Assembly: GCA_964187785.1 (NCBI GenBank)
Contig: OZ076409.1
Span: forward strand, 58,530,001 to 58,594,000
Direction of reading: 5' to 3'
DNA: 64,000 nucleotides
Origin: Amphiscolops sp. MND2022
Lineage: Eukaryota
Positions 1 to 64,000 of the stretch are shown piece after piece. Made by a program: the position numbers and the translations under genes. The notes beneath the pieces are model-generated. The model was not told the origin of the DNA. It made no database searches and saw only the letters and a program-made list of their open reading frames with translations. Within the stretch, counting starts at the first letter, position 1. Every line of letters begins with the position of its first letter.

Positions 1-3000
1 TTGCAGTTAAAACATTTTCGTATCCTCCACTTGGGGGAAGATTCGGCAATAAGTCAATTTGCATGGCGTCTTCGGGTCCAAGGTCCCATTCCGGCAAGTT
101 AAGTAGTTCAGGCGTGATTGTTGCATTTGGGACTCGTTTGTCCTTTGCACATTGTTCACACCCTTGTACCCACTTTTTGACATGTTTCGCCATGTTGGGA
201 TAATAGTATCTCTGTCTGATCTCCTGCAGCATCTTTGAAATGCCTGGGTGCTTGTGGGCTGTCCCGTGTAGGGACTGAAGCAATTCTGGCAGCAAGTGTT
301 GCGGGAGAAGAATTTGATGGTATTTTATATTCCCAGTTTCATCAAAATATTGCCTTGTTAGTATGTCTTCCTTGATGACAATTCTTTCCAGATTATTAGC
401 GTAATGCCTGTATCGAGCATCTTGTTGCAGTATGTTTTCTGAGTACTCTTCATGAAGGAGCTTCGCTTTCAGTTGTTGCAGTACTGTATCTTTGGATTGC
501 TCAATAATTATCTGGTTCGTTTTCCTCAATCGGACCTGTATTTCAGGTTGTTGTTTGACTAAGTTAGTAGATAGAGTTTGTATTGTGATAGTAGGTTCTT
601 CAGTTACAGGGTTTTTCCTGATTGCTTCTTTCCTCGCCCAATATTGTTCTTCAGTCTCATCGTCGTCATTTGTGTAGAAGATTTGCTCTTCCTGTGAGAC
701 TCCTGCTGATTGGACGTTTATTTCTATTGGCAACGTTTGTACATCTTCTCGGATTTTCATTACTAATTTGTCCTTTGGGTCTGCTTCCAATCGGGACAAG
801 TAATCCGCTGCCGTATTCTGTGCTCCTGGGATGTGCGCAATGACAAAATTGAACTGAATTACATAGTCGCACGCATTCCACAGGGCTGGGGGTACGATTT
901 TCGTTTGGAAAAATCTTGTTACGGCTTTGTTGTCGGTTAGGATTATGACCGGTTTCGGTGCACCCCAGAAAATATGCCCAAATTCTTTAAATGCGAAGTA
1001 GATCGCGAGAAATTCTTTTGCATAAATTGACATCTTTATCTGGGCTGGGGTGAAGGTTTTTGAACCATAAGCAACCGGTGCATATGATTTGCGGATTGAC
1101 GTGAATTTCTGACTCGGGTCATCTTCAATTAGTACTGCATATCCTGCAGCACCAAAGCTTGCATCTGTCATTAGGGCAATTTGCTTGTTCGGGATGGGTT
1201 GTTGTAGGGCCAAGTCGCAGCATTTGTCTAGAGCTCGATTAATTTCCTCAAATTGTTGAACCAGTTCTTTGGACACTAGGACTTTTTCGTCACTCTTCAG
1301 CATCTTGTAGAACGGAGCAAGGCGTTCAGACAGTCTTGGGACATAATTCCGGTAGTAGTTCAAGAAACCCAAATATCTCTGTAGAGCCTTTTTCGACTTC
1401 GGAAATTTGGTTTTTTCTAGGAAATTCTGAACATTCTGCCGTTGGGGCTTGACGCCTTGTGCGGTTATTGTCCTGCCAAGGAAATCGATTTCTGTGGCAC
1501 CAAAATGGCACTTGTGCATCGTCAATTTAAGGCCTGCTTCCTGGATGCATTTGAAAGTTGCTCTCAGGTTAGCAATGAGGTGATCGGCGTCGTTGGCTGC
1601 GATGCCAATATCGTCTACATACTGTGCACATTGGTCCGCTTTTATGACTTTGTCAAGGTACTCTCTCATAAAGCTAGAGAATGCGGACAGTGCTCTATTA
1701 AGGCCTTGTGCCAGTCGTCTATATGCAAATGTGCGGCTTGCAAAGTTAAAGGCCAACATTTCGATTGAACGTTGGTCAGCCATCGGAAGGCAATGATACG
1801 CTTGTGAACAGTCTAACTTGCAAAAGAGTTTCTTGCCTGCCATGTGTTGGGCGGCATCGACTAGGGTACTGACTGGATGATTATTGTTAATATAATCATC
1901 AGAGATTAGGTTGTTGATTTTTCTCAAGTCAACCAGAAGTCTCAGTTTCCCATTCGGCTTCTTTTGTGCGAATATTGGGCTGGCGTATTTCGAGAACGGT
2001 AAGGTAGTTATTATGCCATATTTGTGGAGCATGGCTAATTCAACTAATATGTCCTCCTTTAAGTTTATCGGTGCAGGGAGGCTCTGACTATAGGCTGGGG
2101 AATCATCTTTGGGTGTCAGCTTCACTTTGAATTCCTCATTCATGCCTATGTCGAATCTATGTCTCGCAAAAATATCATGGAACTCCACTAGTAATCGTTC
2201 GATTTTCTCTTTTTCATCAGGTGTCAATGTGGAGTCTTTCCAGTCAAAGTTTTCCAGGAATTTTGTTCTAGATTCCTCGTCCTTTGTGGGATCAAGTGAT
2301 TCTAGTTCCTGTAGGGCTAGTAATTCACGGAGTATCCTTTTTTGGATTGGTGTATGTTCTTCCGGATTCCCTGGGTTCTCTGGGGTTGGGAACCAGTAGT
2401 TTTCAGTATTTTGTGGATTTTTGTTAGTCTTGATGAGACTACTGACGTAATGGGCTGCCTGCTCTTGGTCATTTTGTAGCAAATGCCAGGTTGAAGCTGG
2501 GTCTACCGGTTTAACGTATTTCATCTGTTCTGGCGTCATGACTGAGAAACTGGCAATATGGAGTCCCTTTTTGAGCTTGTAAGGGTGGTCTGTGAAATTA
2601 TTCACCGGTATCTGTATATTGCCATCATTCAAACTGACCAAGGCTGGACAGAATGTGATGTCGCCTTCTTCATGGAGAAGGTCGCTCGGTTGTAAAATCC
2701 CTGTGACCGTGTTTTCAGGGTACAATAGGGAATTGGTCCTAATTAGGACTCTGTCGTTTGGCGGAATGGTTATTTCGGTAGGGTTCAGAATTGGTTCAAG
2801 TACATTCGAGTATTTGTGATCAGCTGTTTTGAGCTGCATCGAAAAGAATGGGAAGTTCAGTATTCCTTGCCTCATGTCCAGAACTGTATGGTTTCTCTGT
2901 AGGAACATGAGTCCTATAATCGGTCCTGTCAAGTGTTCCATTACTATGAAAATTTCATGGAACTCTATGTCACCAACTTCAAATTTGAGCTCTATCGTAC

Positions 3001-3835
3001 TCTTTGGAGTTTCTAGTTGCCCATTTGCGACCATTATCTGGAAATTCGGAGGTGGACCCTCCCGGATGACTGATTGCGGCGATAGGAGCCTGATTTTCCG
3101 GAGGTCCATTTCAGGGATTGCACTGGATAAAGCACCAGTGTCAATAAGTCCATCTATGGTCAGTTCCCCAAAGTCCATAGGGAAATACAGCATGCGTTTT
3201 TTGCATTTCAAGTTTATGCTGGTGGACAGAGGAATACAGTCTGGTTCTCCTTCTCTAGTAATGAGGATGTTCTGAAATTGACTTTCATCAAGTAGTGACT
3301 GTGGTATTGTTTCTTCTGGTTTGTCTGAGGTTTCGGTCCCCAAGGGGTTTGGGAACACTGGGTGGCTTGTCCCATCATTCATCTGCCATGTTTCAATCAA
3401 TGCTCTGGTTTTCTTGTTATGGGTGATTGGTGGATTGTCGTGGACTGATCTGTTATAGAGTTCTATGTCATCGATAACGTATTGGAATTGCAACAAGTCC
3501 TGGTTGTAAAGTTCGGTATCCCAATAGGGATCTCGTCCATAGTCAGGATCTATGTAGGTAGGGTTGTAGTCGTCTACCAAGGGAATGGGCCTGAATCGGC
3601 TAGTGAAAGCAGATGTGTAATCAGGGTCCCATACAGGAATTGGTTTTTGGAGCAAATGGGTATTATTATAGGTGATAATGGTAGCTTTTTCCATCTGTTG
3701 CTGCCAGACAACAGAGGGGTAACCCTTCAATTGTTGTTGGTATTCATGGAAAGTTTTCGTCGGAGGATCCGACCTGATGTGTTGACGGACGGATATTAGT
3801 TGGTTGTATTGGAGTCGTGGCGAAGTTAGTTTTTT
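1..3835 (-). CDS. pol: pol polyprotein of copy A (protease, dUTPase-like region, RT, RNase H, N-terminal integrase), entered by -1 frameshift; runs off window edge
   Basis: Aligns with pol 46145-51253 with no net indel. Motifs seen: LIDTGA, YVDD, LMTDAS and integrase HHCC. The ORF track reports no closed ORF in this frame, consistent with an open frame to position 1. Confidence 0.9.
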
Positions 3836-5538
3836 GACTCATCTTTGTTTGATGAGGATTGGGTATTGGAGGACGTTGGTTTGTTGTGTGGTTTGGGTGC
3901 CTTGGAGTCATTGTCGGTGTCTGAAGAATCTTCAGGTCTGGTTCGTTTGGGTTTCAAGTGAGCACCTGCTCCCTGCCAACATCGCTCCTCTGGATGATTT
4001 TTCTTGCCACAAGTCCCGCATTTAGGGTACGTTTTCTTCTCCGTCGATTTGCCTTGTTGGGCATCTTTTTCTTTCTTCTTTTTGAGTTTTTCACAGTCTT
4101 TGACCATGTGGCCCTTTTCCTTGCAGTAGTTGCAAGTTATATTTGACATTTGATTAGTGGACAGAGGGGTTTTATTCTTGGAGGATGAGGAGGTCATTGT
4201 TGCCATGGGTAGGTCATCTGACTCCTCAAGGGCGTTAAGCTCTAGTTCCCTCTCCAAATGAGCAACTATTTCGTCGTAAGAGCCATTTTCTAATCTGGCC
4301 ATGTTGACTGATCGCTTGAGTTTCGGAGGCAGTTTTGCGTACAATAGGCTGTCAATCATTTTTTGTGCATGATCGCCGAATGCTTTTTCTGCCCCTTGAT
4401 TCAATTCTTCAAGGAAATCCGGTAATTTCATCGTGTTGGGATCAAAGACCAAGCGGTGCCATTTGTGCTTGGCAGTCGCTTGTGACTCGGGTTTGACGTA
4501 TTTTCGTCGGAAAATGACCAAAACGTCTTCAAGAGTCTGTCGGTTGGTCGAGTTGATATTTCTGAACGTCTGAAGAGCATTCTTCCTCAAAAGCGAGTGG
4601 AAATGGTTAATCTTCATTTGTTCAGTCATTTCTGGCTGCATCTTGATCATAGTATGAAACAGATCTTCGAACAGTTCAAATTTCTCACTTTTGCCGTCAA
4701 AGGTCATGGTATTTGAGTTGACCGGGCGTATGGTGAGTTGTTGGGCTGTTGGTCGGTTCTGCATGCTTGTCAAGACATCTGCCAGTCTAGTAATTGGATC
4801 AGATTCGGCAACCGGAGCGGGTCTTTCTTGTGCTGGGATCGTCGTGTTAAGGTTGATGTCTTCATAGGACTGGTCAAGATGATTCCGCGATAGAATCCGT
4901 CCTGTGAGAAACTCAGGAACTTGATTCGGAGATTCGTTGTCTCCTGTCACCATGTCGTAAGCATTTAAATTAATACCACCATCATTCTGATGGTCATGAT
5001 TATGCTTGCTAGCTGAACTGTCTTTGGGGTTAATATTTTGCAGTCCTTCGGAATTTATTTCCGGTCTCTCGGACGGAATGTCCCATCTGTTTTGTGTCAT
5101 GTGTCCTGACCCGGCACTAAGGGCGGATTGGATTTGTGGGAGTACTTGGTTGCTTATTGCATCACTAATTGCCCTTTGGATCTGAGAATTGACACTACAC
5201 ATCATATCATCTAACTCTCTTGATAATCTAGAGTTCAATTCACTTGACAACTTGTTAATCTCAGCACTAGAGTTGCCACCAATTGAGTTTCGACCATAAT
5301 CGGCATTATTACCAGGATCAATGTCCCTTGTGACTGAGTGCCTGTTTTCACCATTATTTCCTAGTTCATCTGCAGAGGTACTACCAGGCCTTCTACCGAA
5401 ATTGCTACTAACACTTCCGTCTCTTTCATTTCTATTAAAGTGGTTTTCCCCCAGCATTATGTCAAGGTTCTCCAAGTCAGAAAGCATCTCAATTCCTCTA
5501 GACTTTCTAGCTTTCTTTTGTTTCCTTGTAGTAGGCAT
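3826..5538 (-). CDS. gag: gag of copy A (two CCHC zinc knuckles); starts inside the 5' LTR
   Basis: The ATG at 5538 (MPTTRKQKKARK) matches the gag start of copy B. Knuckles are CNYCKEKGHMVKDC and CGTCGKKNHPEERC. Confidence 0.93.
   Translation of the reverse strand: MPTTRKQKKARKSRGIEMLSDLENLDIMLGENHFNRNERDGSVSSNFGRRPGSTSADELGNNGENRHSVTRDIDPGNNADYGRNSIGGNSSAEINKLSSELNSRLSRELDDMMCSVNSQIQRAISDAISNQVLPQIQSALSAGSGHMTQNRWDIPSERPEINSEGLQNINPKDSSASKHNHDHQNDGGINLNAYDMVTGDNESPNQVPEFLTGRILSRNHLDQSYEDINLNTTIPAQERPAPVAESDPITRLADVLTSMQNRPTAQQLTIRPVNSNTMTFDGKSEKFELFEDLFHTMIKMQPEMTEQMKINHFHSLLRKNALQTFRNINSTNRQTLEDVLVIFRRKYVKPESQATAKHKWHRLVFDPNTMKLPDFLEELNQGAEKAFGDHAQKMIDSLLYAKLPPKLKRSVNMARLENGSYDEIVAHLERELELNALEESDDLPMATMTSSSSKNKTPLSTNQMSNITCNYCKEKGHMVKDCEKLKKKKEKDAQQGKSTEKKTYPKCGTCGKKNHPEERCWQGAGAHLKPKRTRPEDSSDTDNDSKAPKPHNKPTSSNTQSSSNKDESKN
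4941..4952 (-). other. primer binding site of copy A (TGGTGACAGGAG)
   Basis: It abuts the LTR end, begins with TGG (complement of tRNA CCA) and is identical in copy B. The primer tRNA is not determined; Leu is a guess. Confidence 0.85.
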
Positions 5539-6726
5539 CAAGATTTCAAGGTTGAATATTTTATTTGGTAATCTAGTTTTGCAATCTATAAATGCGAAAC
5601 AAATCAACTGATCTGAACAATCGGTATGGAATTAATAATCACCTCAAGGAAACATTGCTATATATACCCTTACAAGTGTGATCAAATTCCATTTGTAAAC
5701 GACAAATTCCTTAATGGTCATGAGGACCGACATACAGCTAGTTAGCACCTCAAAGACTTTCAGGAATTCGTCCTAGTAAGGTCAAATGTTATTCCAAACA
5801 TCACGTGGTTATAGGTGTGACAGGCGGCGTGCCCAACTTACATTGACCGTGAGTTAACATCAAACAAATAACTAACGTACTTAACATCAATACAAATAAC
5901 AAAAATGTTAACAATGCACTGTTCATTGCATTCCTTATTACAAGGTGTTGAGACAGCACGTGCTACCACGTGGCTTGCCATGTGCCGTCTAATTCCCGTA
6001 TCAAATTGAATAAATCATGATCAACAAACGCAGCAGTGACATTGGTGCAAGTTATTTTCACGAGGCCGAAACTGGCCATGTCCGGGGTTTCAGTCTTGCA
6101 CTGGGAAAAGGTGGGGGGGGCTTCATTCCAACTGCAATTATTATTATGCTCATTTCTCACATTTAAGCAGAGGGGGAGTATAATTATAGCATCAACAAGT
6201 GGACTAAAGTGAATTTGAAATAATAGGTCCGGTTATTACTATCAAAGCAACGTCAATTAACTATTTGTACAAAATGGCCGGAACCGGCCGTTTGACCAAG
6301 TAATACAGCACAGCAAGCGTTATTTAGGAAATAGGCCTAATTAGGCCATGATAGCAACAAAGCTAATATAGCACAACAAATACAGCGCTCTGATTGGATA
6401 AGACAATGCGCTCAAGTGACGCTTTTGGATCAGCGCTTAGCATCACTTGAACACGTTTCCTATACTGCCTTACAGTTGCTTTATATTACATTGCTCTGCT
6501 GTAATTGCATTCAACACATTTGCAACATAAAACATCCCAATTTGGACAATTCCAAATTGTATTTAACAGACTAATATTCAGTTTGGATAAATAAACTAAA
6601 ATAGTTAAAGCGAGTCTTGGCAATTGCAGTTTTGAGTTTAATAAATGGGTAATGTACCTGGGGTAATTTCTTGTCCGTATCCCGAGGTCGTATAGTTGTT
6701 GCCATCACAGGCGGCAGCCTGCGACA
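4953..6726 (-). repeat. 5' LTR of copy A (1774 bp)
   Basis: Termini are TGTCGCAGGC...GCTTACGACA, as in the copy B LTRs, and the PBS follows directly. The interior has diverged from copy B except for conserved blocks. Confidence 0.9.
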
Positions 6727-8109
6727 ATACTTGAATTCAAACATTTAATAGTTTGAAGTAAACGTTTTTCAACGAAACAGCGATTTTGAAATTAGCGGTT
6801 TAACGATTAGCGAAAAAATTAACGATGTCAAAACACTGATCTCAACGTCCGACACAAATTCAAACTTTTTATTAACAACTATGTTTAGATATAGATCAGT
6901 GGAAAAACTAAGTCAGAGTTTTTTTTTAATTCTGAACGTTCTTTTCCAATTAGGAATGTACTAATTGTAATCGGCTTAGAAAAGGAGCGCCTTTTATCGC
7001 ACAACCAATTTGCTCCCTCAAAATGTCTGTAAATTTAGTTTTGCAAAAAACTTGGTTTTTCGGGTACTCATTGTTGATTCAATAGAGGCTGCATTTCTTC
7101 CATGATAGTATCGTAATGCTTATGTTTTAATAAATTAGACCAAACTCTGGCAAAACATGCAAATTGTTACCAAAACTAAAAGGTCTTTTAACTTGTTAAG
7201 TATGTTAAATTTCCACCGGAGGAACTAAATTTGTCTGAAATGATGGCACAAAATTCGATTCAGACTTTGCACACTTTAACAAATTAACTGAAATGTTTGT
7301 TTAGAATAAATCCCTGGAATATCTATAAACTATTGGTTGCTATTTATGCTAAAACTTGAGCGTTTACTAGGTTTGAGGAAACTAAAAACAAAAGTGTTCA
7401 AAACAAGTGTTATACAACCCCGCATCGCTTCAGGAGCTTGTATTTTAACTTTTCCCAATGCCAGTAAACGTTTAAATTAAAACAAAACAAGTAAGCGATA
7501 GTAATGGAGTTAATTTTAAAAACCTTGAAAGCATAAACAAGGTTGTATAGAGACAGGCATTTATTACCAGCGAAATGTTTTGAGGAACAATTTTGGCAGA
7601 TATTTTCAAAAAGCCCTCCAGTTCGTATTTCCCTAAATTCCATTGAGCTATAGCTTTGCAAAGTATAGATTTCAAAACTTTTCTGAAATTTCAAATAGAC
7701 GTTACTTAAAATCTAAGGCAGTCTAAGTTTTGAATCTTTGACTGGTAGCCCAATTATCAATAGAACGGACAAACGTTGAGCAAACACATTTTAAGGAAGA
7801 ACAGCACATTTTCTGCACATGCAAGCATTTTACAAGCAAAGATAGTTAGAAAAAAGAAAGTTACTGTAAATGGCTCATTTATAATTGTCGTATTAATTTT
7901 TAAAAAAGTGGCTTCTACTATAACGCAGACACAGTCAATGCAGCTTTTAATCAGGGCTTGTGGGTTACTTTTAACCTTTTGAATAAACTCAGTGGCTTCT
8001 ACACGGCATCGAAACTGTTAACGAAGTGAGGCTATTTCTTTTTTACTAATGCGGCTTTTATTTTGCAATACTCGGCATGTATATGAATGCAAATTCTTAG
8101 GAGTTTACA

Positions 8110-11100
8110 CTACGTGCCTCGTGGAATGTGGGTGATCATGGGGAACTCTGTGTTGTGGGGCAAAGTGTTGTGCGTGTGCATGCCTGCTTCGGAGATGGTG
8201 TTACCTCTTCGGAGGAACCAATGGCGGATGACCACGTAGACACACAAGGCCAGCAACATGATCCACACCAAACCCCCCAGCACCGCCACGAACCGAGAGT
8301 CCCGCATCCAGCTCATGTTGCTCGGACGGGTGACACCTGAACAACAAAGGTCAACGCTCACACCTTTTACAATAGTTTCCGTTTTCCATTTGTCGCCTTT
8401 GAAACGACCATCATCTATGCTGATTTTCTGTAGGACCTACTTTTTGTATTCAAAGTACCACTTTTAAGCAAGACGCCGCGTTGAAACAGGATATTGTTGA
8501 AACCATGAGAGATATTGCATCTCATTGAAAAGTTTTTTTCGGAGAAACATTACTCAAAAGTTCTGCGGGAAAAACTCTTAGTTGCCCAAAACAACTGATT
8601 TGTTTGTTTGTGGCGCAGATTTGTCGGTTTCCGGGGGCCTTTTACTCTTGGAGGTCTTTTCTTGTCCAAATTGTAAATATCATTTAATACCTCCGATTTC
8701 TCTAACAGACCGGATAATTTTCAATTCCTGTTATCGTGTTATCCTTAAAGTCATTCAATCAGTTTCAATCAACCAATTTCGATTAGGTTGGCATCGAATT
8801 AAATCCTTTCGTAAATACTGGCGAATAATATCAAAAATAAAAGCAAGATTGACTGGTGTTTAATGTGCATAGTACTGACATTACCTATTGCAACAGAGTA
8901 GGCCTCGCTGAAAACGCCAATTCCCCGTGAAGTTCTTGCGGCCACTTTGATCGACACTCTTCCCTTTGTGAGGGGTAGTCTGACTTTTTGGCTGGTCACG
9001 TTTGGAGATACGGACATGTTGAGCAAAACGTCTATTTGCTGCTCTAAGATAAGTTCACACACTAGTTGAAACCCCGCCAAGGCTCCATTCAGCCCCTCTT
9101 TGCTGGGGGCGCTCCATTGTACCTCAAAGATGTGGCTGAAACAGGAGAAATATTGAATTAACATACATTAAATTAGCAAATGTAACTGCATTATGTGGAG
9201 CCGGGAAGGCTTCAAATTGAATTTGCACGTTCGCGGGTTCGAATTAAGTCAGTTAGTTCACAGTTTGGTTGGCAAAGAGGTTGCCAGTAACTAGAAAAGG
9301 AAGGGACTTACTCCTGACGTTCTGTAACCGATACTGCCTCTGGCGGCTGCGAAGGGATTTCCTCTCCCGTAATAAAATCCGCGCTTACGGGTGAAGACGT
9401 CTTGCTGTTGGCCTGAAAAGAAAAGTCTTGCCTTATATGGAAATCCGAGACTGCTTTATTTGCCTCTGTGAGCAAATTCGTCATTGATTGGCAATTTATA
9501 ACCAAATTTATTACAAGAGTCCCCCAAAATTACTTACAAAAAAGAAAATGGTGTATTTTGTGAAAGGGATCAGATTATGGATTGTGTATGAACGGAATCG
9601 ATAGTCCCGGATTTTAATCTCCTTGCAAGCCATCCCGAATTTTTCCTGGCTGTCCAAATTGACCCAGTTAGAGGAATCTGCAGACAATTCTTCATTCATG
9701 AACTTTGACATCGGGTCATCGGAGCTAAGACACAGGTTCATTTTGTAAGCGTCTGTGAAACTATACTCGTCTCCGATAATCTGAAAATACAACAACTTTT
9801 GCCAACTTATGCCATTAGAAGTATTTGCAACAATTCTCAAAATTGCAAGTAAGGTTTGACTATTTTTCAAAAAAAATAGCCGCTTTAGAGCAAGAGCGAC
9901 ATTTTTGGTTTCTCTTGACAAAAGAAAGGCCACGCTTCTATATATAGCCGCAAATGTGCAGCTGATGAAAAATCACAGCCGCGGCCGGCTATTTTTAGAA
10001 AGAATTCAGTATTTATTGAGAGATTTTGATAGTTTTTATAAAATTATACTCACCCTCCATGTAACTATGGCGAATCTGGAAAACTTTGAGATGACTCTGA
10101 GAGCAATTTCCGGTTTGGTTGATAAAGATTTCTCCAAAACATTTGCTAAAACAAATACCACAAATCAGAAAAAAATTCCAGTAGTATTACAAACGAGATT
10201 TTTTTGGAAATTTCCGAGCGAGTCACTCACGCAAAGTTTTAATCGCATGTGGAGTCATGCTCAGGGGGCCAAACCCATGTTCGTTCTGGGCCCTGACAGT
10301 GAACATGTACTCCGTGTTAGGGGACAGTTCGCTGATTGTGACAGAATCAGCTTTGGTGGATGCAACAGCTACTGACCATTTCCATCCAGATCTGACACCA
10401 ATTCTGGAACAAGAAAGCCAGATTAGTTTTCAACTGGAACAACTTTACTACAGAAAACAAGATTGAAAATGTGTCACAAACGTATGCCAGGAAGGCATTT
10501 TAATTTTATTAAATGTAATGAAAATTTGAAAAGATTTCAGTTTTTCGCCAAGAACAATTTTTCGAGCTTTTTCACTCCAGCAGATTCTAAGGCAGTTAAA
10601 GAAGCAAATATGTGGAAAAAGGATGCCATAAAATAATTTCAAAAGACCCGAAAAAACGTGATGAGGCATAGACACGGTTTTGAAGGTGGAAAATGAAAAG
10701 GAATTTCCAGTGACACAAAGTCAGCTCAATGTCTTATCTCATTATTTTCACGGGTAATTTGAGACTTTTATACAAAAATTCAAAGCTTCCATTTTTCTGA
10801 AGCAGACAGATATTTGCAAAAAGGAAATATCCTTTGTAAGATACCTTCTGTCAAAATACAAGAGGTCAGCTTACAATCTAGAAAAAATACAATCCAAAAA
10901 TGAAAATAATAAAATCCAATTATATTTGAGAACTAGCGTTTATTAAAAGCCTCCCAGAACGAAATAACTTCCCGGAAAAAATATGAAAATAGATCTTTCA
11001 TCAAATTATTCTAATTCTGTCATAATGTCGGAACAGTCCTTCCGTATGTTCATAAAATCGGATTCCACTAATTGGCAATTATGAAAAAACTTAGTTTTCG

Positions 11101-14100
11101 AGCCGTTTTGACCTTTTTGTCGATTTAAAAAATGTAGGAAAGAAAGAAATGCCAGCATTATGAGGTCTCGAATTTAGGCTGAGTGAAAATTGGTGTAGTA
11201 TGACGTAATAGGACATACGATGACGTAATGTGAGTGACTCACCCATAATATTCCACCCTGTAGGTACAGTTGAGGCAGACTCGATAATTTTCCATCATCC
11301 AGGATAACTTCACACTCGACTTATCCACCCAATTAGCAAACACAACCTCGGGTTTAGGGGGGAGACCTTGAAAGTATTCCTGGTCAGAAGACGGCTTGTC
11401 TGTGGAGTCTAAACAATTTAATAACCTACTTTGTTATTACAACTCACTTTTCAATAAATTGTTTTTAGACGAATTATATACTTCATCCATCTAGTTGAGA
11501 TGAAATTTCCCCATTTTTCCTAACCTTTTCGGTAAAAGTGCATATTAAAAATGTACAGCTTTCAAAAACCGTGCGACTATAATTGCCTTGAAAAGTATGA
11601 GCCGTGACTCAACACCTTATAAAAATTTGATTAAACTCGAGTTGTTTACCGCCCGGAGCTTGAGGGCAAAACATAATTTATGATGCGGTTTATAAAGCCT
11701 GATGATAACACGAAATTCCCCAGACGAGGCAGAACTGATACTTAAGTGGAATTTCCCCGAGGCTACAAAATTATATAATAACCAAGCGAGAAGCGAGTAT
11801 TATGTTGAATTATTGCATCATTTTTGCAACGGAATGTATAATGGGTTCGTTGATTACAAAAGGGGCATGTCTGATTAAGAAGGTGATAATAGATGGGTAT
11901 GTTATATCAGCGATGCATACCTGAGTTTTCATCTTGTTTTCCATTGCGCAATACTGATAAATAGGAGGTCCAAGAGCTTTCTCCGGAGGTGCTTGAAACC
12001 AGACAAGTGTAGGATCCAGCATCCTCTATGGCGACATTTGAGATGGTCAGATCTCCGCTGCTGTGAAGAGTTAATCTGCAAAGAACAAATTATGAAAACT
12101 ATCTCGAATTTTGATGAGAAATATTTTTCGATTGTAACAGCACAGGAATGAAAATTAGCCGAGGTAAACAACAAGATTTCAAAATCTAAAATTATGAGCA
12201 AAATCAAATTTTTACCCTAATTCAATAGCTTATGATTGTTTGTTGATAATTTTCTTGTCGAAAGAAAACTTGACATCGAAGCATACGGGCAGCTTTTTTG
12301 GAGCCTATAATTTTTGACGCGCAATTCCACTATTTTTTTCACTTCTTTGGAAATTACAGACTCGCTGATTTTGAGTTTCCTCGAAAGTTTCCAATAGACA
12401 AACTTGCCTTACAATAAGTTATTCACAGAACTCGCCGTAAGTAAAATACAAAATGGGATGGAATTTATTTATGCTCAGAATTGAAAAAAGATGTGCAAAT
12501 TTTGTTTCATTTCCCCTAATATGATGGATGCTGTAAATGCAGGCGAAACGCAAAGCGGAGCAACGTGCCACTAAATACTAAATGACAAGACAGAGGTTTT
12601 ATTGAAGGTAGGAGGGTCATATAATAAATTGGGGTAATTAAAACTATATAAAACTAACAACATTCGGTTCTGTACAATTCTAAATATTTACACTCATTGT
12701 TTCTTAGTATTTAGAATCAAGACCGTCAAACCAGCCACCTATACTTGCAACACTATAGACCATCTGTATCAGTCTAATACAGTCTCGGAATGTTGCCCAA
12801 CCTTGGGTTTGAGTGGGATGACAACTTCTTGTTGAGGTCTTTGATCCAGCTGATGGAGGGCAGGTCGAAGCCAGTTGCCCGGCACCTCAGAGTGACATTA
12901 CCCCCCGGGGCGACACTCTCGTTTCTCGGCACCTGTAGGAGAAGAGGGGGCGTGTAGCTGCTGGCTGCTCTGACCTGCAAACAGAAAAGCCAAAATTATT
13001 ACCTTTCCAGTTTCCTTTATTCTACAAATCCGATTATTTCTCAAAGCAGGTAATTATTACTCTCAAAGCGTATTCTTCACAACAATTCATGACAATAATC
13101 TCATATTGTGTTGAAAAAAATCATTTCCGATTTAGCCTGAAAATGTTGAAATTCATCATGTCATTATTGACAAAAGCAAAAGAGAACTAAAGTTTCTTTC
13201 AAGGGAATAAATTGAAAATGTATCGGGGATTTGCTGTATTGCATACCGCGGCTTTCGTTTGTGAAACAACAAAGATTGAAAGTAAATTTGAGAAAGAGCA
13301 AGACTAAGTCTTCGAAAGCTTCTATGGTTTTATCTGCTTTTCACGGTAGATCTTTTGCAAATACGCAAACTGGTTTTGCAACAATTTTTTCACAGCAAAC
13401 AGCCAATTTTACTCATATTGTTCATTTCACGTTTTTATTCACCCTTGAAGCCTTACCTGAAGAGTAGCTGATTGCGTCTGCTGTTGGGTAGTATGCATCA
13501 TGGCTGTGCATTCATACACACCACTGTCCTGCATGGTCAGACTGGTGATGACCAGGGTGCCATTCTTCTCCACCCAAATGCGCCCCTCCTCCCCCTGAAT
13601 GTTGTCGTACTTCTGCCCCGGCATCAGGGATAACTGAAATTACATTATAATAATTCATCCATTCATATAGCACCAATAAATGCTCTCAAACAAGACATTA
13701 TTTTTGTCATTTTTATGAAACCTTTTTTTAGTCATAAAAAACTCCCAAGTGGAATCGAAGGAATTACAATAGATAGACAATTTTGTCTGCCGAGTATTTT
13801 ATGCTTTTTTGATTTTTCCCAATAAAAACTTCAAATAAACTGTGTGTAGACTTTAATTTTTTCCTCTTTTTTTCTGATGATTGAAGAATGTTTAGTGAAA
13901 ACTGATTCAATTTTTTATTTGGCTTTCTTTGATGTTCAAAATTTTGAAAAGCTGTTTTTCATCAATCAAATTGACTGACAATCAGACAATCAAGAATAGC
14001 ATAAGATTTATTTTTCCTTTTCTATCAAAGAATCATTTTGTTCTGACAAAATCTGACGAAATGTTAAACAGCTATCTATTATCATTATATGAACTTGAAA

Positions 14101-17100
14101 TGTTTGACGAAATTTGCCGCACAGAATGTGTAGAAAAGAAGCGTACTATAAAATTGCCAAAAAACGATTTGACCGCTGGGAAAAGGTCATTGATAAAACA
14201 ACCTTCGGTTATTCCATTAACTTTAAAGCGGCGAACGACCCAAAAAATTTTATCGCTACGATCTGTAGAATTGAATTATTGTTCCTTATCTTTTCTCAAC
14301 TGTTTTACATTTTTCGAACAGAAAAAAACAAGTACAGCTACTATAGTCCTTTATAAAAGTATTTTTGTAAGCCCTCCAGCGATTGTTACAAAAATTATCG
14401 TCTCGGTAGGTATTTTGTAGCCCGAGGGACCGGAGTACTTTAGCGTGAAGTCTTGCCTTGAATAGATAAATAGCCCATTGAACCCGAGTTCAGGATTATT
14501 TAACATACTAATTCAGAGACACTCAGAAATGCTTTTAGCCGAATGAGTCAATATTTCAAAGAATTGAATTCATTTTAAAATGCATTTTTTCATTTGCGCA
14601 AAAATTAGGAAGAAAACAATAAACAATGATGCACTTGAGAAAAGTGTTTACGAACTGAAAATGTGCTTTATTGTTAAGCAGTCTTTGAGACTCCCATATT
14701 AAGTGTGTCCTACGTTTTAGCATGCATTAAATCGTCTCACATCAAAGATTAAAGCAACTTCAATTTTCAATTCTATTAAAAGTCGGGAAACCTATATGAC
14801 GGGATGAAAAATTACAGAAACTAAGTAATCATATTCAACAGTACTTTTACAATGCTTTTTAAAAATGATGAAAAATAACCCTGGTAAACTACAGAAGTAA
14901 ATACAAGAAATTCATCTGTTAAATTAACTTGCAAAAATTGAACTGTTTCGGGAAATCAAGAAAGGCTTAAAGAAAAACAAGGTCGTTTGTTTTTTTTCAA
15001 CAAAAGCTGTAGTCACGAAAACGGACCCACTCTAGTTTTATACAAAGTAAATGTTTTCATGAATGAATCATACATTCACGTAGTAACTTGTACAAAATAT
15101 CGGTTTTATATTCCAAGAGCTTAAATGAATTTTTCCAATGATTTCATATTTTTCATGTTCGCTGCAACTTTTGCAAGTATTTTGCATTAAAAAACACCCC
15201 TCTAAAACATGTCAATTGCATAACTATAATGCATGACGGGAGTTTCCCCTGTTAATTGCGACTTACAGGTGATCCTAGCTTGGTCCAGTAGAGAGAAAAT
15301 CCATGTGCAGCCATGACGCAATCAAGGTTAACTGTCTCTCCGACCACTGCTACTCTGTCTTCGGGCGCGACTACGAAGCCGGTCTCCAACTCTGAAAACA
15401 ACAAAGAACAGTGTCACGAGCTTGTCACGTCAAGACATGAAGCGCCTAGGGTTCATTTATTTCCTTATTTGGACACGTCTACATGCTACAAGTTCATGAA
15501 AAAGTTGATTGAAGAAAATCTGTTCAAATGGAAGTGTGAATGAAAATTTGAACATGGGATTGACAATTTTCATTCACATGTTGAAGTGTGAACAACAAAA
15601 TATTCACAAGCCAAGTTTTGACTAATCATGCTTATTTCCGTTTATGGAAAAAGGTGTACCGAAGTCGACAAATGGAAAGGTTCAGGTGAAAATTTACAAA
15701 TTGATTCACAGTAGTGTACGTAACCTCCCAATAAATGTGATATAATTTAAAGAAAAAAATCTATTTTTTACGCACAATATATATTATCTTCTAATGCGCA
15801 TTTATACACTTTTTCAAAAGGAAAAATAGAAAAATTATATAGTGAGGGGCACAAGGGCTTCCCTTCCAAAGGTTTGGCATCATATGTAGGAAAAGTTTTT
15901 TGGGAGACAATAATTACCAGTATTTTCGTCCTACTAAGGCCCCCAAAATGACCTAATTAAATACTTTATTCTTAACGGATTTATGGAAATAAAAGACATT
16001 TTTAAAATGGGAGTACTTAAAATGCTGTAGAGCAAGAGAAACAAGCAATTGAGGACAAGGGAAATCAATTTTGATTTTGTAAATGAAAGTATAATTTAAG
16101 CATTCGCCAACCGTTTTCAGTCGTCGTATTTTGTAAAAAATGTGCCCGACTATTACAGTGACAACCTTTGTTTCGTCAGACGGCAGAATGTATGCGTAGT
16201 GAACACTTTTTACAGAAACTACTAAAACTACTGTACCGGACAGGCCTGGCCCGCGAAAACGCATCTAAGCGCAAAAACCCCTCCCATTTTTTTCCTTTTT
16301 TAACGTAACATACAAAACCGAACGAGATTAAAGGGTTTTCACTCTTTCAAACTTTTCATAAAAGCAGTTTTCCGACATATTGAAAAGACTTTGCGTTTTG
16401 GACCTTAAATGGGCGCCGACGTTAGACGTTCCCTTCTAGTTTCTTGTCAGTATTTTCTGAGGTTTAGTAGAAAAAAATTGAATATCACATGAAGTGTTTC
16501 AATTCAGATTTCAAAAATAAATCTGAAAATTGGTTCATTTCGAGCGGTGAATAAAATTATAGCTACCTAGAAATGACGAAGACGTCATGATGAACTCCAA
16601 AAGTTCGTTGTAGAACTCGTTTCGAATGACCCGGATCTTAACCTCATAAAACTGGATCAAGTTCCATCGCCATTCCCATTTTTATGGCACCTTTATTTTC
16701 ATTTGGGACAATCATTTCAATTATACGTCTAAATATTCAATATAATTGGAGGTAATGACACGATTATTTACCGTGTAAGTTGAGAGAGGCCTTGGCTTGG
16801 ATGGATCCGACCTCATTGGAAGCCTCGCACAGGTAGAGTCCGATGTCCTCTTCTGTGACTGGCTCAATGATCAGCGCGTGATCGCCCGGCATGATGACGT
16901 GTCTGAAACAGACAACAGAAGTAATTAGACATATTCACAACAGTGTGTGATCATTTCACCCCATACCATATCATTCCACACCAGGTTCATTTCACCCCAC
17001 TTTCATTTCACACCATATTCTAATTATACAAAAGCGTCTCATCTTAATTAAACAATTAACGATTAAACTTTGATGCCTAGTGTCTTTGAGTTAGATTTGA

Positions 17101-20100
17101 TTTGATTGTGTTTATTGCCTGTAGGAAACTTTTGCCGTAGAAAAACGGATTTTTTTGCTGAAGATTCACAGCTCGCAGCATCCATAATTGTAGATTTTGA
17201 TTGACAGAAAAAATGATTTTTTTTTCAGCGCCTTGCTCAGAAGTATTACAATTTCGATGAGTGAAATTTTTCGGTTCCGATTTTGTGGTTCACATATCAC
17301 GCATCGTTTGCTTATCTAATTTGGTAATTAGATTCAAGACGCTTTTCTGTTAGCGCTAAGATTGAAATTGGGTGGCAATAGTCATTAATCTAAGACACAA
17401 TTGATAATTTAAATGTGGGGTGGGATCTAGATCAGAAGTCTTCTATCTATAGAAAAACGATGAATTTTTATCGAATTTGAGCTTTTATTTTTACGAAAAT
17501 TATTTTAATTAGAAATTAGCCGCAACGAATGAACAAGTTTTTCCGGAAAAAATGATTTTTTTCCTTCCAAATTGCTTGTACAATCAGCTTGATCATCCTG
17601 GGCCAATACACCGCTGACACACACCGAAGTTAAACACTTGAACTCGAATAAGAAGAGATCGTTTGACCTCGGTCCCTCAGGGGGTTAATTTATTATGCTT
17701 TCTTTGCTTCTTTTATTTATTCTTGCTTTGTATTTATCTTATTCTTTTAATCTCCGTCTACCAAAGAACTCTCAATCTCCACAGTGTATTAGTTTGGAAT
17801 TATTACTAATTAGGGAAAAGAAGGAATATTGTATAAACAGTTCTGAGTACAGCAGGGGAAAGGGACCTTAAGGTATTGTCCATTTTATGATAAAGTTGAA
17901 TGTCAGGTGCTTAGAGTAAGACGGAGATATGATTAACGAGAGCTACTTTCGATAATAGAATTTCCTCTCTAATTGCAAAAATAATTAATCCCATCGATGG
18001 CATTTCTGAAAACAGAGGATGCATGGAAAATGCTTGTATAGAGAAGTTATTATATCTGGAGATTTTCCGTTTTCAGAGCTGAGGAAAAATATATCATACT
18101 AGTATATGACTTCACAATGTAGATTACATGAAGTAGAAAACTAGCAATTTTGTTAGACAGATTACATGCATAAAAAAGTATCTTCAATCCGTCAATTTTT
18201 GTTATTTTCAGGTTAGCACCGGGGATGTACGGTACTTCACGGAACAACTGAACTTGCAGAATATGCGCTAAAGTTGTCAATCAAAACGTTAGTTCGCGAT
18301 AACTTCTAAATAAGTAAATAACTCAGTTAAAAATTATTAACGTTGAGTCAGAAAAAGTCATTTCTTTGCGGTTGAGAAATCAACAAGAAAAATCACGAAG
18401 TTGTGTACTAACACGCGAACAATTTGCGACAAAATGGCGCCAACACGAAAAATCAAATTTCACATTTTGATTGAAATTTCCAACTTTCCAATAGTTTTCA
18501 TTTACTTCACAAGCATTTATATCGTTGAATATAATTTTTTTGGGGACAGGGAAAAACACCAAAAATTTGAGCGACAGTTTAAAACAGGATAAGAAAACTA
18601 CAAAAATGCAAATATCCTGAAGAATTTTGAGAATTCATTGTTCGAAACGACAATGTTCAACAAAGCCCTTTCATTTCTGCTGATGATGTTATTAGGATCT
18701 GTAAGCCCTTACTGGTTAAATTAATGCTCTTGTCAGAATTTAGACTCAAGAGTTTTCTTTTTCTTGATGAAAATCAACAAATTTCATAATTTATTCAGTT
18801 GCATTTTTTAATCATCGCGCTGACATCTTCAAACGGTCCTAAAAATTGTTCTCCACATTTTTGTATTTAAATATTTATATTTATAATTTATTCATGTTTC
18901 ACATAATACAGCGTCTAAAAGTCTGATTACAGATCAAACTCTTCAATTCCAGAAAAACATTGAGGAAAGCTATTTGAAAACATATGATTAATTTCATCAG
19001 CAAAACTCTCCCGAAAAACCGAACCATTGGTTCTATATTATTTATATAGAGGAAGAAATGTATTTGTATCAGGAAAGCTTTGACCTAAAAAAACAATGCT
19101 CAATAAAAAAGAACCATAAAAAACATTTGCTTCTGCAAAAAATATCAATTTTACGAGAAATGTTATGACTGGTGTAACAAAACAAACTGATTTTGGAGTC
19201 ACGGCGCTCTTGACAAACATTAGGAATGACAAAACGTCATTTTCTGGCCTATGTTACTTCTTTTCTCGTGAAAAAAGTAAATCGAGAGGCAGGACAAATG
19301 CTTGAATTAATTGCTCCTATCGTCTTTAGACATTGCGTTTTGAAAATTAGCAAACAAAAAGAAACAAGTTTTGGAAAACTTGACAGTTTTTTAGGCCGTA
19401 CTGATATCCTTGCCCAAGGTTTTCTAGAAACGTGTCTGCAATCCCATATTTGACTCTTCAAAAATTTCAAACATAAATATTTGCTTTTTGAACTTAAATA
19501 CATAAAAATGTGTGTACATAAAAAATAAATACATGAAAAATACAAAAAAATACATAAAAATATATTAATACAGGAAACCAGACGACAGTAATCTGAAATT
19601 TTCATGTTTAAAAGCTTGTTTAGAAGCTTTTTTCGACGAAAATCTGAACAATTGTCCGAAAAGAAACGAGTCGTGTCGAGAATCTGGGTGGTATATTTTG
19701 TCGGAAACTTGAAAAACTTTAAAGAAAAAAGAAAAATTGTGAGAATGTTTCAATAAACATGGAGCAAGAAAATTTTGAAGACAAGATTTCATTTGCTTCG
19801 ATATGGAAAAAAAATAATACTTGCCTAAACTTCACTGAGATTCCTTTAAGAATTTTAGAAGTGTGCGTTAGTTTGAAAAACAGCAAAAATTCAGATTCAC
19901 AGAAAATCGTTTACATGTGCGAAATATTGCTTCCAGGTTTGTAGATCGGTAATGTCTGAACTTTACATTAAGCTTCATTCAATTAATGTTGCATGAAAAC
20001 TTTCGAAAACTTTTGCATGTTCCTTGTAAATCTTAACTGGTATCTGATGATTCATTAATGTCTGGTGAGAAACATGCATGGTATAACAGACTGCAGACAC

Positions 20101-23100
20101 CTGTTTTGATGATCTACGGCTGCTCCGCGAACTTCTGTCAGCAATTTTGTGTAATTGCTGTCAGCTTAAAAAGTACAACAAAATGAATCAAAATTGATAA
20201 TTTTTCAAGCACTTGAAGAGTTAGTCTCAAAAGACACCCTTATACACTTTTGTACTCTTTTTGGCGCACAGCATGTTTTTTTGTCTGTCATTTTGGTTTC
20301 TGCTTGACTAACTTGTAATAACAGCAGTATTACAGACCTTTTGTTGGTTAGAAGTGATGTAAAACAAGGTATTACAGATTGGTAAGAAATTGGCGTGCAT
20401 GTTCAAGCAATTAATCAAGAGCTATTATGTCGCTGAGTTTAATTGTTTAATGAAAGAAGAGATTTAATCAGATAATTCGCCTCCGGTACCAAAATTGAGG
20501 TCTTTGAAAAGACAACTTTTATTATCTTGTTTAGCATACCTCTTTATAAATATCAAATAATAATTATTACAGAATAATGCCTTGTTTTGGCATTACTAAT
20601 GAATGAAAATGCGCAAGAAAGTTTTAATCCTTTTGCCGACAAAAACAAAATTATCCAACTTGATTTGTCTCTTCATTGTATAACAAAATAATTACAAATG
20701 CCAGCTTTGAAAGAAAAAAAAGAACAGAAGAAGTTTTTTCAATTAACTTAAAAAAAACGCATTTCAGCTAAGATCGAGAGATTTTACTCACTTCAAACAA
20801 TTGGCATTTTTTTCAAAACAGTAGCAGAACATTTTCTCTGAATAAAATGCTCAAGACTGGGCCTTAAAAAGGAAATTCTACTCACATTTTGAAAACAGAC
20901 AACGGGAAAATGTAGCCCCGCCTACCAATGACGTAATTCAATTGTGCAAACCCGATGCATCAATTGAGCCAGAAAGAAATTAGAAACCCGCCCAGGAAAG
21001 GGAAACGCGAAAAAATAGGAACACTTTTGGGCGTGAAAAACCCTTCAAGAGCCTTTCACAATGTTAACGAACTGCTTTGAAGTAAAAATTTGGTCGGTAG
21101 ACTGACATGAGTTCAAAGTCAGGGTAGAGGAAATACGTGCAAGGTTCGTGAAAGAATTCACGTTTCTGAGCATCTATCGAAAAAAACAGAAAAAATCCAA
21201 CACATTTTTTCCATATTTGGACATCCTAGCTCATTTTTGTGGCAAAAAAAAACGTTTAAAAATTTAAAAAAGGAAAAAAATGAAAATAATTGCACGTTAC
21301 AGTTGATACAAGGTAGGTGAATTTGACGCATTTTCTACACATGAAAGTCTCTGCTGAAAGTTTGTGATTGATTTCGAAAAATTTCCATTTTCAGCGCCTT
21401 ATTGGCCGGCAAATGCTTGACTATCAGCCAAAGTAGGTTATTAAGTCAGTGAATCGTTGCTTCTGAATGTTTCACTAATTCCAAAATGGAGCCAAGAAAC
21501 TTGGAAACTGGGCCAAATAAAAGTTTAGCGGGCGCCCGTCGCCTGTCATTAAGCCTATATTTTGCGATATGAACAGAGTTTGAATAAATTATCTTGACGA
21601 AGCAAATAAGCAACATCCGGAACGAATACTGGCCGTTTTCCAGGATTATATAACACCATTAGCATGCCTGGCGTGGCTGAGAATTCTTGAACAGATTTGG
21701 CGCGATGATTTCCCAAATGACTGATCCCAATTTTTGATCTAGGAGTTTGAACCGTTGGCGCCAATCCGGGCTTCCGGATACGAGATGAAAGGAGGGGAGC
21801 ATTTGATGGTAATAATAAGGGGGTCGATGGTAACATATACTGAATAGATAAGGGATAAGAATAGAGGTGAGATTTCTTTCATACCGTTTTTCAGGAAGGG
21901 GTTTGCCATCGCTGCGGCGCCATCTTATCTTGGGATCTGGTTTGCCCTCAGCCATACAATCAAATTGGACTCGGGGAGTCTTGCTTGGAACCGTCAACGA
22001 CGAAGGCAACTGGGAAAACGAGGGCGGCGCTAAAACAACAAGTGTTTCGCTACATATCAAAAGTCAACATTAATGTATAGCCCCATACTTCAAAAACTGC
22101 CACTTCAAAAGCAAAATGATTGGTGTTTAAGTGACCTTACAATGAAAATATGTCACCAGAATTCAAAATCTCTATTGTGTTGGAAAAAGATTCGGCAACA
22201 GTTGAATGGTAATTATGGAATTGACGAATTGATTGCTAAATATTGAGAAACTGCCATTTCGATGGCATGTTTGAAATTTTCCGACAATGGCTTTGATGGG
22301 GTTTTATATTTGGCTGCTTTCATGGTAAAACACTTATTTTCCACAGTGTCTTTATTTGGTGTTGGCAGTAATTTAATAAATACAAAGTTTGGCGAAAGTT
22401 AATAAAATTTACCCTCCAGAGCCTGTTTTGCCAGTGGCAAACCTCGGAACCATATCTGATTAAATGAACGACGTTTTTATGAATGTGGTTAGTCATAAAC
22501 ATTAACTCCCTACTTACGCTTTACAACACGCGTTTTTTAAACCAGACAATGTATGTACTTTACATGAAACATAATTCACATACATGTCTCTCTGTTTCAT
22601 TCATATACTCTGCATGCAGATGCGTATTATTGCAGAGCAATTTTATCAATTTTGACATTGGCATTGTTGGCTGATCTGAAGAGAAAGCCGGTTAATTTCA
22701 TCCAGATTTGTAGACTTGGCAATGGGCGCATTCGCATAATCGGCCAGTCAATCACATAAATGCAAATCCTGGCAGAATCATTAATCACAGCCATAAGTTC
22801 ACTTCCATCCACAATGACATCTTGTCAAATTTGCACAAAAAACAAAGAGAGCCTCGCTTCCCAAAAAAGAGTCAACGGCCACCCACCTCGGGGAGGGGGT
22901 CGCTTTTTAAGTGGCCGGGGGCTTAGCTGGCGGACGTGATGGAAAATCAGTTCTCATGGTCCATGTACATCGTAAAATCATAAAACCACCTGGAGTCAAT
23001 TAAGACCTACTTCTAATGAATGAGTCATACCATAGGAAAGAAGGAAAAGCACCGGTGGGCTTGCGCTATGGAATAAATTGAAGCAGTATCGAAATAAGAG

Positions 23101-26100
23101 ACCGCACTATAGTCTTATTTAAGAAGACGACACCCACATTCTGTAATCCTAATTGAATACATTGGAATACAAATGCGAGCGCTTTTTGTTGCGTAATTTT
23201 TGCTTCTTGCATTTTAAATCAAACCGCTGAAAGGAGTCAAAAATTGGGAGAAAAGTCCCGGGAAAGAATCGATTTTTAAGGAAGTTACGTAAGGGTATTG
23301 AAAAAGCGCCAGTCTATTTTTGTGTGACATCAAGTTATCATACAGTTGTCATTTCTTTAGACGCTCTTCGTTTTAAAAGCTTGGCGCTAAGTGGATTCAA
23401 ATCGATCACATACAATGCCACATCAAATTGCGCTTCGTTATCTGATCCATTTACAAGGAATAACAAAAAAGGCTCTTCGCACCGGAGGTAGTAATGACAA
23501 AATGACTCAAAAGGCGGGAAAAGCGGTTCCATTATAAATCTATTCAGGGGTGTCACCGTTTTAAGGTGAGGTACTGATTATACCATTGTTACATTCCACT
23601 TTGCACCTTTTTGAAAATTGAAGACAAATTGGTTGTAAAAAGGGAAACAATTTCCTCTATTTCAGGTGAAAGTTCACTAATGTTATTGACTTTTCGGTAA
23701 TAAGCTTTGGCTTTACACAGATGAGATGAGTTGACGTAATTATGACATCATTTACAGTAAAAATTTATGTCATAATTATGTAACGGTTGATGACCTGAAA
23801 AGTTCAAGCGGAATCACTTGAAGTTTTTATTTCTGAAAGTGGCCTAAAAAATTTTAAAAATGGAGAGGTACTCGGTCAAATAAATAATTTGTTGCTTGCA
23901 GGTATTTCCCTTCATGAATAATTCCAACAAATGCGGTATTTGCATCTGGAAAAACAAGAGCCCTCAATTTGACAAGTGATTATTTTGGAGTTCTTGCTCA
24001 ACAAAAGAGCACAAACTTTCAAAAACCTTTTCCAAAAACTGCAATTTTCTACCTTGAGATCAGTTTTAATAAAATAATCATGATAAATTACTACAGAAAA
24101 ATTAGGTTGAATATTGAAAAAGCCGAGAAAAATCAAAACTAGGAAGTTTTTTTTCAATCCTACTGAAATAACCGTAAATTTTTTTTATAAATTGGCGATT
24201 TCATCGGTATGGTCTCCCCATTCGTATTTTCACATACTTTTCCGGATTAAAAAAGAATTTGAGTGTCATTTTCTGAACTTTTCGACTTTTCTGGGGAAAA
24301 AACAATTTTCTGAAAGAGGTTGTAAGCCCAAAGAGTCCCTACTTTAGTTTTTTCGACATGCCAGTGCACTAAGGTTAAGAACTTTTACAAAACAATGCTT
24401 GACGGTTGTTTTCAACATTATATTTTTTTTTCGTTCAGAAGAATCACGGTAACAAAATATTTTGATACCAACCATTCACAATGAGTCGCATCTTAGTGCC
24501 CATATGACCCTGTGAACTTTGACAGAAATACACAGCCTCGTCTCCCAAATTCATCTTGTGGATGGCCAGTCCGTAAGAAGGGGTCAGCAGAATTCGAGAG
24601 TCGAACTTGACCGATGTCGCTTCAAGGGCATCTGAGTCGTACTGCATCTTCCACGTGGGTTTCTGCGAGGTCTCTCCGGCGGGTAACGAACACGGGAGTT
24701 CGGCACTTTCGCCCACCACGTGAACAACAGTTATCGTCGTCTCTTCACCAAATTTTTTGGATTTCAGAGTCGCGTAATCTGAAACGAACAGTCATTTTTC
24801 GGACAAAAAAGATTTTATGTGAGAAAAAAGATTCCTAAGTTAAATGAGAAACATTCGAATGCTTTAACGTTTAAATGAGTGGAAATTGTTATAGATCCGC
24901 GTGTGTATGGGGTTTTCTCAGTCCTTGGTTCAACAGATGAACAATGTAAGCGAATTAGACATTTTAGTCTGTCGCTAAACACCATTTTGCTTAATTTCGG
25001 ATGGCAGACTTGTGATGTTTGACAATAACCGCAATTTAGCGCGGGTTCAAACAAGTTTTGAGGAAGATGAAAGCAGCAGACGTCTGGCTGAAATTGGCCA
25101 CCAAGACTTGGAGACTCTGTTTGTTCGAAACTGCAAATGGTCTGATGAAAATGGTAGAAGATGAAAGACACGCAGACGATTACGTAATCAACCATAGGCG
25201 TCATTAGGACTAACTTCGACTCCGGGACGGAGGTCAAATTTGGTCAATTAAGGGTGTTAAATTGGGTGACTTCAAGTAAAAACATAGTTTTGAATTTTGC
25301 TGAGCCTCATCTTTGCCGAAATCTAGTTTCATTAGAATTGGAGTAAATAAAGAAACGATGAAACATATTTATTTTGGGGCGGCGATCCTGTTGTTGCATG
25401 GGTGCGAAAGAATTAGGACTGAATCTTGGAATCTGAACAAATCAAAAAGAACCAAATTTTTACTACGTCGAAAACTTCGTTGTGGGTTTTTTTGAAACAC
25501 TTTTTCAGCCGCAAAATGTAATTATTTTTCAATTTATCAAATATTCGAATCAGCAAAATGAACAACTGAATTGTCCTTAAGTGTAATTTTTTTCTACATT
25601 ATTACTTTTCAGCCTCATCTGAACTTCAATCATAAATAAACTTGCTTTTCCCACTTTTTCTTTCGTTTTCGATCCAACACAATGGCTTCTGAACAAATAA
25701 TTTTAAAAAATCGAATTTTTTGGTAATTGCCATCGGAAATTTCCTCTGACATAATTTTGACACATCAACGAGCAGTTTTTTCGGTCGGTGGAATGTTATA
25801 AATCATGACAGCAACATTCAAAACAGACACTAATGCACCGTTTTTCCTTATTTTTCCACGCAATCACAGATTGACCTGTGAGAATCAGCGTTGCGTAAGT
25901 TCCTGACTGAGGGGATGAATTTTCGCTAGGTGGTCAACACGGGACTCTTTGTTGCTCAGCGGGAAACAGATCCCGTCACTAATTGACTTTCGCATCCGTG
26001 TCTTGATACACACAGGGGAGCTGTGGACAGTACAATAAATCAAATTGAACTTTTTCAGGAAAAGGCTATCTAATCAACAGTACAACCACCTGATGAATAG

Positions 26101-29100
26101 GGACAGTTGACTTGAAAAACTATTATCCACTTTTTGCCCTTTCTTTGTGTAAATAGAAACATTTGCGGGATAATTAAGAGGCAAGGCTTTGTTGTAGATA
26201 CAATTACCCCCGAGCTTGGCCCAAATTAGTTGAATTGGAAACGACTTTTATAACCTGCAAAAGAAGCGGAATAAGAAGTGTTGAGACCCAGGATTTGTTT
26301 CAAGTTCGATGATTCGGAGTTATTTGGAGTTGAAACAGTTTCTGGTTTTGGACTGAAGTCTTTCAATAGATCGTATCATGGCCGAAGCCAACTTGTAAAT
26401 TTGAAATCTCAACTAGGGGTCCACAAAACAGGTAGATTAGATCTGGCAAAACACAGCGGTTTGAAAAGGATTTCATTAATTTTGTATAATTCGTGTTTAT
26501 CTCTACTTGGCATGAAAGCCCGCACAGAAGTGATAATCCCGTCACCAAAGCAAAACACAAAACTAGCGAACCAAATCCCTCATACAAAACTTTGCCTTCT
26601 TTTTATTACTTTAGTTTAAATTGAATCTTAAATTGGTAATGAGCGGATATCGCATTGGTTTCTGGTGAGAAATTCGGGTGGTCTCTCAATTAGCATTCCA
26701 TAAAAAACGGGTCTATGAAAATACCCTCATTTTCATTGGCTCAAACACGTCACGATTCGAGTGACGCATCTTTCACGTCATTGAACCTTTCATGCTCCAG
26801 ATCATTGACCAACCAAAATTGGAACTCTACACAAATTCGGTTCATTTCATTGGGGGTTGAATGGTATTACTAAAACCGCTACGTGATCTGTATTATGTAA
26901 TTTGTTGCGTAACTTACCATTCTGAACTTGGGCTTTTGAGGTGGTTGTGAAAGATAAATTGGCGGGGCGGCTTTTAGCGACAGAGAGAGAATTAGTTGCC
27001 ACACACAAATATTGTCCTGCGTGCTGTGCGAATGTTTGCAGAAAAAGCAACGTCGAAGTTCCGTCATGTTCGGTTACAATTCTCGAAACGTCTTCCTTGA
27101 CTGAAACAAAAACAGAAGCCACTAATATCTAATCATAACCAATAATCAACTCTAAGCCGTTTCAACACTTACGATTATTAACAAGATTTGAAACCTGTCA
27201 AAAAACCCTCTAATGAAGAACCTATTCGTTATCGGTGGTCCCAGATTAGTAGGGTGATTTCTCGCAGGTAAAAGCGACACTTCATAGGGTTTAAGTATAC
27301 ATGCTTAATCAGCAAAGGGCTTAATGTCATTAAAATGGATTTGGAATTCTGATTGAATGAAAGAACCGAACCTCGCACTTGAATCGAAGGCTACCTGAAA
27401 GTTCTGCTTAAGAGAAATATCATTGAAACTTATCTGGTATCCACGAATTTTTCATTGATTTCATTTACTTTGGAAATCTTCACAAAGATTCAAATGCATG
27501 TATACTTCTAAATGTACGTTCGGTCGAAACTTTATTGATCTCTATTTTTAGTTTTCAATTGTCGAGATGAATACTCAATTTCCGTTTCCTTTAGTGGTTT
27601 TCCAGGGCAAAAATTTTATAAGAACAGTAGTGCTCATTTTTGTCCTGTTTAGATGTAGATTCTATAAAGCACTTGCTTGTATTTGAGTTACTATCTAACG
27701 AAATGAACTCTATTTTACTACATAGATTAACAACCAGTTCAGTTTTTCAGTTTTATACAATATAAATTTTATTCTATAGAGACATTACTTTCCCTGACGC
27801 TTTTGAATATTAGACGACATAAAAAGCGAAACCTTAAAGACCACAAAAACATCTTTGAATTATTGCTGTTGGTACCCAAGGGGATATCGAAGTTTCTCGA
27901 CGAACATTTCATGTCTTATTGGTAAGAGACACAGTATACTATACAACATGATTTGAAGTGAGAATTTCGAGAGTTTTCTCTAAATCCATATCGACCCATT
28001 TCCGTAGTATGTGTTGGGTCCCACAAAACGGCTCAAAGAAAGAGCGTTAAAGCAACGACCCGAAACATTGAATACCACGAAAATGAGAATAAGTTTCTGG
28101 GTCGATCTATCTTTAAACTCCTTCTTTATAGTTTAATTATTGTGAGACAAATTCTCTTTATGGGCAAAATTTTCCATCTTGTTCGGTGCTCAACTTGAGA
28201 CCGTAAGCATCAAAGGGTTGACCTTTTAACAGCTGAATTCACCCAATAACAATGCTTTTATTGGCAATACTGACTCCTTAAATGCTCAAATATTGTACTG
28301 AGGAGCTATATACCTCAATTTTAAAGTAGGATCTTAGAATTTTCTTCACCGAGAAGAAAATTCGTTTTTCTTACTTCTAAGCAGACGGTATTCTCGTTAT
28401 CATTTTCAGTCCCAAAATGAAGTCAATTCCATTTAAGTAAAATTCCGAATTAGATTACGAAAACAAACTATACTTTCGAATAAAGAAACAGGCTCTCCTT
28501 TAAACAAACCCACTAACCATTGAATCATAAGTTTGTCCTGTTACCGGTAACCGCTTCACAAACCAAAACTTGAATAAACAACATATCCATAAACAACATT
28601 TTAGAAGTATACATTCTTGAACATTTCATGTACACGCGGAAAAGTACCGAAGTACATGGAAGTACAGGACTTTATTAGCTGTCATTAGCGGCGTTGTTTT
28701 TCTTGTTTGGCGCAAAAGCTGTGAGTCATATCAGCTCATCTATCGAATAATCTGAAGTCGTGTTGGCTTGAGGCTCTGTTTGGGGTACCAGTTGAGGTAC
28801 TAGTCAACACGTGAACAACTTGTGGAACTGAGGAAGTCACTCTTCTGGCATTGCAACTTCGCAGCGTGCGCCGCAACTGCCCGGAGCGTTAATGGATTCC
28901 CGCAGATAGACACCCCACTTTTCAAGACGTGCAACCGGGTCCTCGATCGATTACATGCCTAATCTGTCACTCACAATTATATTCTACATTTCTTGTAAAT
29001 TATAAGAGACCGTGCTTATAAATCCAATCATACACATCTTATATACTTAAAGGTGGCCAAAAAAACCTCAAAAGTGACCGACTGTTTGACATGCAATCGT

Positions 29101-32100
29101 TGAGTTGTCTGATGGCGCAATATTTAGCCAGTTTTATAAAGGTGTTGACATTATAAATGGATCAGGCGACTAAAAGTCCTCAACGTGGCACTTTGTCAAA
29201 ATCTACAGGGTATTGTTTTCATGTTTACGTTTGATTTCAAATTGGATATTTCCATTTTGAAGCCTCTGACACAAAATTAGCCCCGGTTTCAAACTTTGAA
29301 TAAACGCTGAGCGGAATTGGGATCGTTAAAGAACCGAGGATTCACAACAAAATAATATCCAGCAAGAAAAAGAATACAACGCTTTGAACAATTCTGCAAA
29401 TTCTGACGGAACCGGTCAAATTTGAAGTCATTCAGACGACATTGTTTGACGACTTCTATCAAATTTCAATGAACTGACCTACTTTTAGAGACGGTAAATC
29501 TTAAATAATTGAGTTTGAAAGATTCAAAACTGAGTTTATTATGTTTTTAAAAGCGGTATGCGCATACCTTGCGACTTTTGCGCAATGTTGAAGTTGAAAT
29601 GACAATCCATTCAAGATCCTATTAGATTTAAAAGGCAAAAAAAAAGAAAAAACAATCATGCAACTTTCAACTTGAGAGCTAACGGATTAAATATAAAAAC
29701 TGTGGTGATCAATCAAATTACTTAGTCTTTTTCAGGATATTAACTTTAACTGTAATTAATTGTTTTTCAGTTCATCTAATTTCACATCCAGGGATAGACG
29801 GTTTTCAGGTACTCCTACTCACTTTGGGATCCGTTGTGGTACCAGGTGATCACAGGTGTAGGGTACCCCTTGACAGTGCAATCGAACTGGGCGGGGTTCC
29901 CCAGCTCGCGCCCAATTGAAATCGGATCTCTAACTATCTCCGGCTTCCTGCTTTTCACTCCATCTGATCCTGTTAACAAGCAAAACACATGTTCTCTCTC
30001 CGATTACCCAGGGGTTGAAGTTATTACTTTGGGGGACGTTTTTTCAGAACAAGCCGTCAAATATATTGTTATTTTATTCAAGGAACTGAACATAATGTAA
30101 TTTAGTCGCAAAGTTGAAAAGGCTAAATGAGTTATATTGAGAAAATTTTTATTTTTTCCAAGAAAAACAAAAAAATATGGACGCATAAGCCCATATGAAG
30201 CTATTACTAATTTGAAAAGTGAACTGTAATAAATTTGAAGACGTATTCAGCTATATTTGCACAGCATCTTCCAAAAGTAAATTTTGAGCGGGAAAGAGCA
30301 GGTTTTTGTACGATTTTTACAGGTTACATGTATGAATCTTGTCTTTTTTTCCATCATTTATGGGGTATTAGAATGGATGATGAGTCAGTAATTATCTGAG
30401 TAACATTAGTAGATAGTGAAAATTAAATTTATAACTCGCAACAGGATACTTTTAATCTACTATTTGTATGGTAGATTGTATGTATTGTCTTTTAGTATCT
30501 ATCCCGGATAGAGTAGGCCGTCTCCCTAAGAAAAAGATAATTCCACCGGAACAAATCCGATGACAGTCGAGATGGATTTATTGAATAGTGTGTCTTAATT
30601 GAGGCCCGGCCTCGGTAGCATTAGTATACATAGTAACCCAAGGCTGCAATTACATTTAAGCACAAGGGGGGATGTCTCAGCGAATTGTAGTACGTCAGTC
30701 AAAGATATGTGCTTTCATTCAAGTCATTCGATTTGGATGTTATTAAATTAATAAAAACAAACCAATCGATGCATTCAGGGAGAGGCATGTGAATTAGGCG
30801 GGGATTTGCAGCACAGGTAGGGGTACGGGCATTGATTGGGGGATGGATGCGATTAACCGGGGGACATCAATATACGACGAGGACGACAAGTTGATCCCCT
30901 GATTAGGGCAACAGGGGGGGGGGTGTTTCTGTCGCGTGCTTGAATCTATCATGTTTTCTGTGCCGATTTGAGTTTCGGAAAGTTTTTTGGAAATAAGCGA
31001 ATGAAAAATCAAGTGATTAATGTAGAAGAGGTCAATCAAAAGTTTTGATGTGAATAAATTTGGAAAACTTGGTGATATATAATTAAAAACGCGCCTCAGT
31101 TAGTTATTTTTTCCCATATGGAATATGGGCGGAAAATCATAACACTCTGTGGAACAGAGTAATCTTAATATCTTAATTTTTGTATATGAAACGCAAAATG
31201 TTTTTCCTAAGTTGCTTTATGTTTTTTTTCCAGGAAAACGACTCGAAATTTTGAAAGGAAAGGTGTAAAGAGATTTTTTGCATTGTGCCAGTGAATCAAT
31301 ACATTCACTGTAACTATATGTGCGAGAGCTTAGAGCTCAATTTTCTCATTCATCTCATTTTAAAGAAACCTTATGATTTTTAAGCAGCATTGACAGGAAA
31401 GGCAGAAAGATAATACACGCTTGGGAAATGGAAATGGAGTGTGACTAGATAACTGGGAATATAATTTAATAACTAGACCTGTCAGTAAGACTTCAACCAC
31501 TCATCAGGCTGTCCGAGTTTTCAGCATGTTTCTCGCTCTTAATTCAATCAATGTTGACTTTAATCTAGAGGTTAAGATATTCGCTGTTCCCGTTAAGAGC
31601 TTCTTTTCCCAGGATGGAAGAATAAGCCTATTTGGAAGGATCACAGTTTTTGCTGAGAACCAAGGCTCTTCTCAACTACTAGAAAGAATGCCCTTATGAA
31701 GGCTGGGTAAATTTATGTATCCTGTCTTTGACAATGGAGAGGTAGATTCAGTTTTCATTAAATGAGATGTCAACTCCCAATCAATGGCACTCATTGCAAA
31801 TTCAGCAAAACACAACTGGGAGATAAAAATTGACAGAGTTCGCTTGTACCTAGGGCTGGCTCCCCGTTGCGAGGGAGGCGGAAAGGTTTAGTGGACGGGG
31901 TGATTTAAGATGCAAGCAACGTTGTACGTCAACTCAATCAGCACTGTCAGAATCTGTGCCATTCAGACATCGCATCAATTTTCCCACTGGAAAAAGGGGG
32001 TGACTCCTCATTATTTCCATTCACAAATAACAACAAAGCCCAACATTCTACCCTCTAGCTGTCACGGGAAAATGGGGTCTTTAGTCTAGAATTCGAGCAA

Positions 32101-35100
32101 AAAATAGAGAAAGTTACGGCATTCTTTTCCTTCATTTTAAGGTTGCTGCTGCATAATATATACAGCAATTACTAATTGCGCTTTTCTTCATTCTTTATGG
32201 ACATATCTGCAGGGAGCATGTCCCTAGGAAAGGTATTTTTGGTGTAGGGGGGGGGGTGTTGATTCATTGAGGTAAAAATTATTGCGTAGTGATGGGGGGT
32301 TGCGTTTTACCTTGTTATGATTATGTAAGACGGAAAAAGTATACTATGCAATTCTCAATGCGCCTGAATACAATCTTGAGAAGAGGAAACGACGCAAAGG
32401 ACAAGAGGCAAAAATAATGAGATGTAATTTTAAATGAAGGAAAACTGAGAGGAGAAAAAAGGCAAGACAAAATTAGAGGAAGTGTTGCATGACGTGAACA
32501 AACTGGAAAAACATGAACGGTTTAACTCGCATTCCTTTGTGTTCGGCCAGAAAGGGGAAAACTCAATGAATGGGAAACACGGCGAAAAAACATGGCATTG
32601 CCATATGATACATATTTGCAAGCTCATAAATGATGGAAAAAAGTGTTGGTGTGAAAAAAGGCAAGTGCCTCCCGATAGACTGACGCCAACTTACACTATG
32701 AGTGACGTTTAATTTATCCATTGCCGGTACTGGTGTTAGAAGTGACAGCGCGTGGATATACCAGGCCTTTCCTTTCCTGGGGAAGACCCGCAATAAATTA
32801 GTGGCAGCGGGAAAAACCCCGGGAAATGAGGGTAGATGGTACACTTTTTGGTAAGAGTTCAAAATGTTTCCAACATACCATCAAAAATGCCATTATCCTT
32901 TAAATCAGAGGCACCGAAGCATAAGCTTGCGGCTTTTACAGTGCAATTTACGCGTCAATTTGAAAAGTTAGCAGAAAGAACCCGTCGATTTAATTGGAAA
33001 GTTGATTGCGGATTTAGGGGGTATGTTATGAGGCCATGTAAGGACATATATGGAAAATGCCAGTTGTGTTTTTGACGCAAAGCTGTAAAGCTTCAAATTG
33101 GGATGTGATCAAAAAGAATCGACCGCTTTTTCCGGAGAAGGGGAACTTTTCCAGAGTATGCAAAATTGTTCCCAGTGGATGCCGCATTATGGTGTAGTTT
33201 ATAATCGATTGAGATTAGGCATAAATGATGGAAAAAGACCAGTTTTATGTTTTTGTGAACCACTTCGAAGCTCCCATGAACAAATTTTGCAAAGAAATCT
33301 TGAAACAAAAAATGTCAATTCATGTTGAAAAATCGTTTCACTCCGGAACGCAGCCTTGTAAAGTGTTTCAAGTTTCTGTGAAGTTTGGAACACAAAAGTG
33401 ACGTTTTGGATTGTGAAAATTCAGGCGCCATCAAGTGCGCACTTCTCATAGAGAAAAGCATTGTTCAGATAAAAATTATTTACCGCCGTTGTAAAGTGTG
33501 TTTCAGCACCGGCAAAGGGGATAAGATACAAGCTGGAAGTATATTATTGAGAAAATTACAAGCGACAGGTTGACGACAACTTTTGAGGAAAATTTCTAAA
33601 CACCAGACTTGTATTTTCTCCCTTTTCATCTGACGTCACACAACTAATTTTGGCTGTGGAAAAATCAATAATGCAAAGTACTACTAAAACTTAAGAGTGC
33701 AATGAAGTTTCAGGGTGAATTCAATTGAAACATGGAGATGAAAATTTGATTAGATAATTATGGCAATACACGAAACATGCTAAAACTCTGCCATTGATCA
33801 AAAAACGAATTAATAATATGTTTCCTTTAAAGGAAACATATTATTAATTCGTTTTTTGATCAATGGCAGAGTTTTAGCATGTTTCGTGTATTGCCATTTT
33901 TTCGCAAAAATGAATTTGAAAATTAACCAAAGCTGGTGTACGTTGAAAAGGTAATCCACAGGTTTTGTTTTTTTTTTCTACATTCTATGAAAAATAGGAG
34001 AGATCTTAAAGAAACAGGCTGCTCTATGAAATATTCAAGTTGAAACTCTCCGAGCCTGAAAACTGGCATGCAACTTTTGTAAAAAAAACTTTTGAACTGA
34101 AAAATTTTGACAGTTGCAACAAAACAACAAATGACTCATTAAAAAATCAATTAGAGCTCAAGTTTACCCTCGAATAAAAATGAGAAAATCATGAAAAAAG
34201 TGAAGACACAAAAATTATTGAAACGTGAAAGTTCAGGCCATAAAAATGGACAAAATTCAAGAAAAAATGATTCAGAAAGTGATTTCGGATTTTGACCTCC
34301 TGCGATTGAAATTAGGTCAACCCAACGAAGCGTGTATAAAAGGGCCATAAATTGAAGGTGTCAAATTCGGGCTCATACAATTCATTTTCCCCTTGACAAC
34401 GTCTAATGTGAGACAATTCAATAGAATCAGCTGCAGTTAAAGCTTTCTTCGTGAATCTTCTCCCCTGTTCCTAAAGTAGCGGTCAGTGATTTTTCACGTG
34501 AGTGATCGCACCAGGTGACGTCATTTGTTCTTTCAAGTTCAACAGTTAACGTCGAGTGTTTGTGGAGGAGTTCAATGAAATGCTGGGTACTTATATCAAG
34601 CATAGTTAAATACCGGAGTTTCCATTTATGAACAAAAAAAAAACGATTTTTTTTACATGAACCCAAACTACGTCAAGAAAAAAAAAGGAATTTCAAAATT
34701 TTCCTTTGATTGTAAAAACCCACCCAGGTTTTTGGTCAACGTCTGCTTTTGAAAATGAGAAATTATTTTGGTACTTTTTGTTTTCGTAGTAATGATTGAT
34801 GTCAAACACGATAGAAGTCTTGCATAGCATTAAAAATTTGCAGGCAGCTCTAGGTGAAGTTGTAAAAAATTGTCAAGTACGTCAATTGTTCTTAATTAGT
34901 TACAATTAGAATGTTTTAGCATCATAATGTTAGATGAATTGCAATTAAGTTAACATTCTTCAACTATCCTTGAGGGTTTATCAGCAAGGACGAAACATTT
35001 ATAAGAATCAGTATGGTGAAGCTGATTGTTTTAGTATACAAGCAGAAAAAAATCTTTAAAACCTGTTTTAAAAAATTTAGCACATACATGACTGCAGCAT

Positions 35101-37253
35101 GTGAGATATATTTATATTGTTCAAGGAATGGAACATCAAGGAGATTTATCGATGATATGTAACAGCGTGAAGAGAAATTGTATGCTTTTCGATTTTTGGT
35201 TTAGAAACTATGAAACTTACAAACCGAAAAAAAACTTGGAGCAAAACACTCTCTAGTACTTTTCGACAAGCTAGACAGTCTTTTTTGATTTCGAAGGTAT
35301 GGGACTGAAAGTTCTTTTTCGTAGCAATGAATACGAGCCCATAGATCTCGGAAACTAAACCCGGAAAGTGGAGTAGCTTAAATGCTAAATGTAAACGCCA
35401 GCGGAACATTTTACATCCGTTGGATATGGTTGAAATTCAACATCGAGTTGATGAAATCTGGATATGCAAATGATCCAGCTTTTTCGTGAAATGAATTGGG
35501 AACTATCTATAGTTGGCATCACTTTTTGTCTATATCCAAAAATAATGTCAACTAGAATAGAAACTATAAGTAGGCTCCCAAATATTTAACCTTAAGTTGG
35601 CCAGGAAAATTCTTGTTCCATCCAAAAATCAGGTGCTTCAACTTTAAACCGCAATATCTCCTAAACTATTCAAGTCCGACAAACGATTTATAAAACTTTC
35701 GAAAGAGGAGCATCAGGGCCTTCAAATCAATTTTTAAACTGCTGGTTTGGGGGCCTGCTTGCGCGGGCTCCTTGCGCGCAGTTTTTTGCGCGAAGTCCTC
35801 CACTGGCCTGCGGCTTCGCAGCACTGGATCCGGACTTTGCGCCAAAACTTTGCACGCGTCGTGTCTCTGCTTGCTTTTCAGCATGTTTCAAAACATGCTG
35901 GGGCCGCTTTGACCCAATGTTGATACCAGTGGGATAAAAGGGGCACAAACGAAAACTGGGAAAACGGAAAATCTGCACTTAATTTTCTTTTGATTTTTTC
36001 GTCTCATTTTCTGGATTTTGGAGACATCACGTCAATATTCCGTGAAAAGGCGCCGAATGCTATGCAATATCGTCTGAAACCCTTATTAAAGGGTTTGCTT
36101 TACCAAACAATCAGCTGGTGCGTTAAGAATTTGCAGAAACTAAATGTGCCGAATTTGGCACATTGGTCAAGTTAAGGTTAACTTAAATATTTGCTATCAG
36201 CAGTTCTATTTGATAGCGGAAGTTGAGTTTTCTTCACTTTAAACTTTCGTTTTCTTTCCTTTTCGAAAAAAGAATCAAAGTACATGTATACGCATCGCGT
36301 ATATTTTGAAAATAATACCCAATGGTTTTTTTTGGACAGATTTTCTAGTATAGATTTTCTACCATAGAAATCAAGTCGTTCACCTTTTTTTTGCGTCTGA
36401 TCATTTTTCTACGAGCCGAAAAATTGAATAATTTTTGTCGGCGCAATGAATAGTTTACAATTTCTGCCGCGACGAATGTTGAAAGCTATGGGAATGTACC
36501 TCATCAAATTTAATTGATGAAGACGTCACTTTTTTCTCCATCTCTCTAAATCCAACAGTTCACACAGTATCATTACATTTCTAATTTGAAAATGATATCA
36601 AATTGCAGTCGAAATTTTGAAAAAAAAATTCAGCATCATTGGGGTACTTTAAACTTAATCTTGAATGGTTTTATTTGGCCAAAATATGGCAATACTCAGA
36701 AAACGAAAAATCGATTGCGTACCAAATAACATAAGAGCAAATAACATAAAAACGACATTAGTCCCATTTAACATAAAAATGAAATTAGTTTCATAAAACA
36801 TAAAAATAAAACCGAATACCCGGTTGAATAATCGAACTCACGAAATTTTATCTGTAATTTCCATCCTTTTTTCAGTGAAACTTTCGAATTGTGAATGCTT
36901 TTGACCACTAAAACCTTCTCGTAAACAATTTTATTTTTATGTCTAGTGAAACTCATTTCATTTTTGTTGTTTGAAACTAATTTAGTTTTCATGTTATTTG
37001 CTGTTATTTGGGAATCCACCGAAAAATCCTTTTACGCTCGATAAGATACAGAAAATCCGCAAAATAAGGCTTCAGAAAACACAATGAATCGAGGTGATGA
37101 AAATAACCGAGCATAAAAAAGCGATTGAAATCATTAGAAAGGAAAAATCAAAACATTGAAAGCGTCACACTAACCAGAGATGAAAACAAGCCAGAAAATA
37201 AGTTTGATAATTTGGTCGCGGCTAAATTTGGGAATGAATTCGAGTGCAAACAT
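8110..37253 (-). CDS. robo: Roundabout (Robo)-like receptor, 17 exons, 957 aa as modelled: signal peptide, 5 Ig, 3 FN3, TM, 38-aa tail
   Basis: Hand-built phase-consistent GT-AG exons: 37253-37175, 29969-29823, 27100-26918, 24778-24473, 22029-21885, 16902-16772, 15391-15267, 13633-13457, 12974-12802, 12075-11921, 11408-11243, 10403-10231, 10145-10054, 9780-9538, 9412-9312, 9135-8885, 8336-8110 (sum 2874 nt). Robo-like motifs: Ig1 LLFL...YLCVATNSLSVAKSRPANL, Ig5 DAGSYTCLVSSTSGESSW, FN3-3 VQWSAP...LNG...VAARTSRGIGVFS, TM FVAVLGGLVWIMLLALCVYVVI. Exon 1 and the 3' end are the least certain parts. Confidence 0.87.
33760..33897. repeat. perfect 138-bp palindrome with no spacer, in Robo intron 1
   Basis: Two 69-bp arms centred on ...TTTCCTTT|AAAGGAAA... 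(33828/33829). Pairing holds out to 33760/33897. Confidence 0.95.
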
Positions 37254-38035
37254 GATTAAGTAAATTTTTGGCCGGCGGTCGATTTCAGAACGTTAACCGC
37301 GATAACGGCTGTATGTATCACGAATCGTTCAATTCACTGATATCCTCCTCTGATTAAATAAAAAAAGTGTTTTCGAATTGCAGCAGATAATTCAAATAAC
37401 AAACAAGTTTATACTGAAATCTGTTTCATTTTGTATGATTTTGTAGATGAGAATAAAATGTATTTCTCTGTCTTTCCTTTCAGCCAATCAGAATCGAGAA
37501 TGGATTTTACAACCACTTTATCAGCTGAAGAGTGCTTGGCTGAAAATAACAACTAAAAACAGATCAATTTAGAAATTAGAAATACTGGCATTTATGAAAT
37601 CCAAATTATTAATGAGTACAAAGAGCATAATTGGACAACTTCAATTCTCCGGTGGCTTCAATAAGCAGATGCATCTACAAATTAGAATGACGTAGAAAAC
37701 ATACAAAAGTCGATACACTTGTTTTTCCCATGATAACAAAAATCGATTTGGGTAAATTGTAAAGACAAATTTCGGAGCTTGGCGCCACTCAGCTATTTTT
37801 TTGTCATTCTGACATCTCAAGTCGATCTTGCATACAATAACATTTCGAGGCAAAATGCAACAGAAACAGCATTGTAAATGAAAAGAAATTTCGTGAATGA
37901 AAATGACCATAACAGTCCGCTCATATTCCGCAATTTTCAACAAATTCTTGTTAAGGAAGAATTTAGTTATAATGAATACACAGTGGTGTGAAATATGATT
38001 CAGTTAAATTCATATACAATTTGTTATTCAATATA

Positions 38036-38040
38036 GTAAA
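38036..38040. other. target-site duplication GTAAA (partner 54271-54275)
   Basis: The same 5-mer lies immediately outside both LTRs. Confidence 0.92.
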
Positions 38041-39832
38041 TGTCGTAAGCACGATTGTCCGAGAATGTGGATCCGTCCTTCTGACGATCACCAAGCGTCT
38101 TACTCTTCAAATTGTTTCTAGAGTCTGCATTACGCAGAACTTCGGAATATTCTTCCGGTCTCTCAGACGGAACGTTCCATCTCTCTTTGGTCATATGTCC
38201 AGAATCGGCCATTAGGGCATTTTGAATCTGGGGAAGTACCTGATTACTTATAGCCTCACTTATAGCTCTTTGGATTTGAACACTGACACTATTCATCATC
38301 TCATCCATCTCCCGAGATATACGGGAATTCAACTCACTCGACAATCTGTTGATCTCAGCGTTAGAACTACCTCTAACTGAGTTCTGTCCTAATTCGGCAT
38401 TTGGACCAGGCTCGTCAGTTCTAGAGTTGGGCGATCTATTTTCATCCTCATTTTCAAATTCATCACCAAAAAGACTATTAGGTCTTCTGGCCTGATTACT
38501 ATTTAAACTTTCACTTCTTTTGTTCCTAATGAAATGATTTCCTCCAAGCATTATGTCTAAGTTCTCAATGTCGGATAACATTTCTGCTTCTCTTGATTTC
38601 CTTGCTTTCTTTTGCTTCCTTGTGGTAGGCATTTAGATAGAAAGTCCGAGGTAAATTTTGAATTATTATTTTCGGAAAATAAGAGTCAACTGTTTGGTAC
38701 AAACGTATTATACTTGTGTGTCCCTCAGGAGTGAAACTCGTATATATACTCTCTGGGGTATGACTTTTACAAAAGGAATTCACAAATAGTATTCAAACAT
38801 TCCAATCGGGGCACGGGACTAAGGATTTCAGCGGGAAATACACTGCAATCTCCAGTTTTCCGACTCGATTGGGAAATTCCTAGCATTCTAGAATTACAAT
38901 TGTTTATCTATCAAAGGCGGCATCAAAATATTTACTAGTGCATCAAATGGATCTTCTGTCCGTCAAAGGACCTAGCACTCATCAGGAATGTAAACAACAT
39001 TACACACATTCCTTTCAGGCACGTGCCACCGCGTGGCCTGAAATAAGTTCTACAACAATGTGTAGTACATCATATTATTAGGCCTAATACGGCCAATTAT
39101 CATGTTAGCAATTATATACGCTAATCAACCGATTAGCCCCAAATGTATGTACCACTTTACTTTTCAAAAGAACGCAACAACTTCAGTGGCCGGAAATAGC
39201 CGGCTAACTAATAGGCAAGCACTAATGAAATATGGCCTTGAAGGCCTAGCAAAAGGTTGAGTATTAAGACAAAGCATCAGTTATAGGAAAAGATCTGGCT
39301 ATTATGAAAGTACAAATACAACAAACATAACTCGTCTCATGTTAAATTACCACCTTATTTCAGCTTTGAACAGAGGGGACGAAACCGGCCATTTGACCAG
39401 TGTATCAAAAGAGAATATTGAAAGCACGGCAACTGGCCTTATTCGGCCATTAATTAAATAGCATCAATAAACGAGATTACATACTGCGATATGATTGGCT
39501 GAGATAACGTGCTCAAGTGACGCTACCGGTACAGTGCCGTACATCACTTGAACACGTTTCCTATACTGCCTTACAGTCGTTATTGCTTTCAATTATCGCA
39601 TCAATTCTAACCATACAGTAATTTGATTTGGATTACTCCAATTGTACTATTTTTAACAGACTAATCAATGTAACTGAATTAACAAAAATACAAAAGCGTG
39701 TTTTGTTACAAAACGTTAGCATAACAGTTTAAAAGTTTCAGTTTCAGAAAATTGGTAGAGTACCTGGTGCCGTTTCCTGATCTGCGGATGTCGTTGTAAT
39801 CCTTGTGCCGTCACAGGCGGCAGCCTGCGACA
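38041..39832 (-). repeat. 3' LTR of copy B (1792 bp)
   Basis: Direct repeat of 52479-54270. It contains a duplicate of the first ~197 gag codons and the last 29 codons of ORF3. Confidence 0.97.
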
Positions 39833-40532
39833 CTGCAGGAGCTACGAAAAGCAGACTGCCCGCGTTCAGCCCGTTGATATAAGCTTCGCGCCTTAATCTC
39901 GTAATGTACTCCGGTTCGTCCCGCGGCGTTGACCTCTCCATATACCAGTTGACTTTCTCGTCCTTTATTTCATCTACGGACCTGCCACATACCAGACATC
40001 CTGTATAGCGCACTCTGCTGATATCTTCGTGGGGTTGCGTATTTTGCACATGATAAGAGGCATGAAACCCGCCTGCAAAGGATTGTACTAAGGGAGTGTG
40101 ATTGCTTGGTCCTTTCTCGTGTTCCGGCGGCGACATTGGAGACTCCGGTACCGGCAGCAGCGTCTTGCATAGCTCAATTCGCGTCTTTTCCACTCTCTTG
40201 GGTGGGGCGTAGCATCTCTCATGGTCGAAGTATCTTTGGTCCATTTTGGGGGTAGTGTCCTTGTGCGGCTGTGAGCTGCTTGGACCGGCTACCATGTGTT
40301 CCTCTTTGAAGTCGTCCGTGGTCATGATTCTGCCTCCTATCAGCATAGGGCTTGAAGTCACTTCTTTCTCTATTCTCGCGATGAGCTGCTCCGTGTTCGT
40401 GGAACAGTCCGTCTCCCATCCTTCTGACAGTTCGTCGTCGCTACTTGATATGTAAATCACTGAAGCTTCAGACTCATCCGAGCTATCTCCGTCGAAGTCA
40501 AATAATTTTCTTGCCAAGTTGTATTTAGACAT
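39744..40532 (-). CDS. ORF3: 262-aa accessory protein of unknown function (RxL-like, SIM-like and CxxC motifs), reading into the 3' LTR
   Basis: First ATG at 40532 (MSKYNLARKLFDF); stop at 39744, inside the LTR. The LTR-encoded tail SQAAACDGTRITTTSADQETAPGTLPIF* is conserved in the diverged copy A LTR as SQAAACDGNNYTTSGYGQEITPGTLPIY* (6724-6638), with the same length and stop position. Confidence 0.8.
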   Translation of the reverse strand: MSKYNLARKLFDFDGDSSDESEASVIYISSSDDELSEGWETDCSTNTEQLIARIEKEVTSSPMLIGGRIMTTDDFKEEHMVAGPSSSQPHKDTTPKMDQRYFDHERCYAPPKRVEKTRIELCKTLLPVPESPMSPPEHEKGPSNHTPLVQSFAGGFHASYHVQNTQPHEDISRVRYTGCLVCGRSVDEIKDEKVNWYMERSTPRDEPEYITRLRREAYINGLNAGSLLFVAPAVSQAAACDGTRITTTSADQETAPGTLPIF

Positions 40533-41443
40533 TATGATTTTCTTTGCAATTTTTGAAACTTGTGAGTCGACTGAACGGTGAGGAGATTCAAATTCAAATA
40601 AGTTTACCAACTCCCACCTCAAGACGAGTCGGGTAATTTCCCGGGGGACTCGTTTCGGCGGTAGAATCTTAGGTTATTCAACCTTATCTGTCGTAAACTT
40701 TCATGAATGGAATTTCCAGCGGCGGTTAATCCTTTGAAACTTAGGTAGGAACCCTCCATCTTCGTCTTCTCAAGTGGGTAGTCGGAGAGGTGTTAAGTTG
40801 ACAACAACAAATAATTCCGCTTTCAAGTGGGTAATTAACATCGAGCTTGATAGTAATTAACGGCATGCGTCAGGTTAAGTCTACTAAAATGGCTTCAGCC
40901 AATCAAATTTGGGCTTCGATAAATTTGAAAAATGAATAGTAAAGATGGCGGAAAATAATAATTTTGAATAACTAAAATGGCGAAAATAATAAATCGAAAT
41001 AATTCAAAATGGCAGAAATAACAATTTGAGTAACTATAATAACGGAAATCCCAATTAGGATAACAAACGAAATGGAACAAGACGATAAACCGAAATGGGG
41101 TTAACGGCCGTAATCGGCCAATGATTCCATAAGTTGTAAATAATGAAGTAATTTTTGTACATTTCGCTGGCAGACTCCATGTACAGAATAAATATGTAAA
41201 TAATCCCGTAATATTAGTCTGGTAATTTCTTCAGCCACGAACTCCAACTTTCTCTCTTTTAATTGTTACATTATTTGATTCATCTACTATTCACTCCTTA
41301 CTCTTTCCATTATTCTCCTTTGTCTACAACCCCAGTTTCTGCATTTATTGGGCTCGCTCATAATTCCATTGCCAGCGTCACCTCTACGCAGGTCCCCGAT
41401 TTCTTCTTCTTCTTTTGTCCGAATCCAGCTGTTCAATCCAGTC
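40533..41443. promoter_or_regulatory. putative bidirectional promoter between ORF3 (-) and the antisense cargo gene (+)
   Basis: Lies between head-to-head start codons. CCAAT at 40899-40903; four AA(A/G)ATGGC (YY1/Pho-like) motifs at 40886, 40942, 40974 and 41006; GGCC-N6-GGCC at 41106-41119. Confidence 0.55.
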
Positions 41444-44400
41444 ATGTCGGACCGACAAGGACTTTCCCCAGAAGAGCAAAAACTTCAGTGCCAAGAGATC
41501 GTTAACACAGGTTGGTTTGAGTAATCATATTTTGAACTAATTAACGTGATCAAGGTTAACTTTGTTCATAAACTGCTTCCTGTTTTCATCAAAAGACACG
41601 TGATAACATGTCTATTTAAAATTTCAAACACTTCCGGAAGATTTCTAAAGCGGTCAAAATGGACTTTTTCCAAGGAAGCACACCGCCAAATTTCATTTCT
41701 TTCTGTTTAGTTGGCCAGAATGAAGATGAACCACAAACTTCTTCCAACACTGTTCCGGATCCCTCCGTTGCACTAATTCAAGTGGTTAGCCCGCCTTCTA
41801 ATGCTGATCCAGTTCGGCCCCCTGTTCCTTCTCCTCCACCTTTTCCGCCACTGGTTTCTACAACTTCCCGGATTCAAACTGGGGAAATGACTCCCCTTTA
41901 TAGTCCCGACAGTAACACAGATGTTACTTCTTATGCTGATGAGATGGTCCAACGGCTAGAGGATGCACAGGCTAGGCGCATAGCTGAAGCAGACGTCACA
42001 ATCGAAACAGCTTTCAATACGGCCCCCAACTCGCAAGTTCCGGAGAGTAATTTGAATCCCCTCCTCCCAAGGTCAAGCACTCCAACTCTTGATGCTGAAA
42101 CAGTTGGGCTGTCCGCTAGCCTGTCACAACTTGAGACTGCCTTTGGCGTTGTCATCGGTACACAGTCTGACTTGCCGGTTCTTGTTCCAGTTCCCTTACA
42201 AACAGAATTGCGGGAGCGAAGTGATGGGGATAACACGTCCTCCACTTGTGACTTTCCTGGGCTGCCAAAAGATAACCCAAAAGTCCACTTCTTGACGGAT
42301 GACCCTACTGAGAGTGAGAAGGCTAGTGACGACACAAGTCATGTAGAAGGACCAGCCCTTTACAGCTCTGTCCCTTTTGGATCTGAATCCGGAACTGAAG
42401 CCGGGGATGAGTCAGGACCAGGACATGACACTGTGGGACTTGGTATGCCTTCCAGCTCTCGGGGACCAGATGACCATCTTCCAGAATTAACCGGTCGAAG
42501 CCGAGCCATCTTGAAGACGTACTTTGCTGACACCAAGCCATTCAACCTACCGCTAGGACACCCCACTGTGGCTTTTACTGAGGCTCAGATGTATCATCTG
42601 CTACGGGTCCTGAGTGATGAAACTCTTCGAATGTCCTACTCTACCATGGAGAAGATGGTCGTCGATGCCGTCAGAGGCAAACCTACTGTTGCACCTTCTA
42701 AGACGTCTCACTTCCTCATCAGGAACAGAGCACAAACTCCAGGCAGATGGGATCAGAACGACCAGAGCTCTTCAGAAGCTGAGTACGACTCGAGCGCGGA
42801 CTCTAGGGCCTTAACTCCTACCAGTGCAGGAGATACAGGAGATTCTTCCTTCGAAGGGGAATCGGACAGTGCCACTGAAATGGCTCTGATTTCAGCTACC
42901 CTGGGGGGCGAATCCCAACTTGCTCAATCTTCGCAAGAAAAGGACAGATTCGTTGCCACATGTACCACAGGTGATGATGAGACCACGGGCCCCAGTAGTC
43001 AGGAAACTACTCTCCTAGAGCTCCAACAGCAAGCCCGAGGGACGAAGGCGAAAGGTTCTTCTGGGCGCAAACTCACCACTAAACCAAGAAGACTTGCCAG
43101 TCGAGGGGTCCCAATGCGGGAAGAATTTTTCGCCAAGATTGGGTGGACCCGATCTTTTATCTCTGGACCCGCTGATCCGGTACACAATCCACATATGGTT
43201 TGGTGCCATATGTGCAAAAAGAATTTTTCAATTCGGTCCAAGGGCGCTTTCGAAATCTTACGCCACCATCGTACAGAGAGACACCTGCGACGAGACCAAC
43301 GTTGGAGGTACGAACACCTCAAGAGTGTGGACCCAGCCAGTGGGAAGATACGGCATCGAGTCCGAGGTCGGAATGGGAAAGTGCTGACCGCAATCGAGCT
43401 AGCCAAGGAATTGCCGAAGTTCATTCACACTGAACTTGTAGACGTAGGAGAGAGATTTCCCTTCTACGACGACTTCATGCAAGGGCGACCTACTGCCTTA
43501 GTCACCTCTGAGTCGCGGGCAAAACTACAGCTGTCCATCATAGGAGACTTCCTACAGACCCAAGGCGACTTCTCGCTGCTGAAGAGTCTGTGGTCGAGAA
43601 TCAGTGCCCACACCGACTACCAGGCTAACTTGTGCGATTTCGATTGGTCAGAAGAGCGCATTACGGTAGGTTCTTTTCTGTAAGTTGACCAATCGCTTTC
43701 GCGTTATCGACTAGGTTACTAAATGTACTTGTCCATTTCAGGCCATCTTCCAACACTTCTTTAACTGCACTATGAACAACTTGGCAGAACAGATTACGGC
43801 TGAGCAGTGCTTTGCCATAGAGTTCGAGGACAGGGGCCCTAACAGGTACATGACAGTACGATACTGGGAAGGCCAAAATCTCCACCGGGTCCTCATCTGC
43901 AGGAGCCAACTACCAGCTACTGACCTGACCGGGGAACTGGGATCATTGTCCCGACTGTTGTCTGTTGTTTCCACCAAGGCTGACATAGTGGCGTGCTCCG
44001 GAAGCTCTGTCGATCTTCTTCGCACAATTGATTATTCTCCCCTCTTCTCCCGAGCTGTGCAGAGTTGTTTTCGGTTTGACCAGTTGAATCTACCCAAGAT
44101 GATGCATAAGACCAGTTACAGTGTCTTTGGCCACATAGATTTTTTCTCAGTCCTACGTGGTCTAGTTATCTCTCTTGGTGGAGCGCATTCTGAAGACTGG
44201 TACCAACGCAGCCCAGAGCTAGCCCAGGTAAATAACGTTCACCTTTCTAGTGTTGCAATCATAATCAATCAGGTGTTAACTGAGGGGGGGGGGAGGAGCG
44301 AATATCCTTAGTTGTTCGAGTTTAAGTTGCGATTTCCTTTCCCAGGCCATATCCAGCTGCAGATTGGAGCTCTCCACTTTACCGACCCTTTGCCAGGAAC

Positions 44401-45914
44401 TGATTGAGGAGTGGAAGCCGATAACGAGCTACTTGACGACGCACGTGCCACAGCAACAAGGTCAAGGAGTCCGTACTCGGGTAAGTAACCAGATCCTTAC
44501 AGCCTTTAAATATATGCTGATTAGGAGTTGCTTGAGGTATATAGGAGGATGAGTTCCCATTTCCGTTCAGTGTCTATTGTACTAATATAGGGTCTTATTA
44601 CAGGTGCAAAGTTTTGAGTGGGGGCTAATTTGTGACGAATTCATTCTTGTCAAGCTGGAACTCGTTTGCCGGATCGTCAGTGACTGTTAGTGTGCCTTTA
44701 TTATCTTTAGTCAGGTTTTCTGCTTTAAACTGTACCAATTCCTTTCCTTAGATAACACTAGCTTCATTGTCAACACTCATCATAGACGAGATGCTTCATT
44801 CTTCCTCTGTGGGGAGGTTTCCAAATTCGTCTACCAGCTGTGCTTCAGATGTTTCACTAGCGATTCGGTTCCTTTGCCAAGTGCCTGGTTTCTCCTCCTG
44901 GGATTCCAAGTGGGTGACGGAACCCTCATGACTGCTGGAGAATTTCTTGTCCGGCTCAATATGACCAACAAGGTTGCCTCTGCTTGCAAACGAAAGGCCG
45001 AAGGGGTCCATTCTGGAAAACGGTCGGATCGGGCCCTAGTCCAAAAAACAGCCGAGACCATCAAGACTGAGTTCGTCCAGGATGCCATGGCTTATCTAAA
45101 GTACCTAATTAGTGAAGTACTGCGACAAGCTGGGCTCAGTTCCAATATCATCAAGGGGCTGGCCGCATTCGACCCTCACATTATGGTCAAACGTCCCACG
45201 GAGGTGGCGCTCCGGCATTTCGACATCCTTTTTAGCACGTTTCAGCGCCGTTCTTGGATCAGTGCCTCAGTCGAAGCAGCCTGCAGAGATCAATATGTTG
45301 AACTAATTGACTACCTTCGCGCTAAGTACTCTGGTGGGCTCGAAGTTACGGAAGAGGCTAAGGACCTCATAGATTTCCTGATGAACCTTGATTTCCTGCA
45401 AACACGAGAGCATCTCCTCCACTTATTCAAGTTGTGCTGCCTTTGCATCACTACAGTGGGTCCTGAATTTCCAGTTGTAAACGTGGGCAGAGTTGATACT
45501 TCCGGACAACGGGGTCGCTTCATTGACGTCGTTCTCCCCATCCAGAGCTATTTGATCGGGGTTCCTGGCTCTGTAGCGAGGTGTGCGAGCGAGTCTAACC
45601 TCACCAATTTCTCCCTTCTTTCTGCCTCTTTTGGGTCATCTGCTTTTTCGCCTACTTATGACCCTTGGGAGACGGTTGATGTCTTTGGGCGGACGAAGAT
45701 ATACAAGTCGCTTCTATCCTCTTATCGTTCCGCAGTCTCAGAGCCTTCAGTTGGGTCTGCTCAAGTGGAAGCCAATGATACGTCTTCGGTCCTGGATGAT
45801 GCGGCATTGAAGGTGCCCAGTAGCAGTAAACGCAAACGGACTGAGAAGAGAGCTGCTCGATCCCGTTCCTCATCCGTCCTCAGCGAGTCTACGTCCAGTT
45901 CTTCTAATGTTTAA
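41444..45914 (+). CDS. antisense six-exon cargo gene, 1295 aa: disordered acidic/Ser-Pro N-terminus, BED-like zinc finger, degenerate hAT-transposase-like core, basic C-terminal NLS-like motif
   Basis: Exons 41444-41510, 41711-43665, 43742-44227, 44346-44480, 44604-44685 and 44752-45914 (3888 nt, one open frame). All five introns are GT-AG with pyrimidine tracts and matching phases (1,0,0,0,1). Zn finger: VWCHMCKKNFSIRSKGAFEILRHHRTERH. hAT-like blocks: CFAIEFEDRGPNRYMTVRYW, SCFRFDQLNL, LIEEWKPITSYL, LLHLFKLCCLCI. Confidence 0.85.
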
Positions 45915-46144
45915 GTGTACATATGTATTTATGTACAATTTGAAACTGTATTCTTTGTTGATTTTCTGATTCTGTATTTGTTTGTTATGATTTCATTTCT
46001 GTGCCCCTATATTATTCATTTGCTAAGGGGTCTGTTTTGTGTCCCATTATTTATTCAAAAAATTTGCTTCTATGGGACAAAAGAAAACGTTAAAGAAAAG
46101 AAAATAGGTTCGGGGCTTATTTCCTGACCTAAATTCAATCTTTC

Positions 46145-49100
46145 TTAGTATCTGAAGTCTTCTGAGTAGTTCGGATTAGGGTTAGGCCTGAGATTATATT
46201 TCCCTCCTCTAGGGCTCAGACTTTCATTTCTAGCATCGTTTTCGGATATTTCGGGCACGATAATATCATCCCCCCTTCTGGATGATTTTTGTGCATCGTT
46301 TTCATTCATTGGATTTCTTTCTGAAAAAATTTCATCCTTTTCCGGTCCATCTGCCGTATTCGGCAAAAAATTTTCTGGGTTTTTCGGGAAAACGGCCGGA
46401 TTCGGCCAATCAGATTTGTTATTTTCTGTCACTGCAGTAGCTTCATTTCTTTCAGTGACGTCATCATTCAATCGTTCATCTCGGCTGTGCGACGCACGAT
46501 CGGCAAGATTTGATTCGTCACTCGTGATTACATAATCCACTTCATTCTCGCTTGCGTCATTTGCATTCGCTTCTGCCGGACTTGGCTGTTCGTCATTCGT
46601 CAAGCTGGCTGGAATAGGCTCGCTGCCTCGTGTATCTAGCTGTTCGCCAAAGTTTGTTTCCCACGTTATTACATACAAGTCGTCTTGCGGAATGATTATT
46701 TCGTCATCCGGCTGTAGACGCTGTTCTCGGAAATTGTCCTCAAGTGGCTGATTTGGAACAAACTTTTTGAGACGAATTCGATGCAAGATCTGCGTTTTAT
46801 TTGTATTAAGCCTGCGGACGATGTAATTCTCATTAGGTAAGATCTTCTGGACTATAAATGGTCCAACCCAGCGATAATCCTTGAATGGAATTTTTGATCC
46901 TTGATGATCCGCTTTCGGCTGTAATACAAAACAGTAATCGCCCTCTTTGAGTGGGGCGGCTTTTGCTTTTCGGTCGTAATACTCCTTATATTTGATATAT
47001 GACTGCATGATGTTCTGCTTTGTTTTGTCAATAAGGAGTTTGGTCCGGTTCTGGATTTCTTCTGCGAATTCAGTAGTCGGATGGATTGGCTCATTTGGAT
47101 TCATTCCAAGTTTGTGATCCAAGATGTTGTATGGGATTCTCCCGTGGAACACTCTTGTGGGTTCGCATCCGATACTGGCATGATAACTAGTGTTATGGTT
47201 GAGAACTGCTAAAGGCAAATATTTATGCCATTGTCGGCGATATTCCCCACATGCCATTTTCAGGTTCATTTTCAATGAGGCATGAGTTCGCTCTAATTTT
47301 CCGATAGTTTGCGGGTGTTTCGTCGTTGCACATTTTAGGGTAATGCCTAAAATCTGTGTAATTTCCGCAATGATCGTGGAAGTAAAGGCAGTTCCTTTGT
47401 CCGTAATGAGCGTCGTCGGTAGGTAAGAATGTTTGGTCATAATATCAATGATTGCTTTAGCTACATTGATCGCTGATGCGTCCGTAAGAGGATAAGCAAA
47501 CAAGTATCGAGAGAAGACATCAATTGCAGTTAAAATATTTTCGTATCCTCCACTTGGGGGAAGATTCGGCAATAAGTCGATTTGCATGGCGTCTTCGGGT
47601 CCAAGGTCCCATTCCGGCAAGTTAAGTAGTTCAGGCGTGATTGTTGCGTTTGGGACTCGTTTGTCCTTTGCACATTGTTCACACCCTTCTACCCACCTTT
47701 TGACATATTTTGCCATGTTAGGGTAATAATACCTTTGTCTGATTTCCTGCAACATTTTTGAAATCCCGGGATGTTTATGCGCTGTCCCGTGAAGGGAGTG
47801 GAGCAATTCCCGAAGTAGGTGTTGCGGGAGCAAAATTTGATGGTATTTAACATTCCCTGTTTCATCAAAATATTGCCTTGTCAGGATTTCGTCCTTTAGT
47901 ACAATTCGTTCCAGATTATTTGCATAATGTCTATATCGGGCATCCTGTTGCAGTATGTTTTCTGAATAGTCTTCATGAAGGAGCTTTGCCTTCAATTGTT
48001 GCAATACTGCATCTTTGGACTGCTCGATGATTATCTGGTTTGTTTTCTTTAATCGGACTTGAATGTCTGGTTGTTGTTTGACCAGATTGGTTGACAGAGT
48101 TTCTATGGTAACAGTGTGCTCGTCAATTGCTGGATTTTTCCTGATTGCTTCTTTTCTTGCCCAAAACTGTTCTTCTGTTTCGTTGTCGTCATTCGTATAG
48201 AATATTTGTTCTTCCTGTGATACCCCCGCAGATTGAACATTTATCTCAATGGGTAAAGTTTGTACGTCCTCGCGGATTTTCATGACAAATTTATCCTTCG
48301 GATCTGCCTCCAATCGGGACAAATAGTCAGCTGCTGTGTTCTGTGCCCCCGGGATATGTGCTATGACAAAATTGAACTGAATTACATAATCACATGCATT
48401 CCACAGGGCTGGGGGTATTATTTTTGTTTGAAAAAATCTCGTCACAGCTTTGTTGTCCGTGAGAATAATGACCGGTTTGGGTGCACCCCAGAATATATGT
48501 CCAAATTCTTTGAATGCAAAATAAATTGCAAGAAACTCTTTGGCATATATCGACATCTTTATCTGGGCTGGGGTGAAGGTTTTAGAGCCATATGCCACCG
48601 GTGCATAGGATTTTCGAAGGGAAGTAAATTTCTGGTTCGGATCATCTTCTATCAGTACTGCGTATCCTGCTGCACCAAAACTTGCATTTGTCATTAATGC
48701 AATTTGCTTATTTGGGATGGGTTGTTGTAGGGCCAAGTCGCAACATTTGTCTAGTGCTTTATTGATTTCTTCGAATTGTTGGACTAATTCTTTCGATACT
48801 AGGACTTTTTCGTCACTTTTTAGCATCTTGTAGAATGGAGCAAGGCGTTCGGAGAGTCTTGGGATATAATTCCTGTAGTAGTTTAGGAATCCCAAATATC
48901 GTTGTAAAGCCTTTTTCGACTTCGTGAATTTGGTCTTTTCCAGAAAGTTTTGCACGTTCTGTTTCTGGGGTTTGACGCCTTGCGGGGTAATAGTCCTTCC
49001 GAGAAAATCAATTTCTTTGGCACCAAAGTGACATTTGTGCATTGTCAATTTAAGGCCTGCTTCCTGAATGCATTTGAATGTGGCTCTCAGGTTAGCTATG

Positions 49101-51358
49101 AGGTGGTCAGCGTCGTTTGCTGCAATGCCTATATCGTCCACGTACTGGGCACACTGATCCGCTTTGATGACTTTGTCGAGGTATTCTCTCATAAAACTCG
49201 AGAATGCGGATAGTGACCGGCTAAGGCCTTGTGCCAAACGTCTGTAGGCGAATGTGCGAATGGCAAAATTGAAAGCCAACATTTCTATTGAACGTTGGTC
49301 GGCCATTGGTAGGCAATGGTATGCCTGCGAACAGTCTAATTTACAGAATAGTTTTTTGCCTGCCAAGTGTTGGGCAGCATCAACCAAGGTGCTAACAGGG
49401 TGATTATTGTTTATATAATCATCCGAGATGAGGTTGTTGATTTTTCTCAAGTCAACCAAAAGTCGTAGTTTCCCGTTTGGTTTCTTTTGGGCGAATATTG
49501 GGCTTGCATACTTTGAGAACGGTAGAGTGGTGATGATGCCATATTTGTGTAACATGGCTAATTCGACTAGGATGTCCTCCTTCAAGTTGATAGGAGCTGG
49601 AAGACTTTGACTAAAGGCTGGGGAATCGTCTTTAGGTGTCAGTTTCACCTTGAAGTCCTCGTTCATGCCTATATCGAATCGGTGTCGTGCAAAGATGTCG
49701 TGGAATTCCACTAACAATTCTTCTATTTTCTCCTTCTCTTCAGGAGTAAGGGTGGAATCTTTCCAGTCAAAGTTTTCTAAGAATTTTGCACGCGATTCTG
49801 CGTCTGTGGTGGGGTCGAGTGTCTCCAGGTCCTGTAAGGCCTGTAACTCACAGTGGATTCGTTTTTGTATGGGTGTGTGTTCCTCAGGATTTCCAGGGTT
49901 TTCTGGAGTTGGGAACCAGTAATTTTCGGAGTTTTGTGGATTTCTATTGGTTTTGATGAGACTGCTGACATAATGGGCTGCTTGCTCTTGATCATTCTGC
50001 AAAAGGTGCCAGGTTGATGCCGGGTCTACCGGTTTGACGTATTTCATTTGTTCTGGCGTCATGACAGAGAAATTGGCAATATGTAATCCCTTTTTGAGTT
50101 TATAAGGATGGTCTGTGAAATTGTTCACTGGTATCAATATATTGCCATCATTCAGAGTGACCAAGGCTGGGCAGAATGTGATGTCGCCTTCTTCATGTAG
50201 AAGGTCGCTCGGTTGTAAAATTCCAGTGACAGCATTCTCAGGGTACAGTAGGGAATTGGTCCTGATTAGGACTCTGTCATTCGGCGGAATGGTTATTTCA
50301 GTAGGGTTGAGAATTGGTTCTAGCACGTTTGAGTATTTATGGTCAGCTGTTTTTAGCTGCATTGAAAAGAACGGGAAGTTCAGGATTCCTTGCCTCATGT
50401 CCAGGACTGTATGATTTCGCTGGAGGAACATTAGTCCTATGATTGGTCCTGTCAGATGTTCCATTACTATGAAGATTTCATGGAACTCAATGTCACCAAC
50501 TTCGAATTTGAGCTCTATGGTACTTTTAGGAGTTTCCAGTTGCCCATTAGCGACCATGATTTGGAAGTTCGGAGGTGGACCCTCTCGGATAACTGATTGT
50601 GGTGAAAGGAGTCTGATTTTCCGGAGGTCCATTTCGGGGATTGCACTGGATAAGGCACCAGTGTCGATAAGTCCATCAATGGTCAATTCCCCAAAGTCCA
50701 TAGGGAAATATAGCATGCGTTTCTTGCATTTCAAGTTTATGTTGGTAGACAGGGGTATACAGTCTGGTTCACCTTCTCTGGTAATAAGGATGTTTTGGAA
50801 CTGACTTTCGTCAAGTAGTGACTGTGGTATTGTTTCTTCTGGTTTGTCTGAGGTCTCGGTCCCTAAGTGGTTTGGGAACACCGGATGACTTGTACCATCG
50901 TTCATCTGCCATGTTTCAATCAATGCTCTGGTTTTCTTGTTATGGGTGATTGGTGGATTGTCGTAGACTGATCTGTTATAGAGTTCTATATCATCAATGA
51001 CGTATTGGAATTGTAACAAATCCTGGTTGTAAAGTTCGGTATCCCAATAGGGATCTCGTCCATAGTCAGGATCTATGTAGGTAGGGTTGTAGTTGTCTAC
51101 CAAGGGAATGGGCCTGAATCGGCTATTGAAAGCGGATGTGTAATCAGGGTCCCATACAGGAATTGGCTTTTGGAACAAATGGGTATTATTATAAGTAATA
51201 ATGGTAGCTTTTTCCATTTGTTGCTGCCAGACAACAGAAGGATAGCCCATCAATTGTTGATTGTATTGGTGAAAAGTTTGCGTTGGAGGGTCCGATCTGA
51301 TGTATTGTCGGACAGATATTAGTTGGTGGTATTGGAGTCGTGGCGAAGTTAGTTTTTT
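46145..51358 (-). CDS. pol: pol polyprotein of copy B (protease, dUTPase-like region, RT, RNase H, integrase with GPF motif and long acidic tail), translated by -1 frameshift from gag
   Basis: The 1702-aa ORF (46145-51253) is open upstream to the slippery site at 51352-51358. Motifs: LIDTGA; QYVDDIG; LMTNAS (RNase H Asp changed to Asn); HGTAHKH...CEQC; IDLL / TDKG / KLER; WVGPF. Confidence 0.96.
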   Translation of the reverse strand, partial: KKLTSPRLQYHQLISVRQYIRSDPPTQTFHQYNQQLMGYPSVVWQQQMEKATIITYNNTHLFQKPIPVWDPDYTSAFNSRFRPIPLVDNYNPTYIDPDYGRDPYWDTELYNQDLLQFQYVIDDIELYNRSVYDNPPITHNKKTRALIETWQMNDGTSHPVFPNHLGTETSDKPEETIPQSLLDESQFQNILITREGEPDCIPLSTNINLKCKKRMLYFPMDFGELTIDGLIDTGALSSAIPEMDLRKIRLLSPQSVIREGPPPNFQIMVANGQLETPKSTIELKFEVGDIEFHEIFIVMEHLTGPIIGLMFLQRNHTVLDMRQGILNFPFFSMQLKTADHKYSNVLEPILNPTEITIPPNDRVLIRTNSLLYPENAVTGILQPSDLLHEEGDITFCPALVTLNDGNILIPVNNFTDHPYKLKKGLHIANFSVMTPEQMKYVKPVDPASTWHLLQNDQEQAAHYVSSLIKTNRNPQNSENYWFPTPENPGNPEEHTPIQKRIHCELQALQDLETLDPTTDAESRAKFLENFDWKDSTLTPEEKEKIEELLVEFHDIFARHRFDIGMNEDFKVKLTPKDDSPAFSQSLPAPINLKEDILVELAMLHKYGIITTLPFSKYASPIFAQKKPNGKLRLLVDLRKINNLISDDYINNNHPVSTLVDAAQHLAGKKLFCKLDCSQAYHCLPMADQRSIEMLAFNFAIRTFAYRRLAQGLSRSLSAFSSFMREYLDKVIKADQCAQYVDDIGIAANDADHLIANLRATFKCIQEAGLKLTMHKCHFGAKEIDFLGRTITPQGVKPQKQNVQNFLEKTKFTKSKKALQRYLGFLNYYRNYIPRLSERLAPFYKMLKSDEKVLVSKELVQQFEEINKALDKCCDLALQQPIPNKQIALMTNASFGAAGYAVLIEDDPNQKFTSLRKSYAPVAYGSKTFTPAQIKMSIYAKEFLAIYFAFKEFGHIFWGAPKPVIILTDNKAVTRFFQTKIIPPALWNACDYVIQFNFVIAHIPGAQNTAADYLSRLEADPKDKFVMKIREDVQTLPIEINVQSAGVSQEEQIFYTNDDNETEEQFWARKEAIRKNPAIDEHTVTIETLSTNLVKQQPDIQVRLKKTNQIIIEQSKDAVLQQLKAKLLHEDYSENILQQDARYRHYANNLERIVLKDEILTRQYFDETGNVKYHQILLPQHLLRELLHSLHGTAHKHPGISKMLQEIRQRYYYPNMAKYVKRWVEGCEQCAKDKRVPNATITPELLNLPEWDLGPEDAMQIDLLPNLPPSGGYENILTAIDVFSRYLFAYPLTDASAINVAKAIIDIMTKHSYLPTTLITDKGTAFTSTIIAEITQILGITLKCATTKHPQTIGKLERTHASLKMNLKMACGEYRRQWHKYLPLAVLNHNTSYHASIGCEPTRVFHGRIPYNILDHKLGMNPNEPIHPTTEFAEEIQNRTKLLIDKTKQNIMQSYIKYKEYYDRKAKAAPLKEGDYCFVLQPKADHQGSKIPFKDYRWVGPFIVQKILPNENYIVRRLNTNKTQILHRIRLKKFVPNQPLEDNFREQRLQPDDEIIIPQDDLYVITWETNFGEQLDTRGSEPIPASLTNDEQPSPAEANANDASENEVDYVITSDESNLADRASHSRDERLNDDVTERNEATAVTENNKSDWPNPAVFPKNPENFLPNTADGPEKDEIFSERNPMNENDAQKSSRRGDDIIVPEISENDARNESLSPRGGKYNLRPNPNPNYSEDFRY

Positions 51359-53070
51359 GACTCATCATTGGAAGATGAGGTTTGTGAGTTGGAAGATGTT
51401 GATTTGTTTTGTGGTTTCTGCGCCTTTGAATTGGGGTTACCGTCATTAGCGTCATCTGGTCTGGTGCGTTTGGGTTTGAGATGCGCACCAGCACCTTGCC
51501 AACATCTTTCTTCCGGGTGGTTCTTTTTACCACAAGTGCCACACTCCGGATACGTCTTTTTCTGAGTTTGTTTGCCTTGTTGGGTATCTTTTTCTTTTTT
51601 CTTCTTCAATTTCTCGCAATCTTTGACCATATGGCCCTTTTCTTTGCAATAATTGCACGTTATATCACTCATCTGTACGTTGGAAGGAACAGTTTTTGTC
51701 TTGCCAATCGAAGATGTCATTGATGCTATGGGCAGGTCGTCAGACTCTTCGAGTGCATTCAGTTCCAGTTCTCGTTCTAGATGAGCAACAATTTCATCGT
51801 AAGAGCCATTCTCTAGTCTAGCCATGTTGACTGATCTTTTGAGCTTTGGTGGCAGTTTTGCATATAGGAGACTGTCGATCATTTTTTGGGCATTGTCTCC
51901 GAAGACTTTTTCTGCTCCTTGGTTAAGCTCTTCAAGAAAGTCTGGCAATTTGGTCGTGTTAGGGTCAAAGACTAGGCGATGCCATTTGTGTTTTGCAGTT
52001 GCCTGAGATTCGGGTTTGACGTACTTTCGTCTGAAAATGACAAGTACATCCTCAAGAGTTTGTCTGTTGGCGTTGCTGATGTTTCTGAATGTTTGGAGTG
52101 CATTCTTTCGCAGCAAGGGATGGAAGTGATTGATTTTCATTTGTTCGGTCATCTCAGGCTGCATCTTGATCATCGTATGGAATAAATCCTCAAACAGCTC
52201 GAACTTCTCACTTTTTCCGTCGAATGTCATTGTGTTGGAGTTGACTGGGCGGATAGTGAGTTGTTGGGCCGTTGTGCGGTTCTGCATACTAGTCAAAACA
52301 TCTGCTAGCCTGTTGATGGGGTCCTGTTCTGATGCCAGAGCGGGTCGTTCTCGTGCTAGGATCGTCGTGTCGAGCAGCGGAAGGTCATCACAGGATCTGT
52401 TGAGATGACTAGTGGATGGCATTCGTCCTGTGAGAAACTCAGGAACTTCAATTGGAGATTCGTTTTCTCCTGTCACCATGTCGTAAGCACGATTGTCCGA
52501 GAATGTGGATCCGTCCTTCTGACGATCACCAAGCGTCTTACTCTTCAAATTGTTTCTAGAGTCTGCATTACGCAGAACTTCGGAATATTCTTCCGGTCTC
52601 TCAGACGGAACGTTCCATCTCTCTTTGGTCATATGTCCAGAATCGGCCATTAGGGCATTTTGAATCTGGGGAAGTACCTGATTGCTTATAGCCTCACTTA
52701 TAGCTCTTTGGATTTGAACACTGACACTATTCATCATCTCATCCATCTCCCGAGATATACGGGAATTCAACTCACTCGACAATCTGTTGATCTCAGCGTT
52801 AGAACTACCTCTAACTGAGTTCTGTCCTAATTCGGCATTTGGACCAGGCTCGTCAGTTCTAGAGTTGGGCGATCTATTTTCATCCTCATTTTCAAATTCA
52901 TCACCAAAAAGACTATTAGGTCTTCTGGCCTGATTACTATTTAAACTTTCACTTCTTTTGTTCCTAATGAAATGATTTCCTCCAAGCATTATGTCTAAGT
53001 TCTCAATGTCGGATAACATTTCTGCTTCTCTTGATTTCCTTGCTTTCTTTTGCTTCCTTGTGGTAGGCAT
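51349..53070 (-). CDS. gag: gag of copy B, 573 aa, two CCHC knuckles; starts inside the 5' LTR and reads through the PBS
   Basis: ORF track; CNYCKEKGHMVKDC and CGTCGKKNHPEERC; homologous to the copy A gag. Confidence 0.95.
   Translation of the reverse strand: MPTTRKQKKARKSREAEMLSDIENLDIMLGGNHFIRNKRSESLNSNQARRPNSLFGDEFENEDENRSPNSRTDEPGPNAELGQNSVRGSSNAEINRLSSELNSRISREMDEMMNSVSVQIQRAISEAISNQVLPQIQNALMADSGHMTKERWNVPSERPEEYSEVLRNADSRNNLKSKTLGDRQKDGSTFSDNRAYDMVTGENESPIEVPEFLTGRMPSTSHLNRSCDDLPLLDTTILARERPALASEQDPINRLADVLTSMQNRTTAQQLTIRPVNSNTMTFDGKSEKFELFEDLFHTMIKMQPEMTEQMKINHFHPLLRKNALQTFRNISNANRQTLEDVLVIFRRKYVKPESQATAKHKWHRLVFDPNTTKLPDFLEELNQGAEKVFGDNAQKMIDSLLYAKLPPKLKRSVNMARLENGSYDEIVAHLERELELNALEESDDLPIASMTSSIGKTKTVPSNVQMSDITCNYCKEKGHMVKDCEKLKKKKEKDTQQGKQTQKKTYPECGTCGKKNHPEERCWQGAGAHLKPKRTRPDDANDGNPNSKAQKPQNKSTSSNSQTSSSNDESKN
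51352..51358 (-). promoter_or_regulatory. -1 ribosomal frameshift slippery heptamer A_AAA_AAC (also 3829-3835 in copy A)
   Basis: TCA AAA AAC TAA ends gag in both copies, and the -1 frame is open from there into pol. Confidence 0.85.
52467..52478 (-). other. primer binding site of copy B (TGGTGACAGGAG)
   Basis: Directly follows the 5' LTR end (...TACGACA|TGGTGACAGGAG) and is conserved in copy A. Confidence 0.88.
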
Positions 53071-54270
53071 TTAGATAGAAAGTCCGAGGTAAATATTGAA
53101 TTATTATTTTCGGAAAATAAGAGTCAACTGTTTGGTACAAACGTATTATACTTGTGTGTCCCTCAGGAGTGAAACTCGTATATATACTCTCTGGGGTATG
53201 ACTTTTACAAAAGGAATTCACAAATAGTATTCAAACATTCCAATCGGGGCACGGGACTAAGGATTTCAGCGGGAAATACACTGCAATCTCCAGTTTTCCG
53301 ACTCGATTGGGAAATTCCTAGCATTCTAGAATTACAATTGTTTATCTATCAAAGGCGGCATCAAAATATTTACTAGTGCATCAAATGGATCTTCTGTCCG
53401 TCAAAGGACCTAGCACTCATCAGGAATGTAAACAACATTACACACATTCCTTTCAGGCACGTGCCACCGCGTGGCCTGAAATAAGTTCTGCAACAATGTG
53501 TAGTACATCATATTATTAGGCCTAATACGGCCAATTATCATGTTAGCAATTATATACGCTAATCAACCGATTAGCCCCAAATGTATGTACCACTTTACTT
53601 TTCAAAAGAACGCAACAACTTCAGTGGCCGGAAATAGCCGGCTAACTAATAGGCAAGCACTAATGAAATATGGCCTTGAAGGCCTAGCAAAAGGTTGAGT
53701 ATTAAGACAAAGCATCAGTTATAGGAAAAGATCTGGCTATTATGAAAGTACAAATACAACAAACATAACTCGTCTCATGTTAAATTACCACCTTATTTCA
53801 GCTTTGAACAGAGGGGACGAAACCGGCCATTTGACCAGTGTATCAAAAGAGAATATTAAAAGCACGGCAACTGGCCTTATTCGGCCATTAATTAAATAGC
53901 ATCAATAAACGAGATTACATACTGCGATATGATTGGCTGAGATAACGTGCTCAAGTGACGCTACCGGTACAGTGCCGTACATCACTTGAACACGTTTCCT
54001 ATACTGCCTTACAGTCGTTATTGCTTTCAATTATCGCATCAATTCTAACCATACAGTAATTTGATTTGGATTACTCCAATTGTATTATTTTTAACAGACT
54101 AATCAATGTAACTGAATTAACAAAAATACAAAAGCGTGTTTTGTTACAAAACGTTAGCATAACAGTTTAAAAGTTTCAGTTTCAGAAAATTGGTAGAGTA
54201 CCTGGTGCCGTTTCCTGATCTGCGGATGTCGTTGTAATCCTTGTGCCGTCACAGGCGGCAGCCTGCGACA
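52479..54270 (-). repeat. 5' LTR of copy B (1792 bp)
   Basis: Direct repeat of 38041-39832 with TG...CA ends and an adjacent PBS. Confidence 0.97.
53179..53186 (-). promoter_or_regulatory. TATA-like box upstream of gag (also 38741-38748 and 5659-5666)
   Basis: TATATATA is kept about 110-120 nt upstream of the gag ATG in both diverged LTR types. Confidence 0.5.
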
Positions 54271-54632
54271 GTAAATATATCCAGTCGACTGTCCAGAATC
54301 GAAAAGCGAAGCTGAATTATATAGGATCGAATTATTTAGAGTCGAATTTTGACGAATCGAAAAGCGATCTTAATTTTTCTAGGGTAAAATATTAATATAG
54401 TATTTATCAAGTAATTAAATACCTTGTAGATAAGGTTAGGAAAATACAGGAGTGTAGTTCAGGGCTGTTCAATAAATAATTATGGGTAAGAATAATTATA
54501 ATGAATAAAATAAAATAATTTATTTTAACACTCAAATGAATAAAAATGATTATTTTTGTACCTGTTAAAAAAATTATTCTTGAGATAACTCAAACTAAGT
54601 GCGTTTAATTCAACATATCGTTAGCCAATTAA

Positions 54633-54764
54633 ATTCGAAAATACAGAATTCTTGAGCTAATTTCAAGAAATACCTTTGTCAAGTACCTTGGGCTACTGAC
54701 TCAAAAGGTCGAAGACTCCATTAAAAAAGCCCTGTCGCCGCGTTTTGGCATGATTATGGATGGC
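54633..54764 (+). pseudogene. fragment of a decayed hAT-like DNA transposase
   Basis: Translates to IRKYRILELISRNTFVKYLGLLTQKVEDSIKKALSPRFGMIMDG. This resembles the hAT segment leading to the first catalytic Asp (F-x-x-x-x-D-G/E-W). The frame is then interrupted by the tandem array. Confidence 0.55.
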
Positions 54765-57700
54765 CAATTTAAGTTTTTGGTGATATCCGTTTTCCGCTGA
54801 GAATAAAAATATTTAATTTAGCGAAAATAAAAATAAAATTATTTACTTTTTACACCCTGAAAATAAAATAATTTATTTTTAGGCAAAAACAATATTCGAA
54901 TGAAATATTGAACACACTTGGTGTAATTAGTTTCAATGTTCATTTCTCGATTTCTCGATGAAACATTTAGGCGGTACAAAATTGTTTTTCCGTCGAACAT
55001 TCTCCACTAATTCCAGCGAATTTGACATCAATTTTCAGCATGAACAGATGGAAGACGCCCCGACTTACATTACATCAGCTCATACTTTCAAGGCAATTAT
55101 TGTAACAACTGCTGTTCAGATCCGACAACGAATTGAATTAAACAACAAACTCTTGCGCCCCAAAACTGCTGCCACATTGAAACGGAAACTAGAATCGAAT
55201 CCCCCGGAGCTGCGACTTCAAGCAAAACAATTGAATGCCATTGATTTCCGAGTGATTATCAACACCGAGAGAAACTTATCTCAGCCGGGGAGAACTTTTG
55301 CATTGGAATGCAACTGAGCTTAATACCATGACCGGTTTGATAAAGTATTCCGTGTGTGTGATTTGTTAAAACGTAAACATGATGAATACCATTCGGATTT
55401 AACAAATTCCGTTTTCCTTCCCACACAGTGCGATTTAGCCCTCAAATTTGTCAAAACATTAAGAAGCTTTTCGAAGTTTTTTAACTATAATTCCCCGCTC
55501 CTTCCTGCTCTCGCTTGCCCGGGAACCGGTAAGTAAATTGAAACAAGAAAAAAAAGTGTTTTCATGTTTCGTATAAAAATGCGCAAAGAAATATGTTCTA
55601 TTTTGAACAATTACAAGCAGTGACTCTACTATTGAACCATCGCCCTCAGACTTTCAGATCTAAGATTTTGTCTGAACAAAAAAACATTATGGATGGCCAA
55701 TTTAAGTTTTTGGTGATATCCGTTTTCCGTTGAAAATAAAAATATTTAATTTAGCGAAAATAAAAAAAAACATTTATTTTTTCCACCCTGAAAATAAAAT
55801 AAGTTATTTTTAGGCAATAACAATATTCGAATAAAATATTGAACACAGTTGGTGTAATTAGTTTCAATTTTCACGACTTCTTTTGTTCTAGTTTCGTTAG
55901 GCTAGGTGTGAACGTAGCACAAAACGAAACTGCTAATTGTCCTTAAACTACAAATCATTAACAATTACACTGTGTAGCAATATCCAAATAGTTTGTTGAG
56001 ATGTATTTCATCATTAAAGGTGATAGGAAAGGAACTTCTTACTACGTTTCTGATCGAAAATTTTAGGTACAGAGGGATTATCTTTACTTGAAATGTAGAA
56101 ACCCTGATTGTAGTTGCATAGCTGGATTACATTTTATCGTTTTTTTAACTGACACCAGCATCTTGCCGATGAGAAAAAGTCGCTGTGTTGATTCTAATTA
56201 AAAACGTTGAAACAGCAGGCTGAGCAGGAAATTGAAGGCCCTCGAGAGTTGACAAAGTAACAACTGCATCGCTTTTGGACGCCTGATAACTTTCTCGGAA
56301 AATAAAAGTGGGACGTACGAATGAGATCGAAACATGCAGCCTAACAATACTGAAGATGCCTTGGAAGTCATGACAACAATTGAAATTGACTTCTCGATGA
56401 AATATTTAGACGGTACAAAATAGTTTTTCCGTCGAACAGTCTCCACTAATTCCAGCGAATTTGACATCAATTTTCAGCATGAACAGATGGAAGACGCCCC
56501 GACTTACATTACATCAGCTCATACTTTCAAGGCAATTATTGTAACAACTGCTGTTCAGATCCGACAACGAATTGAAGTAAACAACAAACTCTTGCGCCCC
56601 AAAACTGCTGCCACATTGAAACGGAAACTAAAATCGAATCCCCTGGAGCTGCGACTTCAAGCAAAACAATTGAATGCCATTGATTTCCGAGTGAGTATCA
56701 ACACCAAGAGAATCTTATCTCAGCCGGGGAGAATTTTTGCATTGGAATTCAACTGAGTTAAATAACATGACCGGTTTGATAAGGTATTCCGCGTGTGTAT
56801 TTTGTTAAAACGTAAACATGATGAATTCCATTCGGATTTAACAAGTTCCGTTTTCCTTCCCACACAGTGCGAATTAGCCCTCAAATTTGTCAAAACATTA
56901 AGAAGCTTTTCGAATTTTTTCTACTATAATTCCCCGCTCCTTCCTGCTCTCGCTTGCCCGGGAACCGGTAAGTAAATTGAAAGAAGAAAAAAAGTGTCAT
57001 CATGTTTCGTATAAAAATGCGCGAAGAAATAGGTTCTATTTTGAACAATTACAAGCAGTGACTCTACTATTGAACCATCCTCCTCAGACATTCAGATCTA
57101 AGATATTGTCTGAACAAAAAAACATTATGGATGGCCAATTTGAGTTTTTGGTGATATCCGTTTTCCGTTGAAAATTAAAATATTTAATTTAGCGAAAATA
57201 AAATTAAAATTATTTACTTTTTCCACCCTGAAAATAAAATAAGTTATTTTTAGCCAATAAAATTATTCGAATAAAATATTGACCACACTTGGTGTAATTA
57301 GTTTCAATGTTCACGACATCTTTTGTTCTAGTTTCGTTAGACTAGTTGTGAACGTAGCACAAAACGAAACTGCTAATTGTCCTTAAACTACAAATCATTA
57401 ATCATTACTCTGTGTAACAATATCCAAATAGTTTGTTGAGATGTATTTCATCATTAAAGGTGATAGGAAAGGAATTTATTTCTACGTTTTTGATCGAAAG
57501 TATTAGTTACAGAGGGATGATCTTTACCTGAAATGTAGAAACCCTGATTGTAGTTGCATAGCTCGAATACATTTTATCGTTTTTATTAACTGACACCAGC
57601 ATCTTGCTGTTGAAAAAAGTCGCTGTGTTGATTCTAGTTAAGAACGTTGAAACAGCAGGCTGAGCAGGAAACTGAAGGCCCTCGAGAGTTGACAAAGTAA

Positions 57701-60700
57701 CAACTGCATCGCTTTTGGACGCCTGATAACTTTTTCGGAAAATAAAAGTGGGACGTACGAATGAGGTCGAAACATGCAGCCTAACAATACTGAAGATGCC
57801 TTGGAAGTCATGACAACAATTGAAATTGATTTCTCGATGAAACATTTAGACGGTACAAAATTGTTTTTCCGTCGAACAGTCTCCAATAATTCCAGCGAAT
57901 TTGACATCAATTTTCAGCATGAACAGATGGAAGACGCCCCGACTTACATTACATCAGCTCATACTTTCAAGGCAATTATTGTGACAACTGCTGTTCAGCT
58001 CCGACAACGAATTGAATTAAACAACAAACTCTTGCGCCCCAAAACTGCTGCCCCATTGAAACGGAAACTAGAATCGAATCCCCTGGAGCTGCGACTTCAA
58101 GGAAAACAATTGAATGCCATTGATTTCCGAGTGATTATCAACACCGAGAGAAACTTATCTCAGCCGGGAAGAATTTTTGCATTGGAATGCAACTGAGTTA
58201 AATAACATGACCGGTTTGACAAGGTATTCCGCGTGTGTGTTTTGTTAAAACGTAAACATGATGAATTCCATTCGGATTTAACAAATTCCGTTTTTCTTCC
58301 CACACAGTGCATATTAGCCCTCAAATTTGTCAAAACATTAAGAAGCTTTTCGAAGTTTTTCTACTATAATTCACCGCTCCTTCCTGCTCTCGCTTGCCCG
58401 GGAACCGGTAAGTAAATTGAAAGAAGAAAAAAAGGGTCATCATGTTTCGTAGAAAAATGCGCAAAGAAATAGGTTCTATTTTGAACAATTAGAAGCAGTG
58501 ACTCTACTATTGAACCATCCTCCTCAGACTTTCAGAACTAAGATTTTGTCTGAACAAAAAAACAATATGGATGGCCAATTTAGGTTTTTGGTGATATCCG
58601 TTTTCGCTGAAAATTAAAATATTTAATTTAGCGAAAATAAAAATAAAAAAAATTACTTTTCCACCCTGAAAATAAAATAAGTTATTTTTAGGCAATAAAA
58701 ATATTCGAATAAAATATTGAACAAACTTGGTGTAATTAGTTTAAATGTTCACGACTTCTTTTATTCTAGTTTCGTTAGGCTAGGTGTGAACGTAGCTCAA
58801 AACGAAACTGCTAATTGTCCTTAAACTACAAATCATTAACCATTACACTGTGTAGCAATATCCAAATAGTTTGTTGAGATGTATTTCATCATTAAAGGTG
58901 ATAGGAAAGGAACTTCTTTCTACGTTTCTGATCGAAAATATTAGTTACAGAGGGATGATCTTTACCTGAAATGTAGAAACCCTGATTGTAGTTGCATAGC
59001 TTGATTACATTTTATTTTTTTTTAACTGAGACCAGCATCTTGCCGATGAAAAAAAAGTCGCTGTGTTGATTCTAGTTAAGAACGTTGAAACAGCAGGCTG
59101 AGCAGGAAACTGAAGGCCCTCGAGAAATGACAAAGTAACAACTGCATAGCTTTTGGACGCCTGATAACTTTCTCGGAATATAAAAGTGGGACGTACGAAT
59201 GAGGTCGAAACATGCAGCGTAACAATACTGAAGATGCCTCGGAAGTCATGACAACAAATGAAATTGATTTCTCGATGAAACATTTAGACGGTACAAAATT
59301 TTTTTCCGTCGAACAATCTCCACTAATTCCAGCGAATTTGACATCAATTTTCAGCATGAACAGATGGAAGACGCCCCGACTTACATTACATCAGCTCATA
59401 CTTTCAAGGCAATTATTGTAACAACTGCTGTTCAGATCCGACAACGAATTGAATTAAACAACAAACTCTTGCGCCCCAAAACTGCTGCCCCATTGAAACG
59501 GAAACTAGAATCGAATCCCCTGGAGCTGCGACTTCAAGCAAAACAATCGAATGCCATTGATTTCCGAGTGATTATCAACACCGAGAGATTATCAATGACC
59601 GGTTTGCTAAGGTATTCCGCGAGTGTGATTTGTTAAAACGAAAACATGATGAATTCCATTCGGATTTAACAAATTCCGTTTTTCTTCCCACACAGTGCGA
59701 ATTAGCCCTCAAATTTGACAAAACATTAGGAAGCTTTTCGAAGTTTTTCTACTATAATTCCCCGCTCCTTCCTACTCTCGCTTGCCCGGGAACCGGTAAG
59801 TAAATTGAAAGAAGAAAAAAAGTGTCATCATGTTACGTGTAAAAATGCGTAAAGAAATACGTTCTATTTTGAACAATTACAAGCAGTGACTCTACTATTG
59901 AACCATCCTCCTCAGACTTTCAGATCTAAGGTTTTGTCTGAACAAAAAAACATTATGGATGGCCAATTTAAGTGTTTGGTGATATCCGTTTTCCGTTGAA
60001 AAGAAAAATATTTAATTTAAAAAATAAAAATAAAAATTATTAGTTTTCCCACCCTGAAAATAAAATAGTTTAATTTTAGGCAATAACAATATTCGAATAA
60101 AATATCGAACACACTTGGTGTAATTAGTTTCAATGTTTACGACTTCTTTTGTTCTAGTTTCGTTAGGCTAGGTGTGAACGTAGCACAAAACGAAACTGCT
60201 AATTGTCCTTAAACTACAAATCATTAACCATTACACTGTGTAGCAATATCCAAATAGTTTGTTGAGATGTATTTCATCATTGAAGGTGATAGGAAAAGAA
60301 CTTCTTTCTACGTTTCTGATCGAAAATATTAGTTACAGAGGATGATCTTTACCTGAAATGTAGAAACCCTGATTGTAGTTGCATAGCTTGATTACATTTT
60401 ATTGTTTTTTTAACTGACACCAGCATCTTGCCGATGAAAAAAAGTCGCTGTGTTGATTCTAATTAAAAACGTTGAAACAGCAGGCTGAGCAGGAAACTGA
60501 AGGCCCTCGAGAGTTGACAAAGTAACAACTGCATTGCTTTTGGACGCCTGATATATTTCTCGGAAAATAAAAGTGGAATGTACGAATGAGAGGTCGAAAC
60601 ATGCAGCCTAACAATACTGAAGATGCCTTGGAAGTCATGACAACAATTGAAATTGATTTCTCGATGAAACATTTAGACGGTACAAAATTGTTTTTCCGTC

Positions 60701-62059
60701 GAACAGTCTCCACTAATTCCAGCGAATTTGACATCAATTTTCAGCATGAACAGATGGAAGACGCCCCGACTTACATTACATCAGCTCATACTTTCAAGGC
60801 AGTTATTGTAACAAGAAAATATTATTGTAACAGGCAATTATTATTGTAAGTAAATTGAAACAAGAAAAAAAGTGTTATCATATTTTGTATAAAAAGGTGC
60901 AAGAGGAATAGGTTCTATTTTGAACAGTTACAAGCAGTGACTCTACTATTGAACCATCCTCCTCTGACTTTCAGAACTAAGATTTTGTCTGAACAAAAAA
61001 ACAATATGGATGGCCAATTTGGGTTTTTGGTGATATCCGTTTTCGCTGAAAATAAAAATATTTAATTTAGCGAAAATAAAAATAAAAAATTATTACTTTT
61101 TCCACCCTGAAAATAAAATAATTTATTTTTAGGCAATAAAAATATTCGAATAAATTATTGAACAAACTTGGTGTAATTAGTTTAAATGTTCACGACTTCT
61201 TTTGTTCTAGTTTCGTTAGGCTAGGTGTGAACGTAGCACAAAACGAAACTGCTAATTGTCCTTAAACAACAAATCATTGACCATTACACTGTGTAGCAAT
61301 ATCCAAATAGTTTGTTGAGATGTATTTCATCATTAAAGGTGATAGGAAAGGAACTTCTTTCTACGTTTCTGATCGAAAAATATAGTTACAGGGGGATGAT
61401 CTTTACCTGAAATGTAGAAACCCTGATTCTAGTTGCATAGCTCGATTACATTTTATCGTGTTTTTTAACTGACACCAGCATCTTGCCGATGAAAAAAAGT
61501 CGCTGTGTTGATTATAATTAAAAACGTTGAAACAGCAGGCTGAGCAGGAAACTGAAGGCCCTCGAGAGTTGACAAAGTAACAACTGCATTGCTTTTGGAC
61601 GCCTGATATATTTCTCGGAAAATAAAAGTGGGATGTACGAATGAGAGGTCGAAACATGCAGCCTAACAATACTGAAGATGCCTTGGAAGTCATGACAACA
61701 ATTGAAGTTGATATCTCGATGAAACATTTAGACGGTACAAAATTGTTTTTCCGTCGAACAGTCTCCACTAATTCCAGCGAATTTGACATCAATTTTCAGC
61801 ATGAACAGATGGAAGACGCCCCGACTTACATTACATCAGCTCATACTTTCAAGGCAGTTATTGTAACAAGAAAATATTATTGTAACAGGCAATTAATATT
61901 GTAAGTAAATTGAAACAAGAAAAAAAGTGTTATCATGTTTTGTATAAAAAGGCGCAAAGGAATAGGTTCTATTTTGAACAATTACAAGCAGTGACTCTAC
62001 TATTGAACCATCCTCCTCAGACTTTCAGAACTAAGATTTTGTCCGAACAAAAAAACATT
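54753..62059. repeat. tandem array of six related units (about 933, 1438, 1440, 1388, 1051 and 1054 bp)
   Basis: The marker A(T/A)TATGGATGGCC recurs at 54753, 55686, 57124, 58564, 59952 and 61003. The short ORF MEDAPTYITSAHTFKA appears in every unit. Confidence 0.93.
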
Positions 62060-64000
62060 GGTTCCGAATCACATTGATAGGTTGATTGACAGTTCAAGCT
62101 CAAAAATCTGATTTACTGCAAGGTTTACACTTGTTTGTCGTTGATTAGTGTCAATCTGCTGTTGAGCCTGTTTTGCAAACATCGAGTTTAGCTATAGACT
62201 CTTTTTAGGGATTACGTAAGAATTGAGTGTGTTGACTTGATCGCACTCTATGATTTCTACGTAACGTGAGAGGACGCTTTCGAGCAACAGTCTGCATGTC
62301 ATCATTGCAACTGCTCTTTGCAATCTTCCGAAGGAATCTTGAGTCAAAGAAAGTTCTGCGAGCAAAGCTTATTGAAGTCAAGACGCTACTTTAATTCAAA
62401 ACTCCTTTCGATTCCTAATGTTATTGAATCAACCGTTCGATTCTAAATAATATTACATAGCCATTCCATATTAAATATTTTTTACACTTTTTCGATTCTG
62501 GATATCTCAATCCAAAGAATATTCAAAGAGTTCAAAAGTAGAATGTTCAAATGAATAGGTCAAATGTTTTGCAAGTTCATGTAGCCTTTTAACTTTCACA
62601 ATATCAAAATTTTCACTTTTTTGTCACACCCTTATATCCCAAATTACAGACAAAACATTTTCTCAAATGATGAAAAATTGTGCCACTTTCTCCCCAAAGA
62701 GCTACTTCGTTTCAGCTGCGTCTTTAGTTAGCGTTTTGTAGAAGAAAAGGTCGAGAACGTCTCAAGTCGAATCACCGCCTGAGGCTCAAAAATAATTATA
62801 AGTCTCAATTATAATCAGGGTGACTTCTAGAAAAATCTAATAGCTTTTAGGTTGCCAAGAAGAGTCTAAAAGGCCCATCAGGCCTCAAAATTTTCATATT
62901 TGTACTTCATAATTGTGTATAGATCACGCACTTACAATTCACCCGGTCGAAATGAAGACTCTGTCAAAACCTATAACAGATCACTACGCATTTAGAACAA
63001 ATTTAGTTTTACAGCCTTCCCGGATAACTATTAGGTTTTGATTATCAACTGCGCGTAAAAACTTTTATATTTTACTACAGAATAAAGTAGGCAAAAACAT
63101 GAATGAAAAGATATTGAAAGACAAACTCAACAATGCTCAAATCTTATGTCGAGAGGAAAAACCCTAAAAATGTCGAGGAACGAAAAAAGATTATCTTCCA
63201 ATCACCACATGCAGTCATTGAAAAACTCTGAGTCTGGTTGATAAACTCAAAAAACGAACGTTTGAGAAACTGTTCGTCAAACAGAAGCAAATTTGTTATG
63301 TAATCGGTCCTCCATGGTAAAGCCACATGTTGTCTGTTTGTGTTATGATATGTATAATAATAATTTATAATTAACTCTATTTTATATTCACTTTTTCATC
63401 AACTCATTTTTGACCTGAACTATATATACTGTTATCGTACCAAATATTCCGTATTTAAAACTGGGAATAATCCATTTTTAACACTTCGTAAACATGTTTA
63501 TAGGAAAAGATTTTCTGATGTGTTTCAAAAAACTAATTGGTAATTTATGAAAGTTTACCAGTTTGCTCCTATGTACCAATCGAAGACCAGTTCATTGTCG
63601 ACCAGTTTTCCGTTTTTCAATTTCGAGTAGCTTTCCTCGACGAGTTATTTTTGACTGCCTAAAGCTCATGGGCATCATTATAGGGTCCAACTAAAGAAAA
63701 TCTGAGGCTCATATGCCGGGGTTATTTCTAACAAGACGGGAACGGCCCAAGTCGGCGCCATATCTAAGGCTCAAAAATAGCAAAAGGACTTCAAAGTGTC
63801 AAGTATTCTCTTCTACAGTACCCGCATGAGGAAAAAATTGAAAAAAAGTCCCATTTTTTGAAGTTTTTTCAATTTTTTTGTCTCCGATAAGTCGCATAGT
63901 GCCCAAAAATGTAGAAGGGGACCTCAAAGAAGCCTAATTAACCTCTATCTCAAGTGCCAGTATAAGTAGTGTGGCATTTAGTGTTAGTTCAAGTCAGCTT

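Follow-up and report, generated by a model that had tools for sequence, protein, structure and literature searches.

An intact Gypsy element with two accessory genes

The window, the whole stretch of 64,000 nucleotides from Amphiscolops sp. MND2022 analysed here, holds two related elements. One of them, a Gypsy element 16.2 kb long, intact and young, carries a module of two accessory genes, ORF3 and an antisense gene, between pol and its 3' LTR. The features of a Ty3/Gypsy element are present: an LTR pair on the minus strand (3' LTR at 38041..39832, 1,792 bp, TG...CA; 5' LTR at 52479..54270, with five differences), a target-site duplication (GTAAA at 38036-38040 and 54271-54275), gag (51349..53070, minus strand, 573 aa with a CCHC knuckle) and a pol open frame (46145..51361, minus strand) encoding protease, RT, RNase H and integrase in the Gypsy order. 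gag starts within the LTR, and the 3' LTR contains a copy of its first ~197 codons as well as the last 29 codons of ORF3. Pol overlaps the end of gag in the -1 frame, and a frameshift would lead from one into the other. A candidate primer-binding site, a conserved 12-mer starting with TGG (52467-52478), adjoins the 5' LTR and lies within gag. The sequence abutting the 3' LTR is GGGGAG in all but one of 16 distant full elements and CC(T/C)GCAG in all 13 near elements, the window's element among them; this lineage may transpose without a recognisable purine tract. The family is of very large size and young age: first-look candidate counts were 8,164 and 7,565, and the LTR pairs were 99.4-99.9% identical in 17 of 22 fully seen elements.

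An earlier note on this DNA had placed the module where errantiviruses hold env. The module does lie between pol and the 3' LTR, but the likeness is positional only: downstream of pol, errantiviruses have an env whose product bears a signal peptide and a transmembrane segment, and neither Pfam scans of the window's proteins, which matched no env family, nor hydropathy revealed such a gene here. The note's remark that neither product has an obvious transmembrane segment holds, as the highest 19-residue hydropathy window reaches 1.33 in ORF3 and 1.57 in the antisense protein.

ORF3 (39744..40553, minus strand) comprises 262 aa counted from the ATG at 40532. Its coding-signal conservation extends seven codons further upstream, from K-I-A-K-K at 40553; the start probably lies upstream of this ATG, and initiation perhaps uses a non-AUG codon, with the Ile codon 40550-40548 as the candidate. 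The N-terminal helix is basic, and H161, C179, C182 and C240 are invariant (H-C-C-C); ORF3 is probably a zinc protein. Residues 186-225 form a predicted helical hairpin, the sole confident part of a model with an overall pLDDT of 51.7. A SIM-like motif (40431..40460, minus strand), a hydrophobic core followed by a Ser/acidic run, agrees with what we take to be the SIM consensus; of 18 aligned ORF3s, 13 keep it and five have a second candidate nearby, and its conservation extends to ORF3s with only about 27% identity. With dN/dS values of 0.04-0.16 (6 of 10 pairs unsaturated), ORF3 is under purifying selection. Searches of Pfam and PDB sequences with ORF3, singly or as an alignment, returned nothing significant, and Atlas offered no usable match for its domain. 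A candidate ORF3 mini-exon near 40760 is a minor possibility only: an ATG and a good donor occur in 19/19 copies of a second group, the donor in the window's group is weak in 16/20 copies and absent in 4/20, and distant families have no matching pattern.

The plus-strand gene that the earlier note had described is present, but as a spliced gene of six GT-AG exons with a second conserved ATG at 41659; splicing yields 1,295 aa without a stop and with one zinc finger. The coding part of exon 1 (41444..41510, plus strand, as are all its exons) is followed by a donor GT at 41511 in 39/39 copies. Exon 2 (41711..43665) encodes a long Ser/Pro/acidic region, a single C2H2 (BED-like) finger (43204-43284, plus strand) and then a conserved domain; exon 3 (43742..44227) encodes a predicted helix and three strands, according to a low-confidence model; exons 4 (44346..44480) and 5 (44604..44685) lead to exon 6 (44752..45914), which is helical, hAT C-terminal-like and has a basic KRKR near its end. 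All splice sites were canonical in 35 of 39 copies (L045 and L055 were left out: no gene; inversion), and the conserved sites flank introns of variable length; the intron after exon 4 is precisely missing from 16 of the 39. Roughly one copy in two is broken, 19/39 reading through at least 1,250 aa. The antisense gene is under purifying selection, with dN/dS values of 0.02-0.12 for exons 2C, 3 and 6 (5 of 30 pair-by-exon values unsaturated). The first ATG, at 41444, is confined to the window's subfamily. The finger's C-x2-C...H-x5-H pattern is invariant in 12/12 copies, down to 46% identity, and the module keeps its layout at 28-35% exon-6 identity. A search for longer, spliced homologues found none.

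Co-occurrence across the family, which the earlier note had proposed as a check, was observed: both genes were found together at 39/40 ORF3-picked, 20/20 RT-picked and 16/20 distant loci. In one of these surveys the integrase marker was out of frame and was used only to mark position. At three loci of one related repeat family (L165, L181, L183), the antisense gene was present with no ORF3 or RT within 20 kb. In 5 of 10 window-group elements compared, ORF3 and pol were 95-98% identical yet the antisense exons only 60-74%. The two genes thus reassort between subfamilies, which argues against a tight interface between ORF3 and its partner.

The shared interval and the family palindromes

The two genes lie head-to-head, as first described, with 911 bp between the ORF3 ATG and the ATG at 41444. 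A coding reading of 40571-41440 was rejected, with stops in all frames and no synonymous excess. The interval contains four AANATGGC motifs, presumably YY1-like (40886..41013, plus strand; starts at 40886, 40942, 40974 and 41006), against 0.13 expected, a count that 0/300 shuffles reached. This cluster, which the earlier note had also reported, is partly a short tandem duplication; each of 12 near relatives has two to four of the motifs, and each of 14 distant ones zero to two. The CCAAT boxes named alongside it are within chance expectation (4 against 2.8, p 0.34). The most conserved non-coding block (41135..41250; 84-100% identity in 21 related elements) is a probable core promoter or RNA-processing signal. 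As a structured RNA it had no Rfam match of note, and its folding z ranged from +0.7 to -2.2 (8 folds, crude shuffle). A motif cluster in intron 1 (41575..41661, plus strand), conserved in 10/10 rows and ending in the second ATG, consists of elements that we take to be ETS-like (41575), E-box-like (41597) and an ETS-like palindrome (41631), the last found in 22 of 26 elements; it is a probable second promoter. Both genes would be expressed from promoters between them.

The palindrome GGCC-N6-GGCC occurs at nine exact sites in the window, all within its two related elements. Counting one LTR, the element has four sites against 0.09 expected (0/100 shuffles), which confirms its element-wide distribution. 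Two lie in the 3' LTR (39081..39094 and 39435..39448, with twins at 53519-53532 and 53873-53886), one between the accessory genes (41106..41119) and one in the coding pol tail (46394..46407), where it is maintained at synonymous positions. Across 20 elements, 80 sites had a gap of 6, and any other gap occurred at most four times.

Distant families have another palindrome, GGAC-N5-GTCC, at corresponding places: either motif is found in the LTR, in the tail of pol and in promoter regions. Each of the 13 near elements carries 2-7 copies of GGCC-N6-GGCC and 0-1 of GGAC-N5-GTCC; the respective counts are 0 and 6-10 in all six elements of one distant clade, and 0-4 and 2-9 in eight elements from a further clade (L034 and L069, with incomplete or tandem LTR calls, were left out of the tally). 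A background of 152,903 bp contained one and two sites, respectively. This turnover of motifs between families is a new observation here. It resembles that of VANDAL elements and their VANC proteins and suggests an element-encoded binder. Sites number 2-10 per element and are dispersed, some within coding sequence; their halves are fixed and the spacer is free (92 distinct sites), which would fit a DNA-binding dimer. In GGCC-N6-GGCC, the spacer has a strand bias, with T at position 4 in 42/42 distinct sites, a pattern that an RNA element could also give. The trees of motif type and protein have only a few deep branches in common, so the match between them is not independent. Two loci, L169 and L171, have near-identical fingers and different LTR motifs, and two others, L185 and L191, carry both genes and neither palindrome. 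A third palindrome in the latter pair, GTC-N5-GAC (10 and 9 against 2.6), failed correction for multiple testing.

Possible hAT ancestry of the antisense protein

In hAT transposases and in ZBED, GTF2IRD2 and FAM200 proteins, a finger is followed by a beta-strand core, a helical region and a C-terminal dimerisation-like part. The antisense protein has the same order of parts. By its Atlas features (0.90-0.92, below the recognition threshold), exon 6 lies nearest the clusters of hAT dimerisation and of GTF2IRD2/FAM200, which weakly supports the label 'transposase-like' given in the earlier note. Profile tests lent it no significance: hAT homology was not significant in Pfam or PDB sequence searches or when profiles were compared with those of hAT proteins from this genome, and exons 3 and 6, alone or as alignments, had no significant Pfam or PDB sequence match. 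The predicted fold of exon 3 resembles the start of an RNase H-type core; its model (pLDDT 38.8) retrieved Hermes in Foldseek at rank 23 (E 0.61), and Foldseek and VIA structure searches with the ORF3 and exon 3 models gave common arrangements only (best Z 5.5 and 6.1). The finger, C-x2-C-x16-H-x5-H with an upstream Trp, had weak C2H2 matches in Pfam and none to zf-BED. With D-D-E triad positions placed by eye and conditional on hAT homology, exon 3 has no conserved Asp and no CxxH, and exon 6 lacks a conserved Glu where one would be expected; in this respect the protein differs from hAT transposases, as it does by travelling within a retrotransposon. No donor hAT was found among 19 hAT reading frames from the same genome, and a DUF4371 search of the genome gave no match, its control being silent as well. 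Language-model features and motif order, on which the hAT link rests, suggest that the antisense protein descends from a hAT transposase that lost catalysis.

A putative element-encoded regulatory system

We propose, at a probability of a little under 40%, that the zinc-finger protein encoded by the antisense gene is a dimeric reader of the family palindrome and, together with its cofactor ORF3, keeps the element's promoters active. An element with two conserved back-to-back accessory genes and a family-specific palindrome repeated along its own DNA would thereby supply both reader and sites; ORF3 would contribute predicted SUMO binding. We infer that the zinc-finger protein is the reader, that ORF3 cooperates with it, and that they activate rather than repress. 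A more specific version, which we regard as doubtful, holds that a captured and disarmed cut-and-paste transposase is the element's anti-silencing factor, with a SUMO-binding partner and a shared bidirectional promoter, and that protein and operator palindromes co-diverged between families. The VANC-like system envisaged in the earlier note gains from co-occurrence, purifying selection, the conserved SIM-like motif and the family-specific palindrome, but the genes reassort and one family has no detectable ORF3.

The palindromes could instead be read by host transcription factors that differ by family, while the accessory proteins do unrelated nuclear jobs such as anchoring the integration complex on chromatin or protecting cDNA. 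We consider this unlikely. In its favour, the interval also conserves motifs of host type (YY1-, ETS- and E-box-like), the two genes reassort, finger and motif type are decoupled in L169/L171, and both genes occur with neither motif in L185/L191. Against it, two unrelated palindromes, rare elsewhere, swap across LTR, pol tail and promoter in one host, and one site is held within coding sequence. We know of no host factor for either palindrome. Less probable is an RNA module like retroviral Rev or CERV of C. elegans, in which ORF3 or the finger protein binds palindrome hairpins for export or packaging of unspliced genomic RNA. Each palindrome could fold as a 4-5 bp GC stem, the GGCC-N6-GGCC spacers are strand-biased, ORF3 combines a basic N-terminal helix with the H-C-C-C cluster, and CERV is described as an RNA-export accessory protein of an animal LTR element (PMC10309623). 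Such stems, however, are sequence-fixed with free loops, most clearly in GGAC-N5-GTCC, and among one-mismatch variants both-strand pairing is broken in 14/29 for GGCC-N6-GGCC (the rest 7 against 8 between strands) and in 149 for GGAC-N5-GTCC (44 and 62 by strand).

All sequence evidence for cognate binding counts equally for repression, in which the ORF3 SIM would recruit SUMO-dependent co-repressors to the palindromes for copy-number self-control; silencing effectors of the fly piRNA pathway are described as SIM-bearing proteins (10.1101/533091). The family is very large and young, however, and the finger protein's acidic disordered arm would suit an activator, and we rank this reading lower still. 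That the module is passive cargo, the antisense gene being a nested DNA transposon remnant and ORF3 an unrelated leftover, would suit the broken half of the copies. It is largely refuted by the selection data, in which synonymous sites are saturated and amino acids change little; the splice sites conserved around length-variable introns and the constant layout at 28-35% exon-6 identity also speak against it, and we give it almost no weight.

Among known systems, Retand and Grande, Gypsy elements bearing an aORF-3R, have a family-wide antisense gene in the same position, and the gene described here can itself be classed as an aORF-3R. An own promoter and nuclear localisation are reported for the Grande gene, and DNA binding is predicted for TRP28. 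The present gene differs in its five introns, 1,295 aa and zinc finger and had no match to PF04195 (TRP28) in Pfam scans; it also lies head-to-head with a sense gene whose product bears a SIM-like motif, in an element with family-specific palindromes. The function of extra antisense genes in LTR elements has been stated to be unknown (PMC7264820). With VANDAL/VANC, the module shares an accessory protein and short element-enriched motifs that differ between families (PMC5735166, PMC6719617). As far as the available text of these sources describes them, VANDALs are DNA transposons of Arabidopsis with asymmetric, dense, tandem motifs; VANC needs such dense arrays, and demethylation is shown. Here, a retrotransposon has dispersed palindromes, only four exact sites per element, and would use them as cognate sites; DUF1985 and DUF287 had no match in Pfam scans. 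Transposases without catalysis are described as sequence-specific activators, and Spm TnpA is likewise a regulator derived from transposase DNA binding, with a separate gene and cognate sites; it has not left its DNA-transposon family, and its motifs are of the HTH type (bioRxiv 10.64898/2026.08.24.746577), whereas here a putative hAT-type protein resides in a retrotransposon with internal rather than terminal sites.

CERV of Cer1, likened here by description, is a nuclear non-env accessory protein of an LTR element, made from a spliced sense mRNA and exporting RNA (PMC10309623). Extra non-envelope genes occur in Gypsy-like elements of bdelloids (LTR ORF3s; PMC5408684) and in planarian Burro, which carries a SUMO-like domain (PMC6431247); these are enzymes, membrane proteins or polyprotein domains, and the available text of both papers describes no antisense spliced gene or divergent pair. 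Transposon-encoded anti-silencing comprised only three mechanisms, all from plants, in the available text of a 2019 review (PMC6719617), and self-activation through an own binder has so far been described mainly in plant transposons. Our literature search, mostly of sources outside subscription journals and repeat databases, found no published account of the system.

Should the binding reading prove false, a deeply conserved spliced antisense gene still stands. Two natural motif variants with matching protein families provide a ready-made comparison of specificity. If the proposed reading is true, a retrotransposon regulates itself through a domesticated DNA-transposon protein, which could explain its thousands of copies; on the more specific version, a VANC-like counter-defence would exist in a retrotransposon, probably in an animal, built from the other transposon class.

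The Gypsy element and its accessory gene pair

The accessory module, formed by ORF3 and the antisense gene, lies between pol and the 3' LTR of a minus-strand Gypsy retrotransposon (window 38041-54270) that is delimited by an LTR pair with TG...CA ends and by a GTAAA duplication at both flanks. The 1,792-bp LTRs carry 5 differences within the pair; gag (573 aa) has an open reading frame, as does pol (PR-RT-RH-IN). The LTR includes the last 29 codons of ORF3 and the first ~197 codons of gag (52479-53070, minus strand), and the putative primer-binding site lies within gag family-wide. Of 22 related elements, 17 show the full layout of gag start and ORF3 end in the LTR, and their LTR pairs share 99.4-99.9% identity. 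The family is very large; first-look candidates in the 1.07-Gb genome numbered 8,164 for ORF3 and 7,565 for exon 6 of the antisense gene, figures that are not copy numbers. A second, intact-looking member with the full module and an LTR pair of 99.9% identity has its 5' part at window 1-6726 and the rest before the window, and at L109-L114 three elements stand in tandem with common LTRs, with comparable 14.4-kb spacings in the hit lists. The window also holds a tandem repeat of five to six ~1.44-kb units (about 54650-62010) and a perfect 138-bp palindrome of two 69-nt arms with zero spacer (33760-33897).

Before the 3' LTR (39833-39850 and equivalent sites), 13 of 13 elements of the window's clade carry CC(T/C)GCAG and no recognisable purine tract, and GGGGAG is found there in 15 of 16 cases from distant families; both words fall within ORF3 coding sequence. 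The window's clade is young and abundant, so its plus-strand priming would have to use another route.

Co-occurrence of the two genes across the family, named in the earlier note as a check, was borne out. Both were present in unchanged order and orientation at 39 of 40 loci chosen by ORF3 (one with an inversion), at all 20 chosen by RT and at 16 of 20 chosen by distant exon-6 relatives; the distant loci are 66-73% identical to the window in pol and 27-38% in ORF3 (figures from nine of them). At L055, an internal inversion takes in stretches of both the antisense gene and integrase. Of the four remaining distant loci, three are members of a single repeat family in which the antisense gene was detected but, over 20 kb, neither ORF3 nor RT; the fourth has exon 6 only. 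Copies of that repeat family (L165+L166, L181+L182, L183+L184) are 96-99% identical over aligned blocks of about 17 kb, and its other frames gave no Pfam match; it is possibly a non-autonomous derivative. Judged by sequence identity, the antisense gene is swapped between elements as a cassette: in five of ten window-group elements, pol and ORF3 are 95-98% identical and the antisense exons just 60-74%.

Coding potential of the antisense gene and ORF3

Comparison of 13 divergent copies, in which exons vary at third positions and introns vary in length with fixed GT-AG ends, places the six plus-strand exons of the antisense gene at 41444-41510, 41711-43665, 43742-44227, 44346-44480, 44604-44685 and 44752-45914. 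Joined, they encode 1,295 aa with zero stops. Every splice site is canonical in 35 of 39 copies, and 19 of the 39 read through to at least 1,250 aa. Intron 4 is precisely missing in 16 of the 39 (L031, L040, L052 and 13 others), although the genomic RNA of the retroelement is the opposite strand to this gene. A second ATG (41659), present in 10/10 divergent copies, is preceded by ETS-like, E-box-like and YY1-like words, which probably points to two promoters.

The antisense protein has a long low-complexity arm followed by a single invariant C2H2 finger, and a structure model predicts, at low confidence, a helix-three-strand segment. Language-model features of its helical part lie nearest the hAT dimerisation and GTF2IRD2/FAM200 clusters (0.90-0.92, under the tool's recognition threshold), and neither Pfam and PDB searches nor profile-profile comparison with hAT proteins of the same genome returned anything significant. 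The protein likely descends from a hAT transposase; if so, it would have lost the catalytic acids and CxxH.

ORF3 (40532 to 39744, minus strand) shows a dN/dS of 0.04-0.16 in the six of ten pairs with unsaturated synonymous sites. Residues H161, C179, C182 and C240 are invariant among 18 sequences with identity down to 26%, which suggests one putative zinc site, and a SIM-like (predicted SUMO-binding) motif is present in 13 of the 18; sequence-family and structure searches matched no family or fold. The conserved coding signal begins at K-I-A-K-K, seven codons 5' of the ATG, in 26 of 33 elements. In all 26, the Ile of this stretch is encoded by ATT or ATA, with an A at position -3 and a G at +4, whereas of 390 Ile codons at other places in the same ORF3s, 135 are ATC; 25 of the 26 elements lack an upstream in-frame ATG. 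We prefer a candidate non-AUG (AUU/AUA) start in strong context at 40548-40550 (minus strand), conserved across clades, over a small upstream exon supplying the start, but because the copies are related to each other, this pattern is a lead only.

Motifs of the interval and palindromes across families

The earlier note had placed CCAAT and four YY1-like motifs in the ~910-bp interval between the genes. The YY1-like words stand out (4 observed, 0.13 expected), with partly local duplication and fewer in distant families; CCAAT occurs at chance level. A 110-bp block is the best-conserved portion of the interval.

The element-wide palindrome GGCC-N6-GGCC proved real: all nine exact window sites fall within the two family elements, and GGCC half-sites in 20 elements occur 80 times at gap 6 and at most 4 times at any other gap. 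One site is kept within pol coding sequence. An unbiased dyad search of five elements returned GGAC-N5-GTCC as the top palindrome of distant families (43 against 1.8 expected). Near elements (13/13) have 2-7 GGCC-N6-GGCC and 0-1 GGAC-N5-GTCC, one distant clade (6/6) has 0 and 6-10, another (8/8) carries both at 0-4 and 2-9, and two elements of a fourth have neither; 152,903 bp of background DNA hold 1 and 2. The two palindromes occupy the same parts of the element: LTR, pol tail and promoter regions. Action as RNA hairpins would agree with the strand-biased spacer of GGCC-N6-GGCC; however, in both palindromes halves and spacing are fixed and the spacer is free, and many variants break pairing on both strands, so that putative DNA sites of a dimer fit better.

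A possible element-encoded binder

By the env test, the element does not qualify as an errantivirus, and neither ORF3 nor the antisense protein has a transmembrane-strength stretch, which upholds the transmembrane part of the earlier claim that both lack obvious signal peptides and transmembrane segments. Extra genes of plant Retand/Grande elements resemble the antisense gene in position and antisense orientation, but their domain was not found in it (PMC7264820, PMC11963269). If the module works at all, its mode of action would resemble that of VANC or TnpA; it lacks the dense motif arrays of VANC and does not belong to the VANC system (PMC5735166). CERV is the animal precedent, but for a different, RNA-level role (PMC10309623). 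The literature searched, of limited coverage, held no description of the two-gene arrangement.

A dispersed palindrome that differs between families in one host is the expected product of an element-encoded binder, and the finger protein of the antisense gene would be the natural candidate reader. hAT proteins form oligomers and use their finger to recognise short repeats. Transposases that lost catalysis can serve as sequence-specific activators (bioRxiv 10.64898/2026.08.24.746577). ORF3, via its SIM-like motif, would connect to SUMO-dependent chromatin machinery, which silences transposons in flies (10.1101/533091).

We give element-encoded binding of the palindromes with activation a tentative probability of about 0.38, and the same binding with repression appears unlikely. 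Against any such binder, protein and motif classes have just a few deep branches in common, and against the finger as reader, the fingers of the loci L169 and L171 are nearly identical although their LTR motifs differ; ORF3 could be the reader instead. Free reassortment of ORF3 and the antisense gene argues against a tight two-protein interface. From sequence comparison, the accessory module is a real, conserved gene pair with family-specific cis motifs.
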